Shown here: piece by piece, positions 1-64,000 of the stretch
Layout of the letters: each line of letters starts with the position of its first letter
Position numbering within the stretch: position 1 is the first letter of the stretch
Assembly: GCA_035353175.1 (NCBI GenBank)
Contig: DAOPZC010000009.1
Span: 27,304-91,303, forward strand
Direction of reading: 5' to 3'
DNA length: 64,000 bases
Source of the DNA: Kiritimatiellia bacterium
Lineage (GTDB): Bacteria; Verrucomicrobiota; Kiritimatiellia; RFP12; UBA1067
The notes under the pieces: generated by a model
Database searches by the model: none
Told to the model about the DNA's origin: nothing
Seen by the model: only the letters and a program-made list of their open reading frames with translations
Made by a program: the position numbers and the translations under genes

Positions 1-39
1 AACTAACTTGAACAAGGGAAACAAAGTAAGAGGTTAACG

Positions 40-849
40 ATGAAAAGACTGGTCATGTCGGCAGTGATGTTCGCGGGGTTGACGGTTGGTTCTGTGATGG
101 CGCAGGATGCTGCGGCGCCTGCAGCGGCAGCACCTGCACCCGCCGCGGCGGCTGCCGGGCTTGAGGCGAATCCCGCTGCCGCAGGTGAGGCTGCAAAACC
201 CAAGAGCTCGGGGAAGACGGGTTTCTTCGCGGTGGTGTTCGGTTCCGGCTGGCTGGGTGTGGTGCTGTGGGCGGCGCTGTTCGGCTGCGGCGCGGCGGCC
301 ATCTATTTCATCGTGGACAGCTCGGTGATGGTCCGTCCCCAGAAGATCATGCCCCAGAGCCTGATCGACAAGGTCAAGGCCGGCATGGCCGAGGGCGACG
401 TGATGAAGGCCTTGCACGCCTGCGAGACCGAGCCGGGACCGATGGCGAACATCCTGTCCGCCGGTTTCTCCCACGTCGAAGAGGGCTTCGAAGTGATCCA
501 GGAGTCGATCGGCGCGGCCGCCGACCTGGAGACCGAGCGCATCATGCAGCGCCTCACGTGGATTTCCGTGTGCTCGAACCTGGCCCCGATGTTGGGTCTG
601 CTCGGCACGGTGCAAGGCATGATCATGTGTTTCGAAACGTTGGCGACCGGCGCCCCGGACGTCGGCTCGTTGGCGTTGGCCATTTCGCAGGCGCTGTGGA
701 CCACCGCCGGCGGCCTGTGCATCGCGATTCCCGCCATCACCTTCTACTACAGCATCCGCAACAACGCGAACCGGCTGATCCTGCGCATGCAGGCCATGAC
801 CATGGAGCTCATCAAGGACCTGCGCAACGTCGAAGTCGTGAATGACTAA
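40..849 (+). CDS. exbB: MotA/TolQ/ExbB-family proton channel (ExbB-like)
   Basis: 269 aa. N-terminal signal/TM segment with an Ala/Pro-rich region. Conserved MotA/TolQ/ExbB C-terminal core (LAPMLGLLGTVQGMI...ALWTTAGGLCIAIPA). Followed by two ExbD genes. Confidence 0.85.
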   Translation: MKRLVMSAVMFAGLTVGSVMAQDAAAPAAAAPAPAAAAAGLEANPAAAGEAAKPKSSGKTGFFAVVFGSGWLGVVLWAALFGCGAAAIYFIVDSSVMVRPQKIMPQSLIDKVKAGMAEGDVMKALHACETEPGPMANILSAGFSHVEEGFEVIQESIGAAADLETERIMQRLTWISVCSNLAPMLGLLGTVQGMIMCFETLATGAPDVGSLALAISQALWTTAGGLCIAIPAITFYYSIRNNANRLILRMQAMTMELIKDLRNVEVVND

Positions 850-1005
850 CGCCGCGTGACGCAACGGGGAGGCGCGCGTCCCGAAGGCGGCCCCCCCGGT
901 GCCGAGTCCCGTCGCCGGTGCGGCCCGCGCGCCGGCGGGTCGGTTTTGAGTCGGGCTCCCACGGGATGACACCTGCGGGGCAAACCGCAGTAAAGGTTTG
1001 AAACC

Positions 1006-1437
1006 ATGGCTAGAGGGTTATCAACACAACAGTGCGATTTGGACATGACGCCGATGATCGACGTCGTGTTCCAGCTGATCATTTTCTTTGTGGTCACGCT
1101 GAAAATGACATCGGACGTCAATCCGGACATCATTCTCGAAGACGGCAAGAACGGGGTGACGCTGACGCAGGACAATCTGCCGCCCAGCACGCTGGAGATC
1201 GAGCTGGACCGCCGGGGCCGCATCTCGATCCACAACGCGACGCTGAATGAGCGGCTCTTGGCGACGATGATCAAGAACCGGATCAACCGCCACGGCAACG
1301 AGTTTCCCGTCCTGATCCGGGCGGACCGCCGCACGCAGCACGAAAAGGTGCGCAAGGTCATGGACATCTGCACGGCGGCTGGCATCTGGAAGCTGTCGTT
1401 CGTCGCGGTTCAGGAGCACAAGGCGGCGAAAAAGTAG
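1006..1437 (+). CDS. exbD: Biopolymer transport protein ExbD/TolR (paralog 1)
   Basis: 143 aa. Hallmark N-terminal motif DMTPMIDVVFQLIIFF (ExbD/TolR TM helix), followed by a periplasmic domain. Confidence 0.8.
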   Translation: MARGLSTQQCDLDMTPMIDVVFQLIIFFVVTLKMTSDVNPDIILEDGKNGVTLTQDNLPPSTLEIELDRRGRISIHNATLNERLLATMIKNRINRHGNEFPVLIRADRRTQHEKVRKVMDICTAAGIWKLSFVAVQEHKAAKK

Positions 1438-1448
1438 GAGACGATCTT

Positions 1449-1856
1449 ATGGCTTACAAACGGAAAGAAAATAAGGGCGAGAGCCCGAAACTGGACATGA
1501 CGCCGATGATCGACGTCGTCTTCCAGCTCCTGATTTTCTTCGTGGTCACTCTGAAGCAGGAGGATATTCTCGCCAAGCTGTCGGCCGCCCGCCCCGCGCC
1601 GAACCAGGACGAGAAGGTCAAGGAGCAGCAGCAGGATCTGATCAACGTGATCGTGGCGCCGCAGGGCTTTCTTTTCAACGGCCGCCCCATGCGTCTGCCG
1701 GAGCTCGACCGCGCGATCGAGCGCCTGTCGGGCTACAGCAAGACCGCGATGGTGATCATCAAGTGTACCGCCGATTCGCCGCACGCCTTCCTTGTTCAGG
1801 TGTTGGACGTCTGCAACAAGCACGGCATGACCAACCTGTCGATCTTCAGCATGTAA
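1449..1856 (+). CDS. exbD: Biopolymer transport protein ExbD/TolR (paralog 2)
   Basis: 135 aa. Motif DMTPMIDVVFQLLIFF. Lies 12 bp after the preceding ExbD, so the cluster has two ExbD paralogs (AglQS- or exbD1/exbD2-like). Confidence 0.8.
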   Translation: MAYKRKENKGESPKLDMTPMIDVVFQLLIFFVVTLKQEDILAKLSAARPAPNQDEKVKEQQQDLINVIVAPQGFLFNGRPMRLPELDRAIERLSGYSKTAMVIIKCTADSPHAFLVQVLDVCNKHGMTNLSIFSM

Positions 1857-1866
1857 GGAATCAGAC

Positions 1867-3645
1867 ATGAGTAGCAATGTGGATATGACCGAGGTCGACT
1901 CGCATCTCGACGAGATCGCTCGGATGTACACGAACGAGACGTTGTTCCGGCGCATGAAGGTGCTGTTCTCCGGACTCAAGGCCCCCCGTCAGTCCAGAGA
2001 GTACAAGGTTGCGATGATCGAGGTGCAGCGTCTGGCGGCACCGTTCGCGGCCATTCTTCTCCCCGCGTTCGCCGTGGGCGTCTTGATGGTCATGTCGAGC
2101 GGCGCGGTGGTCCAGGACCGCATCATCGAGACGCAGGTGCTCGAGGCCGAAGAGGTGAAGGACCTCGACAAGATCGAAGAGTTCGAGAAGCCGGAAGAAC
2201 AGATGGAGGACGTCAACATCGACATCCCCATCAACAGCCCGAACGTCCAGGTGCAGTCCGATACGCCGAACAATCAGCCGATGAGCCCGCAGCCGCAGGC
2301 GTTCGACGCGGTGATGACGGTCAAGAGCCCGGTGATCCTCAAAAACATCTACGGCAGCACCCGCAACACCGGCACGCGCGGCACGCAGCTCGCCAAGTTC
2401 GGCGGCGACCGCATGACCGAAGACGCGGTGCTGCGCGCCCTGCGTTGGCTCAAGAAAAAACAGCAGACGGACGGCTCTTGGCCCGCACAGAAGGTGGCCA
2501 TGACCGGCTTGGCGGTCCTGACGTTCTTGGCGCACGGCGAGAAGCCGGGCGAGTCGGCGGAGTTCGGCGCGACGATCCAGAAGGCGCTGGAATTCCTGAT
2601 CAAGAGCCAGCGCGCCGACGGCAAGTTCAACGGCATGGACGGCAATGAATACGCCCACCCGATCGCGACGTATGCGCTCTGCGAGGCCTATGGCATGACG
2701 ATCAACCCGAACGTCAAGGTCGCGGCCGAGAAGGCGCTGGTGCCGATCATCAAGGGCCAGCATCCGACCGGCGGTTGGACCTACAAGATGGACCCCTCCG
2801 TCAACAACAGCAAAGAGCACGGCGAAGTCGGCAAGTACCGCGACGACACCTCCTACATGGGGTGGTGCGCGCAGGCGCTCAAAGCCGCCAAATTGGCTAA
2901 GCTGCACGCCGACGGCCTGGAGAAGGCGACCAAGCTCGCGGTCAAAGGCTTCAAGAAAAACGCCAGCCCGAACGGCGGCTTCGGCTACACCAGTCCGGGC
3001 ACCGGCGGCCTCACGAGCGTCGGCACCCTGTGCATGCAGCTGCTCGGCGCGTCGAATGAGGCGGAGGTGAAGAAATCGCTGGAGCTCATTGATGCTTGGA
3101 CGCCGTCCTTCTCGTCCTATGAGCCGGTCGAGGACGTGATCAAGCAGCTGAAGCCCGACGATTTGATCAAGCGCGATAAGAGCGGTAAGCCGACGCTCGA
3201 TAAAGACGGCAAGCAAGAGAAATTGACCCCTATCGCGGTGGCCAAGGATAAGCTTTCCCCGAAGGTTGATCCTGCCGAAAAGATGTTTTATTCCGCCTCG
3301 GCGCAATACTATTTCTACTATGCCACGCAGTGTAAGTTTCACCAAGGGGGCAAGCATTGGGAAAACTGGAACAAGGTCATGAAGCCGCGGTATGTCAAGG
3401 CGCAGCAGATCGAGAAGAACGCGATCAAGAACGACAAGGGCGTGGACTGTGACATCGGCTGGTGGGCGAATGCGGACACGATGAGCGACCGCCCCGTCAT
3501 GGACACTTGCCTGGCCGCGCTGCAGCTCATGGTCTATTACCGCTATCTGCCGACCACCAGCAAGGAAGCCGTGCAGGTTGAGGCGGAACTCGTGGCCACC
3601 TCCACCGACACCGAAGACATCAAGGTGGACACCGGGAATCTGTAA
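1867..3645 (+). CDS. Membrane-anchored protein with prenyltransferase/squalene-cyclase-like (alpha/alpha toroid) repeats, in the position usually held by TonB
   Basis: 592 aa. Single N-terminal TM helix (FAAILLPAFAVGVLMVMSS), then an acidic/Pro-Gln-rich linker. The C-terminal part has repeated DGSW/GGW-type motifs typical of terpene-cyclase/prenyltransferase-fold repeats: DGSWPAQKVAMTGLAVLTFLAHGEK, ADGKF, PTGGWTY, PNGGFGY. Starts 11 bp after exbD. Confidence 0.6.
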   Translation: MSSNVDMTEVDSHLDEIARMYTNETLFRRMKVLFSGLKAPRQSREYKVAMIEVQRLAAPFAAILLPAFAVGVLMVMSSGAVVQDRIIETQVLEAEEVKDLDKIEEFEKPEEQMEDVNIDIPINSPNVQVQSDTPNNQPMSPQPQAFDAVMTVKSPVILKNIYGSTRNTGTRGTQLAKFGGDRMTEDAVLRALRWLKKKQQTDGSWPAQKVAMTGLAVLTFLAHGEKPGESAEFGATIQKALEFLIKSQRADGKFNGMDGNEYAHPIATYALCEAYGMTINPNVKVAAEKALVPIIKGQHPTGGWTYKMDPSVNNSKEHGEVGKYRDDTSYMGWCAQALKAAKLAKLHADGLEKATKLAVKGFKKNASPNGGFGYTSPGTGGLTSVGTLCMQLLGASNEAEVKKSLELIDAWTPSFSSYEPVEDVIKQLKPDDLIKRDKSGKPTLDKDGKQEKLTPIAVAKDKLSPKVDPAEKMFYSASAQYYFYYATQCKFHQGGKHWENWNKVMKPRYVKAQQIEKNAIKNDKGVDCDIGWWANADTMSDRPVMDTCLAALQLMVYYRYLPTTSKEAVQVEAELVATSTDTEDIKVDTGNL

Positions 3646-3724
3646 GAAGTGCATTAGTTCGTTAGTGCATGAGTGCGGTTAACTAATAAACTAATGCACG
3701 ACTGAACGAACGCACTTCTTCATT

Positions 3725-4951
3725 ATGCCCTTTTCACTTTTTCTCGCGTTGAAATATCTCCGGCCGAAACGGTCGTTCACCTCGGTCGTGACGCTGATCT
3801 CGGTGGTCGGCGTGGTGCTGGGCGTGGCGATCATCATCATCGTGCGCGCGGTGATGACCGGCTTCGGCGACATGTGGAAAGAGAAGATCCTCGACTTCAA
3901 GCCGCACATCACCGTGTCGCCCGTGGGCGGCGGCGTCATTGAAGAGGAGGAGTCGGTCTGCAAGCGGCTGGAGATGGTGCCGGGGGTGATCGCCGCCTCG
4001 CCCGGGCTCGAAACGCGCGTGCTGGTCGAGCACCGCCGCCGCGTGGTCGCGCCGATCGTGATCGGCACCGACCCGCAGCGTGCCCGCCGCGTGATGAAGC
4101 TTGACCGCATGGCCGCGGGCGAGTTCAACATCGAGGGCGACTCGGTGGTGGTGGGCATCGATCTGGCCGCCGAGCTCGGGCTGATGGTGGGCGACGCGAT
4201 TCTGGTGTATTCGCCCATGAACCTCGTCACCAAGGACGAGGTCTATTTTCCCGAGCGTCTCACGATCACCGGCATCTTCGACTCCGGACAGCGCGACTTC
4301 GATTCCGGATTCATCGTGACCTCGATCGCCGTGGCCCGCGATCTGATGGGCATGAAGTCCGGCGTCTATTCGATCCACCTCAAGGTGGACGATCCGCAGA
4401 ACACCGCGCATTTCGGCAGAATCGTCAACGACGTCCGCATGCTGGTTCCCCGTCAGGCGGTCCGCACGTGGCAGGAGATCGACAGCCAGCTTTTCAACGC
4501 GCTCGCGGTGGAGAAAAACATGATGGTCATCCTGCTGATGTTCATCACGGTGGTGGCGATCTTCTGCGTGACCAACACGCTGATCGTGCTGACGGTCCAG
4601 AAGACGGACGAGATCGGGCTGCTCAAGGCGCTCGGTTTCTCGTCGCGGCAGGTGATGGGCGCCTTCGTGTTTCACGGCTGGATCCAGTGCCTCATCGGCA
4701 CCGCGCTGGGCATCGGCGCCGCCCTGCTGATCTTGGAAAACCTGCACGTGCTGGTGGCGTTTCTGGCGCGGCTCGGCGTAGAGGTGTTCCCCAAGAGCGT
4801 GTACGGGCTGGCGGAGATCCCGTGGCGCGTGATCCCGGGCGAGGTCGTGAGCGTCGCGGTTTCGGTGATCCTCTTCTGCACCGTGGCCAGTTTCCTGCCC
4901 GCCTGGCGCGCATCGCGCATGGATCCGGTGACGGCCCTGCGCAAGGAGTAG
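3725..4951 (+). CDS. lolF: Lipoprotein-release ABC transporter permease, FtsX-like family (LolC/E/F-type)
   Basis: 408 aa. N-terminal LKYLRPKR motif and TM1 typical of LolC/E. Large periplasmic domain. C-terminal FtsX-like 3-TM bundle ending ...AWRASRMDPVTALRKE. Confidence 0.8.
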   Translation: MPFSLFLALKYLRPKRSFTSVVTLISVVGVVLGVAIIIIVRAVMTGFGDMWKEKILDFKPHITVSPVGGGVIEEEESVCKRLEMVPGVIAASPGLETRVLVEHRRRVVAPIVIGTDPQRARRVMKLDRMAAGEFNIEGDSVVVGIDLAAELGLMVGDAILVYSPMNLVTKDEVYFPERLTITGIFDSGQRDFDSGFIVTSIAVARDLMGMKSGVYSIHLKVDDPQNTAHFGRIVNDVRMLVPRQAVRTWQEIDSQLFNALAVEKNMMVILLMFITVVAIFCVTNTLIVLTVQKTDEIGLLKALGFSSRQVMGAFVFHGWIQCLIGTALGIGAALLILENLHVLVAFLARLGVEVFPKSVYGLAEIPWRVIPGEVVSVAVSVILFCTVASFLPAWRASRMDPVTALRKE

Positions 4952-4988
4952 GGGCGCGCCCGCATTCCGCCCCGACGGAAAGAGCAAG

Positions 4989-5666
4989 ATGTTAGAAGCA
5001 ACCAACCTGCATAAGACGTACATCCTGCCGCACAAGCGGGTCGACGTGCTGAAAGGCGCGTCGATCAGCGTGGGCAAAGGCGAGCGCGTGGCGATCGTGG
5101 GGCGCAGCGGCGCAGGCAAGAGCACGCTCCTGCACGTGCTGGGCGGCCTGGACCGGCCCGACGCCGGCGAGGTCAGCGTGGACGGCAAGCCGCTTTACGC
5201 GGTCTCGCAGCGGGTGCGCACGGCCGTGCGTGCGGCCAAGATCGGCTTCGTGTTCCAGTCCTACCACCTCCTGTCGGAAATGGACGTCACCGAGAACGTG
5301 ATGCTGCCCGCCATGACCGGCGTGCTGAACATCACGCGGGCGCAGATGCGGCAGCGCGCTTTGACGCTGCTGGAGCAGGTGGGCCTGGCCGACCGCGCCA
5401 CCCACATGCCGCTGGAGCTCTCCGGCGGTGAGCAGCAGCGCGTGGCCCTGGCGCGCGCGCTCATTCACGAGCCCGCGCTGATCCTCGCCGACGAGCCGAC
5501 CGGCAACCTCGACCGCATGACCGGCGCGCAGATCATGGAGCTGCTCTTCGGCCTCTCCTGCACGCGCGATCTGGCGTTGGTGATGGTGACCCATTCGCCC
5601 GAGACCGCCGCGCTGTGCGACCGCGTCATGGAGCTGCATGAGGGCTTGCTCGTTCCGCGGCCGTGA
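4989..5666 (+). CDS. lolD: Lipoprotein-release ABC transporter ATP-binding protein LolD
   Basis: 225 aa. Walker A GRSGAGKST, ABC signature LSGGEQQRVALARAL, Walker B ILADEPTGNLD. Begins with the typical LolD start (L.A.NL.K.Y). Confidence 0.85.
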   Translation: MLEATNLHKTYILPHKRVDVLKGASISVGKGERVAIVGRSGAGKSTLLHVLGGLDRPDAGEVSVDGKPLYAVSQRVRTAVRAAKIGFVFQSYHLLSEMDVTENVMLPAMTGVLNITRAQMRQRALTLLEQVGLADRATHMPLELSGGEQQRVALARALIHEPALILADEPTGNLDRMTGAQIMELLFGLSCTRDLALVMVTHSPETAALCDRVMELHEGLLVPRP

Positions 5667-5685
5667 AGACGGCCGCGGCGAGCGG

Positions 5686-6486
5686 TCACAAATCCCGCAG
5701 CCTGAAAATCAGGGTGAGACGGGCGAATGACGCCACCGGACGCCCGTCGCGGGCACCGGGCTTGAAGCGCGCCTGTTCCACGGCGCGCACCGCGGCGCGG
5801 TCGAGGTCCGGAAATCCGCTGGAGGACACCAGCGTGACGCCGGTTGTCCGCCCGTCCTCGCCCACCGACGCATCGAGAATGACCGTCCCCTCTTCGCCGC
5901 GCCGCCGCGCGCCGATGGGATAGGAGGGCCGGATCGGGCGGTCGAGCGAAGGATGGGCGTCGATGTGCCCCGCGGAGCCGGCCGCGCCGGCGTTCTCGCG
6001 TTGGCTGGCTCCGGGCACGGCCGGCGCGGGCTCGATGACGGCGGCGGCGGGTGCCGCTGCGGTTGGCGCGGGGGCCGTCTGGGCGGCCGGTGCGGGTTTG
6101 GGCTTCTCGGCCGGCGGAACGGGCTTGGCCACGGGGACGGGTGCCGGCACCGGCTTGGGCTCCGGAACGGCCTCCGGCTCGGGGATCGCGTCGGTGAAAT
6201 CGGGCTTTTCCTGGAGTTGCGGTTGCGCCGCCATTTCGGGAACGGGCTCGGGAAGCGGAAGCGGCGAAATCTCGGCGGCCGGCGCTTGCGCGGCCTTCGG
6301 CCCCGCGCCCGGCACGTCGGGCGCGATCTCGGTCAGCGTCAACTCCACCGCGGTCACTTCCAGCTCGGGGGCTGCCGTGGCCGGCGCGTCCCTGTGATGC
6401 ACGGCATAAAAACCCAGCAGCAGCAGCCCCGTGAGGTGCAGGGCGGCGGACAGGGTATAGCTCACGATATGGTCGGCAGAGAACAT
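5686..6486 (-). CDS. tonB: TonB energy transducer
   Basis: The six-frame ORF runs to 6987, but that extension overlaps the upstream exbD. The start used here is Met-168 of the ORF (MFSADHIVSY..., ATG at 6484-6486). Has an N-terminal TM helix, a long Pro-rich spacer (PEPVPE...PKPVPAPVPVAKPVPPAEKPKPAPA) and a TonB C-terminal domain (GEEGTVILDASVGEDGRTTGVTLVSSSGFPDLDRAAVRAVEQARFKP). Confidence 0.75.
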   Translation of the reverse strand: MFSADHIVSYTLSAALHLTGLLLLGFYAVHHRDAPATAAPELEVTAVELTLTEIAPDVPGAGPKAAQAPAAEISPLPLPEPVPEMAAQPQLQEKPDFTDAIPEPEAVPEPKPVPAPVPVAKPVPPAEKPKPAPAAQTAPAPTAAAPAAAVIEPAPAVPGASQRENAGAAGSAGHIDAHPSLDRPIRPSYPIGARRRGEEGTVILDASVGEDGRTTGVTLVSSSGFPDLDRAAVRAVEQARFKPGARDGRPVASFARLTLIFRLRDL

Positions 6487-6575
6487 GGGGTAAAGCGCGG
6501 TCAGTTCATTGGGCGTCCGTTTTTCATGCGTGGGGCGCGGGCGGAAAGTCTGTGCGGCGGTGTGGGAGCCTTGGG

Positions 6576-6980
6576 CTACTTCGCCTCGCCGCTGACCTGG
6601 AACGCGACGCGTTCCACGCCGCCGTTCTTGAGCTTGCCCAGCAGCTCGATGCCGGTGCCGAGCGAGGCCGCCTTGTCGGCGCTGATGAGCACGGGCGTGG
6701 CGCTTTCGCGCCAGAGCTTGACGGTGGCGATCACCAGCTCGTCGAGCGGCATGGCTTGCTTGTTCAGGAGCAGGCGGTTGTCGGCGGCCAATGTGATGAT
6801 CGTCTGCTCCCCTTTCTGCTGCACCCCTTTGGCGGCGGGCAGGTCCACTTTCAGGCCGCGGTGGACCGACATGGAGAAGATCGAGTAGACGAAGACGACC
6901 AGGATCAGAAACATGACGTCCATGAGGGAGATCATTTCCATCCGGGCCTTGCGGTCTTCGTATCCTGAGCTCAGGCGCAT
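6576..6980 (-). CDS. exbD: Biopolymer transport protein ExbD/TolR
   Basis: 134 aa. N-terminal TM helix (ISLMDVMFLILVVFV). Periplasmic ExbD domain. Confidence 0.85.
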   Translation of the reverse strand: MRLSSGYEDRKARMEMISLMDVMFLILVVFVYSIFSMSVHRGLKVDLPAAKGVQQKGEQTIITLAADNRLLLNKQAMPLDELVIATVKLWRESATPVLISADKAASLGTGIELLGKLKNGGVERVAFQVSGEAK

Positions 6981-6983
6981 GGT

Positions 6984-7691
6984 TCACTCTCCCGGTTGGC
7001 CGGCGCGCGCGTTCAGGCTGACGCCGGTGTTGTAGGCGAGCTCGAAGTGGTGGATGGCCTGTTCAAGCTCCGTGGTGCGGCGCTTGAGCTGCGAGACCAG
7101 GAAGTTGAAGGGAAAGAGGCAGGCGATGGCCACGATCAGGCCGGCGGCGGTGGTGATCAGCGCCTCGGCGATGCCCGCCGTGGCGCCGGCCGGATTTTCC
7201 ATGCCCGCCGCGTTGAGCATGTTGAAGGTGTTGATGATGCCGGTGACCGTGCCGAGAATGCCGAGCATGGGGGCGACGGTGATCGAGGTGTCGAGGACCG
7301 AGAGCCCTCGGCGCAGGTGGTCCAGCTCCAGCTGCGACGCGGCCTCCAGCGTCTCTTGGAAGCCCGCCGTGCGGTTCTCGAGAGCCTGCGCGAAAACGCG
7401 GCAGACCGGCGAATCGGCCTGTTTTGCGGCGGCGAGGGCTTCGTCGAATTTGCCCTCGCGGGTGAGCCCGATGAGCGCCTTCTGTTTGTGGCGGAAATAG
7501 AAATTGGCGGTGTTGTACTTCCAGAAGGCGAAGAGGCGCTCGAACGTCACGGCGAGCCCCATGAACGAGCAGACCAGGATCGGCCACATGACCGGCCCGC
7601 CGCGGTCGAAGAGCGCGAAGGCCGCGTCGAAAAGGCCCTGCGGCGCCGCGGGGGCGGCCTGGGCGAGAAAAGAAGAGCAAAACATCATCAA
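6984..7691 (-). CDS. exbB: MotA/TolQ/ExbB-family proton channel
   Basis: 235 aa. Conserved core APMLGILGTVTGIINTF...ALITTAAGLIVAI. First gene of an exbB-exbD-tonB operon on the minus strand. Confidence 0.85.
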   Translation of the reverse strand: MMMFCSSFLAQAAPAAPQGLFDAAFALFDRGGPVMWPILVCSFMGLAVTFERLFAFWKYNTANFYFRHKQKALIGLTREGKFDEALAAAKQADSPVCRVFAQALENRTAGFQETLEAASQLELDHLRRGLSVLDTSITVAPMLGILGTVTGIINTFNMLNAAGMENPAGATAGIAEALITTAAGLIVAIACLFPFNFLVSQLKRRTTELEQAIHHFELAYNTGVSLNARAGQPGE

Positions 7692-7759
7692 CCTCCAGCG
7701 GCGCGCGGCGTTTCCGCACGCTCGCTCCTGTCATCAAACGCCGGCGTCCCGGCCGCGGT

Positions 7760-8740
7760 TCACATGACCTTCATTTTGGGCAGGTCCTGGATGTCCACGT
7801 AGCCGACCAGACGGCCTTCCGCGTCGACCACCGGCAGGTCATCGATCTTGTATTTCTCGAAGATGCGCAGCACATCGACGGCGAAGGCCTCGTCGCACAC
7901 CGACACGGGCTTATGGGTCATGACGGCGTGGACGGGGCTGCGGAGGATGTCTTTGCCTTCGGAAAGCTGGCGGCGCAGGTCGCCGTCCGTGAAGATGCCG
8001 GCCAGGCGTCCGTCGGGATGGGCAACCAGCGCGGCGCCGCTCTTTGCGGTCGTCATGGCCATGATGGCGTCCATGATGGTGGCCGAGAGCGGCAGCGTGG
8101 CCAGCCGCTCGCCGGTGCGCATGATGTCGCGGACGCGCAGCACGAGGGCCCGGCCGATCGCGCCGGCGGGGTGCAGGCGGGCGTAGCTCTCCTTGTTGAA
8201 GTGACGGGCCTCGATCAGCACCATGGCGAGCGCGTCGCCGACGGCCATGGTGGCGGTGGTGCTGGTGGTGGGCGCCATGCCGAAGGGGCACGCCTCCTTG
8301 CCGATGCGGACGCAGAGCACCACGTCGCTCAGGCGGGCGAGCGTGCTGTCCGGATTGCCGACCATGCCGATGATGCGGATGCCGAGACGGCGCACGGCGG
8401 GGATGAGTTTGATGACCTCGTCGGATTCGCCGGAGAAACTGAGCGCCAGCAGCACGTCGTTCTCGGCGATCATGCCGAGGTCGCCGTGCATGGCCTGGAT
8501 CGGGTTCATGACCACGCTGGTCGAGCCGGTGCTGGCGAGGGTGGCGGAAAGCTTTTCGGCGATGTGCAGGTTTTTGCCGACGCCGGTCACGACGATCTTG
8601 CCGCCGTTGTCGAGGGTTTCGAGAATCAGGCGCACCGTGGCGAGAAAATCTTCGCCCAGCGCGGCCTGCGCGGTGCGGAGGCCCTCGATTTCGGTGTCAA
8701 GAACCTGCCATGCGCGAGAAAGGATCGCTGCGTTATCCAT
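7760..8740 (-). CDS. kdsD: Arabinose-5-phosphate isomerase (KpsF/GutQ/KdsD family; SIS plus tandem CBS domains)
   Basis: SIS domain motifs (GKIVVTGVGKNLHIAEKLSATL...VLLALSFSGESDE). C-terminal CBS pair. Start chosen at MDNAAILS (ATG at 8740) rather than the ORF start at 8824. Confidence 0.8.
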   Translation of the reverse strand: MDNAAILSRAWQVLDTEIEGLRTAQAALGEDFLATVRLILETLDNGGKIVVTGVGKNLHIAEKLSATLASTGSTSVVMNPIQAMHGDLGMIAENDVLLALSFSGESDEVIKLIPAVRRLGIRIIGMVGNPDSTLARLSDVVLCVRIGKEACPFGMAPTTSTTATMAVGDALAMVLIEARHFNKESYARLHPAGAIGRALVLRVRDIMRTGERLATLPLSATIMDAIMAMTTAKSGAALVAHPDGRLAGIFTDGDLRRQLSEGKDILRSPVHAVMTHKPVSVCDEAFAVDVLRIFEKYKIDDLPVVDAEGRLVGYVDIQDLPKMKVM

Positions 8741-8945
8741 AAAAAACGTTCGGTTTTGAGGTTGATTCAGGCGGCGCCGGACCGGTGCCGCCGGCTTTGA
8801 ATGTCGGCTTTCAGTGTAGCGCAAAGGGCGGCGGGCGCAAAAGGTCTTTTTTCATCTTGTGCAGACCGCGGGGTGGGAATAAAATACAACACCGGTAGGG
8901 GATAAACACGGCACAACGGTCACGGTTAAAAGAAAGGAACGCGCC

Positions 8946-9332
8946 ATGAAAAGCTTTGATGTTCAAACCAATGGGCATGCCCAGTTCGTGAACATAACGG
9001 ACCAGGTTCAGAAGGCGGTCCAGGCGCTGGGCGTCACCGACGGAGTTGTGACGGTGTTTACGCCGCACACCACGTGCGGGGTGACCATCAACGAGAACGA
9101 GGATCCCCACGTGGTGGAGGATCTCCTCCGTCTGCTCGACGCGATGGCGCCGTGGAAGAATCCGGCCTATACCCATGCGGGCGGCAATACCGCCGCGCAC
9201 ATGAAAACCTCGCTGATCGGCTCGTCTGTGCAGGTGATCGTGGCGTACGGCAACATTCAGCTCGGCATGTGGCAGGGCCTCTATCTCTGCGAATTCGACG
9301 GTCCGCGCATCCGTCACGTATGGGTCCAGTAA
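8946..9332 (+). CDS. YjbQ/UPF0047-family protein (secondary thiamine-phosphate synthase-like)
   Basis: 128 aa. Conserved TTCGVTINENEDP ... HMKTSLIGSS motifs typical of the YjbQ family. Confidence 0.75.
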   Translation: MKSFDVQTNGHAQFVNITDQVQKAVQALGVTDGVVTVFTPHTTCGVTINENEDPHVVEDLLRLLDAMAPWKNPAYTHAGGNTAAHMKTSLIGSSVQVIVAYGNIQLGMWQGLYLCEFDGPRIRHVWVQ

Positions 9333-9354
9333 GGGGAGAGGCCGAGGGCCTGTC

Positions 9355-10460
9355 TTAAGGGGAGGCGTCGCGCCATACCTCGTCGTACACCGCGAGGGTT
9401 TTCGTCACCATCTGGTCGAGCGAGAACCGGGCGAGAATGTCTTCCCGCAGGCCGGAGAACGCGGCGGTTGACGCCCGCACCAGCCGGTCGGCGAGCTGCG
9501 CCTCGTCGCCCGGCTCGACCAGCCACCCGTTGAAGCCCTCGCGGACGATGTCCAGGGCGCCTCCGAAGCGCGTTGCGATCACCGGGCACCCCATCGCCAG
9601 CGCCTCGGCCATCGAGCGCCCGAACGACTCGGGCTTGGCGCGGTTGCCGGAGACGAGCACGTGGCCGCAGGCGTAAATCTCGGCGACTTTGCTCTGGCTG
9701 CCCGCGAAGGCGACGTGGCCGCCCAAGCCCAGTTCAGCCACCAGCTTCCGCAGCGCCTGCTCGTGGCCGGCGCGCGTCGCCTCCGCGCCGCCCACGATCA
9801 CGGTCTTGATCCGCGGGTTTGTCGCGCGCGCCAGGGCCGTGGCCCGGATGAGCGCGTCGTAGCCCTTGAGCGGCGTGATGCGTCCGACGCCCAGCACCAC
9901 GAAGCGCCCCTCCAGCCCATGGCGGCTCCGGAAGTCCGCCATGAACGCCGCGTCGAGCCGCGCCGGATCGAAGAGCTGCGGGTCGATGCCGCGCGGCACG
10001 AGCCGGATCTTTTCCGGGGGCGTCCCGTAGTGCTCGCGGATGTAGTCCACGACGGAGGTGCTGGGGCAGATCACCCGCTGGCCCGCGGTCATGATCCGGC
10101 TGTAGGCGCTCACGCTGTTGAAGCCGTGGACCGTGGAGACGAAGGGCAGCCGCAGGGGGCGGTTGGCCAGCACGAAGAGCCAGCCCGGCACGCGGCTGCG
10201 GTAGTGCACCAGGTCCGGCCTCAGGGCTTTGAGCGCGCGGCGCAGGGCCAGCACCCGCTGCGGGACCGTGAGCGGATTCTTCGATTTCACGTCCAGCGTC
10301 AGGTGCCGTCCGCCGTCGCGCTCGACCGTCCCGGCCAAGTGTCCGCCGCTGGAGATGACGGTGCTGACGAGGCCGCGCCTGACGAATTCGCGGTTGAGCT
10401 CGACGGTGCCCCGCTCGACGCCGCCCTCCTCGAGCGCCGGAAGGATCTGGAGAATGTGCA
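9355..10460 (-). CDS. Glycosyltransferase family 4 (GT-B, GT1/GT4 superfamily)
   Basis: Start taken at MHILQILPALEEGGVE, the typical GT4 N-terminus. C-terminal E-x7-E region (GSQSKVAEIY...ESFGRSMAEALAMGCPVIATRFGG). The start position is uncertain within 2 nt. Confidence 0.8.
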
Positions 10461-10751
10461 TGCCGGGTATGATACAGGGTTTGGGGGGCGGGGGGCAAGG
10501 TGTCGCGTGGCTCAAGGATGGGAACGGGCGTGATTCAACTGTGTTGCATCCACACCCGAAGGAGAAATATGGGCGGAGAAGTGAGGAGTTCCAACACCTC
10601 GGAGACGAAGAGCGCGTACGATACGCATTTCACCGTCGCAATACTTGACTTCCCGCATGAGAAATCACAGAATGAAACGAATTTTTGTCGCATCAAGCGG
10701 GTAACGATGTGATATGTCCAAAGACGGGGGTCGTGAAAGGAAGTCCGAGTC

Positions 10752-13700
10752 ATGAGCGTATGGCGATGGGGAACGGTTCTTTTGATTTCTGCGGTATTTT
10801 CGGCGCAGGCGATTGAGTCGAACGGCGTGCTGCTTGTCGAAGTGAAGGCGTCGTCGCTTTCCGGTCTGGGAAACAATGCGGCGGTGGCGGCGTGGGCCAA
10901 TACGGGAACGCTGGGTGGGAATTTCGTGCCGGCGGTCAGCGGGCAGGGCGCGGTCTATCAGGACAGCGTCGGGGGCGCGCCGGCCGTGACGTTCGCGGCG
11001 TCGGCGAACTCGATCATGACCAACACCGTGCCGCCGCCTTCGTCTATTCTGAGCAACAACATCTGGAGTGCGGAGATCTGGGTGCTCAACCCGAGCCTGC
11101 AAGGCGCGGAAGACCAGTTCGCGTGGACCGACCGCGAGAACTGGACCGGGTCTGCGGACGGCACGTGCATGGAGATCCGCTACTGCGCCGACACCGCGAA
11201 CGCGGTGGAGCATCATAACGGCACCTGCAATATCCCCTGGACCAACTCGCTTCCTACGGCCGGCGTGTGGCACCACATCGCCGTCACGCGCTCGGCGGAC
11301 GGCTCCGAGCGCCTCTATGCCGACGGCGTGCTGTGCACGACCAAGACGCCGGCGGTGAGCAACCTGCGCGGCGGCGCGCCGTTCGCGATGGGCGGCGTGT
11401 GGAACCGGGCCACGAATGATTGGCAGATGCTCTTCAGCGGCTCGCTGGCACAGGTGCGCGTGCACAGCGGCACCCTGAGCGGGGCGCAGGTCCTCAGCAA
11501 CTTCCTGGAAGAGCGCGAGACCTACCATGCGATCTGGAACGGCGCGCCGGGAACGGAACAGGCGTGGGAGAACAGCGCCAACTGGCTCTCGAACAACGCG
11601 GCCGAAAGCGGCTCGACGGCATGGATCACGAACGGGGGCTTCGCCGTCCTCTCCGGCGACCTGTCGCTGAACCATCTCTATCCGACGGCGGGTGGACTTG
11701 CCGTGAGGAACGGCGCCAAGCTGACGCTCGAAGGTGCCGACAACGTCTACATGGCAAGCACGAACAATTTCGCCCTGAGCGTCGAGGACGGCCTTTTCGC
11801 CATAAACGGCAACGGGACAACGAATCTTTACATGGGCCAGTTCGGCGGCGACGCGGCCGTCACGGTCGGGGTTTCCGGGGCCTCGGCGACACTTGAGGTG
11901 CCCCGCGACACGGTTCTGGCGAACAGCAGCGGCAGCGCGGGCGCGATGACGGTCGGCCCTGGCGGCGGCGTGTACAACTCCAACGGCTGGTTCTATGTGG
12001 CGAACAACGTCGGCGCGCAGGGAGCGTTGACGGTCAACGGCGGCACGCTCGGGTTCCGCACGGCGGACAAAGCCTTCGTCGTGAACGCGAACGGCGCGCG
12101 CGGCGAGGTGACGGTCAACAGCGGCGCAATCAGCGCGACCGGTGATTTCAAATGGTCCAACGGCACCGCGAACAACACATCTTACGGCAAGGCTCAGCTC
12201 AACGGCGGCACGGTCGAAGGCAAGCGGTTCTTCGCCGACAGCACGGCGGGCACGAACCTGCTCTATCTGAACGGCGGCACGGTCAAGGCCCGGGTCTCGG
12301 CCAGCGATTTCCTGTACAACCTTACGGGCGCATATGTCCAGAACGGCGGCGCGGTTTTCGAAATTCCGGCGGGCGCGACGGTGACGGCCGCGCAGGCGCT
12401 GCTGGCGGACGCCGGCAGCACGGGCGGCCTGACGAAACTCGGCGCGGGCCGCATCACCTTCGCGGGAACCAATACGTTTACGGGGGCGCTCGACGTGCAA
12501 GGCGGCGACCTCTTCTTCAGCCACGTCAGCGGACTCGCCGCCGGCTTTGGCGGCGCGGTGTCGGTGGCCAACGGGGGGTCCATCGGCTACAATACGGTCG
12601 GCGGCGCGTCGCTGCTGAACGGCTTGTTGACGGCCGGCTCCTCGGGCTACCTGACGCTCTGTCCCAGCAACGCGGCGGACAGCGTGACGTTCGCCGCGCT
12701 GCCCAACATGAAGCTCGCCTTCCAGGGGCTCGCCCGCTACACCGGCACGTTCACGCCCTATCAGAACCAGTACGTCTTCGAAGTCGAAGGGACGACGGTG
12801 ACCAACGGCGCGACGTTGGCGGACGGCGCGACGAACGGCCACCTGAGCGTGACCGGCGTTTCGGGCGGCGGAATGGTGCTGACCGGCAACAACACGTATA
12901 GCGGCGGCACGGAGGTCGACGCGGCGACGGTGACGCTCGGCCACGCCAACGCGCTCGGCGTGCAGGCCCAGCCCGGTTCGCCGGACATCATCCTGCGCAA
13001 CGGCGCGTCGCTGCGCTTTGTGGCGGACATGGATATCAACGCGCTGGTGACCGGCCGCCTGGACACCGCCTCCAACGGTATCCTGCTGGTGGGCGCGGCC
13101 AACGCGGCCAAGAGCATCGATCTCAGCCGCCACCCCGGGATCGTGGTGGGCTCCGCCGACGCGAGCCTGGACTACACCGGTACGCTCACGCTTTCGCCTG
13201 CGAGCGACGCCTATCGCCTCGGCGGCGGCAGCCCGACGTACAACGGCACGCCGAACCGCGGCTTCTCGGTCAACAACCTCACGGACGGCACCGAGGCCCG
13301 CAAGGTGGTGATCGGAACGCCTGGCCTTGTGGAGCTCAAGGCCGGCAACTCCTACTCCGGCGGAACCGTCGTCACGAACCGCGGCGTCCTCTTCATCAAG
13401 GAAGACGGCCTGGGCGCGGTCCCGGCCACGCCCGAGGCGGGGGCCGATAACCTCTATGTGAGCAACGGCGTGGTCCGCGCCGGCAACGCGAACTTCACGC
13501 TGCCTCCTAACCGCGGCATCCACGTCGCGGCAGGAACCGGCGGCATGGAGCTCCACCCGTGGGGCGGTTACTCGATGACGGTGGCGGGCAATCTCTCCGG
13601 CTCCGGCCCGATCACGGTGACGGACACCGGCTGGGTCACCTTCGGCGGCGCGGCCAACACGTACAGCGGCCTGCTGGACATCAGCGGCGGCCGCAACATC

Positions 13701-16700
13701 CGCATCGGCGACGGCGCGAACTTCAGCTGGTCGCCGTCCGGCACCTTCACGCTCAACGGCATGCTGGCGCTCAAGAGCGACGGCTCGGTGGCGTTCAGCA
13801 ACGCGCTCGCCGGCGCCGGCTCGCTGCGCAAGGAGGGCGCGGGCGATCTGACGCTTGCCGGAGCGAAAACGTACGGCGGCGTCACCTATGTCGACGCCGG
13901 CTCGCTCAAGGTCGCGGCCACCAACGTGCTGCCGCGCGGCGCGGGCAAAGGCGTGGTGCAGATCGCGGCGGGCGCGGGGCTCGAGGCCAACGGCGCCGAT
14001 CTGCTGGTCGGCGGCCTGCAGGGCGCGGGCGCGGTGGCGAACGGGCCCGCCACGCCGGCGACGCTCTACGTCGGTGAGACCAACGTCAACGCGACGTTCG
14101 GCGGCGCGGTCGATCCTTCGCTCACACTGGTCAAGATCGGCGCGGGCAAACAGGCGCTCACCAACGCGGTCGGCGCGGCGGCCGATGTCGAGGTCCAGGC
14201 GGGCACGCTGGAGCTCTTCGGCGCGGCGGCGGTCACCGGCACCGTGACGCTTGCCGGCGGCACGCTCGGCGTGACCTACGGCGGCAACGGCCTGACGGGC
14301 AGGTACTATCAGCTGGCTGTGCCGCCGGTCACGAGCGACTTCGTCTCGTATGCGGCGGTCACCAACTTCCTGAACGGCAAGACGCCGTCGGTGGTCAGCA
14401 ACAGCCTCGCTTTCGGCGCGACCTTCAATCCCGGCGTCAGCTCGGCCGGCAACCAGACCGGCGCGCGCTTCCCGGCGCCGTTCAACGCCTATAACACGAG
14501 CAACTTCGCGGTGCTCTGGTCGGGCCTCTTCTTTGCGCCCGTGGCGGGCGACTACGGCTTCGCGACCGCCAGCGACGACGGCAGCATGGTTTTCATCGAC
14601 GGCCAGACGGCGCTCAACAACAACGCCATGCAGAGCTACACGGCGGCGGAAAGCAACACGGTCGGCACGGTGACGCTCGCGGCGGGCCTGCACCAGATCG
14701 ACATCGCCTACTACGAGGCGGGCGGCGACCAGGGCGTGACCGTGTGGGTCAAACAGCCGGGCGCGGCCTCCGTGGCGGAGCTGCCGCAGTCGCTGCTCTT
14801 CACCGGGCTCGACACGGGCGCCGCGCGGATCGGCGCGCTGGCCGGCAGCAAGGGGCGCGTCGCGTTCGCGGCGGCCGGCCTGCCCGAGCTGCGAGTCACC
14901 GGCGAGGGCGACATGGCCTACGGGGGCGCGATCCTCGGATCGAACGCGCTCAGCCGCCTGGTCAAGGAGGGCAGCGGCACGCTGGCGCTCTCCTCGCCGC
15001 AGAGCGATTTCTACGGGGTGCTGGATATCCGGGCGGGCGTGCTGGCGCTGACTAACGGGCCTGCCACGCTCGGCACGCTGTCCATGGCGGAAGGCGTCCG
15101 CGCGAACGTGTCGGGCCTCGCCGGGCTGAACATGTGGTTCTACAACCGCTCGGCGTCCGACGCCAACTACAGCGAGTTTCAATCCCTGGCCGCATGGGAG
15201 TCCTATGTCAGCGAGTTCTTCTCGGGCGGCCCGGGCTATGTCACCAACTCGCTGGTGCTCGGTGCCAATCTGGACACCGGCGCGTCGGGCGAGTACTGGC
15301 CCGCGCCCTACAAGCAGTCGGGCGGCTCCGAGGCCGACACCTATGACGCCTACCTCTTCGGCCGCATCTATCTGGACCGTTCGGGCACCTATACCTTCGC
15401 GACGGCCAGCGACGACGGCAGCATGCTCTACATCGACCGGACGCTGGTCGTGAACAACGGCTATGACCAGGGCGTGACGACGCGTTCCGGCACGATCGCG
15501 CTGACCGCCGGTTTCCACACCATCGACATCCTCTACCGCGAGAACACGGGCGGCAACGCGCTGCGCGTGTCCATCGGCTACCCGGGCCAGGCGCTCACGC
15601 TGATGCCGCAGTCGATCCTCTTCGGCGGCGCCGCGCTGCGCGGGCTCGCGGGCGAAGCGGGCAGCGTCGTGAGTCTGCTCCCCGACGCCTTGCTGGTGCT
15701 GGACCAGAACGCGGACACGCGACATGCGGGCGCGATTGCGGGCGACGCCTCGACGAGCGTTCAGAAGAACGGCGCCGGCACGCTGACGTTGACCGACGAG
15801 AACGACGGTTTCGCGGGCTTGTACCGGATCGTCACCGGCGCGCTTCGCGTCGGTGACGGCGGCGCGACCGGCGCGCTCGGGCCGGCCGCTTCGGTGCGGA
15901 TCGAGGCGGCGGGCACGCTGGTCTTCGACCGCGCGGGAACGGTGACGGTGAGCGGCCCGCTGGCCGGCACCGGCCGGATCGTGCTGGACGGACCGGGCGA
16001 GGTCTATGTGACGTCGACCAACGCCTTCGCCGGCACCGTGGTCATCAACGACGGGCGGCTGACGTTCGCGCCCGGCGCGACGCTGGGCCCGGCGGCCGTG
16101 GTGACCAACGCGGCCACGCTCGAGGTCGAGACCGCGGGGACGCGGCTGCAGAGCGGCGTCATGGCGGGCCTCGCGGGCAGCGGCGACCTCGCGGTGAGCG
16201 GGACCGGCACGCTGGCGCTGAACAACAGCAACGCCGACTTCACGGGCACGACGCACGTGTTCACCGGCGTGACGGTGCGCGTGTCGCGGCCTGCCAACCT
16301 GGGCGGCCTCGGCGACGTGGCGCTCGACGGCGGCACGCTGGCCGTGCTGCCCGACGTCGAGCAGGGCACGAACGTGATGGTCTCCGCGCTGGACACGAAC
16401 ACCTGGAAGCGGAACGGCGCGGCGGTGTGGACCAATCGCTACGACAGCCAGTGGCTGCAGCTCACGCCGAACACCGGCAGCCAGGCCGGCAGCGCCTTCT
16501 GCACCAACCGGGTCGGATGCAGCGCGCCTTGGTACGCGGTCTTCCGCTATGAGGTCGGTGCCCATTCGGCCGGGGCCGCGGACGGTGTTTCCTTCGTCCT
16601 GCAGAACGACACGGACGGCGCGTCCGCGCTCGGCGCCAACGGCGGGCAGTTGGGGGTCGACACCATCGCGCCGTCGATCGGCGTGTTCATCAACATCTAT

Positions 16701-17513
16701 AACACGCCGTCGGTGGGCTGGATCGTCAACGGTTCGAGGGTCGATGCGGTGACGGCGCTCAACGGCATCATCCCGCTCAACGGCATGGACGTGGCGCTCT
16801 CGTATGATGGCGTGGCGTTGAAGCTGACGCTGACCCAGGGCGAGAACACCTACACCGCCACGCGCGCGGTGGACCTTGCGGCGACCTTCGGCGGGAGCCC
16901 GGTGTACGTCGGGTTCACCGGCGGCACGGGCGGCGCCACGGCGCAGCAGTTCGTCGGCAACTTCTCGATGTACGACGCGGTGCCGACCTCGACCGACTTC
17001 GGCAACACGTTGGCCGTCGCCGACGGTTTGACGGGCAACCTCGCCGCCAGCGTGGTCAGCGACGACCTCTCGATCGGCTTTGCGGGCCTGAACCTCGGCG
17101 CAGGGGCGGCGCTCAACATCACCGCCGGCGTCGGCTCCAGGGCGAACACCGGCTATACGGTCGCGGTCAGCAACCTGACGGTCGCGGCCGGCACCGGCAC
17201 GGTGCATGTGGCGGCCAACGGCGCGGCCGCCGGCGTGCTGGGGCTTGACCGGCTCACGCTCGGCAGCGGCGCGCGGCTGGTCGTCACTGGCGCGGTCTCG
17301 GTGCCCGGCGGCGTCTTGACGGTCGTCGTTCCGACGCCGGTGCCGCAGGGCGTCACCCACCTCGCCGACTTCACCGGCGCGACGTGGGTCGGCGGTCAGC
17401 CGACCATCGTGCTGGTGGACGCGGCGGGCAACCCGATCGACGCGACGGTCACGCTGCACAACGGCCTGCTCTACATCAACACCGTTCAGGGCACGGTCAT
17501 CCGGATCCGGTAA
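10752..17513 (+). CDS. Giant secreted multidomain surface protein (2253 aa): N-terminal LamG/concanavalin-like domain, autotransporter-associated beta-strand (beta-helix) repeats, two PA14 domains, C-terminal legume-lectin-like domain
   Basis: Signal peptide MSVWRWGTVLLISAVFSAQA|IE. LamG-like region (WHHIAVTRSADGSERLYADGVL). Many GGTV/NGGTL/GAGxLTLxG beta-helix repeats. PA14-like segments (GDYGFATASDDGSMVFIDG and GTYTFATASDDGSMLYIDR). Lectin-like C-terminal region (VSFVLQNDTDGASALGANGGQLGV). RBS gaaaggaag upstream of the start. Confidence 0.85.
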   Translation: MSVWRWGTVLLISAVFSAQAIESNGVLLVEVKASSLSGLGNNAAVAAWANTGTLGGNFVPAVSGQGAVYQDSVGGAPAVTFAASANSIMTNTVPPPSSILSNNIWSAEIWVLNPSLQGAEDQFAWTDRENWTGSADGTCMEIRYCADTANAVEHHNGTCNIPWTNSLPTAGVWHHIAVTRSADGSERLYADGVLCTTKTPAVSNLRGGAPFAMGGVWNRATNDWQMLFSGSLAQVRVHSGTLSGAQVLSNFLEERETYHAIWNGAPGTEQAWENSANWLSNNAAESGSTAWITNGGFAVLSGDLSLNHLYPTAGGLAVRNGAKLTLEGADNVYMASTNNFALSVEDGLFAINGNGTTNLYMGQFGGDAAVTVGVSGASATLEVPRDTVLANSSGSAGAMTVGPGGGVYNSNGWFYVANNVGAQGALTVNGGTLGFRTADKAFVVNANGARGEVTVNSGAISATGDFKWSNGTANNTSYGKAQLNGGTVEGKRFFADSTAGTNLLYLNGGTVKARVSASDFLYNLTGAYVQNGGAVFEIPAGATVTAAQALLADAGSTGGLTKLGAGRITFAGTNTFTGALDVQGGDLFFSHVSGLAAGFGGAVSVANGGSIGYNTVGGASLLNGLLTAGSSGYLTLCPSNAADSVTFAALPNMKLAFQGLARYTGTFTPYQNQYVFEVEGTTVTNGATLADGATNGHLSVTGVSGGGMVLTGNNTYSGGTEVDAATVTLGHANALGVQAQPGSPDIILRNGASLRFVADMDINALVTGRLDTASNGILLVGAANAAKSIDLSRHPGIVVGSADASLDYTGTLTLSPASDAYRLGGGSPTYNGTPNRGFSVNNLTDGTEARKVVIGTPGLVELKAGNSYSGGTVVTNRGVLFIKEDGLGAVPATPEAGADNLYVSNGVVRAGNANFTLPPNRGIHVAAGTGGMELHPWGGYSMTVAGNLSGSGPITVTDTGWVTFGGAANTYSGLLDISGGRNIRIGDGANFSWSPSGTFTLNGMLALKSDGSVAFSNALAGAGSLRKEGAGDLTLAGAKTYGGVTYVDAGSLKVAATNVLPRGAGKGVVQIAAGAGLEANGADLLVGGLQGAGAVANGPATPATLYVGETNVNATFGGAVDPSLTLVKIGAGKQALTNAVGAAADVEVQAGTLELFGAAAVTGTVTLAGGTLGVTYGGNGLTGRYYQLAVPPVTSDFVSYAAVTNFLNGKTPSVVSNSLAFGATFNPGVSSAGNQTGARFPAPFNAYNTSNFAVLWSGLFFAPVAGDYGFATASDDGSMVFIDGQTALNNNAMQSYTAAESNTVGTVTLAAGLHQIDIAYYEAGGDQGVTVWVKQPGAASVAELPQSLLFTGLDTGAARIGALAGSKGRVAFAAAGLPELRVTGEGDMAYGGAILGSNALSRLVKEGSGTLALSSPQSDFYGVLDIRAGVLALTNGPATLGTLSMAEGVRANVSGLAGLNMWFYNRSASDANYSEFQSLAAWESYVSEFFSGGPGYVTNSLVLGANLDTGASGEYWPAPYKQSGGSEADTYDAYLFGRIYLDRSGTYTFATASDDGSMLYIDRTLVVNNGYDQGVTTRSGTIALTAGFHTIDILYRENTGGNALRVSIGYPGQALTLMPQSILFGGAALRGLAGEAGSVVSLLPDALLVLDQNADTRHAGAIAGDASTSVQKNGAGTLTLTDENDGFAGLYRIVTGALRVGDGGATGALGPAASVRIEAAGTLVFDRAGTVTVSGPLAGTGRIVLDGPGEVYVTSTNAFAGTVVINDGRLTFAPGATLGPAAVVTNAATLEVETAGTRLQSGVMAGLAGSGDLAVSGTGTLALNNSNADFTGTTHVFTGVTVRVSRPANLGGLGDVALDGGTLAVLPDVEQGTNVMVSALDTNTWKRNGAAVWTNRYDSQWLQLTPNTGSQAGSAFCTNRVGCSAPWYAVFRYEVGAHSAGAADGVSFVLQNDTDGASALGANGGQLGVDTIAPSIGVFINIYNTPSVGWIVNGSRVDAVTALNGIIPLNGMDVALSYDGVALKLTLTQGENTYTATRAVDLAATFGGSPVYVGFTGGTGGATAQQFVGNFSMYDAVPTSTDFGNTLAVADGLTGNLAASVVSDDLSIGFAGLNLGAGAALNITAGVGSRANTGYTVAVSNLTVAAGTGTVHVAANGAAAGVLGLDRLTLGSGARLVVTGAVSVPGGVLTVVVPTPVPQGVTHLADFTGATWVGGQPTIVLVDAAGNPIDATVTLHNGLLYINTVQGTVIRIR

Positions 17514-17668
17514 CGCCGAAGCTCCCGGCTCCCGGTCGTCGCACGCGGCGGCGCGGGAGCGCCGCCCTGCCTCGTCGGCCGCCCGATCGGCAGCGTCATC
17601 GGCGATACCCGTGACCGGTCTTCAGCGGCCTGTCGCGCGGCGGGCAAACGCGTCCCCCGCCCAGCCGT

Positions 17669-18353
17669 TTATCTCCGCATGAACCTCCACGCGCAAAAGC
17701 CCAGCAGAAGGAGCGCCGGCAAAACGAAGACCGCATAATGGCCGGGGCCGCGCTTCGAGCCGTCCGCCGTTTGGGGGCCAGCGCCTGTGTTTTCCCGAAC
17801 GGCCTCCGCCGCGCCGTCCGCCGGAAACTCAGGCTGGGGCAGGGAGAAATCGGTTGATTCGAGGACCGCAAGGTTCGTGTTGATGTTTGTGGTTAGGCGC
17901 CTTTTTTGGAGCACTTTCTGTTGTTCTAAGAGCCATGGCATGGCCGTTTCATCCCCCTTGCATAGCGAAGGGGAGTTGATGAGCCTGAGCAATATGGCAA
18001 ACCGCTGATGCGAATCGGCATAGTGATGACTGAGTTCACAAAGTATATTGTCGTAAACGCGGAAGAGCCATTTATTGTCTTCCCTTGCCAACGCAGTTCA
18101 GTTCCAGTCCACCCGTGTTGTTCGCGTAGGAACACATCTGATCAAACATGCCATCATTTCCGATCTCAAAGCAATCGGAATGGTCTGTTAGAGGAATGAC
18201 GTCCGCCAGCGTGAAGGTTACGGACACCTGGCGGAAGATGCGGTTCGCCTCGGCGATCCAAGCGGAGACGGTGTCCGGGCTGACCGCCGCACCATCCCGC
18301 GCGGGATGACAGGGCCGCCGGTCTGAAACGCCATGTCGGACCAAGCGCGCCAT
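17669..18353 (-). pseudogene. Possible frameshifted or decayed gene inside a low-GC island. The C-terminal fragment ends in a TM helix followed by an Arg-rich tail
   Basis: Two minus-strand ORFs in different frames overlap by 20 nt (18072..18353 and 17669..18091). GC is clearly lower than in the flanks. The downstream fragment ends ...GPGHYAVFVLPALLLLGFCAWRFMRR (a hydrophobic helix followed by RR, with no PEP motif). No homolog recognised. Confidence 0.3.
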
Positions 18354-18561
18354 GTTTCGAAGGGTACTCTGTCACCCGCACCAAAACAAGCCTGCCTGCA
18401 TGTCCGGATATGCCGCGGGCGCAAGGCGGTTCTATGGGGGTCGTTGATTCGTAATCGTAATCTTGCTCGTAATCATAATCGTGCAACAGAACTGCCAAGA
18501 GCCCGAACGGACGCGAACGCGCCCTTCCATCCGTCTCCCGACGCTGTTAAACTAACGCGCG

Positions 18562-19992
18562 GTGAAAAAGGAGCTTTCAGATTGCGCGGGGGCCCCGCCG
18601 CCGGGCGGCTACCGCGAGATGTGGCGCATCGTCGCCCCGCTGATCCTCAGCATGGCGTCGTACACCATCATGCAGTTCTGCGACCGCGTGTTCCTCTCGC
18701 GCTACAGCAGCGTGACGATTCAGGCTGCGCTGCCGGCGGGCGTGCTGGCGCATACGCTGATCTGCTTCTTTCAGGCGCTGACGGGCTACGCGGGCACGTT
18801 CACTGCCCATTACCACGGCGCGAAAGATCCCGCCCAGTGCGTGCGGGCCACCGTGCAGGGCCTCTGGCTGGCGCTGGCGTCGTGGCCGCTGATCCTGCTC
18901 CAGATCCCGTTCGGGACGTGGCTCATGACGCTGGGCGGCCATGCGCCCGAGGTGCTGGCGGCGGAAAAGACCTATTTCGTGATCCTCATGGCGGGCGGCA
19001 TCATGGTGCCGCTCAACTCCGCCATCGGCGGGTATTTCATGGGGATCGGGCGCACGAAGGTCAACATGGTCGCCAACACGCTCGGCTGCTCGCTCAACAT
19101 CGTCCTCAACTACGCCATGATTTTCGGGCACTGGGGCGTCCCGGCGATGGGCATCGCGGGCGCGGCGTACGCCACCCTGATCTCGGGGTTCGTCACCTGC
19201 CTCGTCCAAGTCGTCCTTTTCCTGAAGGAGCGCCATGTGCTGAGTGTCGGCTGGCGGTTGGCCCTGAGGCTCGACCTCCCGCTGGTGGGGCGCATCGTCC
19301 GCTTCGGCCTGCCGTCGGGGCTCCAGCTGGTGATGGACGTCGGCTCGTTCGCCGTGTTCATCATGCTCACCGGGCGCCTGGGCGATCTGGCGCTGGCCGC
19401 GAGCAACATCGCCTTCAGCATCAACAATCTGGCGTTCGCGCCGCTGCTCGGCTTCGGCCTCGCCGCCTCGACGGTCGTGGGCCACCACCAGGGCGCGCGC
19501 CATCCCGAGGCGGCCCGGCGGGCCGGCTACACCGGCCTCAAGATGGGCTTGATCTACATGTGCGTGATCGGCGCGACGTTCGTCCTTTTCCCCAAGGGCT
19601 ATTTCGAGCTGTTCCGCTCCAAGGACGCCGCGTTTACGGCCGACGAACTGCTGTCCCTGGGCCGGCCGATGCTTCTGATGATGACCGCCTGGGGGCTGCT
19701 CGACACGGTCTCCATCGTCCTCAGCGGCGCGCTGAAAGGCGCGGGCGACACGCGCTTCGTGATGGTCTACATGATCCTCGGCAGCTGGCTGGTTCTGGTG
19801 CCCGGTTCGCTTCTGCTGCTGCATGCCGGCGCCGGGATCCTCGGCCTGTGGGGCTGGCTCGCGGTCTACGTTTGCGTGCTCGCCGTCGGCTTCTGGTGGC
19901 GCTGGCAGCAGGGGCGCTGGAAAAACATCCGGGTCATCGAGTGCCGCGAGGGGCTGGAGTACATTCCGCCCGTCACGGACGAGATCCACTGA
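18562..19992 (+). CDS. MATE-family multidrug/oligosaccharide efflux transporter
   Basis: 476 aa, 12 predicted TM segments. MATE/NorM-like N-terminus (REMWRIVAPLILSMASYTIMQFCDRVFLSRYS). Confidence 0.8.
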   Translation: MKKELSDCAGAPPPGGYREMWRIVAPLILSMASYTIMQFCDRVFLSRYSSVTIQAALPAGVLAHTLICFFQALTGYAGTFTAHYHGAKDPAQCVRATVQGLWLALASWPLILLQIPFGTWLMTLGGHAPEVLAAEKTYFVILMAGGIMVPLNSAIGGYFMGIGRTKVNMVANTLGCSLNIVLNYAMIFGHWGVPAMGIAGAAYATLISGFVTCLVQVVLFLKERHVLSVGWRLALRLDLPLVGRIVRFGLPSGLQLVMDVGSFAVFIMLTGRLGDLALAASNIAFSINNLAFAPLLGFGLAASTVVGHHQGARHPEAARRAGYTGLKMGLIYMCVIGATFVLFPKGYFELFRSKDAAFTADELLSLGRPMLLMMTAWGLLDTVSIVLSGALKGAGDTRFVMVYMILGSWLVLVPGSLLLLHAGAGILGLWGWLAVYVCVLAVGFWWRWQQGRWKNIRVIECREGLEYIPPVTDEIH

Positions 19993-20064
19993 GGCTTTGA
20001 AGGCCGCTTGTGTCTGGGACACGATGGCGAACACGAGTGAGGCGGGCTGCGCGGCGGAGGCGTC

Positions 20065-21498
20065 TCACACCTGCGCGACGGGAAGCGCCAGCGCCGCGTC
20101 GATGTTGGCGTCGAGCTTCGCGCTGAACTCCAGCACCGAGGCGTTGAGGTGGTTGAGCCCCAGCGCTTCGAGCGGCTCGCCGTCGTCGAGCATCACCTTC
20201 GTGATGTCGGCGACGGTGATGCTGCCGCCGCAGCGGAAAAGCAGGTATTCGCCGGGCCGTCCCGCCACCTCCGCCAGGATCCGGTTGCGGACCAGGTCGT
20301 CGAGGATATCTTTGGCGAAGCGGTAAGGGATGCCGCGCTCTTTCGCGAACGCTTCGGCGGCGAAGGGCCCGCCCTCGGCCTCGCGCGCCCGCCGCGCGGT
20401 CTCGGCGCAGAGCGTCAGCGCCAGCAGGAGGCGGGCGCGCAGGCTGGCGCCGGACGCGTTCTGCTCCAGCACGTAGGTGTCGCGGTTCTGCACCGCGAAC
20501 GCGATCTCCGAGCCGAGCAGGATGATCTGCCAGCTCGTATAAACCCACATCAGCAGGATGGGCAGCACGGCGAAGCCGCCGTAGAGCGTGCTGTACTTGC
20601 CGATGCCGATCTGCAGCATCGCGCACAGCTTCAGCCAGCCGGCGAAGAGGACCACCGTCACGAACCCGCCCGCCAGCGCCGGCAGCAGCTTGACCCGGGC
20701 GTTCGGCATGAACCCCAGCAGGAAGGCGAAGGTCAGCGTGCCAATGAGCAGGGTGACGGACGTTTTGAACAGGCCGCTGGCCAAGAGCGAGCGCAGGGCG
20801 TCCGAAGCGGAGCCGCCCACCGTCTTGTCCATGACGCCGGTGAGCAGCGCGGCCACCGGCACGGAGGACGCCGCGGTGACCAGGAAGGGCAGGATGAGGC
20901 AGACGAACAGGTAGTCGGCGCATTTCCGCACGAGGGGCCGCGGCCGCTCCGCGCCCCAGATCTGGTTGAAGCTGGACTCGACCTTGCCCAGCATGCCGAT
21001 CACGGTCCAGAGCAGCATGACCGCGCCGACGCCGCCCAGCGTGCCGAACTTGAGCTGGTCGATCTGCGTGAAGAGTTTGTCCGAGAGCTCGCGCACCTGC
21101 GACGAGAAGGCTTTGGTGACTTCGGCCTGCGCCTTCTCCTCGTCCCGGCTCTCCGCCCCGGCCTTCTTTTCCACGGCCTGCTCCATCTGCACCATCCAGC
21201 CATCCAGCTGGCGGTTGAATTGCTCGCGGGCCACATCCCCGGCGCCGAACGCGCGCGCCATCGCGAGGGTCATCGCCAGGATGGGGATGAGCGTCATCAG
21301 CGAAAAAAAGGTCAGCGACGCCGCATGAAGCGAGCACTGGTTGCGCTTGAACCCGGAGACCACCAGCGCCCCCAGGCGCACGGCGTGTACGCCGAAGCGC
21401 CGGATCCAAGGCAGTTCGCCGGAGTGCACCTCCCAGAGGCCGCGCCGCATAAACCGGATTGCCTTTTCAAAGACGGATGTTTTTGTTTCGCGTTTCAT
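20065..21498 (-). CDS. YihY/BrkB-family inner-membrane protein with C-terminal extension
   Basis: 477 aa. YihY/virulence factor BrkB motifs (ASLTFFSLMTLIPILA...FNQIWG...YGGFAVLPILLMWVYTSWQIILLGSEIA). About 130-aa C-terminal cytoplasmic extension. Confidence 0.75.
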   Translation of the reverse strand: MKRETKTSVFEKAIRFMRRGLWEVHSGELPWIRRFGVHAVRLGALVVSGFKRNQCSLHAASLTFFSLMTLIPILAMTLAMARAFGAGDVAREQFNRQLDGWMVQMEQAVEKKAGAESRDEEKAQAEVTKAFSSQVRELSDKLFTQIDQLKFGTLGGVGAVMLLWTVIGMLGKVESSFNQIWGAERPRPLVRKCADYLFVCLILPFLVTAASSVPVAALLTGVMDKTVGGSASDALRSLLASGLFKTSVTLLIGTLTFAFLLGFMPNARVKLLPALAGGFVTVVLFAGWLKLCAMLQIGIGKYSTLYGGFAVLPILLMWVYTSWQIILLGSEIAFAVQNRDTYVLEQNASGASLRARLLLALTLCAETARRAREAEGGPFAAEAFAKERGIPYRFAKDILDDLVRNRILAEVAGRPGEYLLFRCGGSITVADITKVMLDDGEPLEALGLNHLNASVLEFSAKLDANIDAALALPVAQV

Positions 21499-22742
21499 TG
21501 GCCTCTCCTTTGATTCCGCTCGCGCCGCTTACGTTCCGCCGCGCGCCGGAGCGGCTTCACGCGGATCGCCCTGGGCGAGGCCGGGCACACGTACTCGCAG
21601 GCGCCGCAGCCCGTACACGCCTTGGGGTCGACCACGACGCGGCTCGTCATGTTCACCGGATCCCACGCCAGATCCAGCGCCCCGAAGCGGCAGGCGCCCG
21701 CGCACGCGCCGCATTCGCGGTTTTGGCCCAGCAGGCACTGCTCTTCGTCCACCCGCGCGAGGCCCATCGGCACCGCGAATTTCTTTTCCGCCGTGAACCG
21801 CGGGATCGCGCCGCTCGGGCAGGACTGGCCGCACGCGGCGCAGTCGGGCGCGCAATAGCTGTAGTCGAACGTCACCTCCGGCGCCAGGACGCCGGCCCAG
21901 CCCGCGTCTTTTCCGCCGAACCGGATGATGCCGCTCGGGCAGGCCCGCACGCACGCGCCGCACCGGACGCACAGCCGCGTGAAACGGGCCTCCCGTCCGC
22001 TGGCCGGCGGGCGGAGCACCTCCGGCTGCGCCGCGCGCCCCGGCGGCAGCGCGAGCCGGTAGCCCGCGCCCAGCCCGAGACCCAGAAACGCGCGCCGCCC
22101 GATCGCCGCCGCCTCCCGGCTGCCCTTCTCCACGCCGTCCGCCTTCAGGCGCAGCGGGAGCCGCAGCAAGTCCTGCAGCGCGCCCAGCGGGCACAGCCGG
22201 CCGCACCAGAGTCCCGGGGCGAGCAGCGCGGCGGCCAGCAAGAGCGGCAGCCCCGCCGCGGCGAGCCAGTCGCGCGGCTCGAGGTGATCGCGCGCGAGGC
22301 CGAAGACGGCGTTAAAAAGCACCAGCGGGTCGAGCCAGCCGAACAGCGGATAGCCCGCCAGCGCCGCGCCCGCGCCGACAAACACCAGCGCCGCGCCGAC
22401 CCGCGGCACCCGGCCGGTCCATGCCCGCCGCCGGCTGCGGTACGACACCGCGTCCTGGCAGGTCCCGACGGGACACAGCCAGCGGCAGAACGCGCGCGGC
22501 CGGAAGGCGCACACGGCGGCCAGCGCCAGCGCGCCCAGCATGAACAGGGCGCCCGTCCCCGCCGCGACGGCGAGCAGGGCGTTGAAGGGGCTCAGCGCGG
22601 GCACCAGGCCCGCCTGCCACGCCGCCTCAGCGCCGGGCCAGGCGCAGACCGCCGCCGCGAGACACGCCGCGCCCCGCACCAGCCTCCGCAAATTCTCACG
22701 GTTTTTCAGCATTCCCAAAACATCCTCAACAGGTGCGGCCAT
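21495..22742 (-). CDS. Membrane-bound polyferredoxin (NapH/MauN-like, 4Fe-4S binding)
   Basis: Several TM segments with CxxC/CP motifs (CRWLCPVG, CGRLCPLG). C-terminal tandem ferredoxin motifs (CVRCGACVRACP; CAACGQSCP; CGACAGAC; CTGCGACEYVCP). Start chosen at MAAPVEDV to avoid overlapping the divergent gene. An alternative ATG lies at 22712. Confidence 0.65.
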   Translation of the reverse strand: MAAPVEDVLGMLKNRENLRRLVRGAACLAAAVCAWPGAEAAWQAGLVPALSPFNALLAVAAGTGALFMLGALALAAVCAFRPRAFCRWLCPVGTCQDAVSYRSRRRAWTGRVPRVGAALVFVGAGAALAGYPLFGWLDPLVLFNAVFGLARDHLEPRDWLAAAGLPLLLAAALLAPGLWCGRLCPLGALQDLLRLPLRLKADGVEKGSREAAAIGRRAFLGLGLGAGYRLALPPGRAAQPEVLRPPASGREARFTRLCVRCGACVRACPSGIIRFGGKDAGWAGVLAPEVTFDYSYCAPDCAACGQSCPSGAIPRFTAEKKFAVPMGLARVDEEQCLLGQNRECGACAGACRFGALDLAWDPVNMTSRVVVDPKACTGCGACEYVCPASPRAIRVKPLRRAAERKRRERNQRRGQ

Positions 22743-22822
22743 CTTACCGCGATCCCGTTCGGAAAGCAAAGTCGTTTCCGACCGGGCGAATCTGCTAGAA
22801 AGGAAAAGGCGGATGCGGTATC

Positions 22823-24136
22823 TTGAAATCACTAAATGGGGCTCGGGCCGTGCGGCGCAGGGCGGCGCGTCCCACGGCGGAATCAGGCGAGAGGAGGCTA
22901 CGGGTGAAAAGCTGGAAAGCGGGTGTTGTCCGGTCGGCCGGCGCGGTCTCGCGCCGGGAGTTCGTCGTTCTGACCAGTGCCGCCGGCCTTGCCGCTTCAG
23001 CCTCGCCGGCGCGCGCGCAGCCGGCGGCCGCGGCGGGGCCGAAGATCCGGCTCGGCATTGTCGGGTGCGGCGGCCGCGGCACGTTCGTGGGGAACCTGTT
23101 TCAGCAGCACGGCGGCTACGAGATCGTGGCGCTGGCCGATTATTTCCAGGACCGCGCGGACGAGGCGGGCGAGCGGTTCGGCGTGCCCCCCGCGCGCCGC
23201 TTCACGGGTCTTTCGGGCTACAAGCGGGTGCTCGATGCGGCGCCGGACGCCGTGGCCGTCACCTCGCCGCCCTACTTCCACCCCGAGCAGGCCGCTGCGG
23301 CGGTCGATGCGGGAATCCACGTGTACGTCGCCAAACCGGTCGCCGTGGACGTGCCCGGATGCCGCTCGATCGAGGCCAGCGGCCGGCGGGCCACGGAGAA
23401 GAAACGCTGCTTCCTCGTGGATTTCCAGACGCGGGTCAACCCGTTCTACCGCGAGGCGGTCCGCCTCGTGCATGCCGGCGCGATCGGCGAATTCGCGTTC
23501 GGCGAGGCTTCGTACCAGTGCGGGCGGCTGGGCCTCCATCCGCCGGCCGAAGGGGAGGAGGGGCGCCTCCGCAACTGGGTCTTCGACCAGGCGCTCTCCG
23601 GCGACATCATCACGGAGCAGAACATTCATGCGCTGGACGTGATGAGCTGGGTGCATCAGCGGCCGCCGCTCCACGTTTTCGGGACCGGCGCGCGCAAGGT
23701 GCGGGTCGATGTCGGCGACAACTGGGACACCTTCTCGCTGGTCTACCAGTACCCGCAGAACGTCGGCATGAATTTCACGTCGCGCCAGTTCGAGGGGCAC
23801 GGCACCGCCGAAGGCATCCTCTGCCGCCTGTTCGGCACCAAGGGCGTGCTGGAGACCGCGTACGGCGGCAACGTGCTGATCCGCGGCGAGAACTTCTACC
23901 GCGGCGGGGCCACCCGGCAGATCTACGTGGAGGGCGCCACCGCCAACGTTGCGGCCTTTCACCGGGCGATCGCGGCGGGGGACTTTACGAACGCGACCGT
24001 CGCGCCGAGCGTGCAGAGCAACCTGATCACGGTGATGGGGCGCAAGGCGGCCTACACCGGCAAACTCGTGACGTGGGACGAGATCGCCAAGGATACGGAG
24101 CGGCTCGACGGCCGGCTCGGCGGGCTGAAGGGGTGA
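22823..24136 (+). CDS. Gfo/Idh/MocA-family NAD(P)-dependent oxidoreductase with twin-arginine (Tat) signal
   Basis: Tat motif SRREFVVLTSAAGLAASASPARAQ. Rossmann motif IRLGIVGCGGRG. Family motifs in the C-terminal alpha/beta domain. The true start may lie downstream of the ORF start. Confidence 0.7.
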   Translation: MKSLNGARAVRRRAARPTAESGERRLRVKSWKAGVVRSAGAVSRREFVVLTSAAGLAASASPARAQPAAAAGPKIRLGIVGCGGRGTFVGNLFQQHGGYEIVALADYFQDRADEAGERFGVPPARRFTGLSGYKRVLDAAPDAVAVTSPPYFHPEQAAAAVDAGIHVYVAKPVAVDVPGCRSIEASGRRATEKKRCFLVDFQTRVNPFYREAVRLVHAGAIGEFAFGEASYQCGRLGLHPPAEGEEGRLRNWVFDQALSGDIITEQNIHALDVMSWVHQRPPLHVFGTGARKVRVDVGDNWDTFSLVYQYPQNVGMNFTSRQFEGHGTAEGILCRLFGTKGVLETAYGGNVLIRGENFYRGGATRQIYVEGATANVAAFHRAIAAGDFTNATVAPSVQSNLITVMGRKAAYTGKLVTWDEIAKDTERLDGRLGGLKG

Positions 24137-24189
24137 CGCGGAGCGCTCAACGCTCACCGTTGAACGCTCAACACTGAAGGAGAGCATAC

Positions 24190-25617
24190 ATGGGCCAGGA
24201 CATGGAGGCGCTGTATCAGGCGCGGCTGCGGCGGCTCGTGACCGCGCTGAACAACAAGAAGCCGGACCGCGTGCCGGTGCGGCCGTTCGCGGCGGAGTTC
24301 ACGGGGCGGCACGCGGGCTTCACCTGCCAGCAGCTGACGCAGCACTACCCGGACGCGTTCGAGGCGATGGTCCGCTGCTGCAAGGACTACGACTGGGACG
24401 CGGTGCCGGCCAGCATGGTCTACGTCTGGACCGGCATCACCGACGCCGCGGGCGTGCGCTACTACGGCGAGCCCGGCGTGGACGTGCCGCCCGACCGCGG
24501 TTTCCAGTACCGCGAGCCGCCGGAAGAAGCCGCGTTCATGCGCGAGGACGAGTACGACCGGCTGATCGACGATCCGACCGCGTTCCTCTACGAGGTGTGG
24601 CTGCCGCGCGCGTCGCGCCGCATCGCGGCGGCGGGCGAGCCCGTGACCTTCCGCCACGACGCGGCGCTCGTGTCGGCAGCCATGGCGATGACGCAGTATT
24701 TCAACGCCTTCGGGCCGCACTGCGCGCGGCTGCGCGGCGAGTGCGGGATGCCCGGCGCGATCGCCGGTATCTTCAAGGCGCCGTTCGACATTCTCGGAGA
24801 CAAGCTGCGCGGCTATATCGGGCTCACGATGGACATGTACGCGCAGCCCGAGAAAGTGCTGAAGGCCTGCGAGGCGCTGATGCCGCACCTCCACTGGGTG
24901 GCGTCGGCCACGGCCGATCCGGCGTCGCAGCTGCCGATCGGCTATTGGATGCACCGCGGCTGCGTGCCCTTCGTGCGGCCCGACCAGTTCGCCTCGCACT
25001 ACTGGCCCACGGTGAAGCCGATCATCGAAGAGCTGTGGCGCGGCGGCCATCAGACCCTGTTCTACGCGGAGGGCAACTGGGACGCGCATCTCGACGCCTT
25101 CCGCGAGTTGCCGGAGCGCAGCATCGTCTATCACATCGACCGCGGCAATCCGCTCCTGACGCACCGCACGCTGCACGACAAGTTCGCGCTGAGCGGCGGC
25201 GTCAACAACGTGACCCTCGCGATCGGCACGCCCGCGCAGGTGCGGCATGAGGTCCGCACGCTGATCGAGACCGTGGGCCGAGAGGGCGGCTACATCATGG
25301 ATGCGAGCGCGATCATGCAGAACGACACCACCCCGGAGAACATGCGGGCGCTGGTTGAGGCGACGCACGAGTTCGGCGGCTATGATGCTCCCGACGCGCT
25401 GCCGGAGCCGCTGCGCGTCGCGCCGGCGTCGGCCGCGCCGCCGCGCGGCTTCTCCGCGGGGAACGGCCGCGCGCCGGGCGAGTGCGTCCCGTGGGCGGAG
25501 CGCAAGGCGGAACTCGCCGGGCCGGTGCAGGGCAGCGAAGAGCTGGCCGAACGCGTGTGGCGGTCGGTCGACGCCGGCGGCGCGATGTTCATCTGGCAGA
25601 TGCTGCTCTCGTTCTGA
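24190..25617 (+). CDS. Uroporphyrinogen-decarboxylase (URO-D)-like family protein (MtaA/CmuA-like fold)
   Basis: 475 aa. URO-D-like TIM-barrel regions. No canonical HemE signature. Function unknown. Confidence 0.55.
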   Translation: MGQDMEALYQARLRRLVTALNNKKPDRVPVRPFAAEFTGRHAGFTCQQLTQHYPDAFEAMVRCCKDYDWDAVPASMVYVWTGITDAAGVRYYGEPGVDVPPDRGFQYREPPEEAAFMREDEYDRLIDDPTAFLYEVWLPRASRRIAAAGEPVTFRHDAALVSAAMAMTQYFNAFGPHCARLRGECGMPGAIAGIFKAPFDILGDKLRGYIGLTMDMYAQPEKVLKACEALMPHLHWVASATADPASQLPIGYWMHRGCVPFVRPDQFASHYWPTVKPIIEELWRGGHQTLFYAEGNWDAHLDAFRELPERSIVYHIDRGNPLLTHRTLHDKFALSGGVNNVTLAIGTPAQVRHEVRTLIETVGREGGYIMDASAIMQNDTTPENMRALVEATHEFGGYDAPDALPEPLRVAPASAAPPRGFSAGNGRAPGECVPWAERKAELAGPVQGSEELAERVWRSVDAGGAMFIWQMLLSF

Positions 25618-25700
25618 GCCGGCACGGCCGGGTGCGAAAGAACCGGCATTCGTGTGGCTTCCTTCGCCTGTTGACGGGTTTCAAGCGGTCGTGATACCGT

Positions 25701-28700
25701 TTGGAAATGACACCCTTTGACATTCTGGTTTTGACGGCGGCGAACGAGGCGCAGGCGGAAGGCTACCGGGCGCAGCTGGCGTGGCGGCAGGCGAACGGCC
25801 TGCTCGATCCGGCCACGCGGGCGTTGGTGATCACCGATCCGGGCGGTCGGCGCGTGGGTTCGCTGGGGGCGACGTTGAACGTGCTGGCCGAGCTGGCGAG
25901 GGAGCCCGGCGGCCGGAAGACGGAGGACGGCGGGGGGACGAAAAAAGCCGGCCTTAAGCTTCGGGCCTCCGACCTCGAAGCGGCCTTCAGGAACAAGCGC
26001 ATCCTGATCTGCCACTCCGGCGGTGACAGCCGCCGGACGCCCGCCTACGCGGCGCAGGGCAAGGTCTTCACGCCGGTGCCGACGGCGGCGGCGAACGGCG
26101 CGCCGCTCGCGCTGTTCGACCTCATTTTGCAGACGGTGTCAAATCTGCCCGCGCCCGCGCAGGGCCACGTGCTGGTCACGTCGGGCGACGTGCTGCTGAC
26201 CTTCGATCACGCGTCGGTCGACTTCGCGCTTCCGGGCATCACAGGCGTGGCGTATTTCGGTCCCGTCGAACGCGGGTCGCATCATGGCGTGTATGTGCCG
26301 GAGGCGTTTCGCGGCAACCCGTTGCGGACCGAGTGCGTGCCGGTGGTCGATTTCCTGCAGAAGCCTACCGAGGACGAGGCGCGCGCCTGCGGCGCGGTGG
26401 ACCCGTTCGGCCACGTGGCGGTGGATACGGGGCTGGTGAGCTTCGACCCCGCGACCTGCGCGCGGCTTTTGGCGTTCGCCGGGAAGGGGCTGCTGGCGGA
26501 AATCGTCGGCGGAAGCTGTCCGGCGCTCGACCTGTACGAAGAGCTGACCATGGCGGTGGCGCCGCGCTTCGACGAGGCGCGGTATCTCGAACGGTTCGTG
26601 ACGGGACGCGGACGCGACGCGGCACATGGCCGGCGCATGCGGGCCTTTTACCGCGCGCTGCGCGGCGTGCCGTTCCGCGTGAACATCGTGCCATACTGCG
26701 AGTTTTTCCACATCGGCAGCAGCCGCGAGTTGCTTTCGGGTTTCGCCGGGCTGTCGCGGACGGCGCAGGAGTACCGCTTCGCGAACGGCAGCGGCGCGTG
26801 CGTGACCCGCGGCGGCGAGACCGGTCGGGCGTTCATCTTCAACGCGCGGATCGAGTGTCCTCTCAAGACCGGCGCCGCGCTGATCGAGGGCGTGCACGCG
26901 GCGGGGTGCAAGGCTCTGACGCTCGAGGGCGAGAACATCCTGACGGGCCTGCCGCCGGAAGCCTCCGGAGAGATCCGGCTGCCGAAGGGCGTCGGCCTGG
27001 TCTGTCTGCCGATCGGCAACGCAGCGTGGGCGGCGGTGGCCTACGGGCTGGACGACGATTTCAAGACGCCGTTCGGCGGCGCGAAGCCGTGCCGGTTCCT
27101 GAACGCGCCGATCGAGGCGTGGCTGGCGCGCAGCGGCGTGCCCGCCTCGCGGCTGTGGCGGGGCGACGAGCAAGACGGGCTGTGGCGCGCGCGTCTGTGG
27201 CGCGTGGGGACGCTTGACGAGGTGCTGGCCGAAGCCGTTGCCATGGGCAATGGGCAACCGGCAATAGGCAATGGGCAATGGGCGATGGGCAATGGGCTGG
27301 CGGGGTGGGGGGCACGCCGCTACGGCATCGCGGAGCTGCTGCCGCGGGTGAACCACGAGCGGCTGCTGGCGGTGCGGCAGGAGATCCGGCGGCAGGTGAA
27401 TCTGATGAGCGTGGCGGAACGCCTGCTCGGCGACGACGCGCTGCCGGCCGCGACGGTGTGCGGGGAGATCCGCAACCGGGACGAGTCCGCGCGGGTGGTG
27501 CGGCAGCTGGCGGCGCTGCTCGAGGGCGAGGCCCTGGACAAGCCCTTGCTGCGGGCGCGGGTGCTGCGCCTGATGGCGATGATCGGACAGAGGGACGGAG
27601 GACGGAAGACGGAGGACGGAGGGCGGAAGGCGGAGGACGGAGGACGGAAGACGGAGGACGGGTGGCGGGAAAGGCCGGCACGGGGAGAGGCCGCCGGCCG
27701 CCGATCTCCGGTCGTTGATCCCCAAGCCGCCGCGTTCGCGGCGGTGGCGGAGGCCGTGGCGGTGAGTTTCGAACCCTGCGGCCAGCCGCGCGCAGCGGCG
27801 ATCCTGCACGACCAGGTGGTGTGGGTCACGACGCCGGTGCGCATCGACTTCGCCGGGGGCTGGTCGGACACGCCGCCGATCTGCACGGAGCGGGGCGGAG
27901 CGGTGCTCAACGCGGCGGTGACGCTGAACGGCCTTTATCCGGTCCAGGTGATGGCGAAGCTCAACACCGCGGGCTGCATCCGGCTTTCGAGCATCGATCT
28001 GGGCGAACGCAAAGAGATCCGCACGACGGAAGAGTTGCTGGACCACCGCGATCCGCACGACTGGGCGGCCTTGGCCAAGGCCGCGCTGATCCTCGCGGGG
28101 ATCGGCCCTTCGCGGACGGAGGAGCCGCTCGCCCAGTGGCTGAAGGCGCTGGGCGGCGGGCTCGACCTGACGATCTTCTCGTCGCTGCCCAAGGGCTCGG
28201 GCATGGGGACGAGCTCGATTCTGGGCGCGGCCGTGATCGCCTGCCTCGACCGCGTGCTGGGCGTGCCGTTCAATACGGACCGGCTGGTCCGCATGGCCTC
28301 GATCCTGGAGCAGCGCATGTGTACCGGCGGCGGCTGGCAGGACCAGGTGGGCGGCATCATGCCGGGCGTCAAGCTGATCCGGACCGAGCCGGGGCCGGAC
28401 CAAACGGTGTCGCTGCGGTGGACGGTTTTCGACATGTCCGAGGGGAGCGAGCTGAAGCGGCGCTGCCTGCTCTATTTCACGGGGCAGAAGCGCATGGCGC
28501 GCAATATCTTGCAGAACGTGGTTTCGGGCTATCTGGCGCGGGACCCGCTGGTGTTGCAGACCGTCGAAGACCTCAAGGAGGCCGCAACGGCGGCCAAGGA
28601 GGCGCTGGACGCGCAGGACATCGACGGGTTCGCGCGGGGCGTGGCCCGGTATTGGGAGCTCAAGAAGCGCATCGACCCGGGGTCGACCAACGCGCCGATC

Positions 28701-28907
28701 GAGGCGCTCCTGCGGTCGGTTGAAAAAGAAACCCAGGCGGCGTTGCTGCCGGGGGCGGGCGGCGGCGGCTTCATTTTCATGATCGCCAAGAGCGCGGCGG
28801 CGGCGGAGCGCATACGCCGTGTGTTCGGCGCGAATCCGCCGAACCCGCACGCGCGTTTCTTCGACTTCGACGTGGACCGTCAGGGGCTGAAGGTCACGGT
28901 GCTGTAG
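25701..28907 (+). CDS. fkp: Bifunctional L-fucokinase/fucose-1-phosphate guanylyltransferase (Fkp-like) with low-complexity in-frame insertions
   Basis: 1068 aa. N-terminal fucokinase/nucleotidyltransferase-type domain. C-terminal GHMP-kinase domain with motif PKGSGMGTSSILGAAV and the C-terminal GHMP region (LPGAGGGGFIFM). The architecture matches Bacteroides Fkp. About 120 aa of extra inserted repeats are present (MGNGQPAIGNGQWAMGNG; GGRKTEDGGRKAEDGGRKTEDG). Confidence 0.75.
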   Translation: MEMTPFDILVLTAANEAQAEGYRAQLAWRQANGLLDPATRALVITDPGGRRVGSLGATLNVLAELAREPGGRKTEDGGGTKKAGLKLRASDLEAAFRNKRILICHSGGDSRRTPAYAAQGKVFTPVPTAAANGAPLALFDLILQTVSNLPAPAQGHVLVTSGDVLLTFDHASVDFALPGITGVAYFGPVERGSHHGVYVPEAFRGNPLRTECVPVVDFLQKPTEDEARACGAVDPFGHVAVDTGLVSFDPATCARLLAFAGKGLLAEIVGGSCPALDLYEELTMAVAPRFDEARYLERFVTGRGRDAAHGRRMRAFYRALRGVPFRVNIVPYCEFFHIGSSRELLSGFAGLSRTAQEYRFANGSGACVTRGGETGRAFIFNARIECPLKTGAALIEGVHAAGCKALTLEGENILTGLPPEASGEIRLPKGVGLVCLPIGNAAWAAVAYGLDDDFKTPFGGAKPCRFLNAPIEAWLARSGVPASRLWRGDEQDGLWRARLWRVGTLDEVLAEAVAMGNGQPAIGNGQWAMGNGLAGWGARRYGIAELLPRVNHERLLAVRQEIRRQVNLMSVAERLLGDDALPAATVCGEIRNRDESARVVRQLAALLEGEALDKPLLRARVLRLMAMIGQRDGGRKTEDGGRKAEDGGRKTEDGWRERPARGEAAGRRSPVVDPQAAAFAAVAEAVAVSFEPCGQPRAAAILHDQVVWVTTPVRIDFAGGWSDTPPICTERGGAVLNAAVTLNGLYPVQVMAKLNTAGCIRLSSIDLGERKEIRTTEELLDHRDPHDWAALAKAALILAGIGPSRTEEPLAQWLKALGGGLDLTIFSSLPKGSGMGTSSILGAAVIACLDRVLGVPFNTDRLVRMASILEQRMCTGGGWQDQVGGIMPGVKLIRTEPGPDQTVSLRWTVFDMSEGSELKRRCLLYFTGQKRMARNILQNVVSGYLARDPLVLQTVEDLKEAATAAKEALDAQDIDGFARGVARYWELKKRIDPGSTNAPIEALLRSVEKETQAALLPGAGGGGFIFMIAKSAAAAERIRRVFGANPPNPHARFFDFDVDRQGLKVTVL

Positions 28908-28923
28908 AAAACTTCTTCCCCGC

Positions 28924-30300
<1,377 letters not shown>

Positions 30301-30477
30301 AGTGCGTTCACTATAATGCATGCCTACGGTTGTAGGCAATCGCAAAGATGGAAGGTTTTTACAAAATGACCTTGCCCGAGCGGTTTCCCTCATGATACGA
30401 TAAAAAAATGACGGAGTTGTGTCTTTCAGGTGTATTCCCGAATGGAAAAACGCTCGGAGAACGGCTCAAAAGAGATG

Positions 30478-31008
30478 TGTATGAACGGTTTTTTAAGCAG
30501 TAAACAGGAAAAGTGCTTGAAAAAAGCGATCGTAACAGCGGTTTACGGGTCCGCTGTGTCAATGGTATTTGTTTGTCTTCTGGCGGCGGGCTGCGGGAAG
30601 CGCACGGAAGGCGAGGCGACGGAGACGACCGGCTCCGGTTTGGCGCGTGTGGTGACCAACCGGATGCAGGATGCCTCCTACCGCAAGGCGCTCGACCAGA
30701 ACCGGCAGGAGCAGAGTCAGAAAGCTTTCGAGCGCAATGAGATCGTCAAGAAAATGGAGGCCTGCATCGAGCGGGCGCGGGCGACGTTGCCGGCGGGCGC
30801 GGATGACAAGGCCGTGAAGGCCGTCTTGGAAAAAGATCCCGAGTGGAAGGCGCTGGAGGCGAAGAACGCGCAAGCGAGCGGCGAGATCGAAAAAACCTTG
30901 GCGAAGGCCCGGGAAACGATCCGTCAGCGCATGCAGGCCGAGGCGCGGGACGTGAAGGCAGTGGCCGAGGGCCGGGCCGTTGCGGTGGAACCGCCGTCAG
31001 CAAAGTAA
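30478..31008 (+). CDS. Small lipoprotein of unknown function (coiled-coil, Lys/Glu/Ala-rich)
   Basis: Lipobox LLAAGC|GK after a hydrophobic h-region. Start is ambiguous (ORF begins at 30430; ATGs at 30478 and 30484). Lower GC at the 5' end. Confidence 0.55.
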   Translation, partial: CMNGFLSSKQEKCLKKAIVTAVYGSAVSMVFVCLLAAGCGKRTEGEATETTGSGLARVVTNRMQDASYRKALDQNRQEQSQKAFERNEIVKKMEACIERARATLPAGADDKAVKAVLEKDPEWKALEAKNAQASGEIEKTLAKARETIRQRMQAEARDVKAVAEGRAVAVEPPSAK

Positions 31009-31062
31009 GGTGCCAGGGGTTGCCCTCAACAAACGATTTACTGTGAGAACAGGAGAATACGC

Positions 31063-34000
31063 ATGAAAACGAGCTGCATGAAGAACGTATTGAAAAAGCT
31101 GGCTTTCCCCTTGGTGGCCTGCGGGTTCCTTTGGACAGGGGCTTCGGCGTGGGCGCAGTTGGGCGACATCGTGAGCATCTTCTCCGATCAGCCGAACTTC
31201 ACCTATTCGGCCTCCGGAGACCAGGTCGAGATCAAGATCAAGCTGGACGGCGGCATCCTCAAAAATGGCATTTTTTCTAAACGTGCGGTGACCGGCACCA
31301 CCCCGTCGGAGTATTTCCCCCCCGAGCTCCGGCTGGTCGTGAACGGCAAGGCGGCGTGGGCGCCTTTGTCCCGGCTCAATGCGTACCAGGTGGCCGCGGG
31401 CAATCCGCACTACCGCACGGAAGCGGTCTTCACGTATACGATCAAGCCGGGCGACATGGCCACCCCCCTGCGCATTTTCGGTTCGGCCGGCAGTTCGGGC
31501 AGCGGCGCCGCCTTCCAGTTCTATATGAACAACTGGGAGATCTACAACACCGTCACCACCAGCAACGCGGTGTGGCGTCTGAATATGGCCAACACCGGTC
31601 TGGAGCCGGGGGTGACCGACTATTACGACGTGGATTTCTCCGGCGCGAACGTGAAGCTGCGCACGCTGGAGTTCGATGAGGTCCGGTCGCCCATCACCGT
31701 CGCGGCGACGGAGTCGACCTCGTGGCGCGTGTCTTCCGTGAACCCTGTGGCCCCCTCCAATGTGGTCGACTGCGTGGTCTGGACGCCCAGCAATGTCGTG
31801 CAGATCGGCACCGTCGCGGGCCAGTCGGCGCTGCCCGTCAATATCCCCGGCGGCGCCACGTATGTGGACTTCCCCGTCAAGGGCCTCGTGGAAGGCGAGA
31901 CCGAAATCTACCTGCAGCGCGCGCAGGACTACGCCAATAACGCGACCGTCGGCGTCACCAACTACATCAAGCGCAAGATCACGGTGACGACCGCCCCCGC
32001 GCCGACCGTCTCCATCCGGATGACTTCGTCCGGCACGGATTCGGCGACGCTGAGCGAGTCGGCCGCCGCCAACACCGGCGCGCTGATCGTCGACATCTCG
32101 CAGGCGTTCTCGAACGACGTCTATGTGAGCCTGAGCACGCTGCCGTCGGGGCAGAGCAACCTGACGTTCGCCGCGGCGCTGCCGGTGGTGACGATCCCGG
32201 CGGGCTCGACCTCTTCCTCCGAGGTCCGCTTCAGCGTGCCGGACGGCACGGTCCTGAGCGAAAGCGCGGGAATCGAGATCGTTCCCTCCGTGACCAACAC
32301 GGCGGCGCAGTCCTTCTATTCGCGCATGAAGTCCGGCTATGTCTATGTCGCGAACGTCACCCCGGAAATCGTGAGCCCGCAGACGAACGAAACGTTCACG
32401 GTGTCGCAGAACACGGCGTATCCCTTCACCTGGTCGGTCCGCGACGTGAATGCGGACAAGCTGTCGGGCATGACCGTGACATGGAAGTTCGGGACGGATC
32501 CCGCCACGAACGTGACCGGCGCCACCGGCACCATCCTGCACACCTTCCCCATTACGCCGGCGGCAAAAGTGTATAAAGTCGAGATCACGGCGACGGACAA
32601 GGACGGCGACCAGTCGGAGACGACCGCGATCTACGTGACGGCGACGCCGCCCACGCCGAGCCCGAGCGTGCGCGTCATTCCTTCCGCCTCCTATTTTGAA
32701 ACCACGACCAACAATACGGGATCTCTGATGGTGGTGTTGTCCGAAGCCTATTCGGAGAACGTGTATGTCAAGCTCTCGACCGATCCCGCAGTGCAGAACA
32801 ACCTCATCCTTTCGACAACGAACGCGATCCGCATTCTGAAGGGCGAGCTGACGAACGCGATCCCGGTCACGTTCAGCGTCCCCGACGGAACGGTCCTGAG
32901 CGAGCAGTACGGGATCGAGATTGTCCCGACGGTGACGAACGCCAGCGCGGCGGCCTATTATACCGATCTCGTGTCGGCCCTCGTGACGGTCAAGAACAAC
33001 CGCCCGGTCGTGGGCAGCCCGGTGGCCGGCAGCTCGGTCGGCCCGATTCCCGCGACGGTGCCCTACACCTTCAACTACACGGTGAAGGATGTCACGGCGG
33101 ATCTCTCTACGATGATCGTGAACTGGCGCTTCACCGAAGGTGGTCCGATCTATACGGTGACCGGCGCGGTCGGCTCGGTTGCCTACACCTATATGTCGCA
33201 GGGCACCAATACGGTGTGGATGCAGGCCGTGGATAAGGACGGCGGGGTCTCCGACGAGGTGCAGTTCACGGTGTATGTCGGCCAGGCTCCGGGCGTCGAG
33301 ATCATCACGCCGGCCGGCGAACTCTCCGAAACGGCCAATGCGGGCATCCCCGATCAGATTTATGTGCGGTTGACGACGCCGTACACCTATGCGACGACGG
33401 TGACGCTGAACGTCACGCCCGCGAACAGCACGGGGAACGGCACCTTGACGCTGAGCGCCTACACGGTCGTGATTCCGGCGGGCCAGATCGAGGCGAAGAT
33501 CAACATCAGCAATGTGAAGGACGGCACCGATATCTCGCGCAACACCGGCTTCATGATAACCCCCGTGGTCGGCGCGCAGAACAACGCCGACGCGTTCTTC
33601 TCAAACAACATGCCCGGCTATGTGTATATCCGCAACGAAAAGCCGGAGATCAACACCCCTGAAGATACGGACACGACCGCCGAGACGGTGGTGTACACGG
33701 TCGCGCAGGGCACCGCTTGGACGTACTACTGGGACATCACCGATGTGGCGCTGGATTCGACCTCGACGGTCGGCACCGGCATGAAGGTGACGTGGTACTT
33801 CGGCGACGGCGAAGTCTCGCCCGCGCTGTGGGGCCGGTCGGGCTCCGTGTCGCATACCTACACGGCGATCGGCGACCTGATCGTGCGCATGGTGGCGGAG
33901 GACAAAGACGGCGGACGCGACCAGGCCTCCTTCAAGATCCGCGTGGCGCCGGCGAAAGCCGTCAACGTGACGCCGGTCGGACCGGTCCGTGCGGGAGCCT

Positions 34001-37000
34001 ACGCCGGTGCCCAGGGGTTGGGCAACGGAATCATCCGCTCGTATGACGCGGTCAACCGCGCCATCGAACAGAACGTCTTCTTCTTCAAGTACAACCCCAG
34101 CGTCACCTCGGCCGATCTGGTGGCCGAGCCCTATAAGACCTCCAAGAACGTGGCGGGCGACATCGTCCCGTACACGCTGACGAACTACATCACGCGGGTC
34201 AGCGGCATTCCGAACGTGTCGGCGTTCGGCACTCCGAACGGCAGCGTCGAGTTTGACAGCTTCTTCTATGTGTGGGTCGGCGCCGATCAAGGGCTGCCCG
34301 CCGAAGCGGTGGTGCCTCTCGCGAGCCCTGTGACGTCCGTCACGCTGCCCGCCTCCACCACGGACGCCGCCACCACGGGATCGTCGTCGTCCAGCGTCGA
34401 GATCCGTCTGGTGCAGGCGGTCTTCAGCCGCGAGTATCGCGCGACCGACAACATCGGCGACATCAACAACGACGGCATTCCCGATCCGCTGGCGATCCTG
34501 TACGGGTTCCCCACGCTCTTGGGAACCGACCTCACGTCGGCGAAAGACTACAATGCCGACCTCGATTACCTGCCGGGTGCGGCCAGCGACGGCGGCGGGC
34601 TCATCGGCGGGAACCTGACCACGTGGGCGGCCGTCGGCCGTCCCTTCACCGCGTTCCTCGAGATCCGCGGCTACCATGAGGGCCTGAACAACAAGGACTA
34701 CGGCTCCGATGACGACTTCGGCCCCGGCGAAGAGGAAGTCACGGCGTATGACATGAGCCCGGAGCGTCCCACCGATCCGACCAAGCTCGATACCGACGGC
34801 GACGGATTCCCGGACGGCTGGGAATACTATTTCTGGTATAACGCGGTGGTGAACCATCTGACCGGCCGCCGCTACAACCCGAACGACATCGCCTCGGGGC
34901 AGCTCCTGGACTGGCCGGAAATCTACGCCAAGTTCGATCCGATCACGCCGGCCACCGACGCGTTCGATACACGCGACTTGGATAACGACGGCATCACGGA
35001 CTACGAAGAGTTGGTTTCGGGAACCAACCCGATCAACTGGGACAGCGATAACGACGGCATGTGCGACGGCTGGGAGATTCTGCGCGGGCTCAACCCGACC
35101 GAGCCGCGCGACGCCACCGATGCGGGCATGAACAACCTCGACGGCGACTATATGGCCTATGGCACGGTGCAGGGCGACTACGTGCCGGTCGTGCTGGATG
35201 GCGCCACGAACTATTATCTGCGCGTCTCGACCGTCAACGACCCCCTGCCCGCTTACTACACCTGGTTCAACTACGGCGCCTCCAATGCCCCCATCGCGCT
35301 CGGCCGTCCCGTCGATCTGCCGGTCGGCGCGGCGGTGGACGAGGAGGGGGTGACGAGCCTCGACGTGTTGGTCCTGCACTTCCAGGCGTACCAGGTGCTG
35401 GGCTTTGATCCGCGCACGGCGTGGACGCGGTCGGTGAATCCGGCCCAGTTCCCGAACCGGTTCATGAGCTATTTGGCGGGCAACGCCCCGAACACCAAGG
35501 CGTTCACGACGCTGGACGAGTATCTGCTGATGAAGTTCATGTCCGAGAACCGCGTGAACGGCGCAGGCGCCACGATCGGTGCCGGCAACGCGGAAAACAA
35601 GACGCGGGAGTGGAGCGCATTCTCCACAAACCCGCTGACGCCCGACAGCGACGCGAACGCCACGAAGGACGACGGCATGCCGGACGGCTGGGAGCTGTAT
35701 GTGGCGTGCGCTCCGGGATCGCGTGTCTTCGCCATCTCCCCGTGGAATCCCGATGACGGCCGCGACAACAACGACGAGAACATCAACCCCGTGCTGAACA
35801 ACCGCCGCGAATTCGCGGGCACGGACTCGTGCGCGGCCTACACCAATGCGGCGCTCTACGCCTCCGGCCCCGGACGCGTCACGATCGTCCGTCCCGGCAC
35901 CGATACGGCGTGGCTCAACAAATTCTGGCCGACCGATCCGTGGAACGCGGATACGGATGGCGATGCGCTGGAAGACGGCGTCGAGTCCGCCACCCAAGTG
36001 CCGGTGGCCTTCCTGATGGACGGCAGCTGGTGGACGGTCGGCGATACGACGCTGCAGTATGGTCTCGGCGTCGATAACGGCAAGGGCTGTATCCGCGGCG
36101 CGGGCCTCAACCCCTGCACGATGGATACCGACTGGGATGCGCTGACCGACTCGTGGGAGTATGACCACGCGGGCACCAACGCGCTCTCCGGCGTGACCGG
36201 CAGGCGATTCATTGACGACGGCATGGACGGCACGCACGGTCCGGCGAACGAAACGGCCTATTCGATCGGCGACGCCTACACGGCGTATGACATGTATGTC
36301 ACGGGCAGCGGGGCCGTGAACCGCAACATGGACTATGACCGTGACGGCCTGGAGAACTATCAGGAATACTGGGTCCAGGCGGTGCGTCATTTCCGCTACG
36401 ATTATACTGCGGACTTTGCCGCCATGGACGGCTCAGACGGCCCGTCGGTGTTCTTCACGCCGATCACGAACCCGTGGGACCTCGCGGTGTATTCCTATTG
36501 GTGGCTGCCGTTCGCGGTGACCCAGGAGATGCTGCTGCCCGTGGGCGCCGGCTATTTTGTCTCGACCGATCCGCGTGAGCCGGATACCGATTTCGACGGC
36601 ATGGACGACTACTACGAGATGTTCCATGGCCTGAACCCGATCTTGGGCGATACGACCCACGCGTACGGCGACCGGGTCGCGAGGGCCTATCTGAACACCA
36701 TCGACTATGGATCCGATGATCCCGGCAACGACTGGGGCACCGGCCTGCCGATGGACTTCCAGCAATATCCTTGGCTCGCGGGCATGGACGAGGCGGATCC
36801 CGACGCGGACGGGCTGCGGAACCTCGAGGAGCAGATCCAGCCGGATACGGCGGCGGCGTCTTGCTCGAACACCGACCCGACGCCGATGTGGATGACCGAC
36901 CTCAGCAGCACGAACAGCCTGACCGCGCGCTTCTACGGCTGGGGCGGCGAGTTCTTCTGGCCCGGAGCCCTGACCCTGGACGAGGATTACAAGATGTACT

Positions 37001-40000
37001 CGTTCGAGATGAACGAAGGCTACGATACCGATAACGACGGCGTCTCCGACAAGGCCGAGAAAGTCCAGGCCGCGACGGCATTGTCCGACCCGCAGGATCA
37101 GGACGATCCGCTGCGCCGTCAGGCGATGTGGTTCGATGGCGTGCAGTCTGCCGCCCAGACGCTGACGGGCTACTCTTACAACGAGTGGGCGTTCCGCAGC
37201 TTCACGGTTGAATTGTGGGTCCGCCCCGAGGACGTGAGCCGCGACCAGGTGCTGATCGAGCGCCCGATCGTATACGGAGCGAGCGATCTGAGCACGACGA
37301 GCGATGTGGTGCGCGTCAACTTCCGGCTCGGCATTGCGGCGGACGGCCGCGTTTACGGCCTGTTCCAAAACGCCGGCGGACAAGATGCCCAGACGGGCGT
37401 CGTCGAGGCGTACGGGCGCAAGTTGAGCGCAGGGGTGTGGTGGCATATCGCCGCGAAGATGGACGGTTCGGCGGGCCTGTTCAAGCTGTTCGTGAACGGC
37501 AACACCGAGCTTTCGGTGCCGACCACCCAGATCCCGGCCAACGGCGTGCTGAACATCCTGTCGGATCCCGACAGCGCGCAGTATCCCACGCCGTATCGGA
37601 TCACGTTGAATCCGGGCTTGGTCGTCTTGGGCGCCTCGAATCTGAATCCCTTCCCCAGCGAGCCGGCCTCGTGGGGCAACTACACCAACTTCTATGCCGG
37701 TTATATCGACGAGGTCCGCGTATGGGACGGCGCGCGCACCGATAACGAAATCCTCGAAGGCTACACGAAGCGGTTCACCCGCGACGATGTGGACTTGAAC
37801 CGCGAAGAGATCCAGGCGGCCTTGGCCGAAGGCGGATCGCGCGTCGCGGGTTCTGCCGTGTCGCTGCCGGCCGAGCTGATCTATCACTATACGTTCGATA
37901 ACCTCTATAGCTCGGACGTGACGAACACCGTCACCCGTGTCCCGCGCGGATTCAACTACTGGACTGCGGCGACGAACCGTCCTTCGGGCTATCTGGTCGG
38001 CTGGTGGTCCGAGCTCGCGACGCATAGCCAGGTTTACAGCGACTACGGCTATGTGCCGTGGATCGAGAACAGCGTCGAGCATCTCCCGATGACGAACGGG
38101 GTGGTGCGGAACTCCGTCTACTGGTCGAACGTCTTGGCCGGCGAGATCCCGACGGATCCCAGCGCGCACGGCTTGACCCAGTACAGCTTCCCGAACACCG
38201 GCAATCCGTATGGCCTGAGGTACAACACCAGCCTGCAAGGATTCTCGACCGAAAGCGTCGGAGAAAAGATCGGCAGCGACCTGTTGCCGTTGGGCAACGC
38301 GTGGGCCAAGCAGATCTCGGAGATGTGGGACGACGGCACGCCCAGCGGCGTCTGGGCCGAGACGGGCACGGACGAAGATGCGGACGGCTTGGCCGACTGG
38401 TGGGAAAATCTGCACGGCCTGGATCCGGCCAGCAGCGCGGGCGCCAACGGCTGGTATGGTGACGCGGACGGCGACGGCATCATCAACGGCGAAGAGTATC
38501 TGCGCGACATCGCCAACGGCTGGCGTGACGGCGACACGATCGTTTCCGGCCCGACGGGTCTGGTGCAGACGGCGGACGTGGATAATGACGGCCTGCCCGA
38601 CTGGTGGGAAAACATCTTCAATCTCAAGACCAATGACGGCGGCGGCGACAACGGCGCGCTGGGCGATCCCGATCTGGACGGGCTCAGCAATTTCGCCGAG
38701 TATCTGCTGGCGGAAGAACTGGCCTTCAATCCCGCTCTGCGGCCGAACCAGTTCCGGTCGAGCGCGGAACAGAAGGTGTCGGACTACTTCCTGAAAGAGG
38801 GCAAGCTCTATTACGGCCAGATGATGGCTGACCACGACTTCATGGAAGATGATTGGGAGGGGACGTTCGCCCAGAAATATGTCAGCCGGTTCGTCTACGA
38901 CCCGCACCTTGACAACGACGACGACGGGTGGTCGAACTGGTCCGAGTGCCGTTACTCCAAGTCGGCGGTGAACGTGCTGGCGGATTCCGTCATGACGACC
39001 GAAGCGCTTGGCAACATGAAGTACGAGTTCCCGATTCCCTTGATCGAGACCACGCTCCGTTACGGCGGCGTGCAGAGTGACGGGAACATCATCCTGAACG
39101 CCTATTCTTCGGCCGAGATGGACGGTCTGCCCGACGCGGTGTTCAAGATGCCGTTCGGCAAAAACACGACGGCCTCCGCCAAGACACTGGCTCTCGGTTA
39201 CTGGGAAAACCGTCTGGCGACGGGCGTGATGAGCCCCGGCTCGATCCAGCCCGGAACCATCAGCTTCAAATTCACCGACATGTGGACCGGCATCTCCTCC
39301 GGGACGGGCTTCGACTTCGACGGCATCTTGTACGGCGGGTCGGTGACGGGCAACATGCGTAAGGTCGGCACGGTGAACTACCTGACGGGCGAGTTCACGT
39401 TCGACATGCGCGAATACGAAGGGACCATTATTCTGCTCTCGGACGAGATCGAGTCGCGCGAAGATTACATCGACTGCGAGATCTCGTACATCGAGATGAG
39501 CTACTCCGTCAAGCTGGTTGACGGATGGCCGAAGAAGCTCTACCTCTCGCGCGCCGACACCGGCGCGATCCGCGAGGGTCTGAACTATTTGTTTGCCTTC
39601 GTGGACTTGGACAACAACGGCATTTGGAATGCGGGTGAGCCGTGCGGCGTGTCGGATGGCAACGGTGTCGATATCGGGTATGACCGTGTCGAGCTCGATC
39701 TCGAGCTGACCGACTATACGTCCGGCTATCTGCGCATGTCGCTGAGCAGCGGGCGACGTTCGGAAGACGTCTACTTCGGCTACGGCCAGGCGGGCGGCGG
39801 TCTCTCCGGTGGCCTCGCGAACCGTGTCCGTGTCCAGCGCAAGTCCGTGGACGGCAAGGCGGCCAAGAAGGTGGTGTTCGACAAGGTGATCGACTCCGAC
39901 CGCACCTATGTCCATGAGGGCGACCTGTTCGACCAGGGCTTGCTGGCTTTGGATTGGGGCATGTCGGACGTCTCGACCTCGTGGGACCGGACCACCGTGG

Positions 40001-41466
40001 TGTACGAGGTGTTCACGGGTGACCGTGCGGAGGCTGCGCTGACCAACAATGCGGTGGCGCTCTTCACGAACACGTTTGATGTCGCGCAGGCGAAAGCGGT
40101 GGCCACGGCTCCGATCAACGGCGCGTATGTGTACTCCGCCCGCCCGACGTTCAAGTGGACGGCTCCGGACGGATATCCGGCCTTCGCGATCGAAATCAAG
40201 AAGAACTCGTCCACCGGACTGACGGTCTACCAGTCGGGCGCGTTGCAGGTGCCGCCCCGGAATAACCTGGGCGAGTATGTCTGGGAGGCTCCGATCTATG
40301 CGGGGTCCCGCCTGCCCTACGGCACGAACAACGTGTTTGAAGTCAACAAGGTGTATGCGTGGCGCGTGATCGCGCTGAACGCCAAGTTCGCGAGCACCGC
40401 CGGCACGTGGTCGGACTGGAGGCTGTTCCGCCTCGACGTGAACACCCCGATGGCGTCTTCGGGATACGGGGCGGTCCGCGCCCGCGTCAAGTACTTCGGT
40501 CCTGCGGCCGACTTGTCCAACAAGATCAGGGTGCAGGCGTACCGCAACGCCGCCTTCGCGGGCGAGCCCGAGGCGGAGGTCTCGCTGACGGATGTGAACT
40601 CGCTGACGTCGGCGGTGACGCCCGTCGTGAACGCCCAGCTGAAAGGCCTGGCGGCGAGCGACACGGCCGGCAGCTACTATGTCCGCGCCTACATCGACCA
40701 CAACCAAAACAGCAAGCGCGACGTGTGGGAGTCGTGGGGTTATGCCTGCTACTACGGTGTGGCCGGCGATGCCTACGTGCCGCGGCCTGTGCAGGTGGCG
40801 TACGCGACGGATATTCCCGTGGTGGACATTGTGATCGAGGACGCCGACTCCGATCAGGACTGGTTCCCGGATGCTTGGGAGTATGAGCAGAACTCGTCCT
40901 TCCCCGATTTCCTGTCGCGCACGGGACCGGCGACCGGAACCTCGGGCATGGCGGAAGTCAATCCCACCTTGAGCGCCGTGGGCCTCAGCATGACCACGCT
41001 CTTCACGACGTTGGCTTCGGGCACAACGGATAAGGATGGCGACGGATTGGGCGATCTCGCCGAGCTGCTCTTGGGCACGGATGCCGCGTCCAGCTCGACG
41101 GCGAAGGATGGTTACGCCGACGGCGACAAGGTCGCATTGGGACTCTCGCCTGAGGATACGTTGCGCCTGAACGTCACGGGCCTCAACCTGGGTGCTGATC
41201 TGGTGCCGGTGGTCGAGTGGACGGTGGAAGTGCAGAAAGCGGACGGCACGGACAGCAACACGCTGGGCCTGTTGTCCTCGACGGCGCCGGGGAGCACGGT
41301 CTCCTACCAGGTGCTCTACACGCCGTCCCTCGAGAACCCGAATTGGCAACCCGTCCAGAGCGGTACGGTGTCGCTGTCTGGCGTGCAGAGTCTGCAGGAT
41401 AAGATCACTGCTGTCACTCAGATCGATCCGTCCCTGGGCTTCTTCCGTGTGAAGCTGCTTAAATAG
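31063..41466 (+). CDS. Giant secreted adhesin-like protein (3467 aa): at least four tandem roughly 300-aa beta-sandwich/PKD-like modules, thrombospondin-type-3-like Ca-binding repeats, LamG domain, conserved C-terminal domain
   Basis: Signal peptide (LAFPLVACGFLWTGASAWA|QLG). Strong RBS acaggagaatacgcATG. The motif FSVPDGTVLSE..GIEIVP.VTN recurs in successive modules. Many DxDxDG Ca-binding motifs (DTDGDGFPDGWE, DLDNDGITDYEE, DSDNDGMCDGWE, DADGDGIINGEE). LamG-like region (WHIAAKMDGSAGLFKLFVNGN). Confidence 0.85.
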   Translation: MKTSCMKNVLKKLAFPLVACGFLWTGASAWAQLGDIVSIFSDQPNFTYSASGDQVEIKIKLDGGILKNGIFSKRAVTGTTPSEYFPPELRLVVNGKAAWAPLSRLNAYQVAAGNPHYRTEAVFTYTIKPGDMATPLRIFGSAGSSGSGAAFQFYMNNWEIYNTVTTSNAVWRLNMANTGLEPGVTDYYDVDFSGANVKLRTLEFDEVRSPITVAATESTSWRVSSVNPVAPSNVVDCVVWTPSNVVQIGTVAGQSALPVNIPGGATYVDFPVKGLVEGETEIYLQRAQDYANNATVGVTNYIKRKITVTTAPAPTVSIRMTSSGTDSATLSESAAANTGALIVDISQAFSNDVYVSLSTLPSGQSNLTFAAALPVVTIPAGSTSSSEVRFSVPDGTVLSESAGIEIVPSVTNTAAQSFYSRMKSGYVYVANVTPEIVSPQTNETFTVSQNTAYPFTWSVRDVNADKLSGMTVTWKFGTDPATNVTGATGTILHTFPITPAAKVYKVEITATDKDGDQSETTAIYVTATPPTPSPSVRVIPSASYFETTTNNTGSLMVVLSEAYSENVYVKLSTDPAVQNNLILSTTNAIRILKGELTNAIPVTFSVPDGTVLSEQYGIEIVPTVTNASAAAYYTDLVSALVTVKNNRPVVGSPVAGSSVGPIPATVPYTFNYTVKDVTADLSTMIVNWRFTEGGPIYTVTGAVGSVAYTYMSQGTNTVWMQAVDKDGGVSDEVQFTVYVGQAPGVEIITPAGELSETANAGIPDQIYVRLTTPYTYATTVTLNVTPANSTGNGTLTLSAYTVVIPAGQIEAKINISNVKDGTDISRNTGFMITPVVGAQNNADAFFSNNMPGYVYIRNEKPEINTPEDTDTTAETVVYTVAQGTAWTYYWDITDVALDSTSTVGTGMKVTWYFGDGEVSPALWGRSGSVSHTYTAIGDLIVRMVAEDKDGGRDQASFKIRVAPAKAVNVTPVGPVRAGAYAGAQGLGNGIIRSYDAVNRAIEQNVFFFKYNPSVTSADLVAEPYKTSKNVAGDIVPYTLTNYITRVSGIPNVSAFGTPNGSVEFDSFFYVWVGADQGLPAEAVVPLASPVTSVTLPASTTDAATTGSSSSSVEIRLVQAVFSREYRATDNIGDINNDGIPDPLAILYGFPTLLGTDLTSAKDYNADLDYLPGAASDGGGLIGGNLTTWAAVGRPFTAFLEIRGYHEGLNNKDYGSDDDFGPGEEEVTAYDMSPERPTDPTKLDTDGDGFPDGWEYYFWYNAVVNHLTGRRYNPNDIASGQLLDWPEIYAKFDPITPATDAFDTRDLDNDGITDYEELVSGTNPINWDSDNDGMCDGWEILRGLNPTEPRDATDAGMNNLDGDYMAYGTVQGDYVPVVLDGATNYYLRVSTVNDPLPAYYTWFNYGASNAPIALGRPVDLPVGAAVDEEGVTSLDVLVLHFQAYQVLGFDPRTAWTRSVNPAQFPNRFMSYLAGNAPNTKAFTTLDEYLLMKFMSENRVNGAGATIGAGNAENKTREWSAFSTNPLTPDSDANATKDDGMPDGWELYVACAPGSRVFAISPWNPDDGRDNNDENINPVLNNRREFAGTDSCAAYTNAALYASGPGRVTIVRPGTDTAWLNKFWPTDPWNADTDGDALEDGVESATQVPVAFLMDGSWWTVGDTTLQYGLGVDNGKGCIRGAGLNPCTMDTDWDALTDSWEYDHAGTNALSGVTGRRFIDDGMDGTHGPANETAYSIGDAYTAYDMYVTGSGAVNRNMDYDRDGLENYQEYWVQAVRHFRYDYTADFAAMDGSDGPSVFFTPITNPWDLAVYSYWWLPFAVTQEMLLPVGAGYFVSTDPREPDTDFDGMDDYYEMFHGLNPILGDTTHAYGDRVARAYLNTIDYGSDDPGNDWGTGLPMDFQQYPWLAGMDEADPDADGLRNLEEQIQPDTAAASCSNTDPTPMWMTDLSSTNSLTARFYGWGGEFFWPGALTLDEDYKMYSFEMNEGYDTDNDGVSDKAEKVQAATALSDPQDQDDPLRRQAMWFDGVQSAAQTLTGYSYNEWAFRSFTVELWVRPEDVSRDQVLIERPIVYGASDLSTTSDVVRVNFRLGIAADGRVYGLFQNAGGQDAQTGVVEAYGRKLSAGVWWHIAAKMDGSAGLFKLFVNGNTELSVPTTQIPANGVLNILSDPDSAQYPTPYRITLNPGLVVLGASNLNPFPSEPASWGNYTNFYAGYIDEVRVWDGARTDNEILEGYTKRFTRDDVDLNREEIQAALAEGGSRVAGSAVSLPAELIYHYTFDNLYSSDVTNTVTRVPRGFNYWTAATNRPSGYLVGWWSELATHSQVYSDYGYVPWIENSVEHLPMTNGVVRNSVYWSNVLAGEIPTDPSAHGLTQYSFPNTGNPYGLRYNTSLQGFSTESVGEKIGSDLLPLGNAWAKQISEMWDDGTPSGVWAETGTDEDADGLADWWENLHGLDPASSAGANGWYGDADGDGIINGEEYLRDIANGWRDGDTIVSGPTGLVQTADVDNDGLPDWWENIFNLKTNDGGGDNGALGDPDLDGLSNFAEYLLAEELAFNPALRPNQFRSSAEQKVSDYFLKEGKLYYGQMMADHDFMEDDWEGTFAQKYVSRFVYDPHLDNDDDGWSNWSECRYSKSAVNVLADSVMTTEALGNMKYEFPIPLIETTLRYGGVQSDGNIILNAYSSAEMDGLPDAVFKMPFGKNTTASAKTLALGYWENRLATGVMSPGSIQPGTISFKFTDMWTGISSGTGFDFDGILYGGSVTGNMRKVGTVNYLTGEFTFDMREYEGTIILLSDEIESREDYIDCEISYIEMSYSVKLVDGWPKKLYLSRADTGAIREGLNYLFAFVDLDNNGIWNAGEPCGVSDGNGVDIGYDRVELDLELTDYTSGYLRMSLSSGRRSEDVYFGYGQAGGGLSGGLANRVRVQRKSVDGKAAKKVVFDKVIDSDRTYVHEGDLFDQGLLALDWGMSDVSTSWDRTTVVYEVFTGDRAEAALTNNAVALFTNTFDVAQAKAVATAPINGAYVYSARPTFKWTAPDGYPAFAIEIKKNSSTGLTVYQSGALQVPPRNNLGEYVWEAPIYAGSRLPYGTNNVFEVNKVYAWRVIALNAKFASTAGTWSDWRLFRLDVNTPMASSGYGAVRARVKYFGPAADLSNKIRVQAYRNAAFAGEPEAEVSLTDVNSLTSAVTPVVNAQLKGLAASDTAGSYYVRAYIDHNQNSKRDVWESWGYACYYGVAGDAYVPRPVQVAYATDIPVVDIVIEDADSDQDWFPDAWEYEQNSSFPDFLSRTGPATGTSGMAEVNPTLSAVGLSMTTLFTTLASGTTDKDGDGLGDLAELLLGTDAASSSTAKDGYADGDKVALGLSPEDTLRLNVTGLNLGADLVPVVEWTVEVQKADGTDSNTLGLLSSTAPGSTVSYQVLYTPSLENPNWQPVQSGTVSLSGVQSLQDKITAVTQIDPSLGFFRVKLLK

Positions 41467-41628
41467 GAAACTAGATCAAGGTTGCGGTGAAGGACATGAA
41501 GATGGCGGACCGTTAAACGGGGTCTCTCTTAATGTCCTTCACCCGGACCTCATGCGGTCAAGGGCGATGGGGTCATGGAGGCGGAACCTGCTGGAGCGAA
41601 CCGTGAACAGGAGTTGAAGGTGCTGAGA

Positions 41629-44600
41629 ATGACACGGTTGATAGAACATCTGCATGGGCGTCTGGCGGTTGTGGCCTGGCTCTCTTTAGCGGCGTTGTCC
41701 GCTTCTGCTTTTCGCTCGGAGGAGCGGACGGACACACCGGGCGGAGCCTCGGGTGCGCGAGCGCTTCAAGCACCGGTCTCCCGCGATCGGACGGCAGCCC
41801 AGACACAGGCGGCTGAAGCGGCGCTTCAGGCCGGCTTTGAGATTGCGTGGCACGAACGGTTGGGAACGCCCTTGTCCGTACGGGCCGCGGATCTCGGCAA
41901 ACGGCAGGTGTTCTCTGGCGGCAAGGGTCTGACGCTCCGGAAAGGCGGCGCTTTTGCGGAAGATGCCGTGGCGGTGCTCGACAGCCTCTCGCCCCTCTAT
42001 GAAATCAAGGATGCGGCGGCCGAGTTCGCGCTCGAAAAGGTTCTGCCGGATGCCAAGGGCTTCCACCATGTCCGGCTGTCTCAGCGGTATGGCGGATTGC
42101 GCGTGGTCGGCGGCGGGCTGATCGTCCACTTCGACAACGCGGATGTCGCGTATGAGGTGAACGGGCAGTTCATTCCCGATATCGCGGTGTCGACCACGGC
42201 AACGGTGTCCGCGTCCGCGGCGATCAAGATCGCGCAGGCCAAGCAGAGCGAGGTCACGGGAAGCCAGGGCGAACTTGAGGCGCGTCCCGAGCTGGTGGTG
42301 TTTGCCCGAAACTCCGCGCCCCGGCTGGCCCATGAGCTGACGTTGCTCGTGCGTGAAAACCGGCAGGTGACGGGGCGCTGGCGCTACTGGGTGGACGCGC
42401 AGCAAGGGACGATCCTTTCTTATCATAATGACATCAAGCGGATCGATGCGCCGGCGCAGGGTGAGCTGGCGCCCGTGACGGGCAGCGTACTGCAGCGTGA
42501 GGGCGGCGCGGCCAAAGAGATCATCGGCTGGCGCGAGGAGACCGGCGACTATTACCTGTACAATACGAATCTGCACTGGTGCATCCTCAATGCGGCGGCG
42601 TCAGGGTGGAGCGACGCCGGCACCTACGCCTACCGCGCTACCAACGAATGGGGCACCTCGGACCGCGCGGAGATTTCGGCCGCAAACAATTTCGACCTGA
42701 TCCAGAAATATTTTCGCGACGTCCACGCGATCAACAGCTATGACGGAGAAGGCGCCGATGCGAACGTGTTTGTGCATCTCGGCAACAACTATGCCAACGC
42801 CTACTGGAACGGCGTCGCCATGTTTATCGGCGACGGCGACGGTAAGACGGCGGACAGCCTGGCCGTACTCGACGTGTGCGCCCACGAATATTCCCACGCG
42901 GTGACGGAGCGCGCCTGCAACCTCGTGTACGCTTACGAGTCGGGCGCGCTGAACGAATCCTTTTCCGACATCTTCGGCGTTTGCGTCGAGTTTCACGCCC
43001 AGGCGGATGACCGCACAAACTATCCCGCCGCCAGCCCCGGCAAGGCGGACTGGCTGATGGGCGAGGATTGTTGGCGTTCCTCGCCGGCCTTGCGCGATAT
43101 GCGGAATCCGGCCAACACCGTGACGGTCGGCGCGGGCGGCGAGCAGCCGACGCGATACAAAGGCACGTATTGGTATAGCGGGGCGGGGGATAACGGCGGC
43201 GTTCACCAGAACTCGGGCGTGCAGAATTTTTTCTTCTATCTGCTGTGTGAGGGCGGCTCCGGCACGAATGATTCCGTGTCTTTCGGGTACGATGTGACGG
43301 GCATCGGCATCACCAACGCCGAACAGGTGGCGTACCGGGCGCTGTCCGTTTACTTTACCGAGGACACCGACTATTACGGGGCGCGCCAAGCGTGGATTTC
43401 GGCCGCGTTGGATCTGAACAAGATGTGGGTCCTGAGCGTGCGGCAGGCTTGGAACGCCGTTTTGGGGCTGCCGCCGCCGCTGCCGCTTTCGATCGCTTCG
43501 CCCGGCACGTTGCCGACCGGACGGGTGGGTTCGACGTACAGCACCACGCTGCTGGCGGCCAACGGCCTTTCGCCGTATGTCTGGCAGCTGCAGCCGGAAG
43601 CGCCGCTGCAAGCGGGACTCACTTTCGACACTGCGACCGGCCGCATCTCGGGGTTGCCGGAAGCGGCGGGCGAGGTTTCCTTCGCGGCGATTGTGACGGA
43701 CCTGACCGGCGTGTCCGCCACCAACCAGTTCAGCCTGACGATTCTGCCGCCGTTCACCGCGCCGTTCCGCGAAACGTTCGAGTCCGGCGCCGGACAGTTG
43801 TCGAGCGGCTGGATGCAGGAGTTTGTCTCCAACGCGGTGCCGTGGACTTACGTGAACGGGAACGGTGAGACCGTCCGCAACCCGGCCGCGGCCCACAGAG
43901 GCACGAGCAACGCGTGTCTGCGGGTGACGCTCGCTTCGCAGAGCAATGGCAAGACGCTCCTGGTCTCTCCGCGCATCGTTTTCGCCGAGCCGTCAAGCCA
44001 TGCGCAGGTGAGCTTCTGGCACTACATGGCCGAGAAGGACAACATTTTCCAGGACGAACTCAGGGTTTATTACAAGACCGCGTACACGGGCGAGTGGCAA
44101 CCGCTGGCGACCTATACGCAGTCCGTCAACATCTGGACCCGCCGCACCGTGAGTTTGCCGGAGCCGAGCGCGACCTACTACATCGCGTTCGGTGGTTCGG
44201 CCAAACTCGGTTACGGCGTGCATGTCGATGACGTGGAGGTGGTGGACGCATATGTGCCGTTCGCCATCGTGGCGCCCGAGACACTGCCGAACGCGGAGTT
44301 GAGGGAGCCCTACAGCTTTGCTCTGTCTGCGCAGGGCGGCATTGAACCCTATACCTACGAGCTGGCCGGCGGCACGGCGTTGCCGGTCGGCCTGACGCTC
44401 GGCACGAACGGCGTGATCAGCGGCACCGCAACCAATGTGGCCGACCTCGGCGCCCACAGTTTCTCCGTGCTGCTGACGGACGGGCAGAGCAATGCCGTGA
44501 CCATGGCGTTCTCGCTGACGGTGGATTTGCCGCGCGTCGAGTTGTTTGTCGAGAACTTCGATAACGGCGGCGCGATGCCGAGCGATTGGAGCCAGGTATT

Positions 44601-46179
44601 TCTGACGAATGGCATCGCGTGGGCCTGCCGCGGCGGCGGCGGCAACGGCGACACCTTCAATCAGCCGACCAACGCCTATGATGGTCTTTATAACGCGGTG
44701 CTGTGGGCCGACAATTATTCCAACAATGTGTCCCGGCTTGTGTCCCCCGCGATCAACCTCGGGGCCGCGCCCGTGAATCTCCAGCTCGATTTCTGGCACT
44801 GCATGACCAAACTGGTGACCCAGCAGGACGAGCTGCGTGTCTACTATAAAACCTCGGCGTCCGGCGCATGGACACAGCTTGCAAGCTTTACCAGCAATGT
44901 GACGTCGTGGACGCGGCGGGTGCTGCCGTTGTCCGTTCCCGCCACCACCACGTTCTATTTGGCCTTTGAAGGAACCGCCCGCTTCGGTCAGGGCGTGTGC
45001 GTCGATGCGGTCCGGATCACGGACGCGTCGCTCGAACCGATCATCATGACCACGTCGCCCCTGCCGGACGGCACGGTCGGCAGCGATTACAGCCACACGC
45101 TGCAGGCGTTGGGCGGCGTCGCGCCCTACACGTGGGACCTGGTCTCTGGGGCTGTGCCCTCTGGACTGGTCTTCAGCGCCGGGGGGGTGTTGAGCGGCAT
45201 GCCGGAAGTCAAGGCGGACGTGACGCTGGGCGTGCGGGTGACGGATTCGGCCGGCTACGCGGCGACCCGTCTCTTGTCGCTCCACGTGTCGAATATCCAG
45301 CGCTTGCCGTACACGCAGACGTTCGAGGGACGGTCACAATTGCCGGCGGGGTGGTCGCAGGAAGGCAGCTCGGTGAATTGGACGATTTATAAGGGAAGCA
45401 GCTTGGGTGTTCCGGCGGTCGCGCACAGCGGCACCAACAATGCGCTTCTTGTGAAACTGAACAACACCACGTCCAGGACGAAGTTGGTGATGCCGACGCT
45501 GAACATGGGCGGCGTGACGAACGCGCAGCTTTCCTTCTGGCTCTGTATGGCCAAGAAGACCTATCAGGACGAATTGACTGTCTACTACAAAACCAACGCC
45601 GCCGACACGGCGTGGACCTCCATCACAAACTTCAACCAGTCGATCACGACGTGGACGAAGTTCGTGCTGGATCTGCCCAACGCGTCCCCAACCTATATCA
45701 TCGCTTTCGAAGGCGCAGTGAGGTTCGGCTACGGCGTTTGCGTCGACGACGTGTCTGTGACGGGCGATTATGCGGCGTCGGCGTATGACCTTTGGAAGGC
45801 CGATGTCTTCGGCACGGACGCGTTGAACGAGGCGATCGCCGGAGATTTGGCCGACCCGGACGACGATGGCATCGTGAACTGGCTCGAATTCGCCATGGCG
45901 CTGAATCCCTTGGTCAAGGATGCTGGGAGTGCGATGACGGGCGGCGTGACGGCCGGCTACTTGACGCTGTCGCACCGCGAGAACCCGGACGCTTCGGACA
46001 TCCTTTTCGAGGTGGAGGCGTGCAGCGACCTGACCTTACAGGACTGGACCACGGTGGATGTCACCGAGATGTTGCGCGAATACACCAACACGTGGTATTG
46101 GGTCACGACCCGCCACGACGTGCCGGTCACAAATGCGCCGCAGCGCTTCCTGCGGCTCAAGGTCACGATGCCCGAATGA
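41629..46179 (+). CDS. Secreted M4-family (thermolysin-like) zinc metalloprotease with Ig-like domains and three MAM-like domains
   Basis: Start taken at MTRLIEHL..., the signal peptide (the ORF begins at 41575). Zinc motif HEYSHAV plus downstream ESFSDIFG (HExxH...ExxxD of M4). A module of type ...QVSFWHYMA....QDELRVYYKT...W is repeated three times. C-terminal domain related to the C-terminus of the upstream giant protein. Confidence 0.8.
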   Translation: MTRLIEHLHGRLAVVAWLSLAALSASAFRSEERTDTPGGASGARALQAPVSRDRTAAQTQAAEAALQAGFEIAWHERLGTPLSVRAADLGKRQVFSGGKGLTLRKGGAFAEDAVAVLDSLSPLYEIKDAAAEFALEKVLPDAKGFHHVRLSQRYGGLRVVGGGLIVHFDNADVAYEVNGQFIPDIAVSTTATVSASAAIKIAQAKQSEVTGSQGELEARPELVVFARNSAPRLAHELTLLVRENRQVTGRWRYWVDAQQGTILSYHNDIKRIDAPAQGELAPVTGSVLQREGGAAKEIIGWREETGDYYLYNTNLHWCILNAAASGWSDAGTYAYRATNEWGTSDRAEISAANNFDLIQKYFRDVHAINSYDGEGADANVFVHLGNNYANAYWNGVAMFIGDGDGKTADSLAVLDVCAHEYSHAVTERACNLVYAYESGALNESFSDIFGVCVEFHAQADDRTNYPAASPGKADWLMGEDCWRSSPALRDMRNPANTVTVGAGGEQPTRYKGTYWYSGAGDNGGVHQNSGVQNFFFYLLCEGGSGTNDSVSFGYDVTGIGITNAEQVAYRALSVYFTEDTDYYGARQAWISAALDLNKMWVLSVRQAWNAVLGLPPPLPLSIASPGTLPTGRVGSTYSTTLLAANGLSPYVWQLQPEAPLQAGLTFDTATGRISGLPEAAGEVSFAAIVTDLTGVSATNQFSLTILPPFTAPFRETFESGAGQLSSGWMQEFVSNAVPWTYVNGNGETVRNPAAAHRGTSNACLRVTLASQSNGKTLLVSPRIVFAEPSSHAQVSFWHYMAEKDNIFQDELRVYYKTAYTGEWQPLATYTQSVNIWTRRTVSLPEPSATYYIAFGGSAKLGYGVHVDDVEVVDAYVPFAIVAPETLPNAELREPYSFALSAQGGIEPYTYELAGGTALPVGLTLGTNGVISGTATNVADLGAHSFSVLLTDGQSNAVTMAFSLTVDLPRVELFVENFDNGGAMPSDWSQVFLTNGIAWACRGGGGNGDTFNQPTNAYDGLYNAVLWADNYSNNVSRLVSPAINLGAAPVNLQLDFWHCMTKLVTQQDELRVYYKTSASGAWTQLASFTSNVTSWTRRVLPLSVPATTTFYLAFEGTARFGQGVCVDAVRITDASLEPIIMTTSPLPDGTVGSDYSHTLQALGGVAPYTWDLVSGAVPSGLVFSAGGVLSGMPEVKADVTLGVRVTDSAGYAATRLLSLHVSNIQRLPYTQTFEGRSQLPAGWSQEGSSVNWTIYKGSSLGVPAVAHSGTNNALLVKLNNTTSRTKLVMPTLNMGGVTNAQLSFWLCMAKKTYQDELTVYYKTNAADTAWTSITNFNQSITTWTKFVLDLPNASPTYIIAFEGAVRFGYGVCVDDVSVTGDYAASAYDLWKADVFGTDALNEAIAGDLADPDDDGIVNWLEFAMALNPLVKDAGSAMTGGVTAGYLTLSHRENPDASDILFEVEACSDLTLQDWTTVDVTEMLREYTNTWYWVTTRHDVPVTNAPQRFLRLKVTMPE

Positions 46180-46206
46180 GCCGATCGGCGTGTCTCGCCT
46201 CGCGGA

Positions 46207-47307
46207 TCAGATCACGTGCGGCGTCCGCGTGAGCACTTCGCCGCCGCCGCGCGTCACCAGCACCACGTCTTCGATGCGGATCCCCAATTTTCCGGGCAGG
46301 TAGATGCCCGGCTCGACGGTGAGCACCATGCCCGGCCTGAGCACGGTCTTGCAGGCCGTTGAGAAGCTGGGCGACTCATGGACTTCCAGGCCCAGGCCGT
46401 GGCCGAGGCTGTGGCCGAAGAATCGGCCGTATCCCGCCTTCTCGATGTGCCCGCGCGCCACGGCGTCGACCTCGCAACACATGACCCCGGGCCGGATGCT
46501 CCGGACCGCCTTGAGATTGGCTTCGCGGACGATGGCGAAGATCTCGCGGTAGAGCGCCGTGGGCGTGCCGAAGACGGCGCAGCGGGTCATGTCCGCGCAG
46601 TAGCGGTCCAGCTTGAGGCCGAGGTCCACCAGCAGCGGCTGACCCCGCCGGAGTGGGGTGTCGTCTGGTTCATGGTGGCATTCCGCGGCGTTGCGCCCCG
46701 CGCACGCGATCGTGTCGAAGGCCTCGCCTTGGCCAAGCCGGTCGGCCTCGCGCCGGACCAGGCTGCGGATAGCCCACTCGCTCATGCCGGGCGCGACCTG
46801 CCGCATCACATTGGCGAAGAGCGCGTCGTTGGCCGTGATGGCGGCCCGCAGCGCCCCCTGCTCGGCCCGCGATTTAACGGCCCGCAGGTCGGCCACCGCG
46901 TCGCTGACGTCCACCCATTCGGCGTCGGGCAGAGCCGCTTTCAGACGCAGGAAACGCGCCGCGCAGAGGGCTCCCTCATAGCCGATCCGGCGCCATCCCG
47001 AGCCCATGCCGGACAAGACCAGCGGCTCTTCGGAGGGGCGCCACAGGGTATGGCTGGGAAGCCAGGGCGCCAGGCGTTTCGCCATGGTGAGATAGCGGAA
47101 ATCGGTGAAGAAAGCCGGGGCGTCCGCAGCCACGGTCAGCAACACGCCGTTCGAGGTCAAAAGACCGGTGAAGTAGTAGCGGTTGACCTCGCTGATGAGG
47201 AGCACGGCGTCGAGCCGCAGGCGCCTCTGGCAAACCAGCAACCGTTTGACGCGGGCTTGGAATTCGGGGGCGGGCAGATCGTGTGCGGGACGGCTAGGTG
47301 TGTTCAT
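46207..47307 (-). CDS. M24-family metallopeptidase (Xaa-Pro aminopeptidase/dipeptidase)
   Basis: 366 aa. M24 metal-ligand region (HGLGHGLGLEVHE, TVEPGIY, IEDVVLV) in a pita-bread fold. Confidence 0.8.
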   Translation of the reverse strand: MNTPSRPAHDLPAPEFQARVKRLLVCQRRLRLDAVLLISEVNRYYFTGLLTSNGVLLTVAADAPAFFTDFRYLTMAKRLAPWLPSHTLWRPSEEPLVLSGMGSGWRRIGYEGALCAARFLRLKAALPDAEWVDVSDAVADLRAVKSRAEQGALRAAITANDALFANVMRQVAPGMSEWAIRSLVRREADRLGQGEAFDTIACAGRNAAECHHEPDDTPLRRGQPLLVDLGLKLDRYCADMTRCAVFGTPTALYREIFAIVREANLKAVRSIRPGVMCCEVDAVARGHIEKAGYGRFFGHSLGHGLGLEVHESPSFSTACKTVLRPGMVLTVEPGIYLPGKLGIRIEDVVLVTRGGGEVLTRTPHVI

Positions 47308-47344
47308 AGAACTTCCGATGCGCCCGGTTGCGCCGGTCCTTGTT

Positions 47345-48253
47345 TCAGCCGGGGCGGATCACCGGCTGGGGCGTCTGGTTGTAGACCTTCGAGCCGGGCG
47401 GCACGGAATGGATGAGCCAGACGTTGCCGCCGATGACGGAATCGTGGCCGATCACGGTGTCGCCGCCGAGGATCGTCGCTCCCGCGTAGATCACCACGTT
47501 GTCCTCCACGTCGGGGTGGCGCTTGGTGCCTTTGACCAACGCGCCGCTGGCGTCCTTGGCGAAACTCAGCGCGCCGAGCGTGACGCCCTGGTACAGCTTC
47601 ACGCGCTTCCCGATCCGGCACGTCTCGCCGATCACCACGCCGGTGCCGTGGTCGATGAAGAAGCCGGGGCCGATGGTGGCGCCGGGGTGGATGTCGATGC
47701 CGGTCCTCGAATGCGCGTGCTCGCTCATCACGCGGGGGATGAGCGGGACGCCCTGAGCGTAGAGCGCGTGGGCGATGCGGTGGATGGTGATCGCATAGAG
47801 CCCGGGGTAGCTCATGACGATCTCCATGGTGGACATGGCGGCGGGATCGCCCTCGTAGGCGGCCTGGATATCCTGCTGGAGCATGTCGCGGATGGCGGGC
47901 AGTCCGTTCAGCAGGGCTGCGACCGCCTTCTGCGCCTTCTGCGCGCAGTCGTTGCAGTCGTCGCATTTAGAACGGCGGCAGGCGTACTCGAAGGCGCGGT
48001 GCGTCTGGTCGCGCAGCTTGAGCGCGATGTCGCGCAGCGTGTCCTGCAGGTGGTTGTGGCAGGTTTCGTGGGCGACGGGGGCTTGGCCGTGACAGCCGGG
48101 GTAGAGCACGGCCAGCAGCTTCTCCAGCACGGCGATGACCGCGCCAGTGCCGGGCAGGTTGACGTCCCGCTCGGTGTTGGCGACCGGGCAGTTCTTGCAG
48201 GGCGAGAGCGCCTCGGTGAGGGCGCTCAGGTTCTCTTCGAGCCATTTCTCCAT
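47345..48253 (-). CDS. cysE: Serine O-acetyltransferase (long-form CysE)
   Basis: 302 aa. Hexapeptide-repeat left-handed beta-helix ([40 protein letters not shown]). N-terminal SATase helical domain. Confidence 0.8.
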
Positions 48254-48272
48254 GGGGGGATCCTTCCGGTTG

Positions 48273-50090
48273 TCACACGTCCTTCGCTATCCTGACGATC
48301 ACCCGGGAGGCGCCCAGGTTTTTCAGCCCCAGCGCCAGCAGGGCTTTCTCGGTGAACCCGCGGCCTTGGCAGATCAGGTCTAAGACCTCGATGTGGTCGT
48401 CGCGGCAGAGCGCGAGAAAATCCTTGAGGGTGAACAGATGGATGTTGGGCGTGTTGTACCATTCGAAGGGAATCTGCTTGCCCTTGGGCATGCGGCCTTG
48501 GAAGAGCAGTTGGCGGCGGACCTCGAGGCAGGCGAAGTTCGGGAAGGTGATGACCGCCTCGCGGGCGACCCGCAGGATCTGCTGGAGCAGCTCGCGCGGC
48601 CGCTTGATGGTCTGCAGGGTTTCGCTGAGAATCGCCACGTCGAAGCTGTTGTTCGGGATCATGGCCAGCCCGTCGTCGATGTCTTCGCGCAGGACGTCGC
48701 TGCCCGAGTCGAGGGTGGAGATGACCTGGTCGATGTCGATCTCGACGCCGTTGCCGCTGCTTCCGCGCAGCTGCTTGAGGATGTTCAGCAGCGAACCGTT
48801 GCCGCAGCCGAGATCCAGGACGCGGCTGTTCGGGGGGATCAGGTCGACCACCTTCTGGTAATGGCGCAGCTGCCAGCGACGGAACGTGCCGACCTCGTTC
48901 GTCTCGTCCACCTGCTGCTTCGAATCGGAGGGCATGAAGGCCGCCACCACGCGCTTGAGGTCGCTGATGTGCGTCAGGAAGGCGTCGTGCCCTGCCGCCG
49001 CGTCGAGGTGGCAGTAGGAGACCCGCTTCTTTTGGCGCAGGAGCGCGGTGACGAGATCCTCCGACTGCTCGGGCATGAAGAGCCAGTCGCCGCTGAGCGA
49101 GACGATCAGCACGCGCGAACTGACGTTGGCAAAGGCCGCGTCGAGGGTCTTGTAGCGTTCGGCGATGTCGTATTCGTCCATCGCCAGCGTGATGTGCAGG
49201 TAGGAGTTGGCGTCGAAGCGCTGGATGAATTTCTCGGCCTGGTATTGCAGGTAGCTCTCGACCTGGAAGAACGTGCCGAAATTGCGGTCGATGGCGTTGC
49301 GGAAATCGGGGTCGGCCGTCAGCCATTCGGGACGTTTCTCGCGCCCGAATTTGGCTTCCATGAGCTGCTGCGAGAGGTAGGTGATGTGCGCGAGTTTGCG
49401 GGCGCTCGAGAGCCCCCGGGTCGGGTGGTTCTCGCTGCCGTAGTAGTCGCCCGCGTTCCAGTTCGGGTCTCCGATGATCGCGTGGCGGCCGACGATGTCG
49501 AAGGCGAGCGCCTGGGAGTTCAGGCTGGCCGCGGAGGCGATCACGAGCGCCTTGTCGAGTTCGCCGGAATAGCGGATCAGCCACTCGAGCACCTGCATTC
49601 CGCCGAAGCTGCCGCCCATCACGGCGGCCAGGCGCGTGACGCCGATCTGCCGCAGGAGCAGCCGGTGGACCTCGATGATGTCGCCCACGGTGACCTTGGG
49701 AAAGGCGGACCCGTACGGTTTGCCCGTGGCGGGGTTGATGGAGCAAGGCCCGGTCGTGCCCTTGCAGCCGCCGAGGATGTTCGCGCAAACGACCTGGTAG
49801 CGGTCCGTGTCGATGCCCCTGCCGGGGCCGATCATGCCTTCCCACCAGCCGCTGGGCTCAATCTCGCCCGGCCTCAGTCCGGCGACGTGCGCGTCGCCGG
49901 TGAGCGCATGGCAGATGAAGACCACGTTGTCGTTCGCAGGGGATATGTTGCCGCAGCGCTCATACGTGACTTCGATTTCCGGCAATACGCCCCCCTTTTC
50001 AAGCCGAAATCCTCCGGGCGGGAGATCCAGTTTGATGGTTTTCGGCGCGACCGTTCCGACGGTGGGTTCTGTTTGGGTGTCTTTAGGCAT
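48273..50090 (-). CDS. metXW: Homoserine O-acetyltransferase MetX fused to methionine biosynthesis protein MetW
   Basis: 605 aa. MetX alpha/beta hydrolase N-terminal domain (GGSFGGMQ nucleophile elbow). C-terminal SAM-MTase-like MetW region ([12 protein letters not shown]). Confidence 0.8.
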
Positions 50091-50266
50091 GTTCCTTTCG
50101 AAAAAACTTTAAAAAGATAGCACGACGCCTGCGCTTCTGCCAGTTTAAACATTGCGGCGAAACGGGCCGCGGCTTGTGATCGGTCCCGGCGGCTGGTACA
50201 CTTTCCGCAGCCCCGTTCGGAATCGTGCGGGGAGGGAGAGGGCGGTCCTCCCGGGAGAAGAAAAGG

Positions 50267-50875
50267 ATGAGTTCTTTCGAGGTGAGCGAGTTGAGGTATG
50301 GCGGGTTCGGGCCGGTCTCGTTCGCGATGCAGGCGGGCGAGACGGTCGGCGTGACCGGGCCGTCGGGCTGCGGCAAGACGCGGCTGCTGCGCGCGCTGGC
50401 GGACATGGATCCGTGGCTGGGCGAGATCCGGCTCGGCGCGGGACGGCCCGCGGAGATGTCGGCCAGCGCGTGGCGCCGGCGCGTGGCGTATGTGCCCGCC
50501 GAGAGCCAGTGGTGGTTCGACGGCGTGGGCGCGCACTTCGTGGCCGCGCCCCAGACTGAGGAGGTGCGCGGGCTGGGGTTGGACCCTGAGGTGCTGTCCT
50601 GGCCCGTGGCGCGCCTCTCCAGCGGCGAGAAGCAGCGGCTCGGCCTGCTGCGCACGCTGGCGAACCGTCCGTCCGTGCTTTTGCTGGACGAGCCGACCGC
50701 GCACCTCGACGCGGAGCGTTCGCGGGCCTTCGAGGCGCTGGTCAAGCGCCGGTGCGCGGAAGGGATGATGGCGGTATGGGTGGCGCATGATCCGGAGCAG
50801 CTCCGGCGCGTGGCGACGCGCGGGTACCGCATGGCGGCGCAGGGCGTGTGGAAGGAGGCGGTGTCATGGGCGTGA
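50267..50875 (+). CDS. fetA: ABC transporter ATP-binding protein (FetA/YbbL-like)
   Basis: Start taken at MSSFEV. Walker A GPSGCGKT, signature LSSGEKQRLGLLRTL, Walker B LLLDEPTAHLD. Confidence 0.75.
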   Translation: MSSFEVSELRYGGFGPVSFAMQAGETVGVTGPSGCGKTRLLRALADMDPWLGEIRLGAGRPAEMSASAWRRRVAYVPAESQWWFDGVGAHFVAAPQTEEVRGLGLDPEVLSWPVARLSSGEKQRLGLLRTLANRPSVLLLDEPTAHLDAERSRAFEALVKRRCAEGMMAVWVAHDPEQLRRVATRGYRMAAQGVWKEAVSWA

Positions 50876-51660
50876 TCGCGCTGTCGTGGGCGGACATCCT
50901 CTTGGCCGCGCTGCCGCTGGCCGCGCTGGCGGCGGTCTTCGCGTGGCAGCGGCTGGAGTTGAGCCGCACGATGCTGATCGGTGCGGTGCGGACGTTCGTG
51001 CAGCTGGCGCTGGTGGGGTTTGTCCTGAAAGGCGTGTTCCAGAACGCGCATCCGGTCTGGACGGTGGGCTTCTCCCTGGTCATGTTGGCGGCGGGCACGT
51101 GGGAGGTGTCGCGGCGGCAGCACCGGCGCTTTGCCGCCGGCTGGACCGTCGGGTTCGCGGTGCTGGGGATGTTCACGGCGGGGTTCACGGTGACGGTCTT
51201 CGCGCTGCTGGCGCTGGTCGGGGTGTCGCCGTGGTGGAGTCCGCAATACGCGATCCCGCTTTTGGGCATGATTCTCGGCAACACCATGACGGGGATCGCG
51301 CTCGGCATGGACACGCTGACGCAGAGCGCGTGGAAGCAGCGGGCCGTGATCGAAAACCGGCTGGCGCTGGGGCAGACGGCGGCCGAGGCGGTGACGGAAT
51401 TGCGGCGCGAGAGCGTGCGGACGGCCATGACGCCGATCATCAACTCGCTGGCCGTGTGCGGCGTGGTGAGCCTGCCGGGCATGATGACCGGCCAGATCCT
51501 GTCGGGCAGCGATCCGCTGGCGGCGGTGCGGTACCAGATGATGATCATGTACCTGATCGCCACGGGCGCGGGCTTCGGCAGCCTGCTGACGATCCAACTC
51601 TGCGTGCGGCGGCTGTTCGACGGGCGCGAGCGCTTGCGGCTGGACCGGCTGACCGGATAG
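50866..51660 (+). CDS. fetB: ABC exporter permease, UPF0014/FetB(YbbM) family
   Basis: Start at MGVIALS, overlapping the stop of the upstream ATPase. Multi-TM protein typical of the YbbM/FetB family. Confidence 0.7.
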   Translation: MGVIALSWADILLAALPLAALAAVFAWQRLELSRTMLIGAVRTFVQLALVGFVLKGVFQNAHPVWTVGFSLVMLAAGTWEVSRRQHRRFAAGWTVGFAVLGMFTAGFTVTVFALLALVGVSPWWSPQYAIPLLGMILGNTMTGIALGMDTLTQSAWKQRAVIENRLALGQTAAEAVTELRRESVRTAMTPIINSLAVCGVVSLPGMMTGQILSGSDPLAAVRYQMMIMYLIATGAGFGSLLTIQLCVRRLFDGRERLRLDRLTG

Positions 51661-51673
51661 GCGGCTTACAGAA

Positions 51674-52765
51674 ATGAAACACTCCCGTAAGCCCGGTGTA
51701 ATGGTGAGATGGTATTTTGCACACATGCTTGTGAGAAAACAATGGTGGTGTGCGGCGTTGGTTCTGGGTGCCTCGGTTACGGCCGTTTTCGCGGCCGAGA
51801 TGCGACTCGTCCTCAATCCGTACGAGGACGTGGACTGGGAGAAGGTGACGCAGCATAAGGCCAACCTGCACACGCACACGGTGGCGAGCGGCGGCAAGCT
51901 GTTTCTGCACCAGGTGTTCGCCGAATATGCCCGGCGCGGGTACGAGATCCTCGCCATTACGGACCACGACCTGTGTACGCAGTGGGAGAAAGCCGGGCTC
52001 GACCCCGTGAAGGAATTCGGCATCCTGCCGGTGATGGGGCAAGAGTACTCCAAAGGCCAGCATGTCAACGGCTTCTTCCTGAACCGCGAGGTGCCGATGC
52101 GCGACACGGCGGCGCTGGCCCGCGAGATCACGACGCACGGCGGCTTTGCGGTCATCAACCATCCGGGGCGGTATTGGAAGCCGGACGTGAGCGGGGCGGT
52201 GCCGCCGGAAACGCGCGACGAATACGTGAAGCTGTTGGACGAGAACCCGCTGATTTTGGGAATCGAAGTCGTGAACCGGAACAACCGGAGCCCGCACGAT
52301 GTGGCGCTGTGGGATGCCCTGCTCGGCGCCGCGATGCCGGCGCGGCCGGTCTGGGGTTTCGCCAACGACGACATGCACGAGCGCAAGCATATCGGGCAGG
52401 CCTGGAACATCTTTCTGCTCGAAACCTTAGACGAAGTCGCTTTGCGCCACGCGATGTTGAAAGGACACTTCTATTTTTCCGCGCGCGAGAACGGCCACGG
52501 GAAGGAGGCGGCCGGTGACCCGCCCGTCATCCAGTCCATCGTCCATGACCCGGCCGCGCAGACGATCACGCTTTCTGCTGCCGCCGACGGCGCGGTCGTG
52601 GGCGCCAAGCAGTGTCGCTGGATCGCGGAGGGGCAGACGGTCTGCGAAGGGCCGGTGCTGGCGTACAGCCGCGTGCGTGGCATCGGGCGGTACGTGCGCG
52701 CCGAAGTGAAAGGCAAGGGCGGCACAACCTTCTCAAACCCGTTCGGGTTCCGCCTTGCGGAGTGA
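51674..52765 (+). CDS. Secreted PHP-domain metallophosphoesterase-like protein
   Basis: Signal/TM region WWCAALVLGASVTAVFA. PHP motifs (NLHTHTVASGG; ILAITDHD; INHPGRYW). Confidence 0.6.
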   Translation: MKHSRKPGVMVRWYFAHMLVRKQWWCAALVLGASVTAVFAAEMRLVLNPYEDVDWEKVTQHKANLHTHTVASGGKLFLHQVFAEYARRGYEILAITDHDLCTQWEKAGLDPVKEFGILPVMGQEYSKGQHVNGFFLNREVPMRDTAALAREITTHGGFAVINHPGRYWKPDVSGAVPPETRDEYVKLLDENPLILGIEVVNRNNRSPHDVALWDALLGAAMPARPVWGFANDDMHERKHIGQAWNIFLLETLDEVALRHAMLKGHFYFSARENGHGKEAAGDPPVIQSIVHDPAAQTITLSAAADGAVVGAKQCRWIAEGQTVCEGPVLAYSRVRGIGRYVRAEVKGKGGTTFSNPFGFRLAE

Positions 52766-52782
52766 GCCGTTGCGGGCGGCAT

Positions 52783-52823
52783 AAAAAAACGGGAGGGGCC
52801 GCTGGGGCTCCTCCCGTTTTGTT
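52783..52823. terminator. Bidirectional Rho-independent terminator between convergent genes
   Basis: aaaaaaacgggaggggcc-gctg-gggctcctcccgttttgtt. An 11-bp GC-rich stem (one mismatch) and a 4-nt loop, with an A-run upstream and a T-run downstream. Confidence 0.8.
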
Positions 52824-52855
52824 CGCACGGTCCCGTCCCGCACAGAGGGGCGGCG

Positions 52856-54577
52856 TTATTTGGTTTTCTTGGCCGAAGCCGCTTTCCCGCCCTCTTCTTC
52901 GCCCGTGATCTCGGTTTCGTCGTCGCTCTCCGCCAAGGTGCGGGAGGGCTTGAAATCCTGCTTCGCGAGGTTCCACTTCAGCCACTCAGAGAAGAGGTCG
53001 CTGTTGCGGCGGCGGGCGATGCCGGAGCGGATCTGGGAACGCATCATCTCTGCGGCGAGCGCGTCGCCGGGCTGGCGGTCTTGGACGTACACGAAAAGCG
53101 ATTGTACGGCCGAGGCGGGCACCGGCTCGGAGATCTCGCCCTTCTTGAGCGTCATGGCGCCGTAGGCGACCGAGAAGCTGTTGTCGAACTTCTGGTTCTG
53201 GATGTCGCTGACCGTGTAGGTGATCGAGGTCGAGACGTTGAGCGCTTTGGCTTTGGCGGCCTCGGCGAAACTCTTGCCCTCGTCGACCCGCTTGCGGAGG
53301 TCCGCGCGCAGCTCTTTGGCGTAGCTCTGGAAGGCGTCGCTGCGGGCTTTCGCCATCGCGCGCGGGCGGAGGTCTTTCAGGACGTCTTCATACGCCGGGG
53401 TGTGGGCGGGCGAATGCGCGATCGGCTCGATGACGTAGATGAAGTTGTCTCCCTTCACGATGCCGAAGCGGGAGTCCGTGCGGTCGGGGTCGAGTTCGAA
53501 GGCGGCGTTGGCGAACTCTTTCGAATTTTCGACCCAGTACAGGGTGTCTTCCGCGCCGAAGAGCGGCGACGTCTTGATGGCCGCCTTTTCCTGCGCGGCG
53601 GCGATGACGAGCGCGTTGGAGCCGGCGTTGGCGAGCTTGCCGTAGATGTTGAACGTGACGGAGGTGGAGGCGCAATAGCGGGCTTCTTCCATCTGGAGTT
53701 CGGCAAGGATTTTGCTGCGAACCTCGGCATACGGGATGGTTTCGGTCGTGTTGTTCGTCGTGGTGCGGCTGAAGGTCTCGGTGTGGCTGTCGTAATATTC
53801 CTGCAGATCTTCTTCGGGCACCGTGACATAGGCCAGGAAGTTGGAGACCGGGATGGCGAAATAGCGCACGGCGACGCGGTCGGGCAACGCGAACGAGGCT
53901 TTGTTTTCCTCGTAGTACTTCCGGGTGTCCTCGTCCGTCAGGCGCATTTCGACTTGGGCGAAGCGGTTGCTGACGTTGGCCACCTGCACGGTAAAGCGAT
54001 CGGTCATGGCGGCGAGCTCGTCTTCCATCTCCATGGGCGAGATCCAGGTGGCGGAGTCCACGAGCGCGCCGTTCTTCATCATGGCGAGCTGGTGCGAGAC
54101 GAGGGACTCGTACATCGCCGGCGTCAGGCCTTGGTCGGCGAGCACGCTGCGGTAGCGGTTGATGTCGAAACCGTTGGCGCCCTGGAAGCCGGGCACTTCG
54201 CGCAGCGTGCTGCGGATCTCTTCCTTGCCGGAAGCCATGCCGTTCTTTTCGGCGGTCAAACGCGCCGAAATCTGCTCCCAGGCCTTGCGGTCCACGACGC
54301 GCGCCGAGGTTTCGTTGTCACGGTTGCGCCCGAAGCCACGGATGGCCTGAACCGTTTGTTCGAATTGGCTGTAGGGGATCTTCTTGCCGTTGATGACTCC
54401 GGCGGTTTGCGTGTCCTGCGGGCTCTGGAAACAGGAATCGACGGCGACGAAGGCGACGGCGATGATGATTGCAAAAAAGCCCCACAGGATGCGGCTGCGG
54501 ATGAGTCGGTTGAAGTGATAAATGAACACGGTTGATAATCCAAAATAGGTTAACACTCGCGCAAACACTTTTGACAA
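52856..54577 (-). CDS. ppiD: Periplasmic chaperone PpiD-like (SurA N-domain/PPIase-family, membrane-anchored)
   Basis: 573 aa. N-terminal TM anchor (ILWGFFAIIIAVAFVAV). SurA-N-like region with INGKKIPYSQFEQ. Acidic C-terminal tail. Confidence 0.6.
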   Translation of the reverse strand: MSKVFARVLTYFGLSTVFIYHFNRLIRSRILWGFFAIIIAVAFVAVDSCFQSPQDTQTAGVINGKKIPYSQFEQTVQAIRGFGRNRDNETSARVVDRKAWEQISARLTAEKNGMASGKEEIRSTLREVPGFQGANGFDINRYRSVLADQGLTPAMYESLVSHQLAMMKNGALVDSATWISPMEMEDELAAMTDRFTVQVANVSNRFAQVEMRLTDEDTRKYYEENKASFALPDRVAVRYFAIPVSNFLAYVTVPEEDLQEYYDSHTETFSRTTTNNTTETIPYAEVRSKILAELQMEEARYCASTSVTFNIYGKLANAGSNALVIAAAQEKAAIKTSPLFGAEDTLYWVENSKEFANAAFELDPDRTDSRFGIVKGDNFIYVIEPIAHSPAHTPAYEDVLKDLRPRAMAKARSDAFQSYAKELRADLRKRVDEGKSFAEAAKAKALNVSTSITYTVSDIQNQKFDNSFSVAYGAMTLKKGEISEPVPASAVQSLFVYVQDRQPGDALAAEMMRSQIRSGIARRRNSDLFSEWLKWNLAKQDFKPSRTLAESDDETEITGEEEGGKAASAKKTK

Positions 54578-54633
54578 GAAAAACCGGAGGCTGCGCAGGC
54601 CGCCGGTCCTCTGAAGATCAACTCACGGATGGA

Positions 54634-55647
54634 TTACTGTGCGTCTTTCTTTTCAGCCGCGGGCTCCGCGTCCTTTTTCTCTTCTTTTTCGGCGGCCCCC
54701 TCATCCTTGCTGGCGGGCGTCGTGAGCAGCACCGGCAGCTCCTCTTTCTTTTCGGCGTCGGGCTGCTCGACGAGTTCGCCGGTGGCCAGGTTTGCCCGGC
54801 CCTCGGCATAGGCGAAACGGTGGCGCGCGATGCCGGTCGGGCTGACCACGAGGGTGGAGATGATCGCCCGCCCGCCGACGGGGGCGTTCTCGCGCCAGAT
54901 CTTGACGACCGCCTTTGGCGACATGGTGAAATTGACCGGGTCTTCGGCGCCCTTTGAAAGGAGGATCGAGAAGTCGCCGGAGACGCTGGTCATGCGGCTG
55001 AAGGAGCGGTCGGTGGCCGTTTGAATATTGACCGTGTTCGCGGCGCGCAAGGCGGGGATCTGAAACTGAGGGCCCTCGATGCGGGTGGTGCCGGTAACGG
55101 TTCCGGCCTGGAAGGTCTCCCCGTCGGCGTCCGCGGTCAGCGTATACTCACCGCGGCCCGAGAGGTTCTTGCAGCTCGCGTTCTGGGTTTCGACGCCGAA
55201 ACTGCCCTCCGGCAGGTTGTCGCGCAGCGAGGTCTTGATTTTGCCGGAAACGAGCCGCACGACGCGGCCGTCGGGGTTCTTTTCGGGGCAGGCGGCGACG
55301 ACTTCGGAAGAGGAGAATATCTGGACGGTCTCCTGCGCGGAGAAAACGAGAACGGCCGCGCCGTCTAACCCCGTCCGGAAGACGGTGCCGAGCGGATAGG
55401 CCTTGTTGTCCTGCGCGGGGGCGAACTGGCCCACGTCCGGATTGTTCACTTCGCAGAGGCCCTGGATGTTCATCACGCGCACCAACGGGTCAAAAACTTT
55501 ACCTGGCTGGACGGCCTGTTCGGCGGCAGGTGCCGGTTGCTCGGCGGCCGCGGCCGCCGGCTGCGCATCGTCCTGGGCACGGACCGTCACCGCAAAAGCC
55601 GCAGCCACCACACACATACTCGCTCGAAAAACGCCTTGATCCATCAT
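54634..55647 (-). CDS. Secreted hypothetical protein with Lys/Glu-rich C-terminal tail
   Basis: Signal peptide MCVVAAAFAVTVRA|QDD. Predicted beta-rich body. C-terminal EKKEE...AEKKDAQ low-complexity tail. Confidence 0.5.
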   Translation of the reverse strand: MMDQGVFRASMCVVAAAFAVTVRAQDDAQPAAAAAEQPAPAAEQAVQPGKVFDPLVRVMNIQGLCEVNNPDVGQFAPAQDNKAYPLGTVFRTGLDGAAVLVFSAQETVQIFSSSEVVAACPEKNPDGRVVRLVSGKIKTSLRDNLPEGSFGVETQNASCKNLSGRGEYTLTADADGETFQAGTVTGTTRIEGPQFQIPALRAANTVNIQTATDRSFSRMTSVSGDFSILLSKGAEDPVNFTMSPKAVVKIWRENAPVGGRAIISTLVVSPTGIARHRFAYAEGRANLATGELVEQPDAEKKEELPVLLTTPASKDEGAAEKEEKKDAEPAAEKKDAQ

Positions 55648-55870
55648 GGGGACAGCTCCCTAAGTTTCACGCGGTTTTATGGACAAACCCTTCATTCCTA
55701 TTAAAAAAGGATGATTTATAATAAACCAAGCCTCTCCGATAGTCAATCGAAGCTTAAACGCTTTTGCAGAAAATCGTCCGCATTCACGCCGCTTTTGCTT
55801 GCCAACCGGAAGCCGACGTGTTTAACTTGAAAGCGATAAACGCGTGGACGATTATGAAGGAGGTGCAGGT

Positions 55871-56308
55871 ATGCATATGACGCCTGTTTACTGGCTCTAT
55901 GTGGGGATCGCGCTGATTCTTTTGGAGGTTATGACGCCCGGTTTGGTGTCGCTGTTTTTCGGCCTGTCTGCGCTGACGGTGGCGCTGATCGCCTGGCTGG
56001 TTGGCGACGGGTTCGGCCAGGTCTGGCAGTGGCTCGCCTTTTCCGCTTTCTCGGTCCTGTACATCCTGTTGTTGCGGAAGAGCCTGAAAAACGTTTTTAA
56101 CGGCGACCGCGAGATCTCGGACAACCCGGCCGACGAATACACCGGTAAGCTGGCGGTCGTGACGGAGGCGGTCGCTCCGAACAAGCCGGGCCGCGTGGAG
56201 TTCGGAGGCACCACGTGGAAGGCCGAGGCGGAGCAGGATCTGGCGGCCGGCGCATCGGTCCGGATCACCGGCAAGAAAAATCTCACGCTCACGGTTCAGT
56301 CGGCATAA
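55871..56308 (+). CDS. NfeD-family membrane protein (YbbJ-like), partner of an SPFH protein
   Basis: Two N-terminal TM helices and a C-terminal OB-fold-like domain (GKLAVVTEAVAPNKPGRVEFGGTTWKAEA). Immediately upstream of a band-7 gene. ORF begins at 55844; an internal ATG at 55871 was chosen. Confidence 0.65.
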   Translation: MHMTPVYWLYVGIALILLEVMTPGLVSLFFGLSALTVALIAWLVGDGFGQVWQWLAFSAFSVLYILLLRKSLKNVFNGDREISDNPADEYTGKLAVVTEAVAPNKPGRVEFGGTTWKAEAEQDLAAGASVRITGKKNLTLTVQSA

Positions 56309-56371
56309 AAACGTCGTATCGGACGGATCCGTCGGGGTCAGTCGGATCGATTCAACAAGGAGCAAGACATC

Positions 56372-57280
56372 ATGTTATACGTTACAGTGTTCATCGCGTT
56401 CGTGGTCGTCTACACGATTCTCAAGTGCGTGCGCATCGTCCCGCAGAAACAGGCGTTCATCGTGGAGCGGTTGGGCCGCTATCACTGCACGCTGGACGCG
56501 GGGCTGCACCTGCTGGTCCCCATCATCGACCGCGTTTCGTACAAGCATTCGCTGAAGGAGCAGGCCATCGACGTGCCGCCGCAGCAGTGCATCACGCGCG
56601 ACAACATCACGGTCGAGGTGGACGGCATCCTCTACCTCCAGGTGATGGATCCGGCCAAGGCCTCCTACGGCATCGGCAACTACCTCTTCGCCACCACGCA
56701 GCTCGCGCAGACCACCATGCGTAGCGAGATGGGCAAGCTGGAGCTGGACAAGAGCTTCGAGGAGCGCACGATGGTGAACATGGCGATCGTCGAGGCCGTG
56801 GACAAGGCCTCCGACCCCTGGGGCGTCAAGGTGACGCGCTACGAAATCAAGAACATCACGCCGCCGCAGACCATCCGCGACGCGATGGAGAAGCAGATGC
56901 GCGCCGAGCGCGAAAAGCGCGCGCTGATCGCCGAGTCCGAGGGCGACCGCCAGGCCAAGATCAACCGCGCCGAGGGCGACAAGCAGGAGGCGATCGCCAA
57001 GTCCGAAGGCGAGAAGATGAAACGCATCAACGAGGCGGCCGGCCGTGCGCAGGAGATACTCCTGGTGGCGGAAGCCCAGGCCAACGGCATCCGCCAGGTG
57101 GCGTCCGCGATCAGCTCCGACGGCGGCCTCGCCGCCGTGAACACGCAGCTCGGTCAGCAGTACTTGACCGAGTTCGGCAAGCTGGCCAAGGCCAACAACA
57201 CGATGATCATCCCGACGGACCTCGCGAATGTCGCGGGCGTGCTCAAGGCCGCCATGACCGTGATCAAAGATGTGAAGTGA
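56372..57280 (+). CDS. SPFH/band-7 (stomatin/QmcA-like) protein
   Basis: 302 aa. N-terminal TM. SPFH core (VRIVPQKQAFIVERLGRY...ITRDNITVEVDGILYLQV). Coiled-coil C-terminal region (EREKRALIAESEGDRQAKINRAEGDKQ). Confidence 0.8.
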   Translation: MLYVTVFIAFVVVYTILKCVRIVPQKQAFIVERLGRYHCTLDAGLHLLVPIIDRVSYKHSLKEQAIDVPPQQCITRDNITVEVDGILYLQVMDPAKASYGIGNYLFATTQLAQTTMRSEMGKLELDKSFEERTMVNMAIVEAVDKASDPWGVKVTRYEIKNITPPQTIRDAMEKQMRAEREKRALIAESEGDRQAKINRAEGDKQEAIAKSEGEKMKRINEAAGRAQEILLVAEAQANGIRQVASAISSDGGLAAVNTQLGQQYLTEFGKLAKANNTMIIPTDLANVAGVLKAAMTVIKDVK

Positions 57281-57346
57281 GCCGGTTCGGCAGATCGCGG
57301 AGCTTGTCTCACGCGGGTGCGGGGGCGGTGCCGAAAGGCGCCGCCC

Positions 57347-58009
57347 TCATCGCATCATGACGTAGAAAAGCACGCAGAAGAAGTGACAGACCGTGCCCGC
57401 CAGCACGAAGAGGTGCCACACCGCGTGATGGAACGGCATGAGCCGCCACAGGTAGAAGACCGTGCCGAGCGTGTAGAGCCCGCCGCCGACCACCAGCCAC
57501 GCCAGCCCTGCGGCGGGAAGGGAATCCATCAGCGGCTTGATGGCGATCACGACGATCCAGCCCATGCCGATATAGCCCAGGGTCGAGACGAAGCGCAGCT
57601 TGCCGGCCGTGAAAAGCTTGAAGATCACGCCCGCGACCGCCAAGCTCCACACGATGCCGAAGATCGTCCACGCGATGACGGGATGGGTCTGTCGCAGCGT
57701 GACCAGCGTGAAAGGCGTGTAGGACCCGGCGATCAGGAAATAGATCGCCATGTGGTCGCAGATCTCCAGGACCTGCTTGGAGCGCTGGTGCGTGACCGCG
57801 TGATAGACCGACGAGACGGTGTAGAGCAGGATGATCGTGGCGCCGAAGACCGCGCCGCTGACGATCTTCCACACCACCTGCGTGCCGCTCTGCGCGCCGA
57901 AAACCACCATCAGGGCCAGCATGGCGGCACCGAAATGGCTTCCAACGGCGTGGATGGCGCTGTGGGAAATCTCTTCCGCAACCGAATAATTTCTTGGGGT
58001 AAAACGCAT
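57347..58009 (-). CDS. Hemolysin-III/PAQR-family membrane protein
   Basis: 220 aa, 7 TM. Motifs EEISHSAIH...YHA...DH...HAVWHLFV, typical of the HlyIII/YqfA family. Confidence 0.75.
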   Translation of the reverse strand: MRFTPRNYSVAEEISHSAIHAVGSHFGAAMLALMVVFGAQSGTQVVWKIVSGAVFGATIILLYTVSSVYHAVTHQRSKQVLEICDHMAIYFLIAGSYTPFTLVTLRQTHPVIAWTIFGIVWSLAVAGVIFKLFTAGKLRFVSTLGYIGMGWIVVIAIKPLMDSLPAAGLAWLVVGGGLYTLGTVFYLWRLMPFHHAVWHLFVLAGTVCHFFCVLFYVMMR

Positions 58010-58075
58010 GGTGTTACCTTTCGGAACGCGGAATCAGCGGGCTGGGCGCTCCTCGGAGAGGCGCCCTTGCGGGCC

Positions 58076-59560
58076 TTACTTTTCCGCCAGATACGCGTTG
58101 ATGGACGCGGCGGCGCGGCGGCCCTCGCCCATCGCGAGGATGACGGTGGCGGCGCCGAGCACGATGTCGCCGCCCGCGTAGATGCCGTCGATGGACGTCT
58201 TGCCGTTCTCGTCCACGAGGATGTTCCCGTGTTTGTTGACGTCGAGGCCGGTGGTCGTCTGGCTGATCAGCGGATTGGAGCCGTTGCCGATCGCAACGAT
58301 CACGGTGTCCACGTCCATCAGGAACTCGCTGCCCGTGAGGGGCACCGGACTGCGGCGTCCCGAGGCGTCCGGCTCGCCCAGCTCGTAGCGCAGGCATTCG
58401 ATCTGGGTGACGCAGTCGTTGGCGTCGCCGAGGATGCGCACGGCGTTCTGCAGCAGGTGGAAAAGGACGCCTTCCTCGCGCGCATGGGCGACCTCTTCCA
58501 CGCGGGCCGGCATCTCTTTCTCGGTGCGGCGGTAGATCAGGTGGACCTCTTCCGCGCCGAGCCGCAGCGCCATGCGGGCCGCGTCCATGGCGACGTTGCC
58601 GCCGCCGAGCACGGCGACCTTCTTGGAGTTATAGAGCGGCGTGTGGGCAATGGCGGTGTCGTACGCCTTCATCAGGTTCGCGCGCGTCAGGTATTCGTTG
58701 GCGGAGAAAACGCCCACGAGGTTCTCGCCCGGGATGTTCATGAACTTGGGCAGCCCCGCGCCGGTGCCGACGAACGCCGCGTCGAACCCGTCTTTTTCGA
58801 GCAGGTCTTTGAGCTTGCGCGTGCGGCCGATCACGAAGTTGGTCTCCAGCTTGACGCCCATGGCTTCAAGGTTGTCGATCTCGTTCTGCACGATGGCTTT
58901 GGGCAGGCGGAACTCGGGGATGCCGTAGATCAGGACGCCGCCGGGCTTGTGGAACGCCTCGAACATCGTCACGTCGTGCCCCTCGCGGCGCACGTCGGCG
59001 GCCACGGTGATGCTGGCGGGGCCACTGCCGACGACCGCGACCCGCTTGCCGGTCGCGGGCTTGATCTTGGGGACGGACTGGTGGCCGCTCTCGCGCTGGA
59101 GGTCGGAGACGAAACGCTCGACGCGGCCGATGGCGACGGCCTTGTCCACATCCTTGAGGGCTTTGCCGAGCGTGCAGGGCGCCTGGCACTGCACCTCCTG
59201 CGGGCAGACGCGTCCGCAGACCGCGGGCAGCAGGCTGTTTTCGCGGATGACGGCCACGGCGTCGCCGAAACGGCCCTCGGCGGCGGCCTTGAGAAAATCG
59301 GGGATGCGGATCCGCACGGGACACCCGCTCACGCACGGGGCGTTCTTGCACTGGAGGCAGCGCTTGGCTTCGAGCTGCGCCTGTTCGGCGGTGTAGCCGA
59401 GCGCGACCTCGTTCATGTTGTGGCGCCGCACCTCGGGCGCCTGCGAAGGCATCTCCTGGGCGGGGATGGACATGCGGTCTTTGGGGGTGAGGGCTTTGCC
59501 GTCAAGCTCTGCCAGCTTGGCGGCGGCAGCGTGCTGAAGAGATTCGGGTGTTGCGTGCAT
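58076..59560 (-). CDS. nfnB: GltD-like NAD(P)H oxidoreductase, large subunit of an NfnAB/SudAB-type complex (2x[4Fe-4S] plus FAD/NAD(P) domains)
   Basis: 494 aa. Cys clusters (CLQCKNAPCVSGCP; CGRVCPQEVQCQAPC). Two Rossmann GxGxxG/A motifs (VAVVGSGPAS; VAVLGGGNVAMD). Confidence 0.7.
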   Translation of the reverse strand: MHATPESLQHAAAAKLAELDGKALTPKDRMSIPAQEMPSQAPEVRRHNMNEVALGYTAEQAQLEAKRCLQCKNAPCVSGCPVRIRIPDFLKAAAEGRFGDAVAVIRENSLLPAVCGRVCPQEVQCQAPCTLGKALKDVDKAVAIGRVERFVSDLQRESGHQSVPKIKPATGKRVAVVGSGPASITVAADVRREGHDVTMFEAFHKPGGVLIYGIPEFRLPKAIVQNEIDNLEAMGVKLETNFVIGRTRKLKDLLEKDGFDAAFVGTGAGLPKFMNIPGENLVGVFSANEYLTRANLMKAYDTAIAHTPLYNSKKVAVLGGGNVAMDAARMALRLGAEEVHLIYRRTEKEMPARVEEVAHAREEGVLFHLLQNAVRILGDANDCVTQIECLRYELGEPDASGRRSPVPLTGSEFLMDVDTVIVAIGNGSNPLISQTTTGLDVNKHGNILVDENGKTSIDGIYAGGDIVLGAATVILAMGEGRRAAASINAYLAEK

Positions 59561-59638
59561 GGGTAAGGTTCAGGGTTGGAGGTTTGGGGTGGTGGGGTGC
59601 GCCTTCCCGCGGCGGCTTAGGGGCGGCCGTCCTGCCGG

Positions 59639-60499
59639 TCAGGTGTGCGAAAGCGCGTTGGCCGCCGCATCGAGTTTGCAGTGGTGGTCTTTGTGATCCG
59701 CGTCTTCGCGCGGCTTGTAGGCGCGCAGGCGCTTCATCATGTTGTCGAAGTCCACCAGGTGGCCGTCGAACTCGGGGCCGTCCACGCAGACGAACTTGGT
59801 CTTGCCGCCGACCGTGACGCGGCAGCCGCCGCACATGCCCGTGCCATCGATCATGATCGTGTTGAGCGAGACGACGGTGTGCACGCCGTAGGGGCGGGTC
59901 GCCTCCGCGCAGAACTTCATCATGATGGGCGGTCCGGCGACCACGGCCATGTCGGGTTTGGGCGTCCGCCCGCACACCTCTTTCAGGGGCTCGGTCACGA
60001 GCGCTTTTCGTCCGCAGGAGCCGTCGTCCGTGACGATGATCAGCTCGTCGGCGATCTTGCGCATCTCTTCCTCCATGATGAGGAGCGAGCGGTTGCGCGC
60101 GCCCATGATGAGGGTCACCTTGTTGCCGGCGGCCTTCATGGCTTGGGCGATCGGGTGGAGCGGCGCGACGCCGATGCCGCCGCCCACGCAGACCACGTGG
60201 CCGACGTTCTCGATGTGGGTCGGCTGTCCGAGCGGCCCGAGCAGGGCGGCGATGGTGTCCCCGACATTTTTTTCCGCCAGCAGGTGCGTGGTTTTGCCGA
60301 CCGTCTGGAAAATCAGGTCGATCGTGCCCTTGTCCGGGTCCGCGTCGGCGATCGTGAGGGGGATGCGCTCGCCGACGGACGTGTCGATCTGCAGGATGAT
60401 GAATTGGCCGGGTTTGCGCTCGCGGGCGATGAGCGGGGCCTCGATCTCCATCCGGAAAACCTCAGCCGAGAGTTGTGTCTTTTTTACGATTTTATTCAT
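59639..60499 (-). CDS. nfnA: Ferredoxin-NADP reductase-like small subunit (SudB/NfnA/PyrK-like; FAD plus [2Fe-2S])
   Basis: Start taken at MNKIVKK. FNR-like FAD-binding barrel (RKPGQFIILQ), NAD-binding VCVGGGIGVAPL. C-terminal Cys motif CGGCRV...C. Confidence 0.7.
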   Translation of the reverse strand: MNKIVKKTQLSAEVFRMEIEAPLIARERKPGQFIILQIDTSVGERIPLTIADADPDKGTIDLIFQTVGKTTHLLAEKNVGDTIAALLGPLGQPTHIENVGHVVCVGGGIGVAPLHPIAQAMKAAGNKVTLIMGARNRSLLIMEEEMRKIADELIIVTDDGSCGRKALVTEPLKEVCGRTPKPDMAVVAGPPIMMKFCAEATRPYGVHTVVSLNTIMIDGTGMCGGCRVTVGGKTKFVCVDGPEFDGHLVDFDNMMKRLRAYKPREDADHKDHHCKLDAAANALSHT

Positions 60500-60606
60500 G
60501 GTCGTTGTCGCTTTGTCAATGGCGGATGAAAAACAATAACACGTTTGCCGCAGCCCCGCAAGACGCTGCGACAGACGGCGCAAGGGCCGAGTTCCGGTCG
60601 CCGGCC

Positions 60607-61446
60607 TTACAGCATGTCACGGATCTGGTTGGCCTCGCGGATGAGGGCTTCGAGCTTGTCGGGATCGTTATCCGCGATGCATTGCCGGAATGTTTGCAGC
60701 CGTTCCGAGAAGGCGTCGATCGCCGTGAGGATGTGTTCGCGGTTCTGCCTGAAGATCGGCACCCACATCTCGGGCGCGCTTTTGGCCAAGCGCACGGTGG
60801 AGGCGAAACCGCCGCCCGCCAGGCGCGGCACGGCATACCCCGCCTTCTCCTCGCTTTGGACGGCCAGCGAGAGCGCGTAGGCCGCCACGTGCGAGAGGTG
60901 CGAGACGTAGGCCGCGTGGCGGTCGTGCTGCTCGGAGCTCATGAACTCAAACTTGAGCCCCACGGCGTGGAAGATTTCCAGCGCGGTCTTGCAGGCGTCC
61001 GGCGCACTCCATTCGAGGTCGCACAGCAGGACGGTTTTGTCTTTGAAGAGCCCTTCGAGCGCGGCGTCGGGGCCGGCGTTTTCGGTGCCGGCCATGGGGT
61101 GTGCCGCCACGTAGCGCTCGCGGTTCGGATGCTGCCGCACGGCCTCGGCGATCTGGAACTTGGTGGAGCCCATGTCGATCACGGTCTGCGTCGGGCGCAC
61201 GCCGTCGAGCAGGTGCGGCAGGAGCGCCGCGATGGCGTTGACCGGAATGGCCAGCAGGAGCGCCTCGCTCTGCTGCAGCGCCTCTTCGGGGGAGACGATG
61301 CGATCGACGAGCCCGAGCTGCAGGGCGCGGGCGGCGTGTTCCCGCGAGGACTCTACGCCGAGCAGCTCCGAGGCGAGCCCCGCTTTGCGCAGGTCTTTCG
61401 CGAAGGAGCCGCCGATGAGGCCGAGGCCGATGATGCAGAGTTTCAT
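60607..61446 (-). CDS. tyrA: Prephenate/arogenate dehydrogenase (TyrA)
   Basis: Start taken at MKLCIIGLGLIGGSFAKDL (Rossmann motif). Conserved HPMAGTE motif. Confidence 0.8.
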   Translation of the reverse strand: MKLCIIGLGLIGGSFAKDLRKAGLASELLGVESSREHAARALQLGLVDRIVSPEEALQQSEALLLAIPVNAIAALLPHLLDGVRPTQTVIDMGSTKFQIAEAVRQHPNRERYVAAHPMAGTENAGPDAALEGLFKDKTVLLCDLEWSAPDACKTALEIFHAVGLKFEFMSSEQHDRHAAYVSHLSHVAAYALSLAVQSEEKAGYAVPRLAGGGFASTVRLAKSAPEMWVPIFRQNREHILTAIDAFSERLQTFRQCIADNDPDKLEALIREANQIRDML

Positions 61447-62285
61447 GAGGGGGCTTGGGGTTCGAGGTTGGGGAGGTTCAAAAGACGGGCGGCGTTGTCC
61501 CAGAGGATCTGCCGCAGCTCGGTTGGTGTGAACGGCTGGGCGAGAAAGGCGCCGAGCACCTGGGCGGGCACCTGCCACGGCGCGTCGGAACCGAAAACGA
61601 TCTTGTCCGCGCCGTGGCGGCGGACCATGCGGAGGAGCTGCTCCTCGGGCATCCAGAAAAACGTGTGCGAGAGGTCCAGATAGAGGTTCTTGCCGATCAG
61701 CACCGCCTCCGACTCGTCCCACATCTGGAAGCCGCCGAGGTGCGCGGCCACCACCGCGAGCCGCGGGTAGCGCGCGAGCAGCGCGGCGATCGCCGAGGGC
61801 GTGGTGTGGAAGGGGGGCGTGAAGACGCGTTCGCCGCCCGCGTGCAGAAAGACGAAGAGGCCCAGGTCGGAACAGGTCTCCCAGACCGGTGTGACGCGCG
61901 GATCGTCCAGCGTGAAGGTCTGGTACTCGGGGTGCAGCTTGACGCCGCGGAAGCCGGCGGCCCGCGCCGCCGCCAGCACGCCGGGAATGTCGGACGTGTC
62001 GGGGTGGACCGTGGCGAGGCTGAAAACCGGGCCGCAGTTGTTGGCGGCGGCCCAGGCGTTGATCGAGTCGACCTGGGCCGGTTTTGTCGCGACCGGCAGG
62101 TTGAGCGCGCCGCGGATGCCGGACGCCTGGAGGTCGGCGATCATGCCGCCGACCGTTCCGTCGAAGGCGGGCGGATTGCCGAAACGTTGGGCGAGAGATC
62201 CGACCGCCTTGCCCGCCAGCTGGTCGGGATAAAGGTGGACGTGGAAATCAAAAACTGGGCAAGGTGCTTGCATAGAAGCCGACAT
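61443..62285 (-). CDS. Amidohydrolase-2 family (TIM-barrel metal-dependent hydrolase)
   Basis: Start taken at MSASMQAPCPVFDFHVHLY (HxH metal motif). Ends ...GSDAPW (conserved Asp). Confidence 0.65.
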   Translation of the reverse strand: MSASMQAPCPVFDFHVHLYPDQLAGKAVGSLAQRFGNPPAFDGTVGGMIADLQASGIRGALNLPVATKPAQVDSINAWAAANNCGPVFSLATVHPDTSDIPGVLAAARAAGFRGVKLHPEYQTFTLDDPRVTPVWETCSDLGLFVFLHAGGERVFTPPFHTTPSAIAALLARYPRLAVVAAHLGGFQMWDESEAVLIGKNLYLDLSHTFFWMPEEQLLRMVRRHGADKIVFGSDAPWQVPAQVLGAFLAQPFTPTELRQILWDNAARLLNLPNLEPQAPS

Positions 62286-62322
62286 AGTGTAGACGGGACC
62301 CCCGGTCTGCGCAAGCGAAAGC

Positions 62323-63771
62323 TCACTGCGCGCGTCCGCGCGCTGGACGGCCGGGGCGGCCCGCCTCACCACTCGGCGGTTCACCGAAGAATTCGCGGCG
62401 GTGTTGCGCCGCGAGCGCTTGGAGACGGGCCGCCACATCGGGGTGGCGGTCGAGCACGCTGGCGGTCTCGCGGGGGTCCGCCGCCATGTCGAAAAGGGAG
62501 AGCCCGATCTCTTTTTTCTCATATGTTCCGGGCCGTCCGTCGTGTCCGGCTTTGACCAGCGAGCGGTAGGCGTGCGGCAGGTGGAGTTTCCAGCGACCGT
62601 CGCCGCTGAAAAGGCCTTCGAACGTTTTGCCCGTGGTGAAGGCATAGTAGTCGTGCGGGTTTGCCGCGCCGGGCCGGCCGGCGATGAGATCCCAGACATC
62701 AAGGCCGTCGACCGGCGTCTGCGGCAGCGGCGCGCCGGCCAGGCGCGCGAACGTCGGCAGCAGGTCGATGGTGCAGAGCATCGCGTCCGAGACAATTCCC
62801 GGCCGGATGCGCCCCGGCAGCTTCATGACGCAGGCGCTGCGCGTGCCGCCGTCGAAGCCCGTGCCCTTGGCGTCGCGGTAAGGCGTCGCGCCCGCGTGGT
62901 TGCCGTAGGAGGACCAGGGACCGTTGTCCGAGGTGAAGACCACGAGGGTGTTGTCTTCGACGCCCGTTTCCCGCAGGGCGCGCATGATCTCGCCGACCGA
63001 CCAGTCGATCTCCAGCATGACGTCGCCGTAGAGCCCCGCGCCGGATTTGCCCTTGAAGCGTTCGCCGACGGCGAGCGGCACGTGCGGCATGCTGTGGGGC
63101 ACGTAGAGGAAGAAGGGCTGGTCTTTTTTGCGCCGGATGAAATCGACGGCGTGCTCGGTGTACCACTGGGTCAGGCGGGTCTGGTCCTCGGGGGTCACGT
63201 CGTCGATGACGACCTTGCCGTTCTCCCAGAACTGGAGCGGGAAGGCGTCGAAGTGGCGCGACTCGGGATGGTGGCGCCACATGTCGTTGGAAACCATCAG
63301 GCCGCAAGACTCGTCGAAGCCGCGCGCCGGGGGACGCGTGTCGGGCTGGTCGCCGATGTGCCACTTGCCGAAGACGGCGGTGGCGTAGCCTTGCGGCTTG
63401 AGCACCTGCGCGATCGTCGGCCATTTCGGGTCCATGCCGCGGGCGCGCGGTCCGTGGGCGCCGACGAGCCCGGTGCGCTCGGGATAGCAGCCCGTGAGCA
63501 GGGCGCCGCGCGAGGCGGAGCAGATGGCCTGGGGCACGTGGAAATTGGAGAAGCGGCAGCCGCCGGCGGCGAGCTGCCGCACGTTCGGCGTGTCGTAGGC
63601 GGGCGCGCCGAAGGGCCGGAAGTCCGCGAAGCCGGAGTCGTCGAGAAAGATCACCACGATGTTCGGCGGGCGGTCCGCATGCCCCGGCAAGGTGCAGGAG
63701 GCGGTCAGCCCGGCCGCTGCGCTCAGCCCTGCGGCTTTCAGGAAATCGCGGCGGGAGGAAGAGGTGCGCAT
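62323..63771 (-). CDS. Sulfatase (arylsulfatase family, Cys-type formylglycine) with Tat signal
   Basis: Tat motif SRRDFLKAAGLSAAAG. Sulfatase signature CSASRGALLTGCYP (C-x-A-x-R). GKWH motif. Confidence 0.85.
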   Translation of the reverse strand: MRTSSSRRDFLKAAGLSAAAGLTASCTLPGHADRPPNIVVIFLDDSGFADFRPFGAPAYDTPNVRQLAAGGCRFSNFHVPQAICSASRGALLTGCYPERTGLVGAHGPRARGMDPKWPTIAQVLKPQGYATAVFGKWHIGDQPDTRPPARGFDESCGLMVSNDMWRHHPESRHFDAFPLQFWENGKVVIDDVTPEDQTRLTQWYTEHAVDFIRRKKDQPFFLYVPHSMPHVPLAVGERFKGKSGAGLYGDVMLEIDWSVGEIMRALRETGVEDNTLVVFTSDNGPWSSYGNHAGATPYRDAKGTGFDGGTRSACVMKLPGRIRPGIVSDAMLCTIDLLPTFARLAGAPLPQTPVDGLDVWDLIAGRPGAANPHDYYAFTTGKTFEGLFSGDGRWKLHLPHAYRSLVKAGHDGRPGTYEKKEIGLSLFDMAADPRETASVLDRHPDVAARLQALAAQHRREFFGEPPSGEAGRPGRPARGRAQ

Positions 63772-63796
63772 GGTTCGTCCTTTCGCGTGGGGTGCG

Positions 63797-64000
63797 TTAC
63801 TCAAACTGGGACTTGAACGTTTGGAAAAGCGTCTTGAGGGTGGCCACCTCGGCCTCCAGCGCGGCCACGCGCGTTTCGAGTTCCGCCGCGCGCGCGGCTT
63901 CGCCCATGACGGCCCGTACGGCGTCGGGCGGGGGCAGCTCGGCCGGGGCGGCCTCGGCGGCGGGGGGCAGGTCGCCCAGCAGGTGGGCCACGCGCGACTC
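63797..64000 (-). CDS. Partial gene (C-terminal coiled-coil fragment); the start lies beyond the window
   Basis: ORF runs to the window edge. Only about 64 C-terminal aa are visible (ELETRVAALEAEVATLKTLFQTFKSQFE). Confidence 0.35.
   Translation of the reverse strand, partial: ESRVAHLLGDLPPAAEAAPAELPPPDAVRAVMGEAARAAELETRVAALEAEVATLKTLFQTFKSQFE

Follow-up and report, generated by a model that had tools for sequence, protein, structure and literature searches.

The beginning of the window, by which we mean the whole 64-kb stretch of DNA that was analysed, raises the question of whether a motor driven by the proton-motive force (PMF) and a lipoprotein-release transporter that are encoded side by side form a single machine. 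Six ORFs lie on the + strand, at 40-849, 1006-1437, 1449-1856, 1867-3645, 3725-4951 and 4989-5666, and encode, in this order, an ExbB/TolQ-like protein, two ExbD/TolR-like proteins, a 592-aa membrane-anchored (alpha/alpha)6 toroid protein, a LolF-type permease, and LolD. Their domains match the labels given in the original prediction, which had read the six genes as one putative operon. The successive spacers are 156, 11, 10, 79 and 37 nt; the prediction was right that the gaps are short beyond exbB, had each of the last four one too high (12, 11, 80 and 38), and left the 156-nt exbB-exbDa gap unmentioned. Clustering on one strand is unremarkable taken alone, and the recurrence of the gene order across other genomes is, by sequence comparison, above chance. 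Set against about 90 related loci, the cluster splits into two separate units, the motor and toroid genes (unit 1, 40-3645) and lolF-lolD (unit 2, 3725-5666). The account that we favor, with moderate confidence, is that these are two units in the same direction, probably co-transcribed here, that do not build one machine, and that unit 1 encodes a motor with a toroid force transducer. The notable part is the unusual partner protein of the motor, and not a demonstrated tie to lipoprotein export, because relatives keep the motor-lol neighborhood only about half of the time.

Motor genes and the conserved module

The ExbB/TolQ-like stator subunit (40-849, + strand, 269 aa) has a signal-peptide-like N-terminus, plus an Ala/Pro-rich extension, and matches MotA_ExbB (PF01618) at 5.8e-26 in a domain search. 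Its top matches in both NCBIfam and the PDB are TolQ, and in an alignment to TolQ the pore threonines in GTVxG and TTAGG are conserved. A GC-rich structured spacer of 156 nt follows (850-1005, + strand), with a terminator-like hairpin at 912-942; in most sampled members of the same clade this spacer is ~80-170 nt long with strong hairpins, and in more distant relatives it is only 9-26 nt. The two ExbD/TolR-like subunits, ExbDa (1006-1437, + strand, 143 aa; PF02472 at 1.5e-20; top NCBIfam and PDB matches to TolR) and ExbDb (1449-1856, + strand, 135 aa; PF02472 at 1.2e-20), both keep the TPxIDV aspartate, with TPMIDV in each aligning to TPFIDV of E. coli or Serratia ExbD. Their membrane segments are identical at 21 of 22 residues in protein and ~90% identical in DNA, and the two genes have diverged outside this segment.

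The order ExbB-ExbDa-ExbDb-toroid is kept in 46 loci, with ExbB upstream of ExbDa and the toroid gene directly after exbDb. The conserved module is larger than what the window holds, since it runs from a large TPR protein and a small TPR protein, both secreted, through ExbB, ExbDa and ExbDb to the toroid protein; the window contains the distal four genes, and both TPR genes fall outside its edge. Both were present upstream in every one of the 42 motor-linked loci having upstream sequence, and the pair was absent from the loci of stand-alone toroid paralogues. The large TPR protein passes the TIGR02795 YbgF cut-off (91.5 vs 90.1 bits), and 18/20 small TPR proteins match the same model weakly, a similarity that may be generic. 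A match to NCBIfam Mul1B (NF052542) was found in 6/20 small TPR proteins, at no more than 21.5 bits against a cut-off of 75, and is confined to the N-terminal 110 aa. Neither a PD40/TolB, OmpA/Pal or TolA domain III gene nor a TonB-dependent outer-membrane transporter was found in the module or flanks of the loci compared. Judged by gene order and content, ExbB-ExbD-ExbD-toroid with its two TPR genes is an autonomous module.

The toroid protein

The 592-aa product of the fourth gene (1867-3645, + strand) has a TonB/TolA-like layout, in which a disordered, acidic and Pro-rich linker joins an N-terminal membrane helix to a globular head. Residues 1-79 (1867-2103, + strand) comprise, in the AF2 secondary structure, N-terminal cytoplasmic helices and a single membrane helix (44-79), and carry a juxtamembrane motif, R29..G36..P40..EYK.A.iE.QRLsAP, common to motor-linked and stand-alone toroid paralogues. 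The linker (residues 80-177; 2104-2397, + strand), with pLDDT below 50, is 93-108 aa long in 72/72 homologues examined, with Pro at ~10% and Asp+Glu at ~19%. Residues 178-557 (2398-3537, + strand) form the predicted periplasmic (alpha/alpha)6 head, one toroid of ~375 aa in the AF2 model (residues ~180-555, pLDDT ~90) with three QW-like motifs (Qx2-5GxW/F), and residues 558-592, together with the stop codon (3538-3645, + strand), form a tail that is disordered in the same model and whose ending, DIxVDxGNL, is conserved among homologues. Stand-alone paralogues retain both the anchor and the linker, and many toroid paralogues are solitary or lie beside ECF sigma/anti-sigma genes. We read the toroid protein, from these sequence features, as a candidate for a new type of periplasmic force transducer; no outer-membrane partner for it was identified.

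The database name is 'terpene cyclase/mutase family', and the protein of the window matches SQHop_cyclase_C (PF13243) at 5.6e-09. It could instead be a periplasmic enzyme or binding protein that has no mechanical tie to the motor and is co-expressed with ExbBD for substrate uptake, either as a glycan-active (alpha/alpha)6 protein or as the terpene cyclase/prenyltransferase of its database name. Invariant polar and aromatic residues, including E273, D327, W333, Q336 and Y484, would suit such a role, as would the weak Mul1B-family similarity of the small TPR protein and the GH76, GH8, GH105 and epimerase neighbors that Foldseek returned together with the thioester domains (TED) of complement C3/C5. 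QW repeats on an alpha/alpha barrel are shared with class II terpene cyclases and prenyltransferases. The Foldseek matches are generic toroid matches only (squalene-hopene cyclase at 1.4e-05), with 9-14% identity to any solved enzyme; similarity by fold being generic, the modelled head may have an enzymatic or glycan-binding role. However, no DxDD, DDxxD or CGEQ/thioester motif was found in the toroid protein of the window, the alignment of homologues shows no conserved DxDD, and NCBIfam scores reach only 26-37 bits against cut-offs of 323-851. There is one toroid rather than the two-domain beta-gamma architecture of a class II cyclase, and a catalytic role would leave the strictly length-conserved disordered tether and the conserved cytoplasmic and membrane anchor hard to explain, as well as the position of the gene directly after exbDb in 46 loci. 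We therefore regard a purely enzymatic or binding protein as very improbable.

Under the force-transducer reading, a pentameric ExbB proton channel would enclose an ExbDa/ExbDb heterodimer in which both copies supply the proton-binding Asp, and the toroid protein would be driven through its membrane anchor by this 5:2 motor. The linker, of a fixed length of ~100 residues, would cross the periplasm, so that the head and the conserved C-terminal peptide would meet a partner at, or close to, the outer membrane, with the two TPR proteins probably serving as a scaffold. If the motor acts on the anchor and the linker presents the head in this way, the toroid protein would transduce force as TonB and TolA do, with a head of another kind.

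Known systems offer several points of comparison. With TonB, the module shares a channel of the ExbB family and ExbD-family subunits that have a membrane Asp, as well as a partner whose N-in membrane helix is joined by a Pro-rich linker of ~100 aa to a globular head in the periplasm. In both systems there are several partner paralogues per genome, only one of them beside the motor, and TonB paralogues keep anchor and linker as the stand-alone toroid paralogues do. The module differs from TonB in having two different ExbD genes and a conserved cytoplasmic N-terminal region of ~40 aa, and in its head, which is an (alpha/alpha)6 toroid and not TonB_C; domain and NCBIfam searches gave no TonB_C or TIGR01352 match. 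The SxxxH/SHLS motif, which TonB, TolA and the vWA transducers use, is also missing, with no His in residues 44-80, which span the membrane helix; its absence speaks against the force-transducer reading. The canonical ExbB-ExbD-TonB set next door in the window (5686-7691, - strand) includes a gene with a TonB C-terminal domain (5686-6486, - strand), and this TonB has SAALHL in its membrane helix. Tol-Pal with CpoB/YbgF shares the TolQ and TolR best matches of the channel and ExbDa and the YbgF-like TPR proteins, but TolA domain III, TolB and a Pal/OmpA-like gene are lacking from the module and its flanks. [quoted passage not shown] Their vWA transducers carry an SHLS/His motor-binding motif (PMC12204202); the toroid protein has a toroid head in place of vWA and is devoid of the motif. 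A toroid-headed version is mentioned neither in PMC12204202 nor in the other literature found.

By analogy, the force could be used for energized uptake, as Akkermansia MUL1 suggests, or for Tol-like maintenance of the outer membrane. In the MUL1 gene list of Davey et al. 2023, mul1A is reportedly Amuc_0544, and Amuc_0546 is said to be a 'biopolymer transporter'. The mucin utilization locus MUL1 of Akkermansia muciniphila, a PVC locus needed for complex-glycan uptake (10.1101/2025.02.20.639370, PMC11480725, PMC12418764), likewise combines TPR and ExbB/ExbD-type genes in one locus, but no Mul1-type match was found in NCBIfam among the motor or toroid proteins.

The lolF-lolD pair and its neighborhood

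The fifth gene (3725-4951, + strand) encodes a LolF-type permease of the LolC/E family (408 aa; MacB_PCD and FtsX domains) that matches TIGR02212 lolCE end to end (5.2e-83, 279.3 bits, below the curated cut-off of 362.45) and whose solved relatives are, best first, LolF (9w37, 1.1e-40), LolE and LolC; its alignment with solved LolF also covers the full length. The sixth (4989-5666, + strand) encodes a LolD-type ABC ATPase (225 aa; ABC_tran) whose best match is TIGR02211 LolD (6.8e-73, 244.8 bits, short of the 307.75 cut-off). A single permease gene followed directly by the ATPase gene, as in the window, is shared with LolDF/LolCDE systems (PMC11784454, PMC13575116; PDB 9w37, 7arh), and lolD adjoins lolF in most relatives; the pair here differs in standing behind a motor module and not alone, and in scoring below the NCBIfam curated cut-offs. 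Unit 2 is predicted to be an ordinary LolDF lipoprotein-release ABC transporter. What the original prediction had called non-standard is the linkage of an ExbBD-type motor with LolCDE-type lipoprotein extraction; the lolF-lolD pair itself is the housekeeping arrangement typical of Gracilicutes (PMC11784454).

The census of neighborhoods drew on the best 80 loci and is also limited by MAG binning; within it, lolF lay directly after the toroid gene in 21/41 assessable motor-linked loci of the first scan, and in 22 related loci once one found later (L086) is included. The other 20/41 have unrelated genes downstream, e.g. CinA, MutL, a PLP enzyme or GH2, so that the synteny expected by the original prediction holds in part. 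Where the two are linked, the toroid-lolF spacer is at most 7 nt in 9/22 loci, one of them a 4-nt overlap, and 25-315 nt, mostly highly structured, in the other 13. The junction persists at a LolF identity of 51-53% (L062, L074, L079). Because it recurs in 22 loci, nine with spacers of at most 7 nt, co-transcription of motor-toroid and lolFD is plausible in this lineage, and to this extent the single operon survives, albeit as two units. From the distribution of contexts, lolFD is set behind the module in a sub-lineage of Kiritimatiellia.

A rival reading is that the PMF motor, the toroid transducer and LolDF make up one trafficking route, in which lipoproteins or surface proteins leaving the LolF exit site would, for example, be escorted to the outer membrane or have their delivery there energized. 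Lipid-binding cavities, which occur in toroid folds of the terpene cyclase/prenyltransferase class, would suit such a route, and so would the recurrent junction with its short spacers and divergent LolF proteins, a conserved cis element at that junction, a second toroid paralogue after lolD in one relative (L054), and the position of lolFD beside other motors, namely a different module, ExbB-ExbD-TPR-VWA, in L085 and the TonB system that abuts lolD in the window. However, lol is not nearby in half of the motor-toroid modules, and LolF orthologues at 65-73% identity have other contexts in 6/7 sampled contigs; in one MAG, the module and the LolF orthologue are on different contigs (L051, L084). 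Both TPR genes track the motor and not lol, many toroid paralogues are solitary or ECF-associated, and elsewhere LolDF, with the soluble LolA as its partner, does without a PMF motor (PMC11784454). In L085 and L088 lolF is preceded by a 230-aa gene that is not LolA-like. Mechanistic coupling of motor-toroid to LolDF is unsupported, and we consider the integrated route of the original prediction distinctly improbable, the module being autonomous. Its suggested relevance to the giant surface proteins nearby fared no better: no link was found, and relatives show no synteny between the adhesin-like genes and the module.

The hairpin ahead of lolF

The spacer between the toroid gene and lolF is filled by a long AT-rich hairpin (3644-3720, + strand) with arms of 8-nt units (CATTAGTG / CGTTAGTG). 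This palindrome, pointed out in the original prediction, was confirmed. Each arm is 31 nt long, with 81% complementarity between the two; no inverted repeat in the window is longer, and the structure folds at -33.7 kcal/mol (z = -4.1). Arrays of the 8-nt motif also flank the toroid-lolF spacer in L014 and L024, and in degenerate form in L011 and L001, and no clusters of the motif were found elsewhere in 1.33 Mb of sequence scanned; on this comparison the hairpin is junction-specific and conserved.

So stable a structure could terminate the motor-toroid transcript, leaving lolFD to its own promoter and the two units with nothing but adjacency, and the structured spacers of 25-315 nt in 13/22 linked relatives, two of which (L013, L015) have canonical GC-stem and T-run terminators, point the same way. 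However, the hairpin of the window is AT-rich and has no T-tail, and the window does hold a canonical terminator, at 52783-52823. The hairpin has no Rfam match, and no sigma-70-like promoter was found at the spacer. It ends 4 nt ahead of the lolF ATG, and the terminators of L013 and L015 end ~10 nt before it, so that no promoter fits downstream of the structure in any of the three and any lolF transcript must cross it. With the nine relatives whose spacers leave no more than 7 nt, this makes fully independent transcription unlikely in our view. For the two units, probably co-transcribed, that we favor, the hairpin is more likely to tune read-through, processing or stability than to bring about full termination.

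The forward-strand motor module

The best-supported reading of the locus is that of two units on the plus strand, in which the motor-toroid module is the notable part and the lolF-lolD pair is ordinary. The six genes named in the original prediction are all present as open reading frames, and their labels agree with Pfam and NCBIfam: a MotA_ExbB gene with TolQ as its best NCBIfam match (40-849), two ExbD/TolR genes (ExbDa, 1006-1437; ExbDb, 1449-1856), the gene for a toroid protein with a weak squalene-hopene-cyclase-type repeat match (1867-3645), a permease with FtsX and MacB_PCD domains (3725-4951), and an ABC ATPase best matched by the LolD model (4989-5666). From 5' to 3' the spacers are 156, 11, 10, 79 and 37 nt; gaps of 12, 11, 80 and 38 bp had been claimed, each off by one and with the 156-nt gap left out. 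The proposed operon of six genes is likely, whereas the motor/Lol coupling attached to it is not demonstrated.

Names carried by homologous proteins assign the organism to the Kiritimatiellia, part of the PVC group. The module is widely conserved. A scan for toroid genes (one genome per species, best 80 loci sought, 79 returned) was read by tblastn with the window proteins, and every one of the 79 loci came from a MAG labelled Kiritimatiellia, Lentisphaerae or 'Verrucomicrobia'. The order ExbB-ExbDa-ExbDb-toroid was found in 46 of them, and about 27-30 more were stand-alone toroid paralogues that retain the anchor and linker. Upstream of ExbB, two secreted proteins, one with TPR/helical repeats (~1,018 aa) and a smaller one with TPRs (~266 aa), are encoded at every motor-linked locus with upstream sequence (42/42), e.g. 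in the related loci L001 (4035-7953) and L086 (1539-5424); neither gene was found at stand-alone toroid loci. In the window genome they lie upstream of position 1, cut off by the window edge, and the conserved unit therefore consists of six genes, not four. The large TPR protein scores just above the cut-off of the YbgF/CpoB model (91.5 vs 90.1 bits), and 18 of 20 small TPR proteins match this model weakly.

To our knowledge, only few envelope processes are known to be powered by ExbB/ExbD-type 5:2 motors, namely TonB uptake, Tol-Pal, gliding and flagella. The channel protein encoded here aligns best to TolQ and retains the conserved pore threonines, and alignment to an ExbD of known structure shows that the proton-binding Asp in TPMIDV is kept in both ExbD paralogues. 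The membrane segments of ExbDa and ExbDb are identical at 21 of 22 residues and their coding segments (1039-1104 and 1491-1556) at ~90% of nucleotides, a likeness that includes synonymous sites, while the remainder of the two genes has diverged. The protein identity is consistent with a heterodimer sharing one pore, and the near-identity of the helix DNA suggests either gene conversion or constraint at the nucleotide level. Unit 1 would work as a 5:2 motor powered by the PMF, in which the ExbD pair is heteromeric and which acts on a TonB/TolA-like tether that carries the toroid head, with the two TPR proteins as its probable scaffold. The 156-nt spacer between exbB and exbDa (850-1005) is GC-rich and holds a terminator-like hairpin at 912-942; structured spacers of ~80-170 nt occupy this position in most sampled relatives of the window's clade, compared with 9-26 nt in distant clades, and may tune the ExbB:ExbD ratio.

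The toroid protein and its family

An AlphaFold2 model built on an input alignment of 45 homologues divides the toroid protein into cytoplasmic helices (residues 7-37), a single membrane helix (44-79), a disordered segment (80-177), an (alpha/alpha)6 toroid with pLDDT of about 90 (180-555) and a disordered tail (558-592). Across 72 homologues the disordered linker measures 93-108 residues, with ~10% Pro and 19% Asp+Glu. A juxtamembrane motif (R29, G36, P40, EYK.A.iE.QRLsAP) and the sequence DIxVDxGNL at the extreme C-terminus are also conserved. This layout resembles that of TonB and TolA, but the head differs, and a domain search found no TonB_C domain.

We regard the toroid protein as a candidate transducer that is coupled to the motor and spans the periplasm, and prefer this to a free enzyme because the linker length and the anchor are conserved, because its gene always directly follows exbDb in motor-linked loci, and because anchor-bearing paralogues exist that have no motor of their own. 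Counted against the transducer reading, the membrane helix contains no His, and the motor-binding His motif is thus absent. The enzymatic alternative is suggested by the database name 'terpene cyclase/mutase family protein', and the head does carry three QW-like motifs; however, the DxDD, DDxxD and thioester motifs are all missing from it, and the solved structures nearest to it (squalene-hopene cyclase, 1.4e-05; complement TED; GH76; epimerases) share only a generic toroid fold and 9-14% identity, so that the name is a label of fold and not of function. Terpene cyclase function was rejected on the missing catalytic motif, the single domain and the predicted periplasmic location.

Clustering at 50% identity yields 530 family representatives at E<=1e-30 and 5,144 at E<=1e-10, and a cluster look-up of distant representatives gave one taxon name, Lentisphaerota. 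One clade of stand-alone toroid genes is consistently followed, at gene positions +1 and +2, by ECF sigma-factor and zf-HC2 anti-sigma-factor genes (L002, L020, L022, L023, L028-L031, L033, L034, L061 and L076), an arrangement resembling TonB-linked trans-envelope signalling gene sets. Tandem toroid duplications occur in some relatives (L049 and L035, as well as L046 at 8394-13738, where the motor precedes three toroid genes, and L054 at 6331-11725, where the second toroid gene is located after lolD).

A class of transducers with vWA heads was proposed for PVC bacteria in 2025 (PMC12204202); the toroid module shares its gene grammar, but the head is a toroid. A possible relative with genetics is MUL1 of Akkermansia (mul1A = Amuc_0544; Amuc_0546, 'biopolymer transporter'), a locus reported to be required for taking up mucin (10.1101/2025.02.20.639370, PMC11480725, PMC12418764). 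The sole computed tie to it is the match of the small TPR protein to the NCBIfam model Mul1B, which falls far below cut-off, distant homologues included. The literature searched contained no report of a toroid, prenyltransferase-like or squalene-cyclase-like protein coupled to ExbBD. Kiritimatiellota degrade polysaccharides, and their envelopes are poorly understood; if the toroid protein is a transducer, it would widen the repertoire of PMF-driven periplasmic machines and provide a concrete handle on how these bacteria energise outer-membrane processes.

The lolF-lolD pair and its linkage to the module

Against the lolCE model the permease gives a full-length match of 279 bits, under the curated cut-off of 362, and the LolD-type ATPase scores 245 bits against a cut-off of 308. 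Among solved structures LolF is closest to the permease (1.1e-40, end to end), ahead of LolE and then LolC, and homologues of the permease are annotated as 'lipoprotein-releasing system permease' or 'ABC transporter permease'. Given this closest structure, and because lolF followed by lolD is the Lol arrangement met most often in Gracilicutes (PMC11784454), we class unit 2 as ordinary LolDF with a housekeeping role.

Part of the class keeps the pair at this position behind the module. Comparative synteny, proposed as a check on the coupling, gave a divided answer. At 41 motor-linked loci the downstream sequence is long enough to judge; lolF lies directly 3' of the toroid gene in 21 of these, but in the other 20 the toroid gene is followed by unrelated genes (CinA, MutL, Schlafen-like, PLP enzyme, GH2, transglutaminase-like). 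In a neighbor-joining tree, all assessable members of the window's clade are lol-linked, two further clades contain loci of both kinds, and the basal clades lack the linkage. In one MAG (CAYQJG01), LolF (L084) and an unlinked motor-toroid locus (L051) are on different contigs. Where linkage occurs, lolFD is probably operonic with the module, judging from gene order and spacing; because the two occur separately roughly as frequently as side by side, a mechanistic link between motor and LolDF is possible but unsupported, and we consider it improbable. Similarly a long shot is the broader proposal that toroid proteins form a third large class of PMF-driven transducers after TonB/TolA and vWA, with the motor-linked copy co-expressed with LolDF in this Kiritimatiellia lineage as a mechanical aid in carrying lipoproteins, or surface proteins with a lipid anchor, through the periplasm, which, if true, would constitute a PMF-assisted branch of lipoprotein trafficking in the PVC envelope.

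Synteny centred on LolF was read in seven contexts (LolF 65-76% identical). L086 (LolF 76%) carries the full module, then lolF, an inserted 312-aa gene and lolD; the inserted frame (10245-11183) has no Pfam match, and L017 and L018 have a gap of similar size (~1 kb) at the same position, lying within about 12930-13900. Plain lolF-lolD pairs with unrelated surroundings were found in L083, L087 and L088. In L082 and L084 lolF has no adjacent lolD, making them exceptions to the reported rule that both genes are always in one operon (PMC11784454). In L085 the pair adjoins a divergent ExbB-ExbD-TPR-VWA cluster (2574-10923; TPR 775 aa, VWA 676 aa), a motor module different from the toroid module, yet beside the same exporter. 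A conserved gene of 230 aa that precedes lolF in unlinked genomes was considered as LolA and rejected, its product being a cytoplasmic hypothetical with no LolA match.

The toroid-lolF junction, present in 22 related loci (including L086, found later), is tight in nine, with spacers of at most 7 nt and one 4-nt overlap, and spans 25-315 nt in 13. The palindrome predicted at 3644-3720 is real (-33.7 kcal/mol, z = -4.1), and the window has no longer inverted repeat. It is AT-rich (41% GC) within DNA of roughly 57-72% GC, runs from the toroid stop codon to within 4 nt of the lolF ATG. The hairpin has no T-tail; a canonical terminator with GC stem and T-run occurs elsewhere in the window (52783-52823). 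Its arms are arrays of 8-nt units (CATTAGTG / CGTTAGTG), which also flank the junction in L014 (9125-9235) and L024 (11636-11737), where the toroid proteins are merely 57-69% identical to that of the window. Degenerate arrays are found at the junction in L011 and L001, and stems equally long but built of a different unit in L021 and L032. Within the 1.33 Mb of sequence searched, clusters of the 8-nt motifs occur only at this junction. A metagenome scan with the junction 15-mer CGTTAGTGCATKAGT gave at least 120 chance matches, with none near a toroid gene or lolF among the matches listed; Rfam assigned no family to the hairpin, its sole match being a chance isrG inside exbB, and a sigma-70 promoter scan returned nothing useful.

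In L013 and L015 a canonical terminator ends ~10 nt before the lolF ATG. In every case there is no room for a promoter between the structure and the lolF start, and lolF transcripts must therefore traverse it, which suggests read-through, attenuation or processing in place of a clean separation. The hairpin may be a processing or attenuation element, and RNase III could plausibly act on its long double-stranded stem. With its structured junction, the conserved linkage to lolFD is a testable case of envelope-gene co-regulation.

Surrounding genes

Convergent with lolD, with 19 nt between stop codons, a canonical operon on the minus strand (5686-7691) encodes TonB (5686-6486; 266 aa, with SxxxH helix, Pro-rich linker and TonB_C domain), ExbD (6576-6980) and ExbB (6984-7691). 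Given this separate TonB system, the plus-strand motor is an additional system and not the cell's TonB energiser. The adjacency of the TonB operon to lolD was not found in relatives. Adjoining the operon is a further envelope gene, for KpsF/KdsD arabinose-5-phosphate isomerase of Kdo/LPS precursor synthesis (7760-8824, minus strand).

The suggested relevance of the motor and Lol genes to the giant adhesin-like genes nearby is rejected, as these genes are not syntenic with the module in relatives. They encode secreted proteins of 2,253 aa (10752-17513; PA14, legume-lectin and PATR repeats) and 3,467 aa (31063-41466; Laminin_G_3, PKD and TSP3 domains), and a secreted M4 thermolysin-like peptidase of 1,534 aa with MAM and He_PIG domains (41575-46179). 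Between the latter two lies a hairpin with 24-nt arms (41479-41550).

Follow-up and report, generated by a model that had tools for sequence, protein, structure and literature searches.

The window analysed in this study is a stretch of 64,000 nucleotides from a Kiritimatiellia bacterium, in which a 592-aa protein is encoded directly behind the gene series exbB-exbD-exbD (Table 1). The names of the nearest homologues likewise point to Kiritimatiellia, within the PVC superphylum. The earlier note on this DNA had read the gene order in the same way, and Pfam searches found all of these genes where it had placed them. The ExbB is of the 'long' form: its N-terminus resembles a signal peptide, and it has an extension rich in Ala and Pro. 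The two ExbD proteins, A1 and A2, are differing ExbD proteins (phmmer 1e-11), and both have kept the TM aspartate within MTPMIDVVFQ. Judged by these sequences, the upstream genes are of the ExbB-ExbD / TolQ-TolR motor type, for which a 5:2 stoichiometry would be presumed here, since they encode both a MotA_ExbB channel protein and ExbD with the TM aspartate. The best NCBIfam match of the ExbB was TolQ (4.4e-19, below the model cut-off), and the top scores of the upstream motor proteins as a group went to the TolQ and TolR models, yet stayed below the cut-offs. The gap is 11 nt between the A1 and A2 genes and 10 nt between A2 and the gene of the 592-aa protein, with an AAGGA ribosome-binding site inside the latter; the earlier note had given the length of this last gap as 11 bp.

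The window starts inside the operon. Two genes for periplasmic TPR proteins lie further upstream, as seen in a contig that is 97-98% identical (L003), where the genes for TPR proteins of 1090 aa and 276 aa, each with a signal peptide, are located just before the motor genes. An additional ORF of this contig (595-1800) was discarded, as it looked like an antisense artefact. At the other end, a stable hairpin was predicted in the spacer past the toroid gene, and none of 200 shuffled sequences folded as well; this hairpin is likely the end of the operon. Genes for a LolE-like permease and a LolD-like ATPase follow in the window, as they do behind the toroid gene of about 35 linked loci. They were considered as members of the unit and rejected, and we treat them as neighbours: the hairpin intervenes, L003 carries a 2.7 kb insert (including a CitMHS transporter gene) exactly at the hairpin spacer, so that they are split off there, and the distant clusters L091 and L094 lack them.

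A canonical exbB-exbD-tonB operon (5686..7691, minus strand) is located 2 kb downstream of the toroid gene, and the TM helix of its TonB reads SAALH (SxxxH). The first ExbB of the window is only remotely similar to this second ExbB (phmmer 6.7e-15), so the two are separate paralogues. Pfam and phmmer thus agree with the earlier note that the motor linked to the toroid gene is a paralogous module of its own.

Table 1. Features of the toroid gene cluster and of the genes downstream of it, in window coordinates (aa positions refer to the 592-aa protein)
Feature	Position	Strand	Evidence or remark
ExbB/TolQ-like motor subunit, 269 aa	40..849	+	Pfam MotA_ExbB 5.8e-26
ExbD/TolR paralogue A1, 143 aa	1006..1437	+	Pfam ExbD 1.5e-20
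ExbD/TolR paralogue A2, 135 aa	1449..1856	+	Pfam ExbD 1.2e-20
Toroid protein, 592 aa	1867-3645	+	ORF directly after exbB-exbD-exbD
Cytoplasmic N-terminal module, aa 1-55	1867..2031	+	R29, G36, P40, Y46, E52, R55 invariant in alignment
Single TM helix, aa 56-78	2032..2100	+	Hydropathy maximum; long AlphaFold2 helix aa 44-77
Acidic disordered periplasmic linker, aa 79-168	2101..2370	+	17 D/E, 8 P, 8 Q per 90 residues; pLDDT ~30
D-box-like strand motif IETQVLE, aa 87-93	2125..2145	+	Alternating hydrophobic/polar residues
(alpha/alpha)6 toroid domain, aa 169-560	2371..3546	+	AlphaFold2 model
Acidic disordered tail, aa 561-592, and stop codon	3547..3645	+	Ends in strand-like motif DIKVDTGNL
Stable hairpin in spacer past toroid gene	3641..3722	+	MFE -28.9 kcal/mol, z -3.98
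LolC/E-like permease	3725-4951	+	Pfam FtsX, MacB_PCD
LolD-like ATPase	4989-5666	+	Pfam ABC_tran
Canonical tonB	5686-6486	-	TonB_C 6.7e-21
Canonical exbD	6576-6980	-	ExbD 5.3e-20
Canonical exbB	6984-7691	-	MotA_ExbB 1.8e-30

Domain architecture of the toroid protein

The TM segment of the 592-aa protein is preceded by Lys/Arg and followed by Asp/Glu, which fits an N-in topology. The earlier note had described the topology as TonB-like, with a short cytoplasmic N-terminus; the single TM helix and the acidic Pro/Gln linker were found, but the N-terminus is a strongly conserved module of 55 aa. Conservation of this module extends over linked, orphan and tandem toroid copies, and the same type was found in 90 of the 149 family representatives examined, which were the best of 9,444 clusters obtained in a representative search at E <= 1e-3. 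Other C-terminal domains on this anchor were sought by a profile search with aa 22-100, the N-terminal module by itself, which returned three short fragments only. One helical face of the TM segment holds the conserved P59, A62 and P66, and E52 and R55, which directly precede the helix, lie on it too. No histidine was found in the TM helix (aa 56-78) of the window protein, the Ser/His of the SHLS motif (Ser-x3-His) being replaced by A62 and P66; the spacing A62-x3-P66 is like that of S-x3-H, although counting from the D-box puts it out of register by one.

The AlphaFold2 model, calculated from a 38-sequence alignment, shows six helical hairpins at aa 180-556 (pLDDT ~85-95) and disorder at aa 78-168 and 560-592. 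In the Pfam search, SQHop_cyclase_C was the sole significant family of the protein (5.6e-9, aa 234-346); neither TonB_C (PF03544, E <= 0.01), which was readily detected in the neighbouring canonical TonB by the same search, nor a vWA family was matched. The motifs DGSW (aa 202-205), GGW (302-304) and GGFGY (370-374) listed in the earlier note are present and invariant in the family. Profile searches and structure prediction, two of the checks it had proposed, thus both returned a toroid-type domain in the place where TonB has its C-terminal domain, and no TonB C-terminal-like fold.

The acidic spacer at the C-terminus ends in an alternating strand, and D584, I585 and L592 of this tail are conserved in the alignment. 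A similar tail accompanies the membrane-anchored forms: it was found in 64 of the 90 window-type representatives and in 15 of the 19 membrane-anchored representatives of the SHLS-type described below, as compared to 14 of the remaining 40, and it is absent from most signal-peptide-type paralogues.

Relatives of this protein are labelled 'terpene cyclase/mutase family protein' by NCBI. The DxDD(TA) motif of the cyclases is absent from the 592-aa protein, the only candidate being Y324-R325-D326-D327-T328-S329, in which Y324 is nearly invariant in the toroid family. The scores for TIGR01787 (36.9 bits, cut-off 322.7) and TIGR01507 (25.8 bits, cut-off 431.1) are far below the cut-offs. The label is therefore probably wrong, and several thousand proteins that carry it are probably mis-named envelope proteins. 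The model also predicts one toroid, versus the two of squalene-hopene and oxidosqualene cyclases. As for the prenyltransferases, no match to Prenyltrans (PF00432) was obtained at E <= 0.01, Foldseek against the farnesyltransferase beta subunit gave 1.3e-4 with a TM score of only 0.41, and no alpha-subunit gene was found near the toroid gene. For the missing motif and the low scores, catalysis was dropped as the main explanation and kept as a rival, in which the toroid protein would be a membrane-anchored periplasmic enzyme, acting for example on glycan or isoprenoid lipid, that is co-transcribed with the motor and serves one pathway with it without physical coupling. The many invariant aromatic and polar residues, weak matches to pectate-lyase HMMs and the abundance of glycoside hydrolases in the neighbourhoods of toroid relatives would suit an enzyme. 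Set against these are the YRDD in place of DxDD and the lack of a Prenyltrans match, and neither the strand motif close to the membrane nor the conserved cytoplasmic module would be expected of a simple signal anchor. We consider this explanation quite improbable.

The toroid domain also occurs in fusion with a Ser/Thr kinase (P0168) and with a zf-HC2 anti-sigma module (P0143), and one paralogue in L002 adjoins an ECF sigma and anti-sigma pair. It follows that the domain may be a ligand binder, and the two fusions would be easier to reconcile with the sensing of a ligand than with the bearing of force. They agree with a second rival explanation, in which the toroid protein, instead of transducing force, acts as a ligand-sensing or regulatory subunit that opens, closes or anchors the motor when the toroid binds a periplasmic molecule. 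The sigma-factor neighbours of the L002 paralogue and the lack of histidine in the TM helix of the window protein point in the same direction. On the other hand, the length and disorder of the linker and the conservation of the C-terminal tail agree with a role of reaching and binding, and orthologous clusters possess an SxxxH helix and a D-box-like motif, the hallmarks of a pulled component, as described in the following section. Altogether, we regard a sensor role as unlikely, although less so than an enzymatic one.

Conservation of the cluster and TonB-like features

A scan with one genome per species yielded 332 relatives, and the best 80 of the 332 loci were fetched; all of these 80 came from one broad MAG lineage (Kiritimatiellia-type), and the sequences seen besides were a few metagenomic contigs without taxonomic placement. 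Linkage could be tested where the sequence upstream of the toroid gene extended over at least 2.3 kb (n=76), and ExbB, ExbD and ExbD were located immediately upstream in 50 of these 76, a count over related sequences and not over independent events. The co-conservation of the toroid gene with exbBD expected by the earlier note therefore holds in related Kiritimatiellia-type genomes. Seven further full-length toroid copies are tandem or extra copies within the same cluster, and 21 of the best 80 loci carry unlinked toroid paralogues. The deepest branches of a neighbour-joining tree (38-42% identity) carry the linked state and the unlinked copies are nested inside it, so these are interpreted as paralogues. 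Linked and unlinked toroid genes also co-occur in one MAG (L003 and L030) and on one chromosome (L026 and L043), and the L002 copy beside the sigma/anti-sigma pair is one of the unlinked ones. Three more distant relatives (P0244, P0263 and P0269) are unlinked as well, the last two being SHLS-type. The full unit consists of a large TPR gene, a small TPR gene, ExbB, ExbD, ExbD and the toroid gene. The ExbB gene is preceded by the large TPR gene in 50 of 52 cases and by the small one in 45 of 50, and the order A1 then A2 is conserved across clusters. A search with the first ExbB for output genes in other phyla gave close relatives only, the top 120 matches all being at least 72% identical.

At least 19 of the best 149 representatives carry a TonB/TolA-type helix, GP-x-G-S-x3-H, instead of the window-type module. 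The N-termini of this SHLS-type are covered by no Pfam family. Three of these proteins could be examined in their gene neighbourhood (P0255, P0257 and P0221), and each of them sits in the cluster large TPR-small TPR-ExbB-ExbD-ExbD-toroid. The SHLS-type clusters are on the contigs L091, L094 and L095, and their TM helix reads GPTGSxxxH, for example GPTGSVILH. The ExbB of these three contigs is 60% identical to the first ExbB of the window and 25% to the second, and each of their two ExbD genes has its own counterpart in A1 or A2, in the same order. As a separate observation, positions 84-90 in TM1 of ExbB are where the class-specific changes gather, G84 to S being one of them. A co-variation of this helix with the TM type of the toroid protein was rejected as a line of evidence, since it is confounded by phylogeny and one side consists of three sequences only.

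The strand clamped by the ExbD dimer is termed the D-box (PMC10907165, the source of the motif definition used here), and it sits 10-15 residues past the TM helix (PMC12905483). In the window protein, IETQVLE begins 9 residues past the TM helix, a position that agrees with the published one, and reads hydrophobic-polar-hydrophobic-polar-hydrophobic-hydrophobic-polar; by its sequence it would qualify as a D-box of the TonB kind. When applied to E. coli TonB, the regular expression matched the known D-box ISVTMVT only. Among 85 distinct toroid sequences, which are related and thus not independent, 58 showed the pattern at the same aligned column versus 4.9 expected from shuffles; the pattern is short, and 8.8% of 30-residue windows elsewhere in the toroid proteins contain it by background. 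The residues vary and the pattern holds, as in IETQVLE, VKVEILE, VDVEYLE, INVEIAQ and VAVEIVE.

Two proteins carry an ExbD periplasmic domain fused to the toroid. In P0236 the ExbD domain scored 31.9 bits in Pfam, above the cut-off; P0247 shares 36% identity with ExbD A1 of the window in its N-terminus, and a secreted A2-like ExbD gene precedes it. Furthermore, L066 carries an extra ExbD-toroid pair without an ExbB gene. The domain fusions and this gene pair argue for direct contact between toroid and motor, which speaks against an enzyme that merely shares the operon. They bear also on a third rival, that the toroid gene is an unrelated neighbour and its adjacency is inherited synteny of no functional meaning. 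The origin of all 80 loci from a single broad MAG lineage would allow this explanation, and the LolE/LolD genes illustrate how synteny alone can mislead, as their synteny is common too and yet is broken by 2.7 kb in L003. The toroid adjacency, however, is still seen at 35-42% identity and in clusters whose N-terminal type differs, with an intergenic gap of 10 nt in the window. Given the fusions and the deep conservation of the gene order, we consider an unrelated neighbour highly improbable.

Proposed output role and comparison with known systems

We lean towards the explanation that the 592-aa protein is the output component, an analogue of TonB or TolA, of a dedicated proton-driven motor of the ExbB-ExbD type. 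This reading is drawn from the tight gene order, the toroid fold, the synteny, the SHLS-type orthologues, the D-box-like motif, the ExbD fusions and the precedent of the vWA-type proteins discussed below. Against it stand the TM helix of the window protein without Ser/His, the unlinked paralogues and the occurrence of the toroid on a kinase and on an anti-sigma zinc finger. The idea of the earlier note, a non-standard output on a Ton/Tol-like motor, finds support within the reach of sequence data and genome comparison. Force transduction itself and its target are what we infer from this evidence. In the mechanism proposed, the TM helix of the toroid protein would dock on the outside of the ExbB ring, and the periplasmic domains of ExbD A1 and A2 would together clamp the strand motif, like the D-box of TonB. 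Proton flow would then pull or reposition the linker of about 90 residues and the toroid domain, which could hold a ligand or partner near the peptidoglycan or the outer membrane. Contacts at the far end could be made by the conserved strand-like C-terminal tail and by the two TPR proteins, and the TPR proteins may be the partners of the tail.

Our best guess for the task of this output component is an envelope function, either Tol-like maintenance or the handling of glycan or lipid; TonB-box-dependent import is disfavoured because the protein has no TonB_C domain. As a bolder and tentative extension, which we hold to be possible but not probable, the system could be a third class of proton-driven trans-envelope machine beside Ton and Tol. 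In such a machine, the ExbD heterodimer of a 5:2 motor would pull a toroid 'hand' with a grip on glycan, lipid or a partner protein, and the coupling at the far end would be made by the two giant periplasmic TPR proteins and the C-terminal strand of the toroid protein itself. In Kiritimatiellia, such a machine might stand in for the missing TolA function, or power uptake independent of TonB-dependent transporters.

The usual view of the Ton and Tol motors is that they act via one output type, TonB or TolA. If the output reading is true, the toroid would be a second non-TonB output domain in the same operon type, and the motors would be general engines with exchangeable heads. The toroid family would then provide natural experiments on the coupling of head and motor, as its members occur with and without the TonB-type histidine helix and as ExbD-toroid fusions. 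The conserved arrangement of a toroid behind the motor points to an undescribed kind of partner for envelope motors.

As compared to the class II terpene cyclases and the prenyltransferase beta subunits, the protein described here contains a single toroid and does not have the make-up of a two-domain enzyme. The cyclases carry DxDD where the toroid protein has YRDD, and the latter is predicted to be periplasmic and tethered to the membrane.

The toroid protein resembles TonB in the gene position after exbB-exbD, in the N-in topology with a single TM helix and a long flexible periplasmic linker, and in the strand motif about 10 residues past the helix. The SxxxH helix of TonB is kept in distant toroid orthologues, whereas the TM histidine is lacking in the toroid protein of the window. 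The TonB_C domain, which binds TonB boxes, is missing, the linker is acidic and not a Pro-rich rod as in TonB, and the operon differs from a TonB system by two different ExbD genes and two TPR genes. Likeness to the Tol system is seen in the motor proteins, which score best against the TolQ/TolR models although below the cut-offs, in the periplasmic TPR proteins of the operon, as with CpoB in tol-pal, and in the envelope-biogenesis neighbours (LolCDE-like in the window and LptD in L091). TolA domain III is missing from the toroid protein, no tolB or pal was seen in the flanks examined, and the large TPR protein (1090 aa) far exceeds CpoB in size.

Williams-Jones et al. (2025, Mol Biol Evol, PMC12204202) proposed vWA-type proteins as a new class of force transducers in PVC bacteria, where they follow TPR-tolQ-tolR-tolR; the examples include the Kiritimatiellota species Tichowtungia aerotolerans. 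Among published systems, these proteins come closest to the toroid protein. A toroid version was sought in that paper and its supplement, in a 2026 review and by full-text literature searches, and no mention of one was found. The toroid output would be a variant of this recently proposed kind of transducer. The two systems are alike in superphylum and in the cluster, in which TPR, tolQ-like and two different tolR-like genes are followed by the transducer. They differ in the C-terminal domain, which is a vWA fold there and an (alpha/alpha)6 toroid here, and in the membrane region, since the vWA proteins keep the SHLS histidine (SIGIH), whereas the window protein lacks it and carries the conserved cytoplasmic module of 55 aa.

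End of the toroid operon and an internal hairpin

The window was compared with L003, a contig that is 97-98% identical to it, and collinearity ran as far as the stop codon of the gene for the toroid protein, the membrane-anchored protein encoded 3' of the ExbB-ExbD-ExbD motor genes. Beyond this point the window contains an AT-rich hairpin spacer (70 nt, z -3.98), whereas L003 carries about 2.7 kb instead (L003 9779-12474), including a CitMHS-family transporter gene. The end of the toroid operon is an indel hot-spot between these two sequences. Separately, a GC-rich terminator-like hairpin lies internal to the presumed operon, where attenuation or processing of the transcript may be its role. 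Other genes of the window are listed with these features in the table.

Features of the window
Feature	Window position	Remarks
ExbB_A TM1 positions	289-309	aa 84-90 of the ExbB/TolQ-like motor subunit
Terminator-like hairpin	912-942	GC-rich, then T-run; lies where 156 nt separate the ExbB gene from the first ExbD gene
Conserved C-terminal tail of toroid protein	3547-3642	aa 561-592
AT-rich hairpin spacer	3645-3724	3' of toroid gene
KpsF/GutQ-like SIS+CBS protein	7760-8824	adjoins canonical exbB
Predicted giant surface/secreted protein	10752-17513	2253 aa; PA14, PATR and lectin domains
Fucose pyrophosphorylase domain + GHMP kinase fusion	25701-28907	1068 aa; fucose salvage
Predicted giant surface/secreted protein	31063-41466	3467 aa; laminin-G, PKD and TSP3 repeats
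Predicted giant surface/secreted protein	41575-46179	1534 aa; thermolysin-type M4 peptidase; MAM and He_PIG domains

Motor pairing and other settings of the toroid domain

The first transmembrane helix of ExbB carries G84, A87, Y89 and F90 in motors whose toroid partner is histidine-less, whereas S, G, A/W and L occupy these four positions in motors whose partner has the TonB/TolA-type SxxxH helix. These differences may reflect co-adaptation of the docking site, but three SxxxH-type motors are too small a sample to tell. In some genomes two to three tandem toroid genes follow the motor (L059 6289-11738; L080 6805-11854; L062; L073), and in the second copies the linker is Pro-rich and the D-box-like motif is missing.

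The same toroid domain also follows a Ser/Thr protein kinase in P0168 and a zf-HC2 anti-sigma module in P0143, and an unlinked paralogue lies immediately 5' of an ECF sigma factor and zf-HC2 gene (L002 11641-13007). These attachments and neighbours suggest that, outside the motor clusters, the toroid serves as a sensor domain that binds a ligand.

C-terminal tail of the toroid protein

In the window protein and the family representatives P0122-P0269, the conserved tail is composed of an acidic spacer and an alternating hydrophobic strand that ends the protein. The tail goes with the membrane-anchored toroid forms and is missing from most signal-peptide-type soluble paralogues. The terminal strand, which is DIKVDTGNL in the window protein and DEIVIEVI or DDVEIEVI in other family members, resembles both the D-box and the TonB box.

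Follow-up and report, generated by a model that had tools for sequence, protein, structure and literature searches.

A Candidate Cell-Surface Targeting Module at the C Termini of an M4 Metalloprotease and a Giant Adhesin of a Kiritimatiellia Bacterium

Results

We analysed 64,000 nucleotides (64 kb) of DNA from a Kiritimatiellia bacterium, and by the window we mean this stretch at its full length. Two neighbouring genes within it encode a giant adhesin and a thermolysin-type (M4) metalloprotease, and each protein ends in a C-terminal module with the following parts.

31063..41466, forward strand: giant adhesin gene, 3467 aa, with signal peptide MKTSCMKNVLKKLAFPLVACGFLWTGASAWA
40996..41463, forward strand: C-terminal module of the adhesin, its last 156 aa; a divergent, longer version of the family
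41029..41064, forward strand: EF-hand/TSP3-like loop DKDGDGLGDLAE of the adhesin module, from the sequence
41152..41463, forward strand: beta part of the adhesin module, including VSYQVLYTPSLENPNW, from profile alignments
41437..41457, forward strand: terminal strand GFFRVKL of the adhesin, followed by LK and the stop codon
41575..46179, forward strand: M4 metalloprotease gene, 1534 aa from the first ATG
45766..46176, forward strand: C-terminal module of the protease, its last 137 aa; a canonical member of a large family
45853..45888, forward strand: EF-hand-like 12-residue loop DPDDDGIVNWLE of the protease module, from sequence and model
45934..46167, forward strand: predicted six-strand Ig-like beta-sandwich of the protease module, from an AlphaFold2 model
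46144..46164, forward strand: terminal basic beta-strand RFLRLKV of the protease, followed by TMPE and the stop codon

The ATG at 41629 is likely the true start of the protease, and the N-terminus, MTRLIEHLHGRLAVVAWLSLAALSASA, is signal-peptide-like, as is that of the adhesin. The protease is made up of an FTP propeptide, Peptidase_M4, M4_C, three successive pairs of a He_PIG and a MAM/choice-of-anchor J domain, and the C-terminal module. In the adhesin, PKD domains, bacterial TSP3 repeats and LamG domains were detected. No sigma-54 promoter was found upstream of the adhesin gene, matches in the window being fewer than expected by chance.

The predicted parts of the module are a helix with a conserved Trp and Phe, a 12-residue loop, a short exit helix and a six-strand sandwich. 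The protease loop has Asp at ligand positions 1, 3 and 5, Gly at 6, Asn at 9 and Glu at 12, and is flanked by predicted helices at module residues 6-25 and 38-43; an invariant Trp (in DW) is module residue 94 and lies inside the sandwich. An earlier, sequence-only reading of this DNA had proposed that both proteins share a module that opens on a DxDxDG loop and closes on a basic strand, and this arrangement is present in the protease (DPDDDGIVNWLE...RFLRLKV) and in the adhesin (DKDGDGLGDLAE...GFFRVKL). The adhesin loop begins at 41029, not at about 41092 as first given, and a spacing of roughly 90 aa between loop and strand describes the protease (97 aa) but not the adhesin, where the distance is about 135 aa and the module has an additional half TSP3 repeat and some 40 inserted residues. 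No other six-frame ORF of the window, down to a length of 150 aa, carried both motifs. A copy of the helix-and-loop unit, without the sandwich, lies within the adhesin at 38599-38715.

AlphaFold2 modelled the protease module (pLDDT 95.9, pTM 0.86) as two helices joined by an EF-hand-like loop and packed against an Ig-like sandwich of six strands; a shallow alignment of five sequences gave a model that was unusable (pLDDT 47). Foldseek matches of the model were all Ig-like domains, those in the PDB being generic ones with TM <0.45, and these matches support the beta-sandwich. The predicted fold is well supported. Both putative Ca2+ loops show the EF-hand pattern, with ligands at 1, 3 and 5, a Glu ligand at 12 and Gly at 6, and in the model the loop lies between helices, as an EF-hand requires. 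The family loop consensus is D-P-D-x-D-G-[ILV]-x-N-L-L-E, and of 122 loops in the family 82 retain the ligand pattern. Position 12 is Glu in every loop with D/D/D (75/75) or D/E/D (7/7) at positions 1, 3 and 5, and Lys or Arg in all 40 loops without Asp ligands at 1 and/or 3; the Ca ligands are lost in about a third of the modules. Judged from the sequences, the putative Ca site looks structural, and the covariation of Asp/Glu ligands with Lys may be a natural case of lysine replacing a structural Ca2+ ion.

The protease module is matched by the family HMM with an E value of 6.4e-48 (hmmsearch). Counted as 50%-identity cluster representatives, the family numbers 10,619 at E<=1e-3 and, at the stricter E<=1e-10, 1,700; the counts take in proteins matched solely via TSP3-like repeats (12 of the 150 best). 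Far from a local peculiarity, the module is very common, and its clusters in Verrucomicrobiota/Kiritimatiellia-type bacteria run into the thousands. Of 134 full-length matches, 126 stop no more than 7 aa short of the C-terminus. The other eight are internal copies, and after seven of them comes a further copy at the C-terminus; the module is therefore the last domain in 127 of the 128 proteins with a full module; in one protein, P0109, an unrelated tail of about 90 aa follows it. Tandem copies occur in at least eight proteins, indicating that the module is a folded domain able to remain inside the mature protein. The end consensus is R-F-[ML]-R-L-[KRQ]-V-[TS]-[RKL]-P-stop, with the strand itself reading R-F-[ML]-R-L-[KR]-V. 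Most members reach the stop codon 2-3 residues past this strand, as against four in the protease, and the C-terminal residue is Pro in 61 of 124.

The family has no curated model. Searches of Pfam, NCBIfam and PDB sequences found no family covering the module, in agreement with the earlier impression that it resembles none of the recognised sorting signals, and in the literature we found no description of a PVC C-terminal sorting domain. Word-index homology searches returned four matches for the protease tail, zero for the adhesin tail and, for the family alignment of 59 sequences, no more than 30 proteins, which were short and "hypothetical". The gene contexts of two short module proteins (P0164 and P0156) were uninformative, and the gene calls are likely fragmented.

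The kinship of the two window tails is visible only through profiles, because pairwise BLASTP of the protease tail against the adhesin tail gave no significant alignment (the best one, which was out of register, had an E value of 0.13). In direct hmmsearch the adhesin tail scored 11.8 bits against the family HMM; against TSP3_bac (PF18884) it scored 8.5 bits (E 2.4), where the gathering score is 25 bits and a true TSP3_bac repeat elsewhere in the adhesin reaches 32.8 bits. An hhalign comparison of the family profile with the single adhesin tail aligned the Ca loop alone, at 30% probability. Together with the many internal TSP3-like loops of the adhesin and the gap of about 40 residues between the loop-to-strand spacings, these results speak for a reading in which the two tails are not homologous and combine a common TSP3-type Ca loop with a chance hydrophobic-basic last strand. 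Comparison of profile with profile speaks against it. The 59-sequence family alignment and an alignment of 12 adhesin-ortholog tails matched in hhalign with 93.4% probability and an E value of 2.4e-7 over 112 columns, from the loop through the last strand, and the use of 25 adhesin-type tails gave 92% and 5.7e-7; the adhesin module is conserved in 24 other distinct tails of this type. With the Ca loop removed, the beta part alone was aligned at 84% (E 7.1e-6), against E values of 0.07-0.11 and probabilities of <1% in reversed-sequence controls. An HMM of the adhesin-type beta part matched many family members in register at a Y-x-V-x4-[SD]-L-x4-W element, and VSYQVLYTPSLENPNW is in register with the family motif v-t-Y-x-V-E-a-s-x-d-L-x4-W. 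The tail of one adhesin ortholog (L022) aligns to the family HMM over positions 26-132, and the distance from last strand to stop is the same in the two tails. We consider a chance resemblance very improbable. That the protease and the adhesin end in versions of one homologous C-terminal domain family is well supported by these alignments, with the membership of the adhesin resting on profile-profile statistics. Of the alignments suggested by the sequence-only reading, the pairwise one failed to relate the tails and the HMM-HMM one succeeded. A similar strand had also been seen at the end of the first giant protein of the window (10752-17513, ...GTVIRIR); neither hhalign (0.07%, E 0.68) nor hmmsearch (score -1.9) bore this out, and that tail was set aside as unrelated.

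The module is carried by diverse proteins. Among 40 module proteins there were 66 different Pfam families, nearly all of extracellular types (He_PIG, RCC1, MAM, cadherin-like, PKD, Calx-beta, M4), and a crude test found a signal-peptide-like N-terminus in 41 of 74 Met-start module proteins of at least 450 aa. The adhesin-protease pair, with its own tail type on each gene, recurs in 13 Kiritimatiellia-type MAG loci; the MAGs with related loci are labelled Kiritimatiellia, Verrucomicrobia or 'Lentisphaeraceae'. A profile scan of contigs with a narrow alignment returned close protease orthologs only.

Discussion

Verrucomicrobiota and Kiritimatiellia are major degraders of polysaccharides and proteins in guts, digesters and the sea. 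To our knowledge, it is poorly understood how their very large enzymes and adhesins cross the outer membrane or come to sit on it. Our preferred reading, held tentatively and at a little under even chances, is that the module may be a cell-surface targeting or retention tag common to both window proteins. A sorting or anchoring role would fit its terminal position, the diversity of the cargo and the choice-of-anchor context. Short C-terminal sorting signals are the usual partners of choice-of-anchor domains. The protease has three choice-of-anchor J domains, and its module fills the terminal slot where such proteins usually carry sorting signals; the name, as explained for the choice-of-anchor A family, refers to surface proteins whose terminal sorting signal can be any of several different ones (bioRxiv 10.1101/2023.03.06.531300). 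The sorting or anchoring role suggested earlier is thus borne out as far as the hallmarks of a tag go (terminal position, fixed distance to the stop codon, diverse passengers and many signal-peptide-like N-termini), but no recognition machinery, sortase, translocon or binding partner for the module was found within the 64-kb window.

Under this targeting reading, the cargo proteins would be exported by Sec via their N-terminal signal peptides, and the C-terminal module would fold as a compact unit. Ca2+ would stabilise modules of the D-D-D...E type, while in the other type a lysine probably replaces the ion. The folded module would then be the common address tag of the cargo proteins, and an outer-membrane or cell-surface factor may recognise the sandwich together with the free basic C-terminal strand, with the result that the cargo is exported or held on the surface. 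Within the operon of the window, such a tag would bring the M4 protease and the giant adhesin to one location.

It is also conceivable, although we think it unlikely, that the module has a structural role only and takes no part in targeting. It would then be a stable Ig-like cap or a nucleus for folding, and would possibly shield the C-terminus of long multidomain extracellular proteins from proteolysis. The modelled domain is compact and well folded, its metal site is either kept or replaced by Lys, as for a structural site, and the frequent C-terminal Pro could impede carboxypeptidases; the existence of tandem copies and the failure to find machinery in the 64-kb window point the same way. 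However, one would not look for the following features in a generic structural domain: a terminal place in 127 of 128 proteins, a near-invariant basic end strand at a constant spacing from the stop codon, and occupation of the terminal slot of choice-of-anchor proteins.

The tandem copies bear on the targeting tag as well, since one would not expect duplication of a signal that is merely cleaved off, and the unrelated tail after the P0109 module also counts against such a tag. A binding module would suit tandem copies better than a cleaved signal does. The module may be a dockerin-like assembly module that binds non-covalently to a scaffold protein, a surface glycan or another copy of itself. 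Its role would then be to gather the protease, the adhesin and other enzymes on the surface, in a complex or a matrix, and not to direct export. Consistent with this, the module combines an EF-hand-like loop and an exit helix, as dockerins do, and is placed C-terminally on varied extracellular enzymes and binding domains, and the pairing of differently tagged proteins in a conserved operon would suit co-assembly. We nevertheless regard it as improbable: there is no match to a dockerin family, a single Ca loop stands in place of a duplicated pair, no cohesin-like partner is known or was seen, the Ca ligands are gone in about one third of the modules, a binding domain would not need so strict a limit of 2-3 residues ahead of the stop, and AlphaFold2 confidently packs the helices in cis on the sandwich.

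In a wider form of the targeting reading, the module could belong to an undescribed Verrucomicrobiota/Kiritimatiellia pathway of outer-membrane export or surface attachment, in which it marks the cargo as a PVC counterpart of the T9SS CTD; this wider proposal is speculative, and we would put it at about one chance in several. Were it true, the substrates would be thousands of large extracellular enzymes and adhesins, recognised via the folded sandwich and the free basic C-terminal strand. An HMM of the module would delimit a candidate surface or secreted proteome, and phylogenetic profiling could expose the machinery. Even if its role is only structural or one of binding, the module merits a family model because it is unannotated on very many proteins.

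Several known systems share features with the module. Its N-terminal third is a TSP3-like unit (W-x4-F ... D-x-D-x-D-G-x-x-N/D-x-x-E ... G-x-[DN]-P), as in TSP3_bac (PF18884) of CglD/MtsD-type proteins. TSP3 repeats, however, are internal and tandem and lack both the sandwich and the terminal-strand rule of the module, and only 2 of 59 family members match TSP3_bac at E<=0.01. PEP-CTERM/exosortase, LPXTG and other -CTERM classes are likewise C-terminal tags on diverse surface proteins, and such tags occur in Verrucomicrobia (PMC1569441). Whereas PEP-CTERM consists of a P-E-P motif, a transmembrane helix and an Arg-rich tail, the window tails appear as hydrophilic folded domains; they (...NAPQRFLRLKVTMPE and ...PSLGFFRVKLLK) lack PEP and LPXTG motifs, and neither has a transmembrane helix at its C-terminus. 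Membership of PEP-CTERM was rejected for want of a motif, a hydrophobic helix or an NCBIfam match of the window tails (TIGR02595). Autotransporter membership was also rejected.

Type I dockerins (PF00404) of cellulosomes share with the module an EF-hand-like Ca loop and helix, a C-terminal place on varied extracellular enzymes and many paralogous carriers. A dockerin consists of two tandem 22-residue Ca-binding loop-helix segments, whereas the protease module has one loop and an added sandwich; neither the window tails nor the 59 family members matched PF00404 in Pfam, and with a single loop and no profile match dockerin membership was rejected.

The T9SS CTD (type A; PF18962/TIGR04183), of which structures from RgpB, PorZ and others are available (PMC4804311, PMC11285876), is a C-terminal Ig-like beta-sandwich of about 80-100 aa on diverse Sec-exported cargo, with a basic beta-strand at its end and many cargoes. 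Neither window tail matched PF18962, TIGR04183 or TIGR04131 (Pfam E<=10, NCBIfam E<=1), none of the 59 family members matched T9SS CTD profiles at E<=0.01, no T9SS CTD was among the 50 best Foldseek PDB matches, and no gene for T9SS machinery (PorK/L/M/N, SprA/Sov, PorU/V) lies within the 64-kb window. T9SS is restricted to Bacteroidota/FCB (PMC12398890), while the hosts of the module are of Verrucomicrobiota/Kiritimatiellia type. With no profile match and another host group, membership was rejected. The T9SS CTD is a seven-strand (3+4) sandwich, whereas the module has six predicted strands and an N-terminal EF-hand-like helical part and, unlike the T9SS CTD, is seen in tandem copies. In its terminal Ig-like sandwich on Sec-exported cargo, as judged from the model and from the 127 of 128 proteins, the module nevertheless resembles the T9SS CTD, which is its closest functional analogy.

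Results

A giant adhesin-like protein and the thermolysin-type protease encoded after it carry related C-terminal modules, the adhesin version being the more divergent. These two proteins, and a third that had been said to end in a similar strand, are as follows:

31063-41466, + strand: adhesin-like protein (3467 aa) with signal peptide, PKD, bacterial TSP3 repeats and LamG; module at 40996-41463
41575-46179, + strand: thermolysin-type protease (1534 aa) with FTP propeptide, Peptidase_M4, M4_C and then three He_PIG plus MAM/choice-of-anchor J units; module at 45766-46176
10752-17513, + strand: first giant protein (2253 aa) with autotransporter-associated beta-strand (PATR) repeats, two PA14 domains and an L-type lectin-like region

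The motifs quoted by the sequence-only reading are present in both tails. When the window is translated in six frames, the adhesin and the protease are the only ORFs of 150 aa or more that combine the D-x-D-x-D-G...E loop with the F-x-R-x-K-x strand. The tail alignment that it proposed failed at the pairwise level, as BLASTP of protease tail against adhesin tail was not significant (E 0.13) and out of register, a result favouring non-homologous tails; a word-index search with the adhesin tail gave zero matches. Profiles were therefore built. Metagenomes scanned with the adhesin's final 600 aa yielded orthologs at 14 loci (36-56% identity), all of which keep the tail. With hhalign, the 59-sequence family alignment and 12 adhesin-type tails aligned over 112 columns that span the Ca loop through to the last strand, at 93.4% probability and an E value of 2.4e-7, the adhesin type having an insertion of ~40 residues; 25 adhesin-type tails agreed (92%, E 5.7e-7). 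The beta part without the loop still gave 84% and E 7.1e-6, whereas reversed adhesin alignments gave E 0.07-0.11 and probabilities below 1%. The adhesin beta-part HMM also matches the equivalent Y-x-V-x4-[SD]-L-x4-W element, in register, in many family members. Set against the BLASTP result, these profile comparisons make non-homology unlikely, and it is on them that the central observation of a common module, which was correct, rests. The similar strand ascribed to the first giant protein was an error (hhalign 0.07%, E 0.68): its tail (...TVQGTVIRIR) bears no relation to the module and contains no recognisable C-terminal anchor.

The protease tail yielded four close homologs. A full HMMER search of 1.84 billion cluster representatives with their profile returned 10,619 proteins at E<=1e-3, of which 1,700 also reached E<=1e-10 and 33 reached E<=1e-30. 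TSP3-like repeats were the sole basis of the match in 12 of the best 150 hits; hence, 10,619 is an upper bound for true modules and 1,700 the safer count. At permissive thresholds, Pfam and NCBIfam contained no model for the last 137 aa of the protease or the last ~156 aa of the adhesin, where the lone signal was a subthreshold TSP3 match. A profile search of PDB sequences with the module found nothing, and literature searches turned up no account of a domain like this in PVC bacteria, which is weak evidence given incomplete journal coverage. We class the module as a C-terminal folded tag on secreted proteins; its family is distinct, lacks a curated model and is very large, bigger than could be seen from the window.

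The consensus of 134 full-length copies begins with a helix and loop (Y-x2-W-x4-F ... I-S-G-D-x-A-D-P-D-G-D-G-[ILV]-x-N-L-L-E-Y-A-x-G-L-D-P), continues as Y-L-T-L-T-Y-R-x-N-K-x-A-x-D-[VI]-x-[FY]-x-V-E-x-[SC]-x-[DS]-L-x4-W and closes with W-x-V-T-V-R-D-x-V-P ... R-F-[ML]-R-L-[KRQ]-V-[TS]-[RK]-P-stop. AlphaFold2 with the 59-sequence alignment produced a confident model (pLDDT 95.9, pTM 0.86; pLDDT 47 with a 5-sequence alignment) of a long helix (residues 6-25), a 12-residue loop, a short exit helix (38-43) and six strands. Foldseek against the PDB returned generic Ig-like domains only (best 3f62_A, E 3.9e-4, TM 0.44) and no specific solved relative. Inside the adhesin, at 38599-38715 (+), is a copy of the first third only (DWWENIF...GDPDLDGLSNFAEYLLAE, family HMM positions 7-45), comprising the W-x4-F helix and EF-type loop with no beta-sandwich after them; from this, the module seems to be a terminal TSP3-like unit to which a sandwich has been joined.

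The loop has the ligand pattern of an EF-hand (D1, D3, D5, G6, N9, E12), and both window proteins have a Ca-type loop (45853-45888 and 41029-41064). Across the 134 modules, in raw counts uncorrected for shared ancestry, D/D/D at positions 1/3/5 is accompanied by E at position 12 in 75/75 cases and D/E/D in 7/7, while in all 40 loops where one or both of the Asp ligands at positions 1 and 3 have been lost (mostly [TSN]-P-A-x-D-G), position 12 is K or R. From this covariation we predict a structural cation site in which lysine may replace Ca2+.

The match ends within 7 residues of the protein C-terminus in 126 of 134 full-length matches, and in most members the stop codon falls 2-3 residues past the V of R-F-x-R-L-K-V. 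Among the 8 internal matches, 3 lie in proteins with a second C-terminal copy already seen by HMMER and 4 more in proteins that, on inspection, end in another, more divergent copy; hence, 127 of 128 proteins end in the module. Only in one protein (P0109) is an internal copy followed by an unrelated tail (~90 aa). In some proteins, two or three modules stand in tandem or with an Ig-like domain between them, the last always C-terminal (P0013, P0052, P0069, P0080, P0100, P0107, P0135 and P0150; also P0032, P0033, P0037 and P0081).

The cargo is diverse: among 40 full-length carriers there are 66 different Pfam families, almost all of them extracellular in type, including He_PIG, RCC1 propellers, MAM, cadherin-like, PKD, Calx-beta and Big domains and M4 peptidases. 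A crude test found an N-terminus resembling a signal peptide in 41 of the 74 proteins that start with Met and are at least 450 aa long; many of the others are probably truncated or mis-started gene calls.

The adhesin and protease genes are co-directional, the protease starting 108 bases downstream. Identical copies of the protease gene occur on JGI metagenome contigs (90-104 kb) and in one NCBI MAG, and the closest named relatives are MAGs labelled Kiritimatiellia, Verrucomicrobia or 'Lentisphaeraceae'. The protease tail retrieved 17 genome loci; at 13 of them, the ORF ending just upstream of the protease gene has an adhesin-type tail at its C-terminus (loci among L019-L034; for example, 3-1007 then 1008-5414 in L022). 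The pair in the window spans 31063-46179. Thus, a giant adhesin with the long module followed by an M4 protease with the canonical one is a pair conserved across a clade of Kiritimatiellia-type bacteria. This pairing suggests a functional relationship, such as the protease processing the adhesin or working beside it.

Other features of the window were noted:

41575-41631, + strand: start of the longest protease ORF, 18 codons upstream of a Met with signal-peptide-like sequence MTRLIEHLHGRLAVVAWLSLAALSASA (ATG at 41629); public gene calls use the upstream ATG, but the downstream one looks more likely
30481-31008, + strand: 175-aa ORF ending 55 bases before the adhesin start, whose signal (…VCLLAAGC) is lipoprotein-like and whose body is charged and probably helical
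28924-30393, - strand: sigma-54-dependent activator with N-terminal FHA domain, divergent from the pair; a search upstream of the adhesin gave no -24/-12 promoter-like site
25701-28907, + strand: bifunctional fucose pyrophosphorylase/GHMP-kinase (fucokinase-type) protein with odd low-complexity inserts (GGRKTEDGG in two places and a GNGQ(P/W)A(I/M)GNG repeat)
40-849 (+), 5686-6987 (-), 6984-7730 (-) and 3725-5666 (+): two MotA/ExbB-family genes, a TonB C-terminal-domain gene and a MacB-like ABC pair (FtsX/MacB_PCD permease and ATPase), energy-transducing envelope systems that nothing ties to the module

Discussion

Our analysis supports homology of the two tails, a predicted fold, a terminal position, varied cargo and a signal-peptide-like N-terminus on many carriers. 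The module may have the sorting or anchoring role first proposed for it, which its position, its cargo and analogy make plausible; against this role, no export or anchoring machinery for it was found within the window. A carrier would leave via Sec, after which the module would fold as a compact unit and act as a shared address tag, by which proteins would be exported across the outer membrane or retained there; recognition of the tag would depend on the sandwich together with the last strand, which is basic and free. We infer such a tag because of the analogy with T9SS CTDs and because the protease is a choice-of-anchor protein, a term coined, as stated for the related A family, for surface proteins with one of several different terminal sorting signals (bioRxiv 10.1101/2023.03.06.531300). 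Tandem copies count against an address tag, as they show that the module can remain in a protein as a folded domain like any other; it may instead be a dockerin-like module for non-covalent assembly or a purely structural terminal cap. The value of the module is that it offers a testable way into how Verrucomicrobiota target their surface proteins.

Profile tests of the module as a T9SS CTD, as PEP-CTERM and as a dockerin all failed. Its first third is TSP3/EF-hand-like, though it falls short of the Pfam threshold for a TSP3_bac repeat. The T9SS CTDs on which the analogy draws are likewise Ig-like sandwiches, placed at the very C-terminal end of varied cargo proteins (PMC4804311, PMC11285876).
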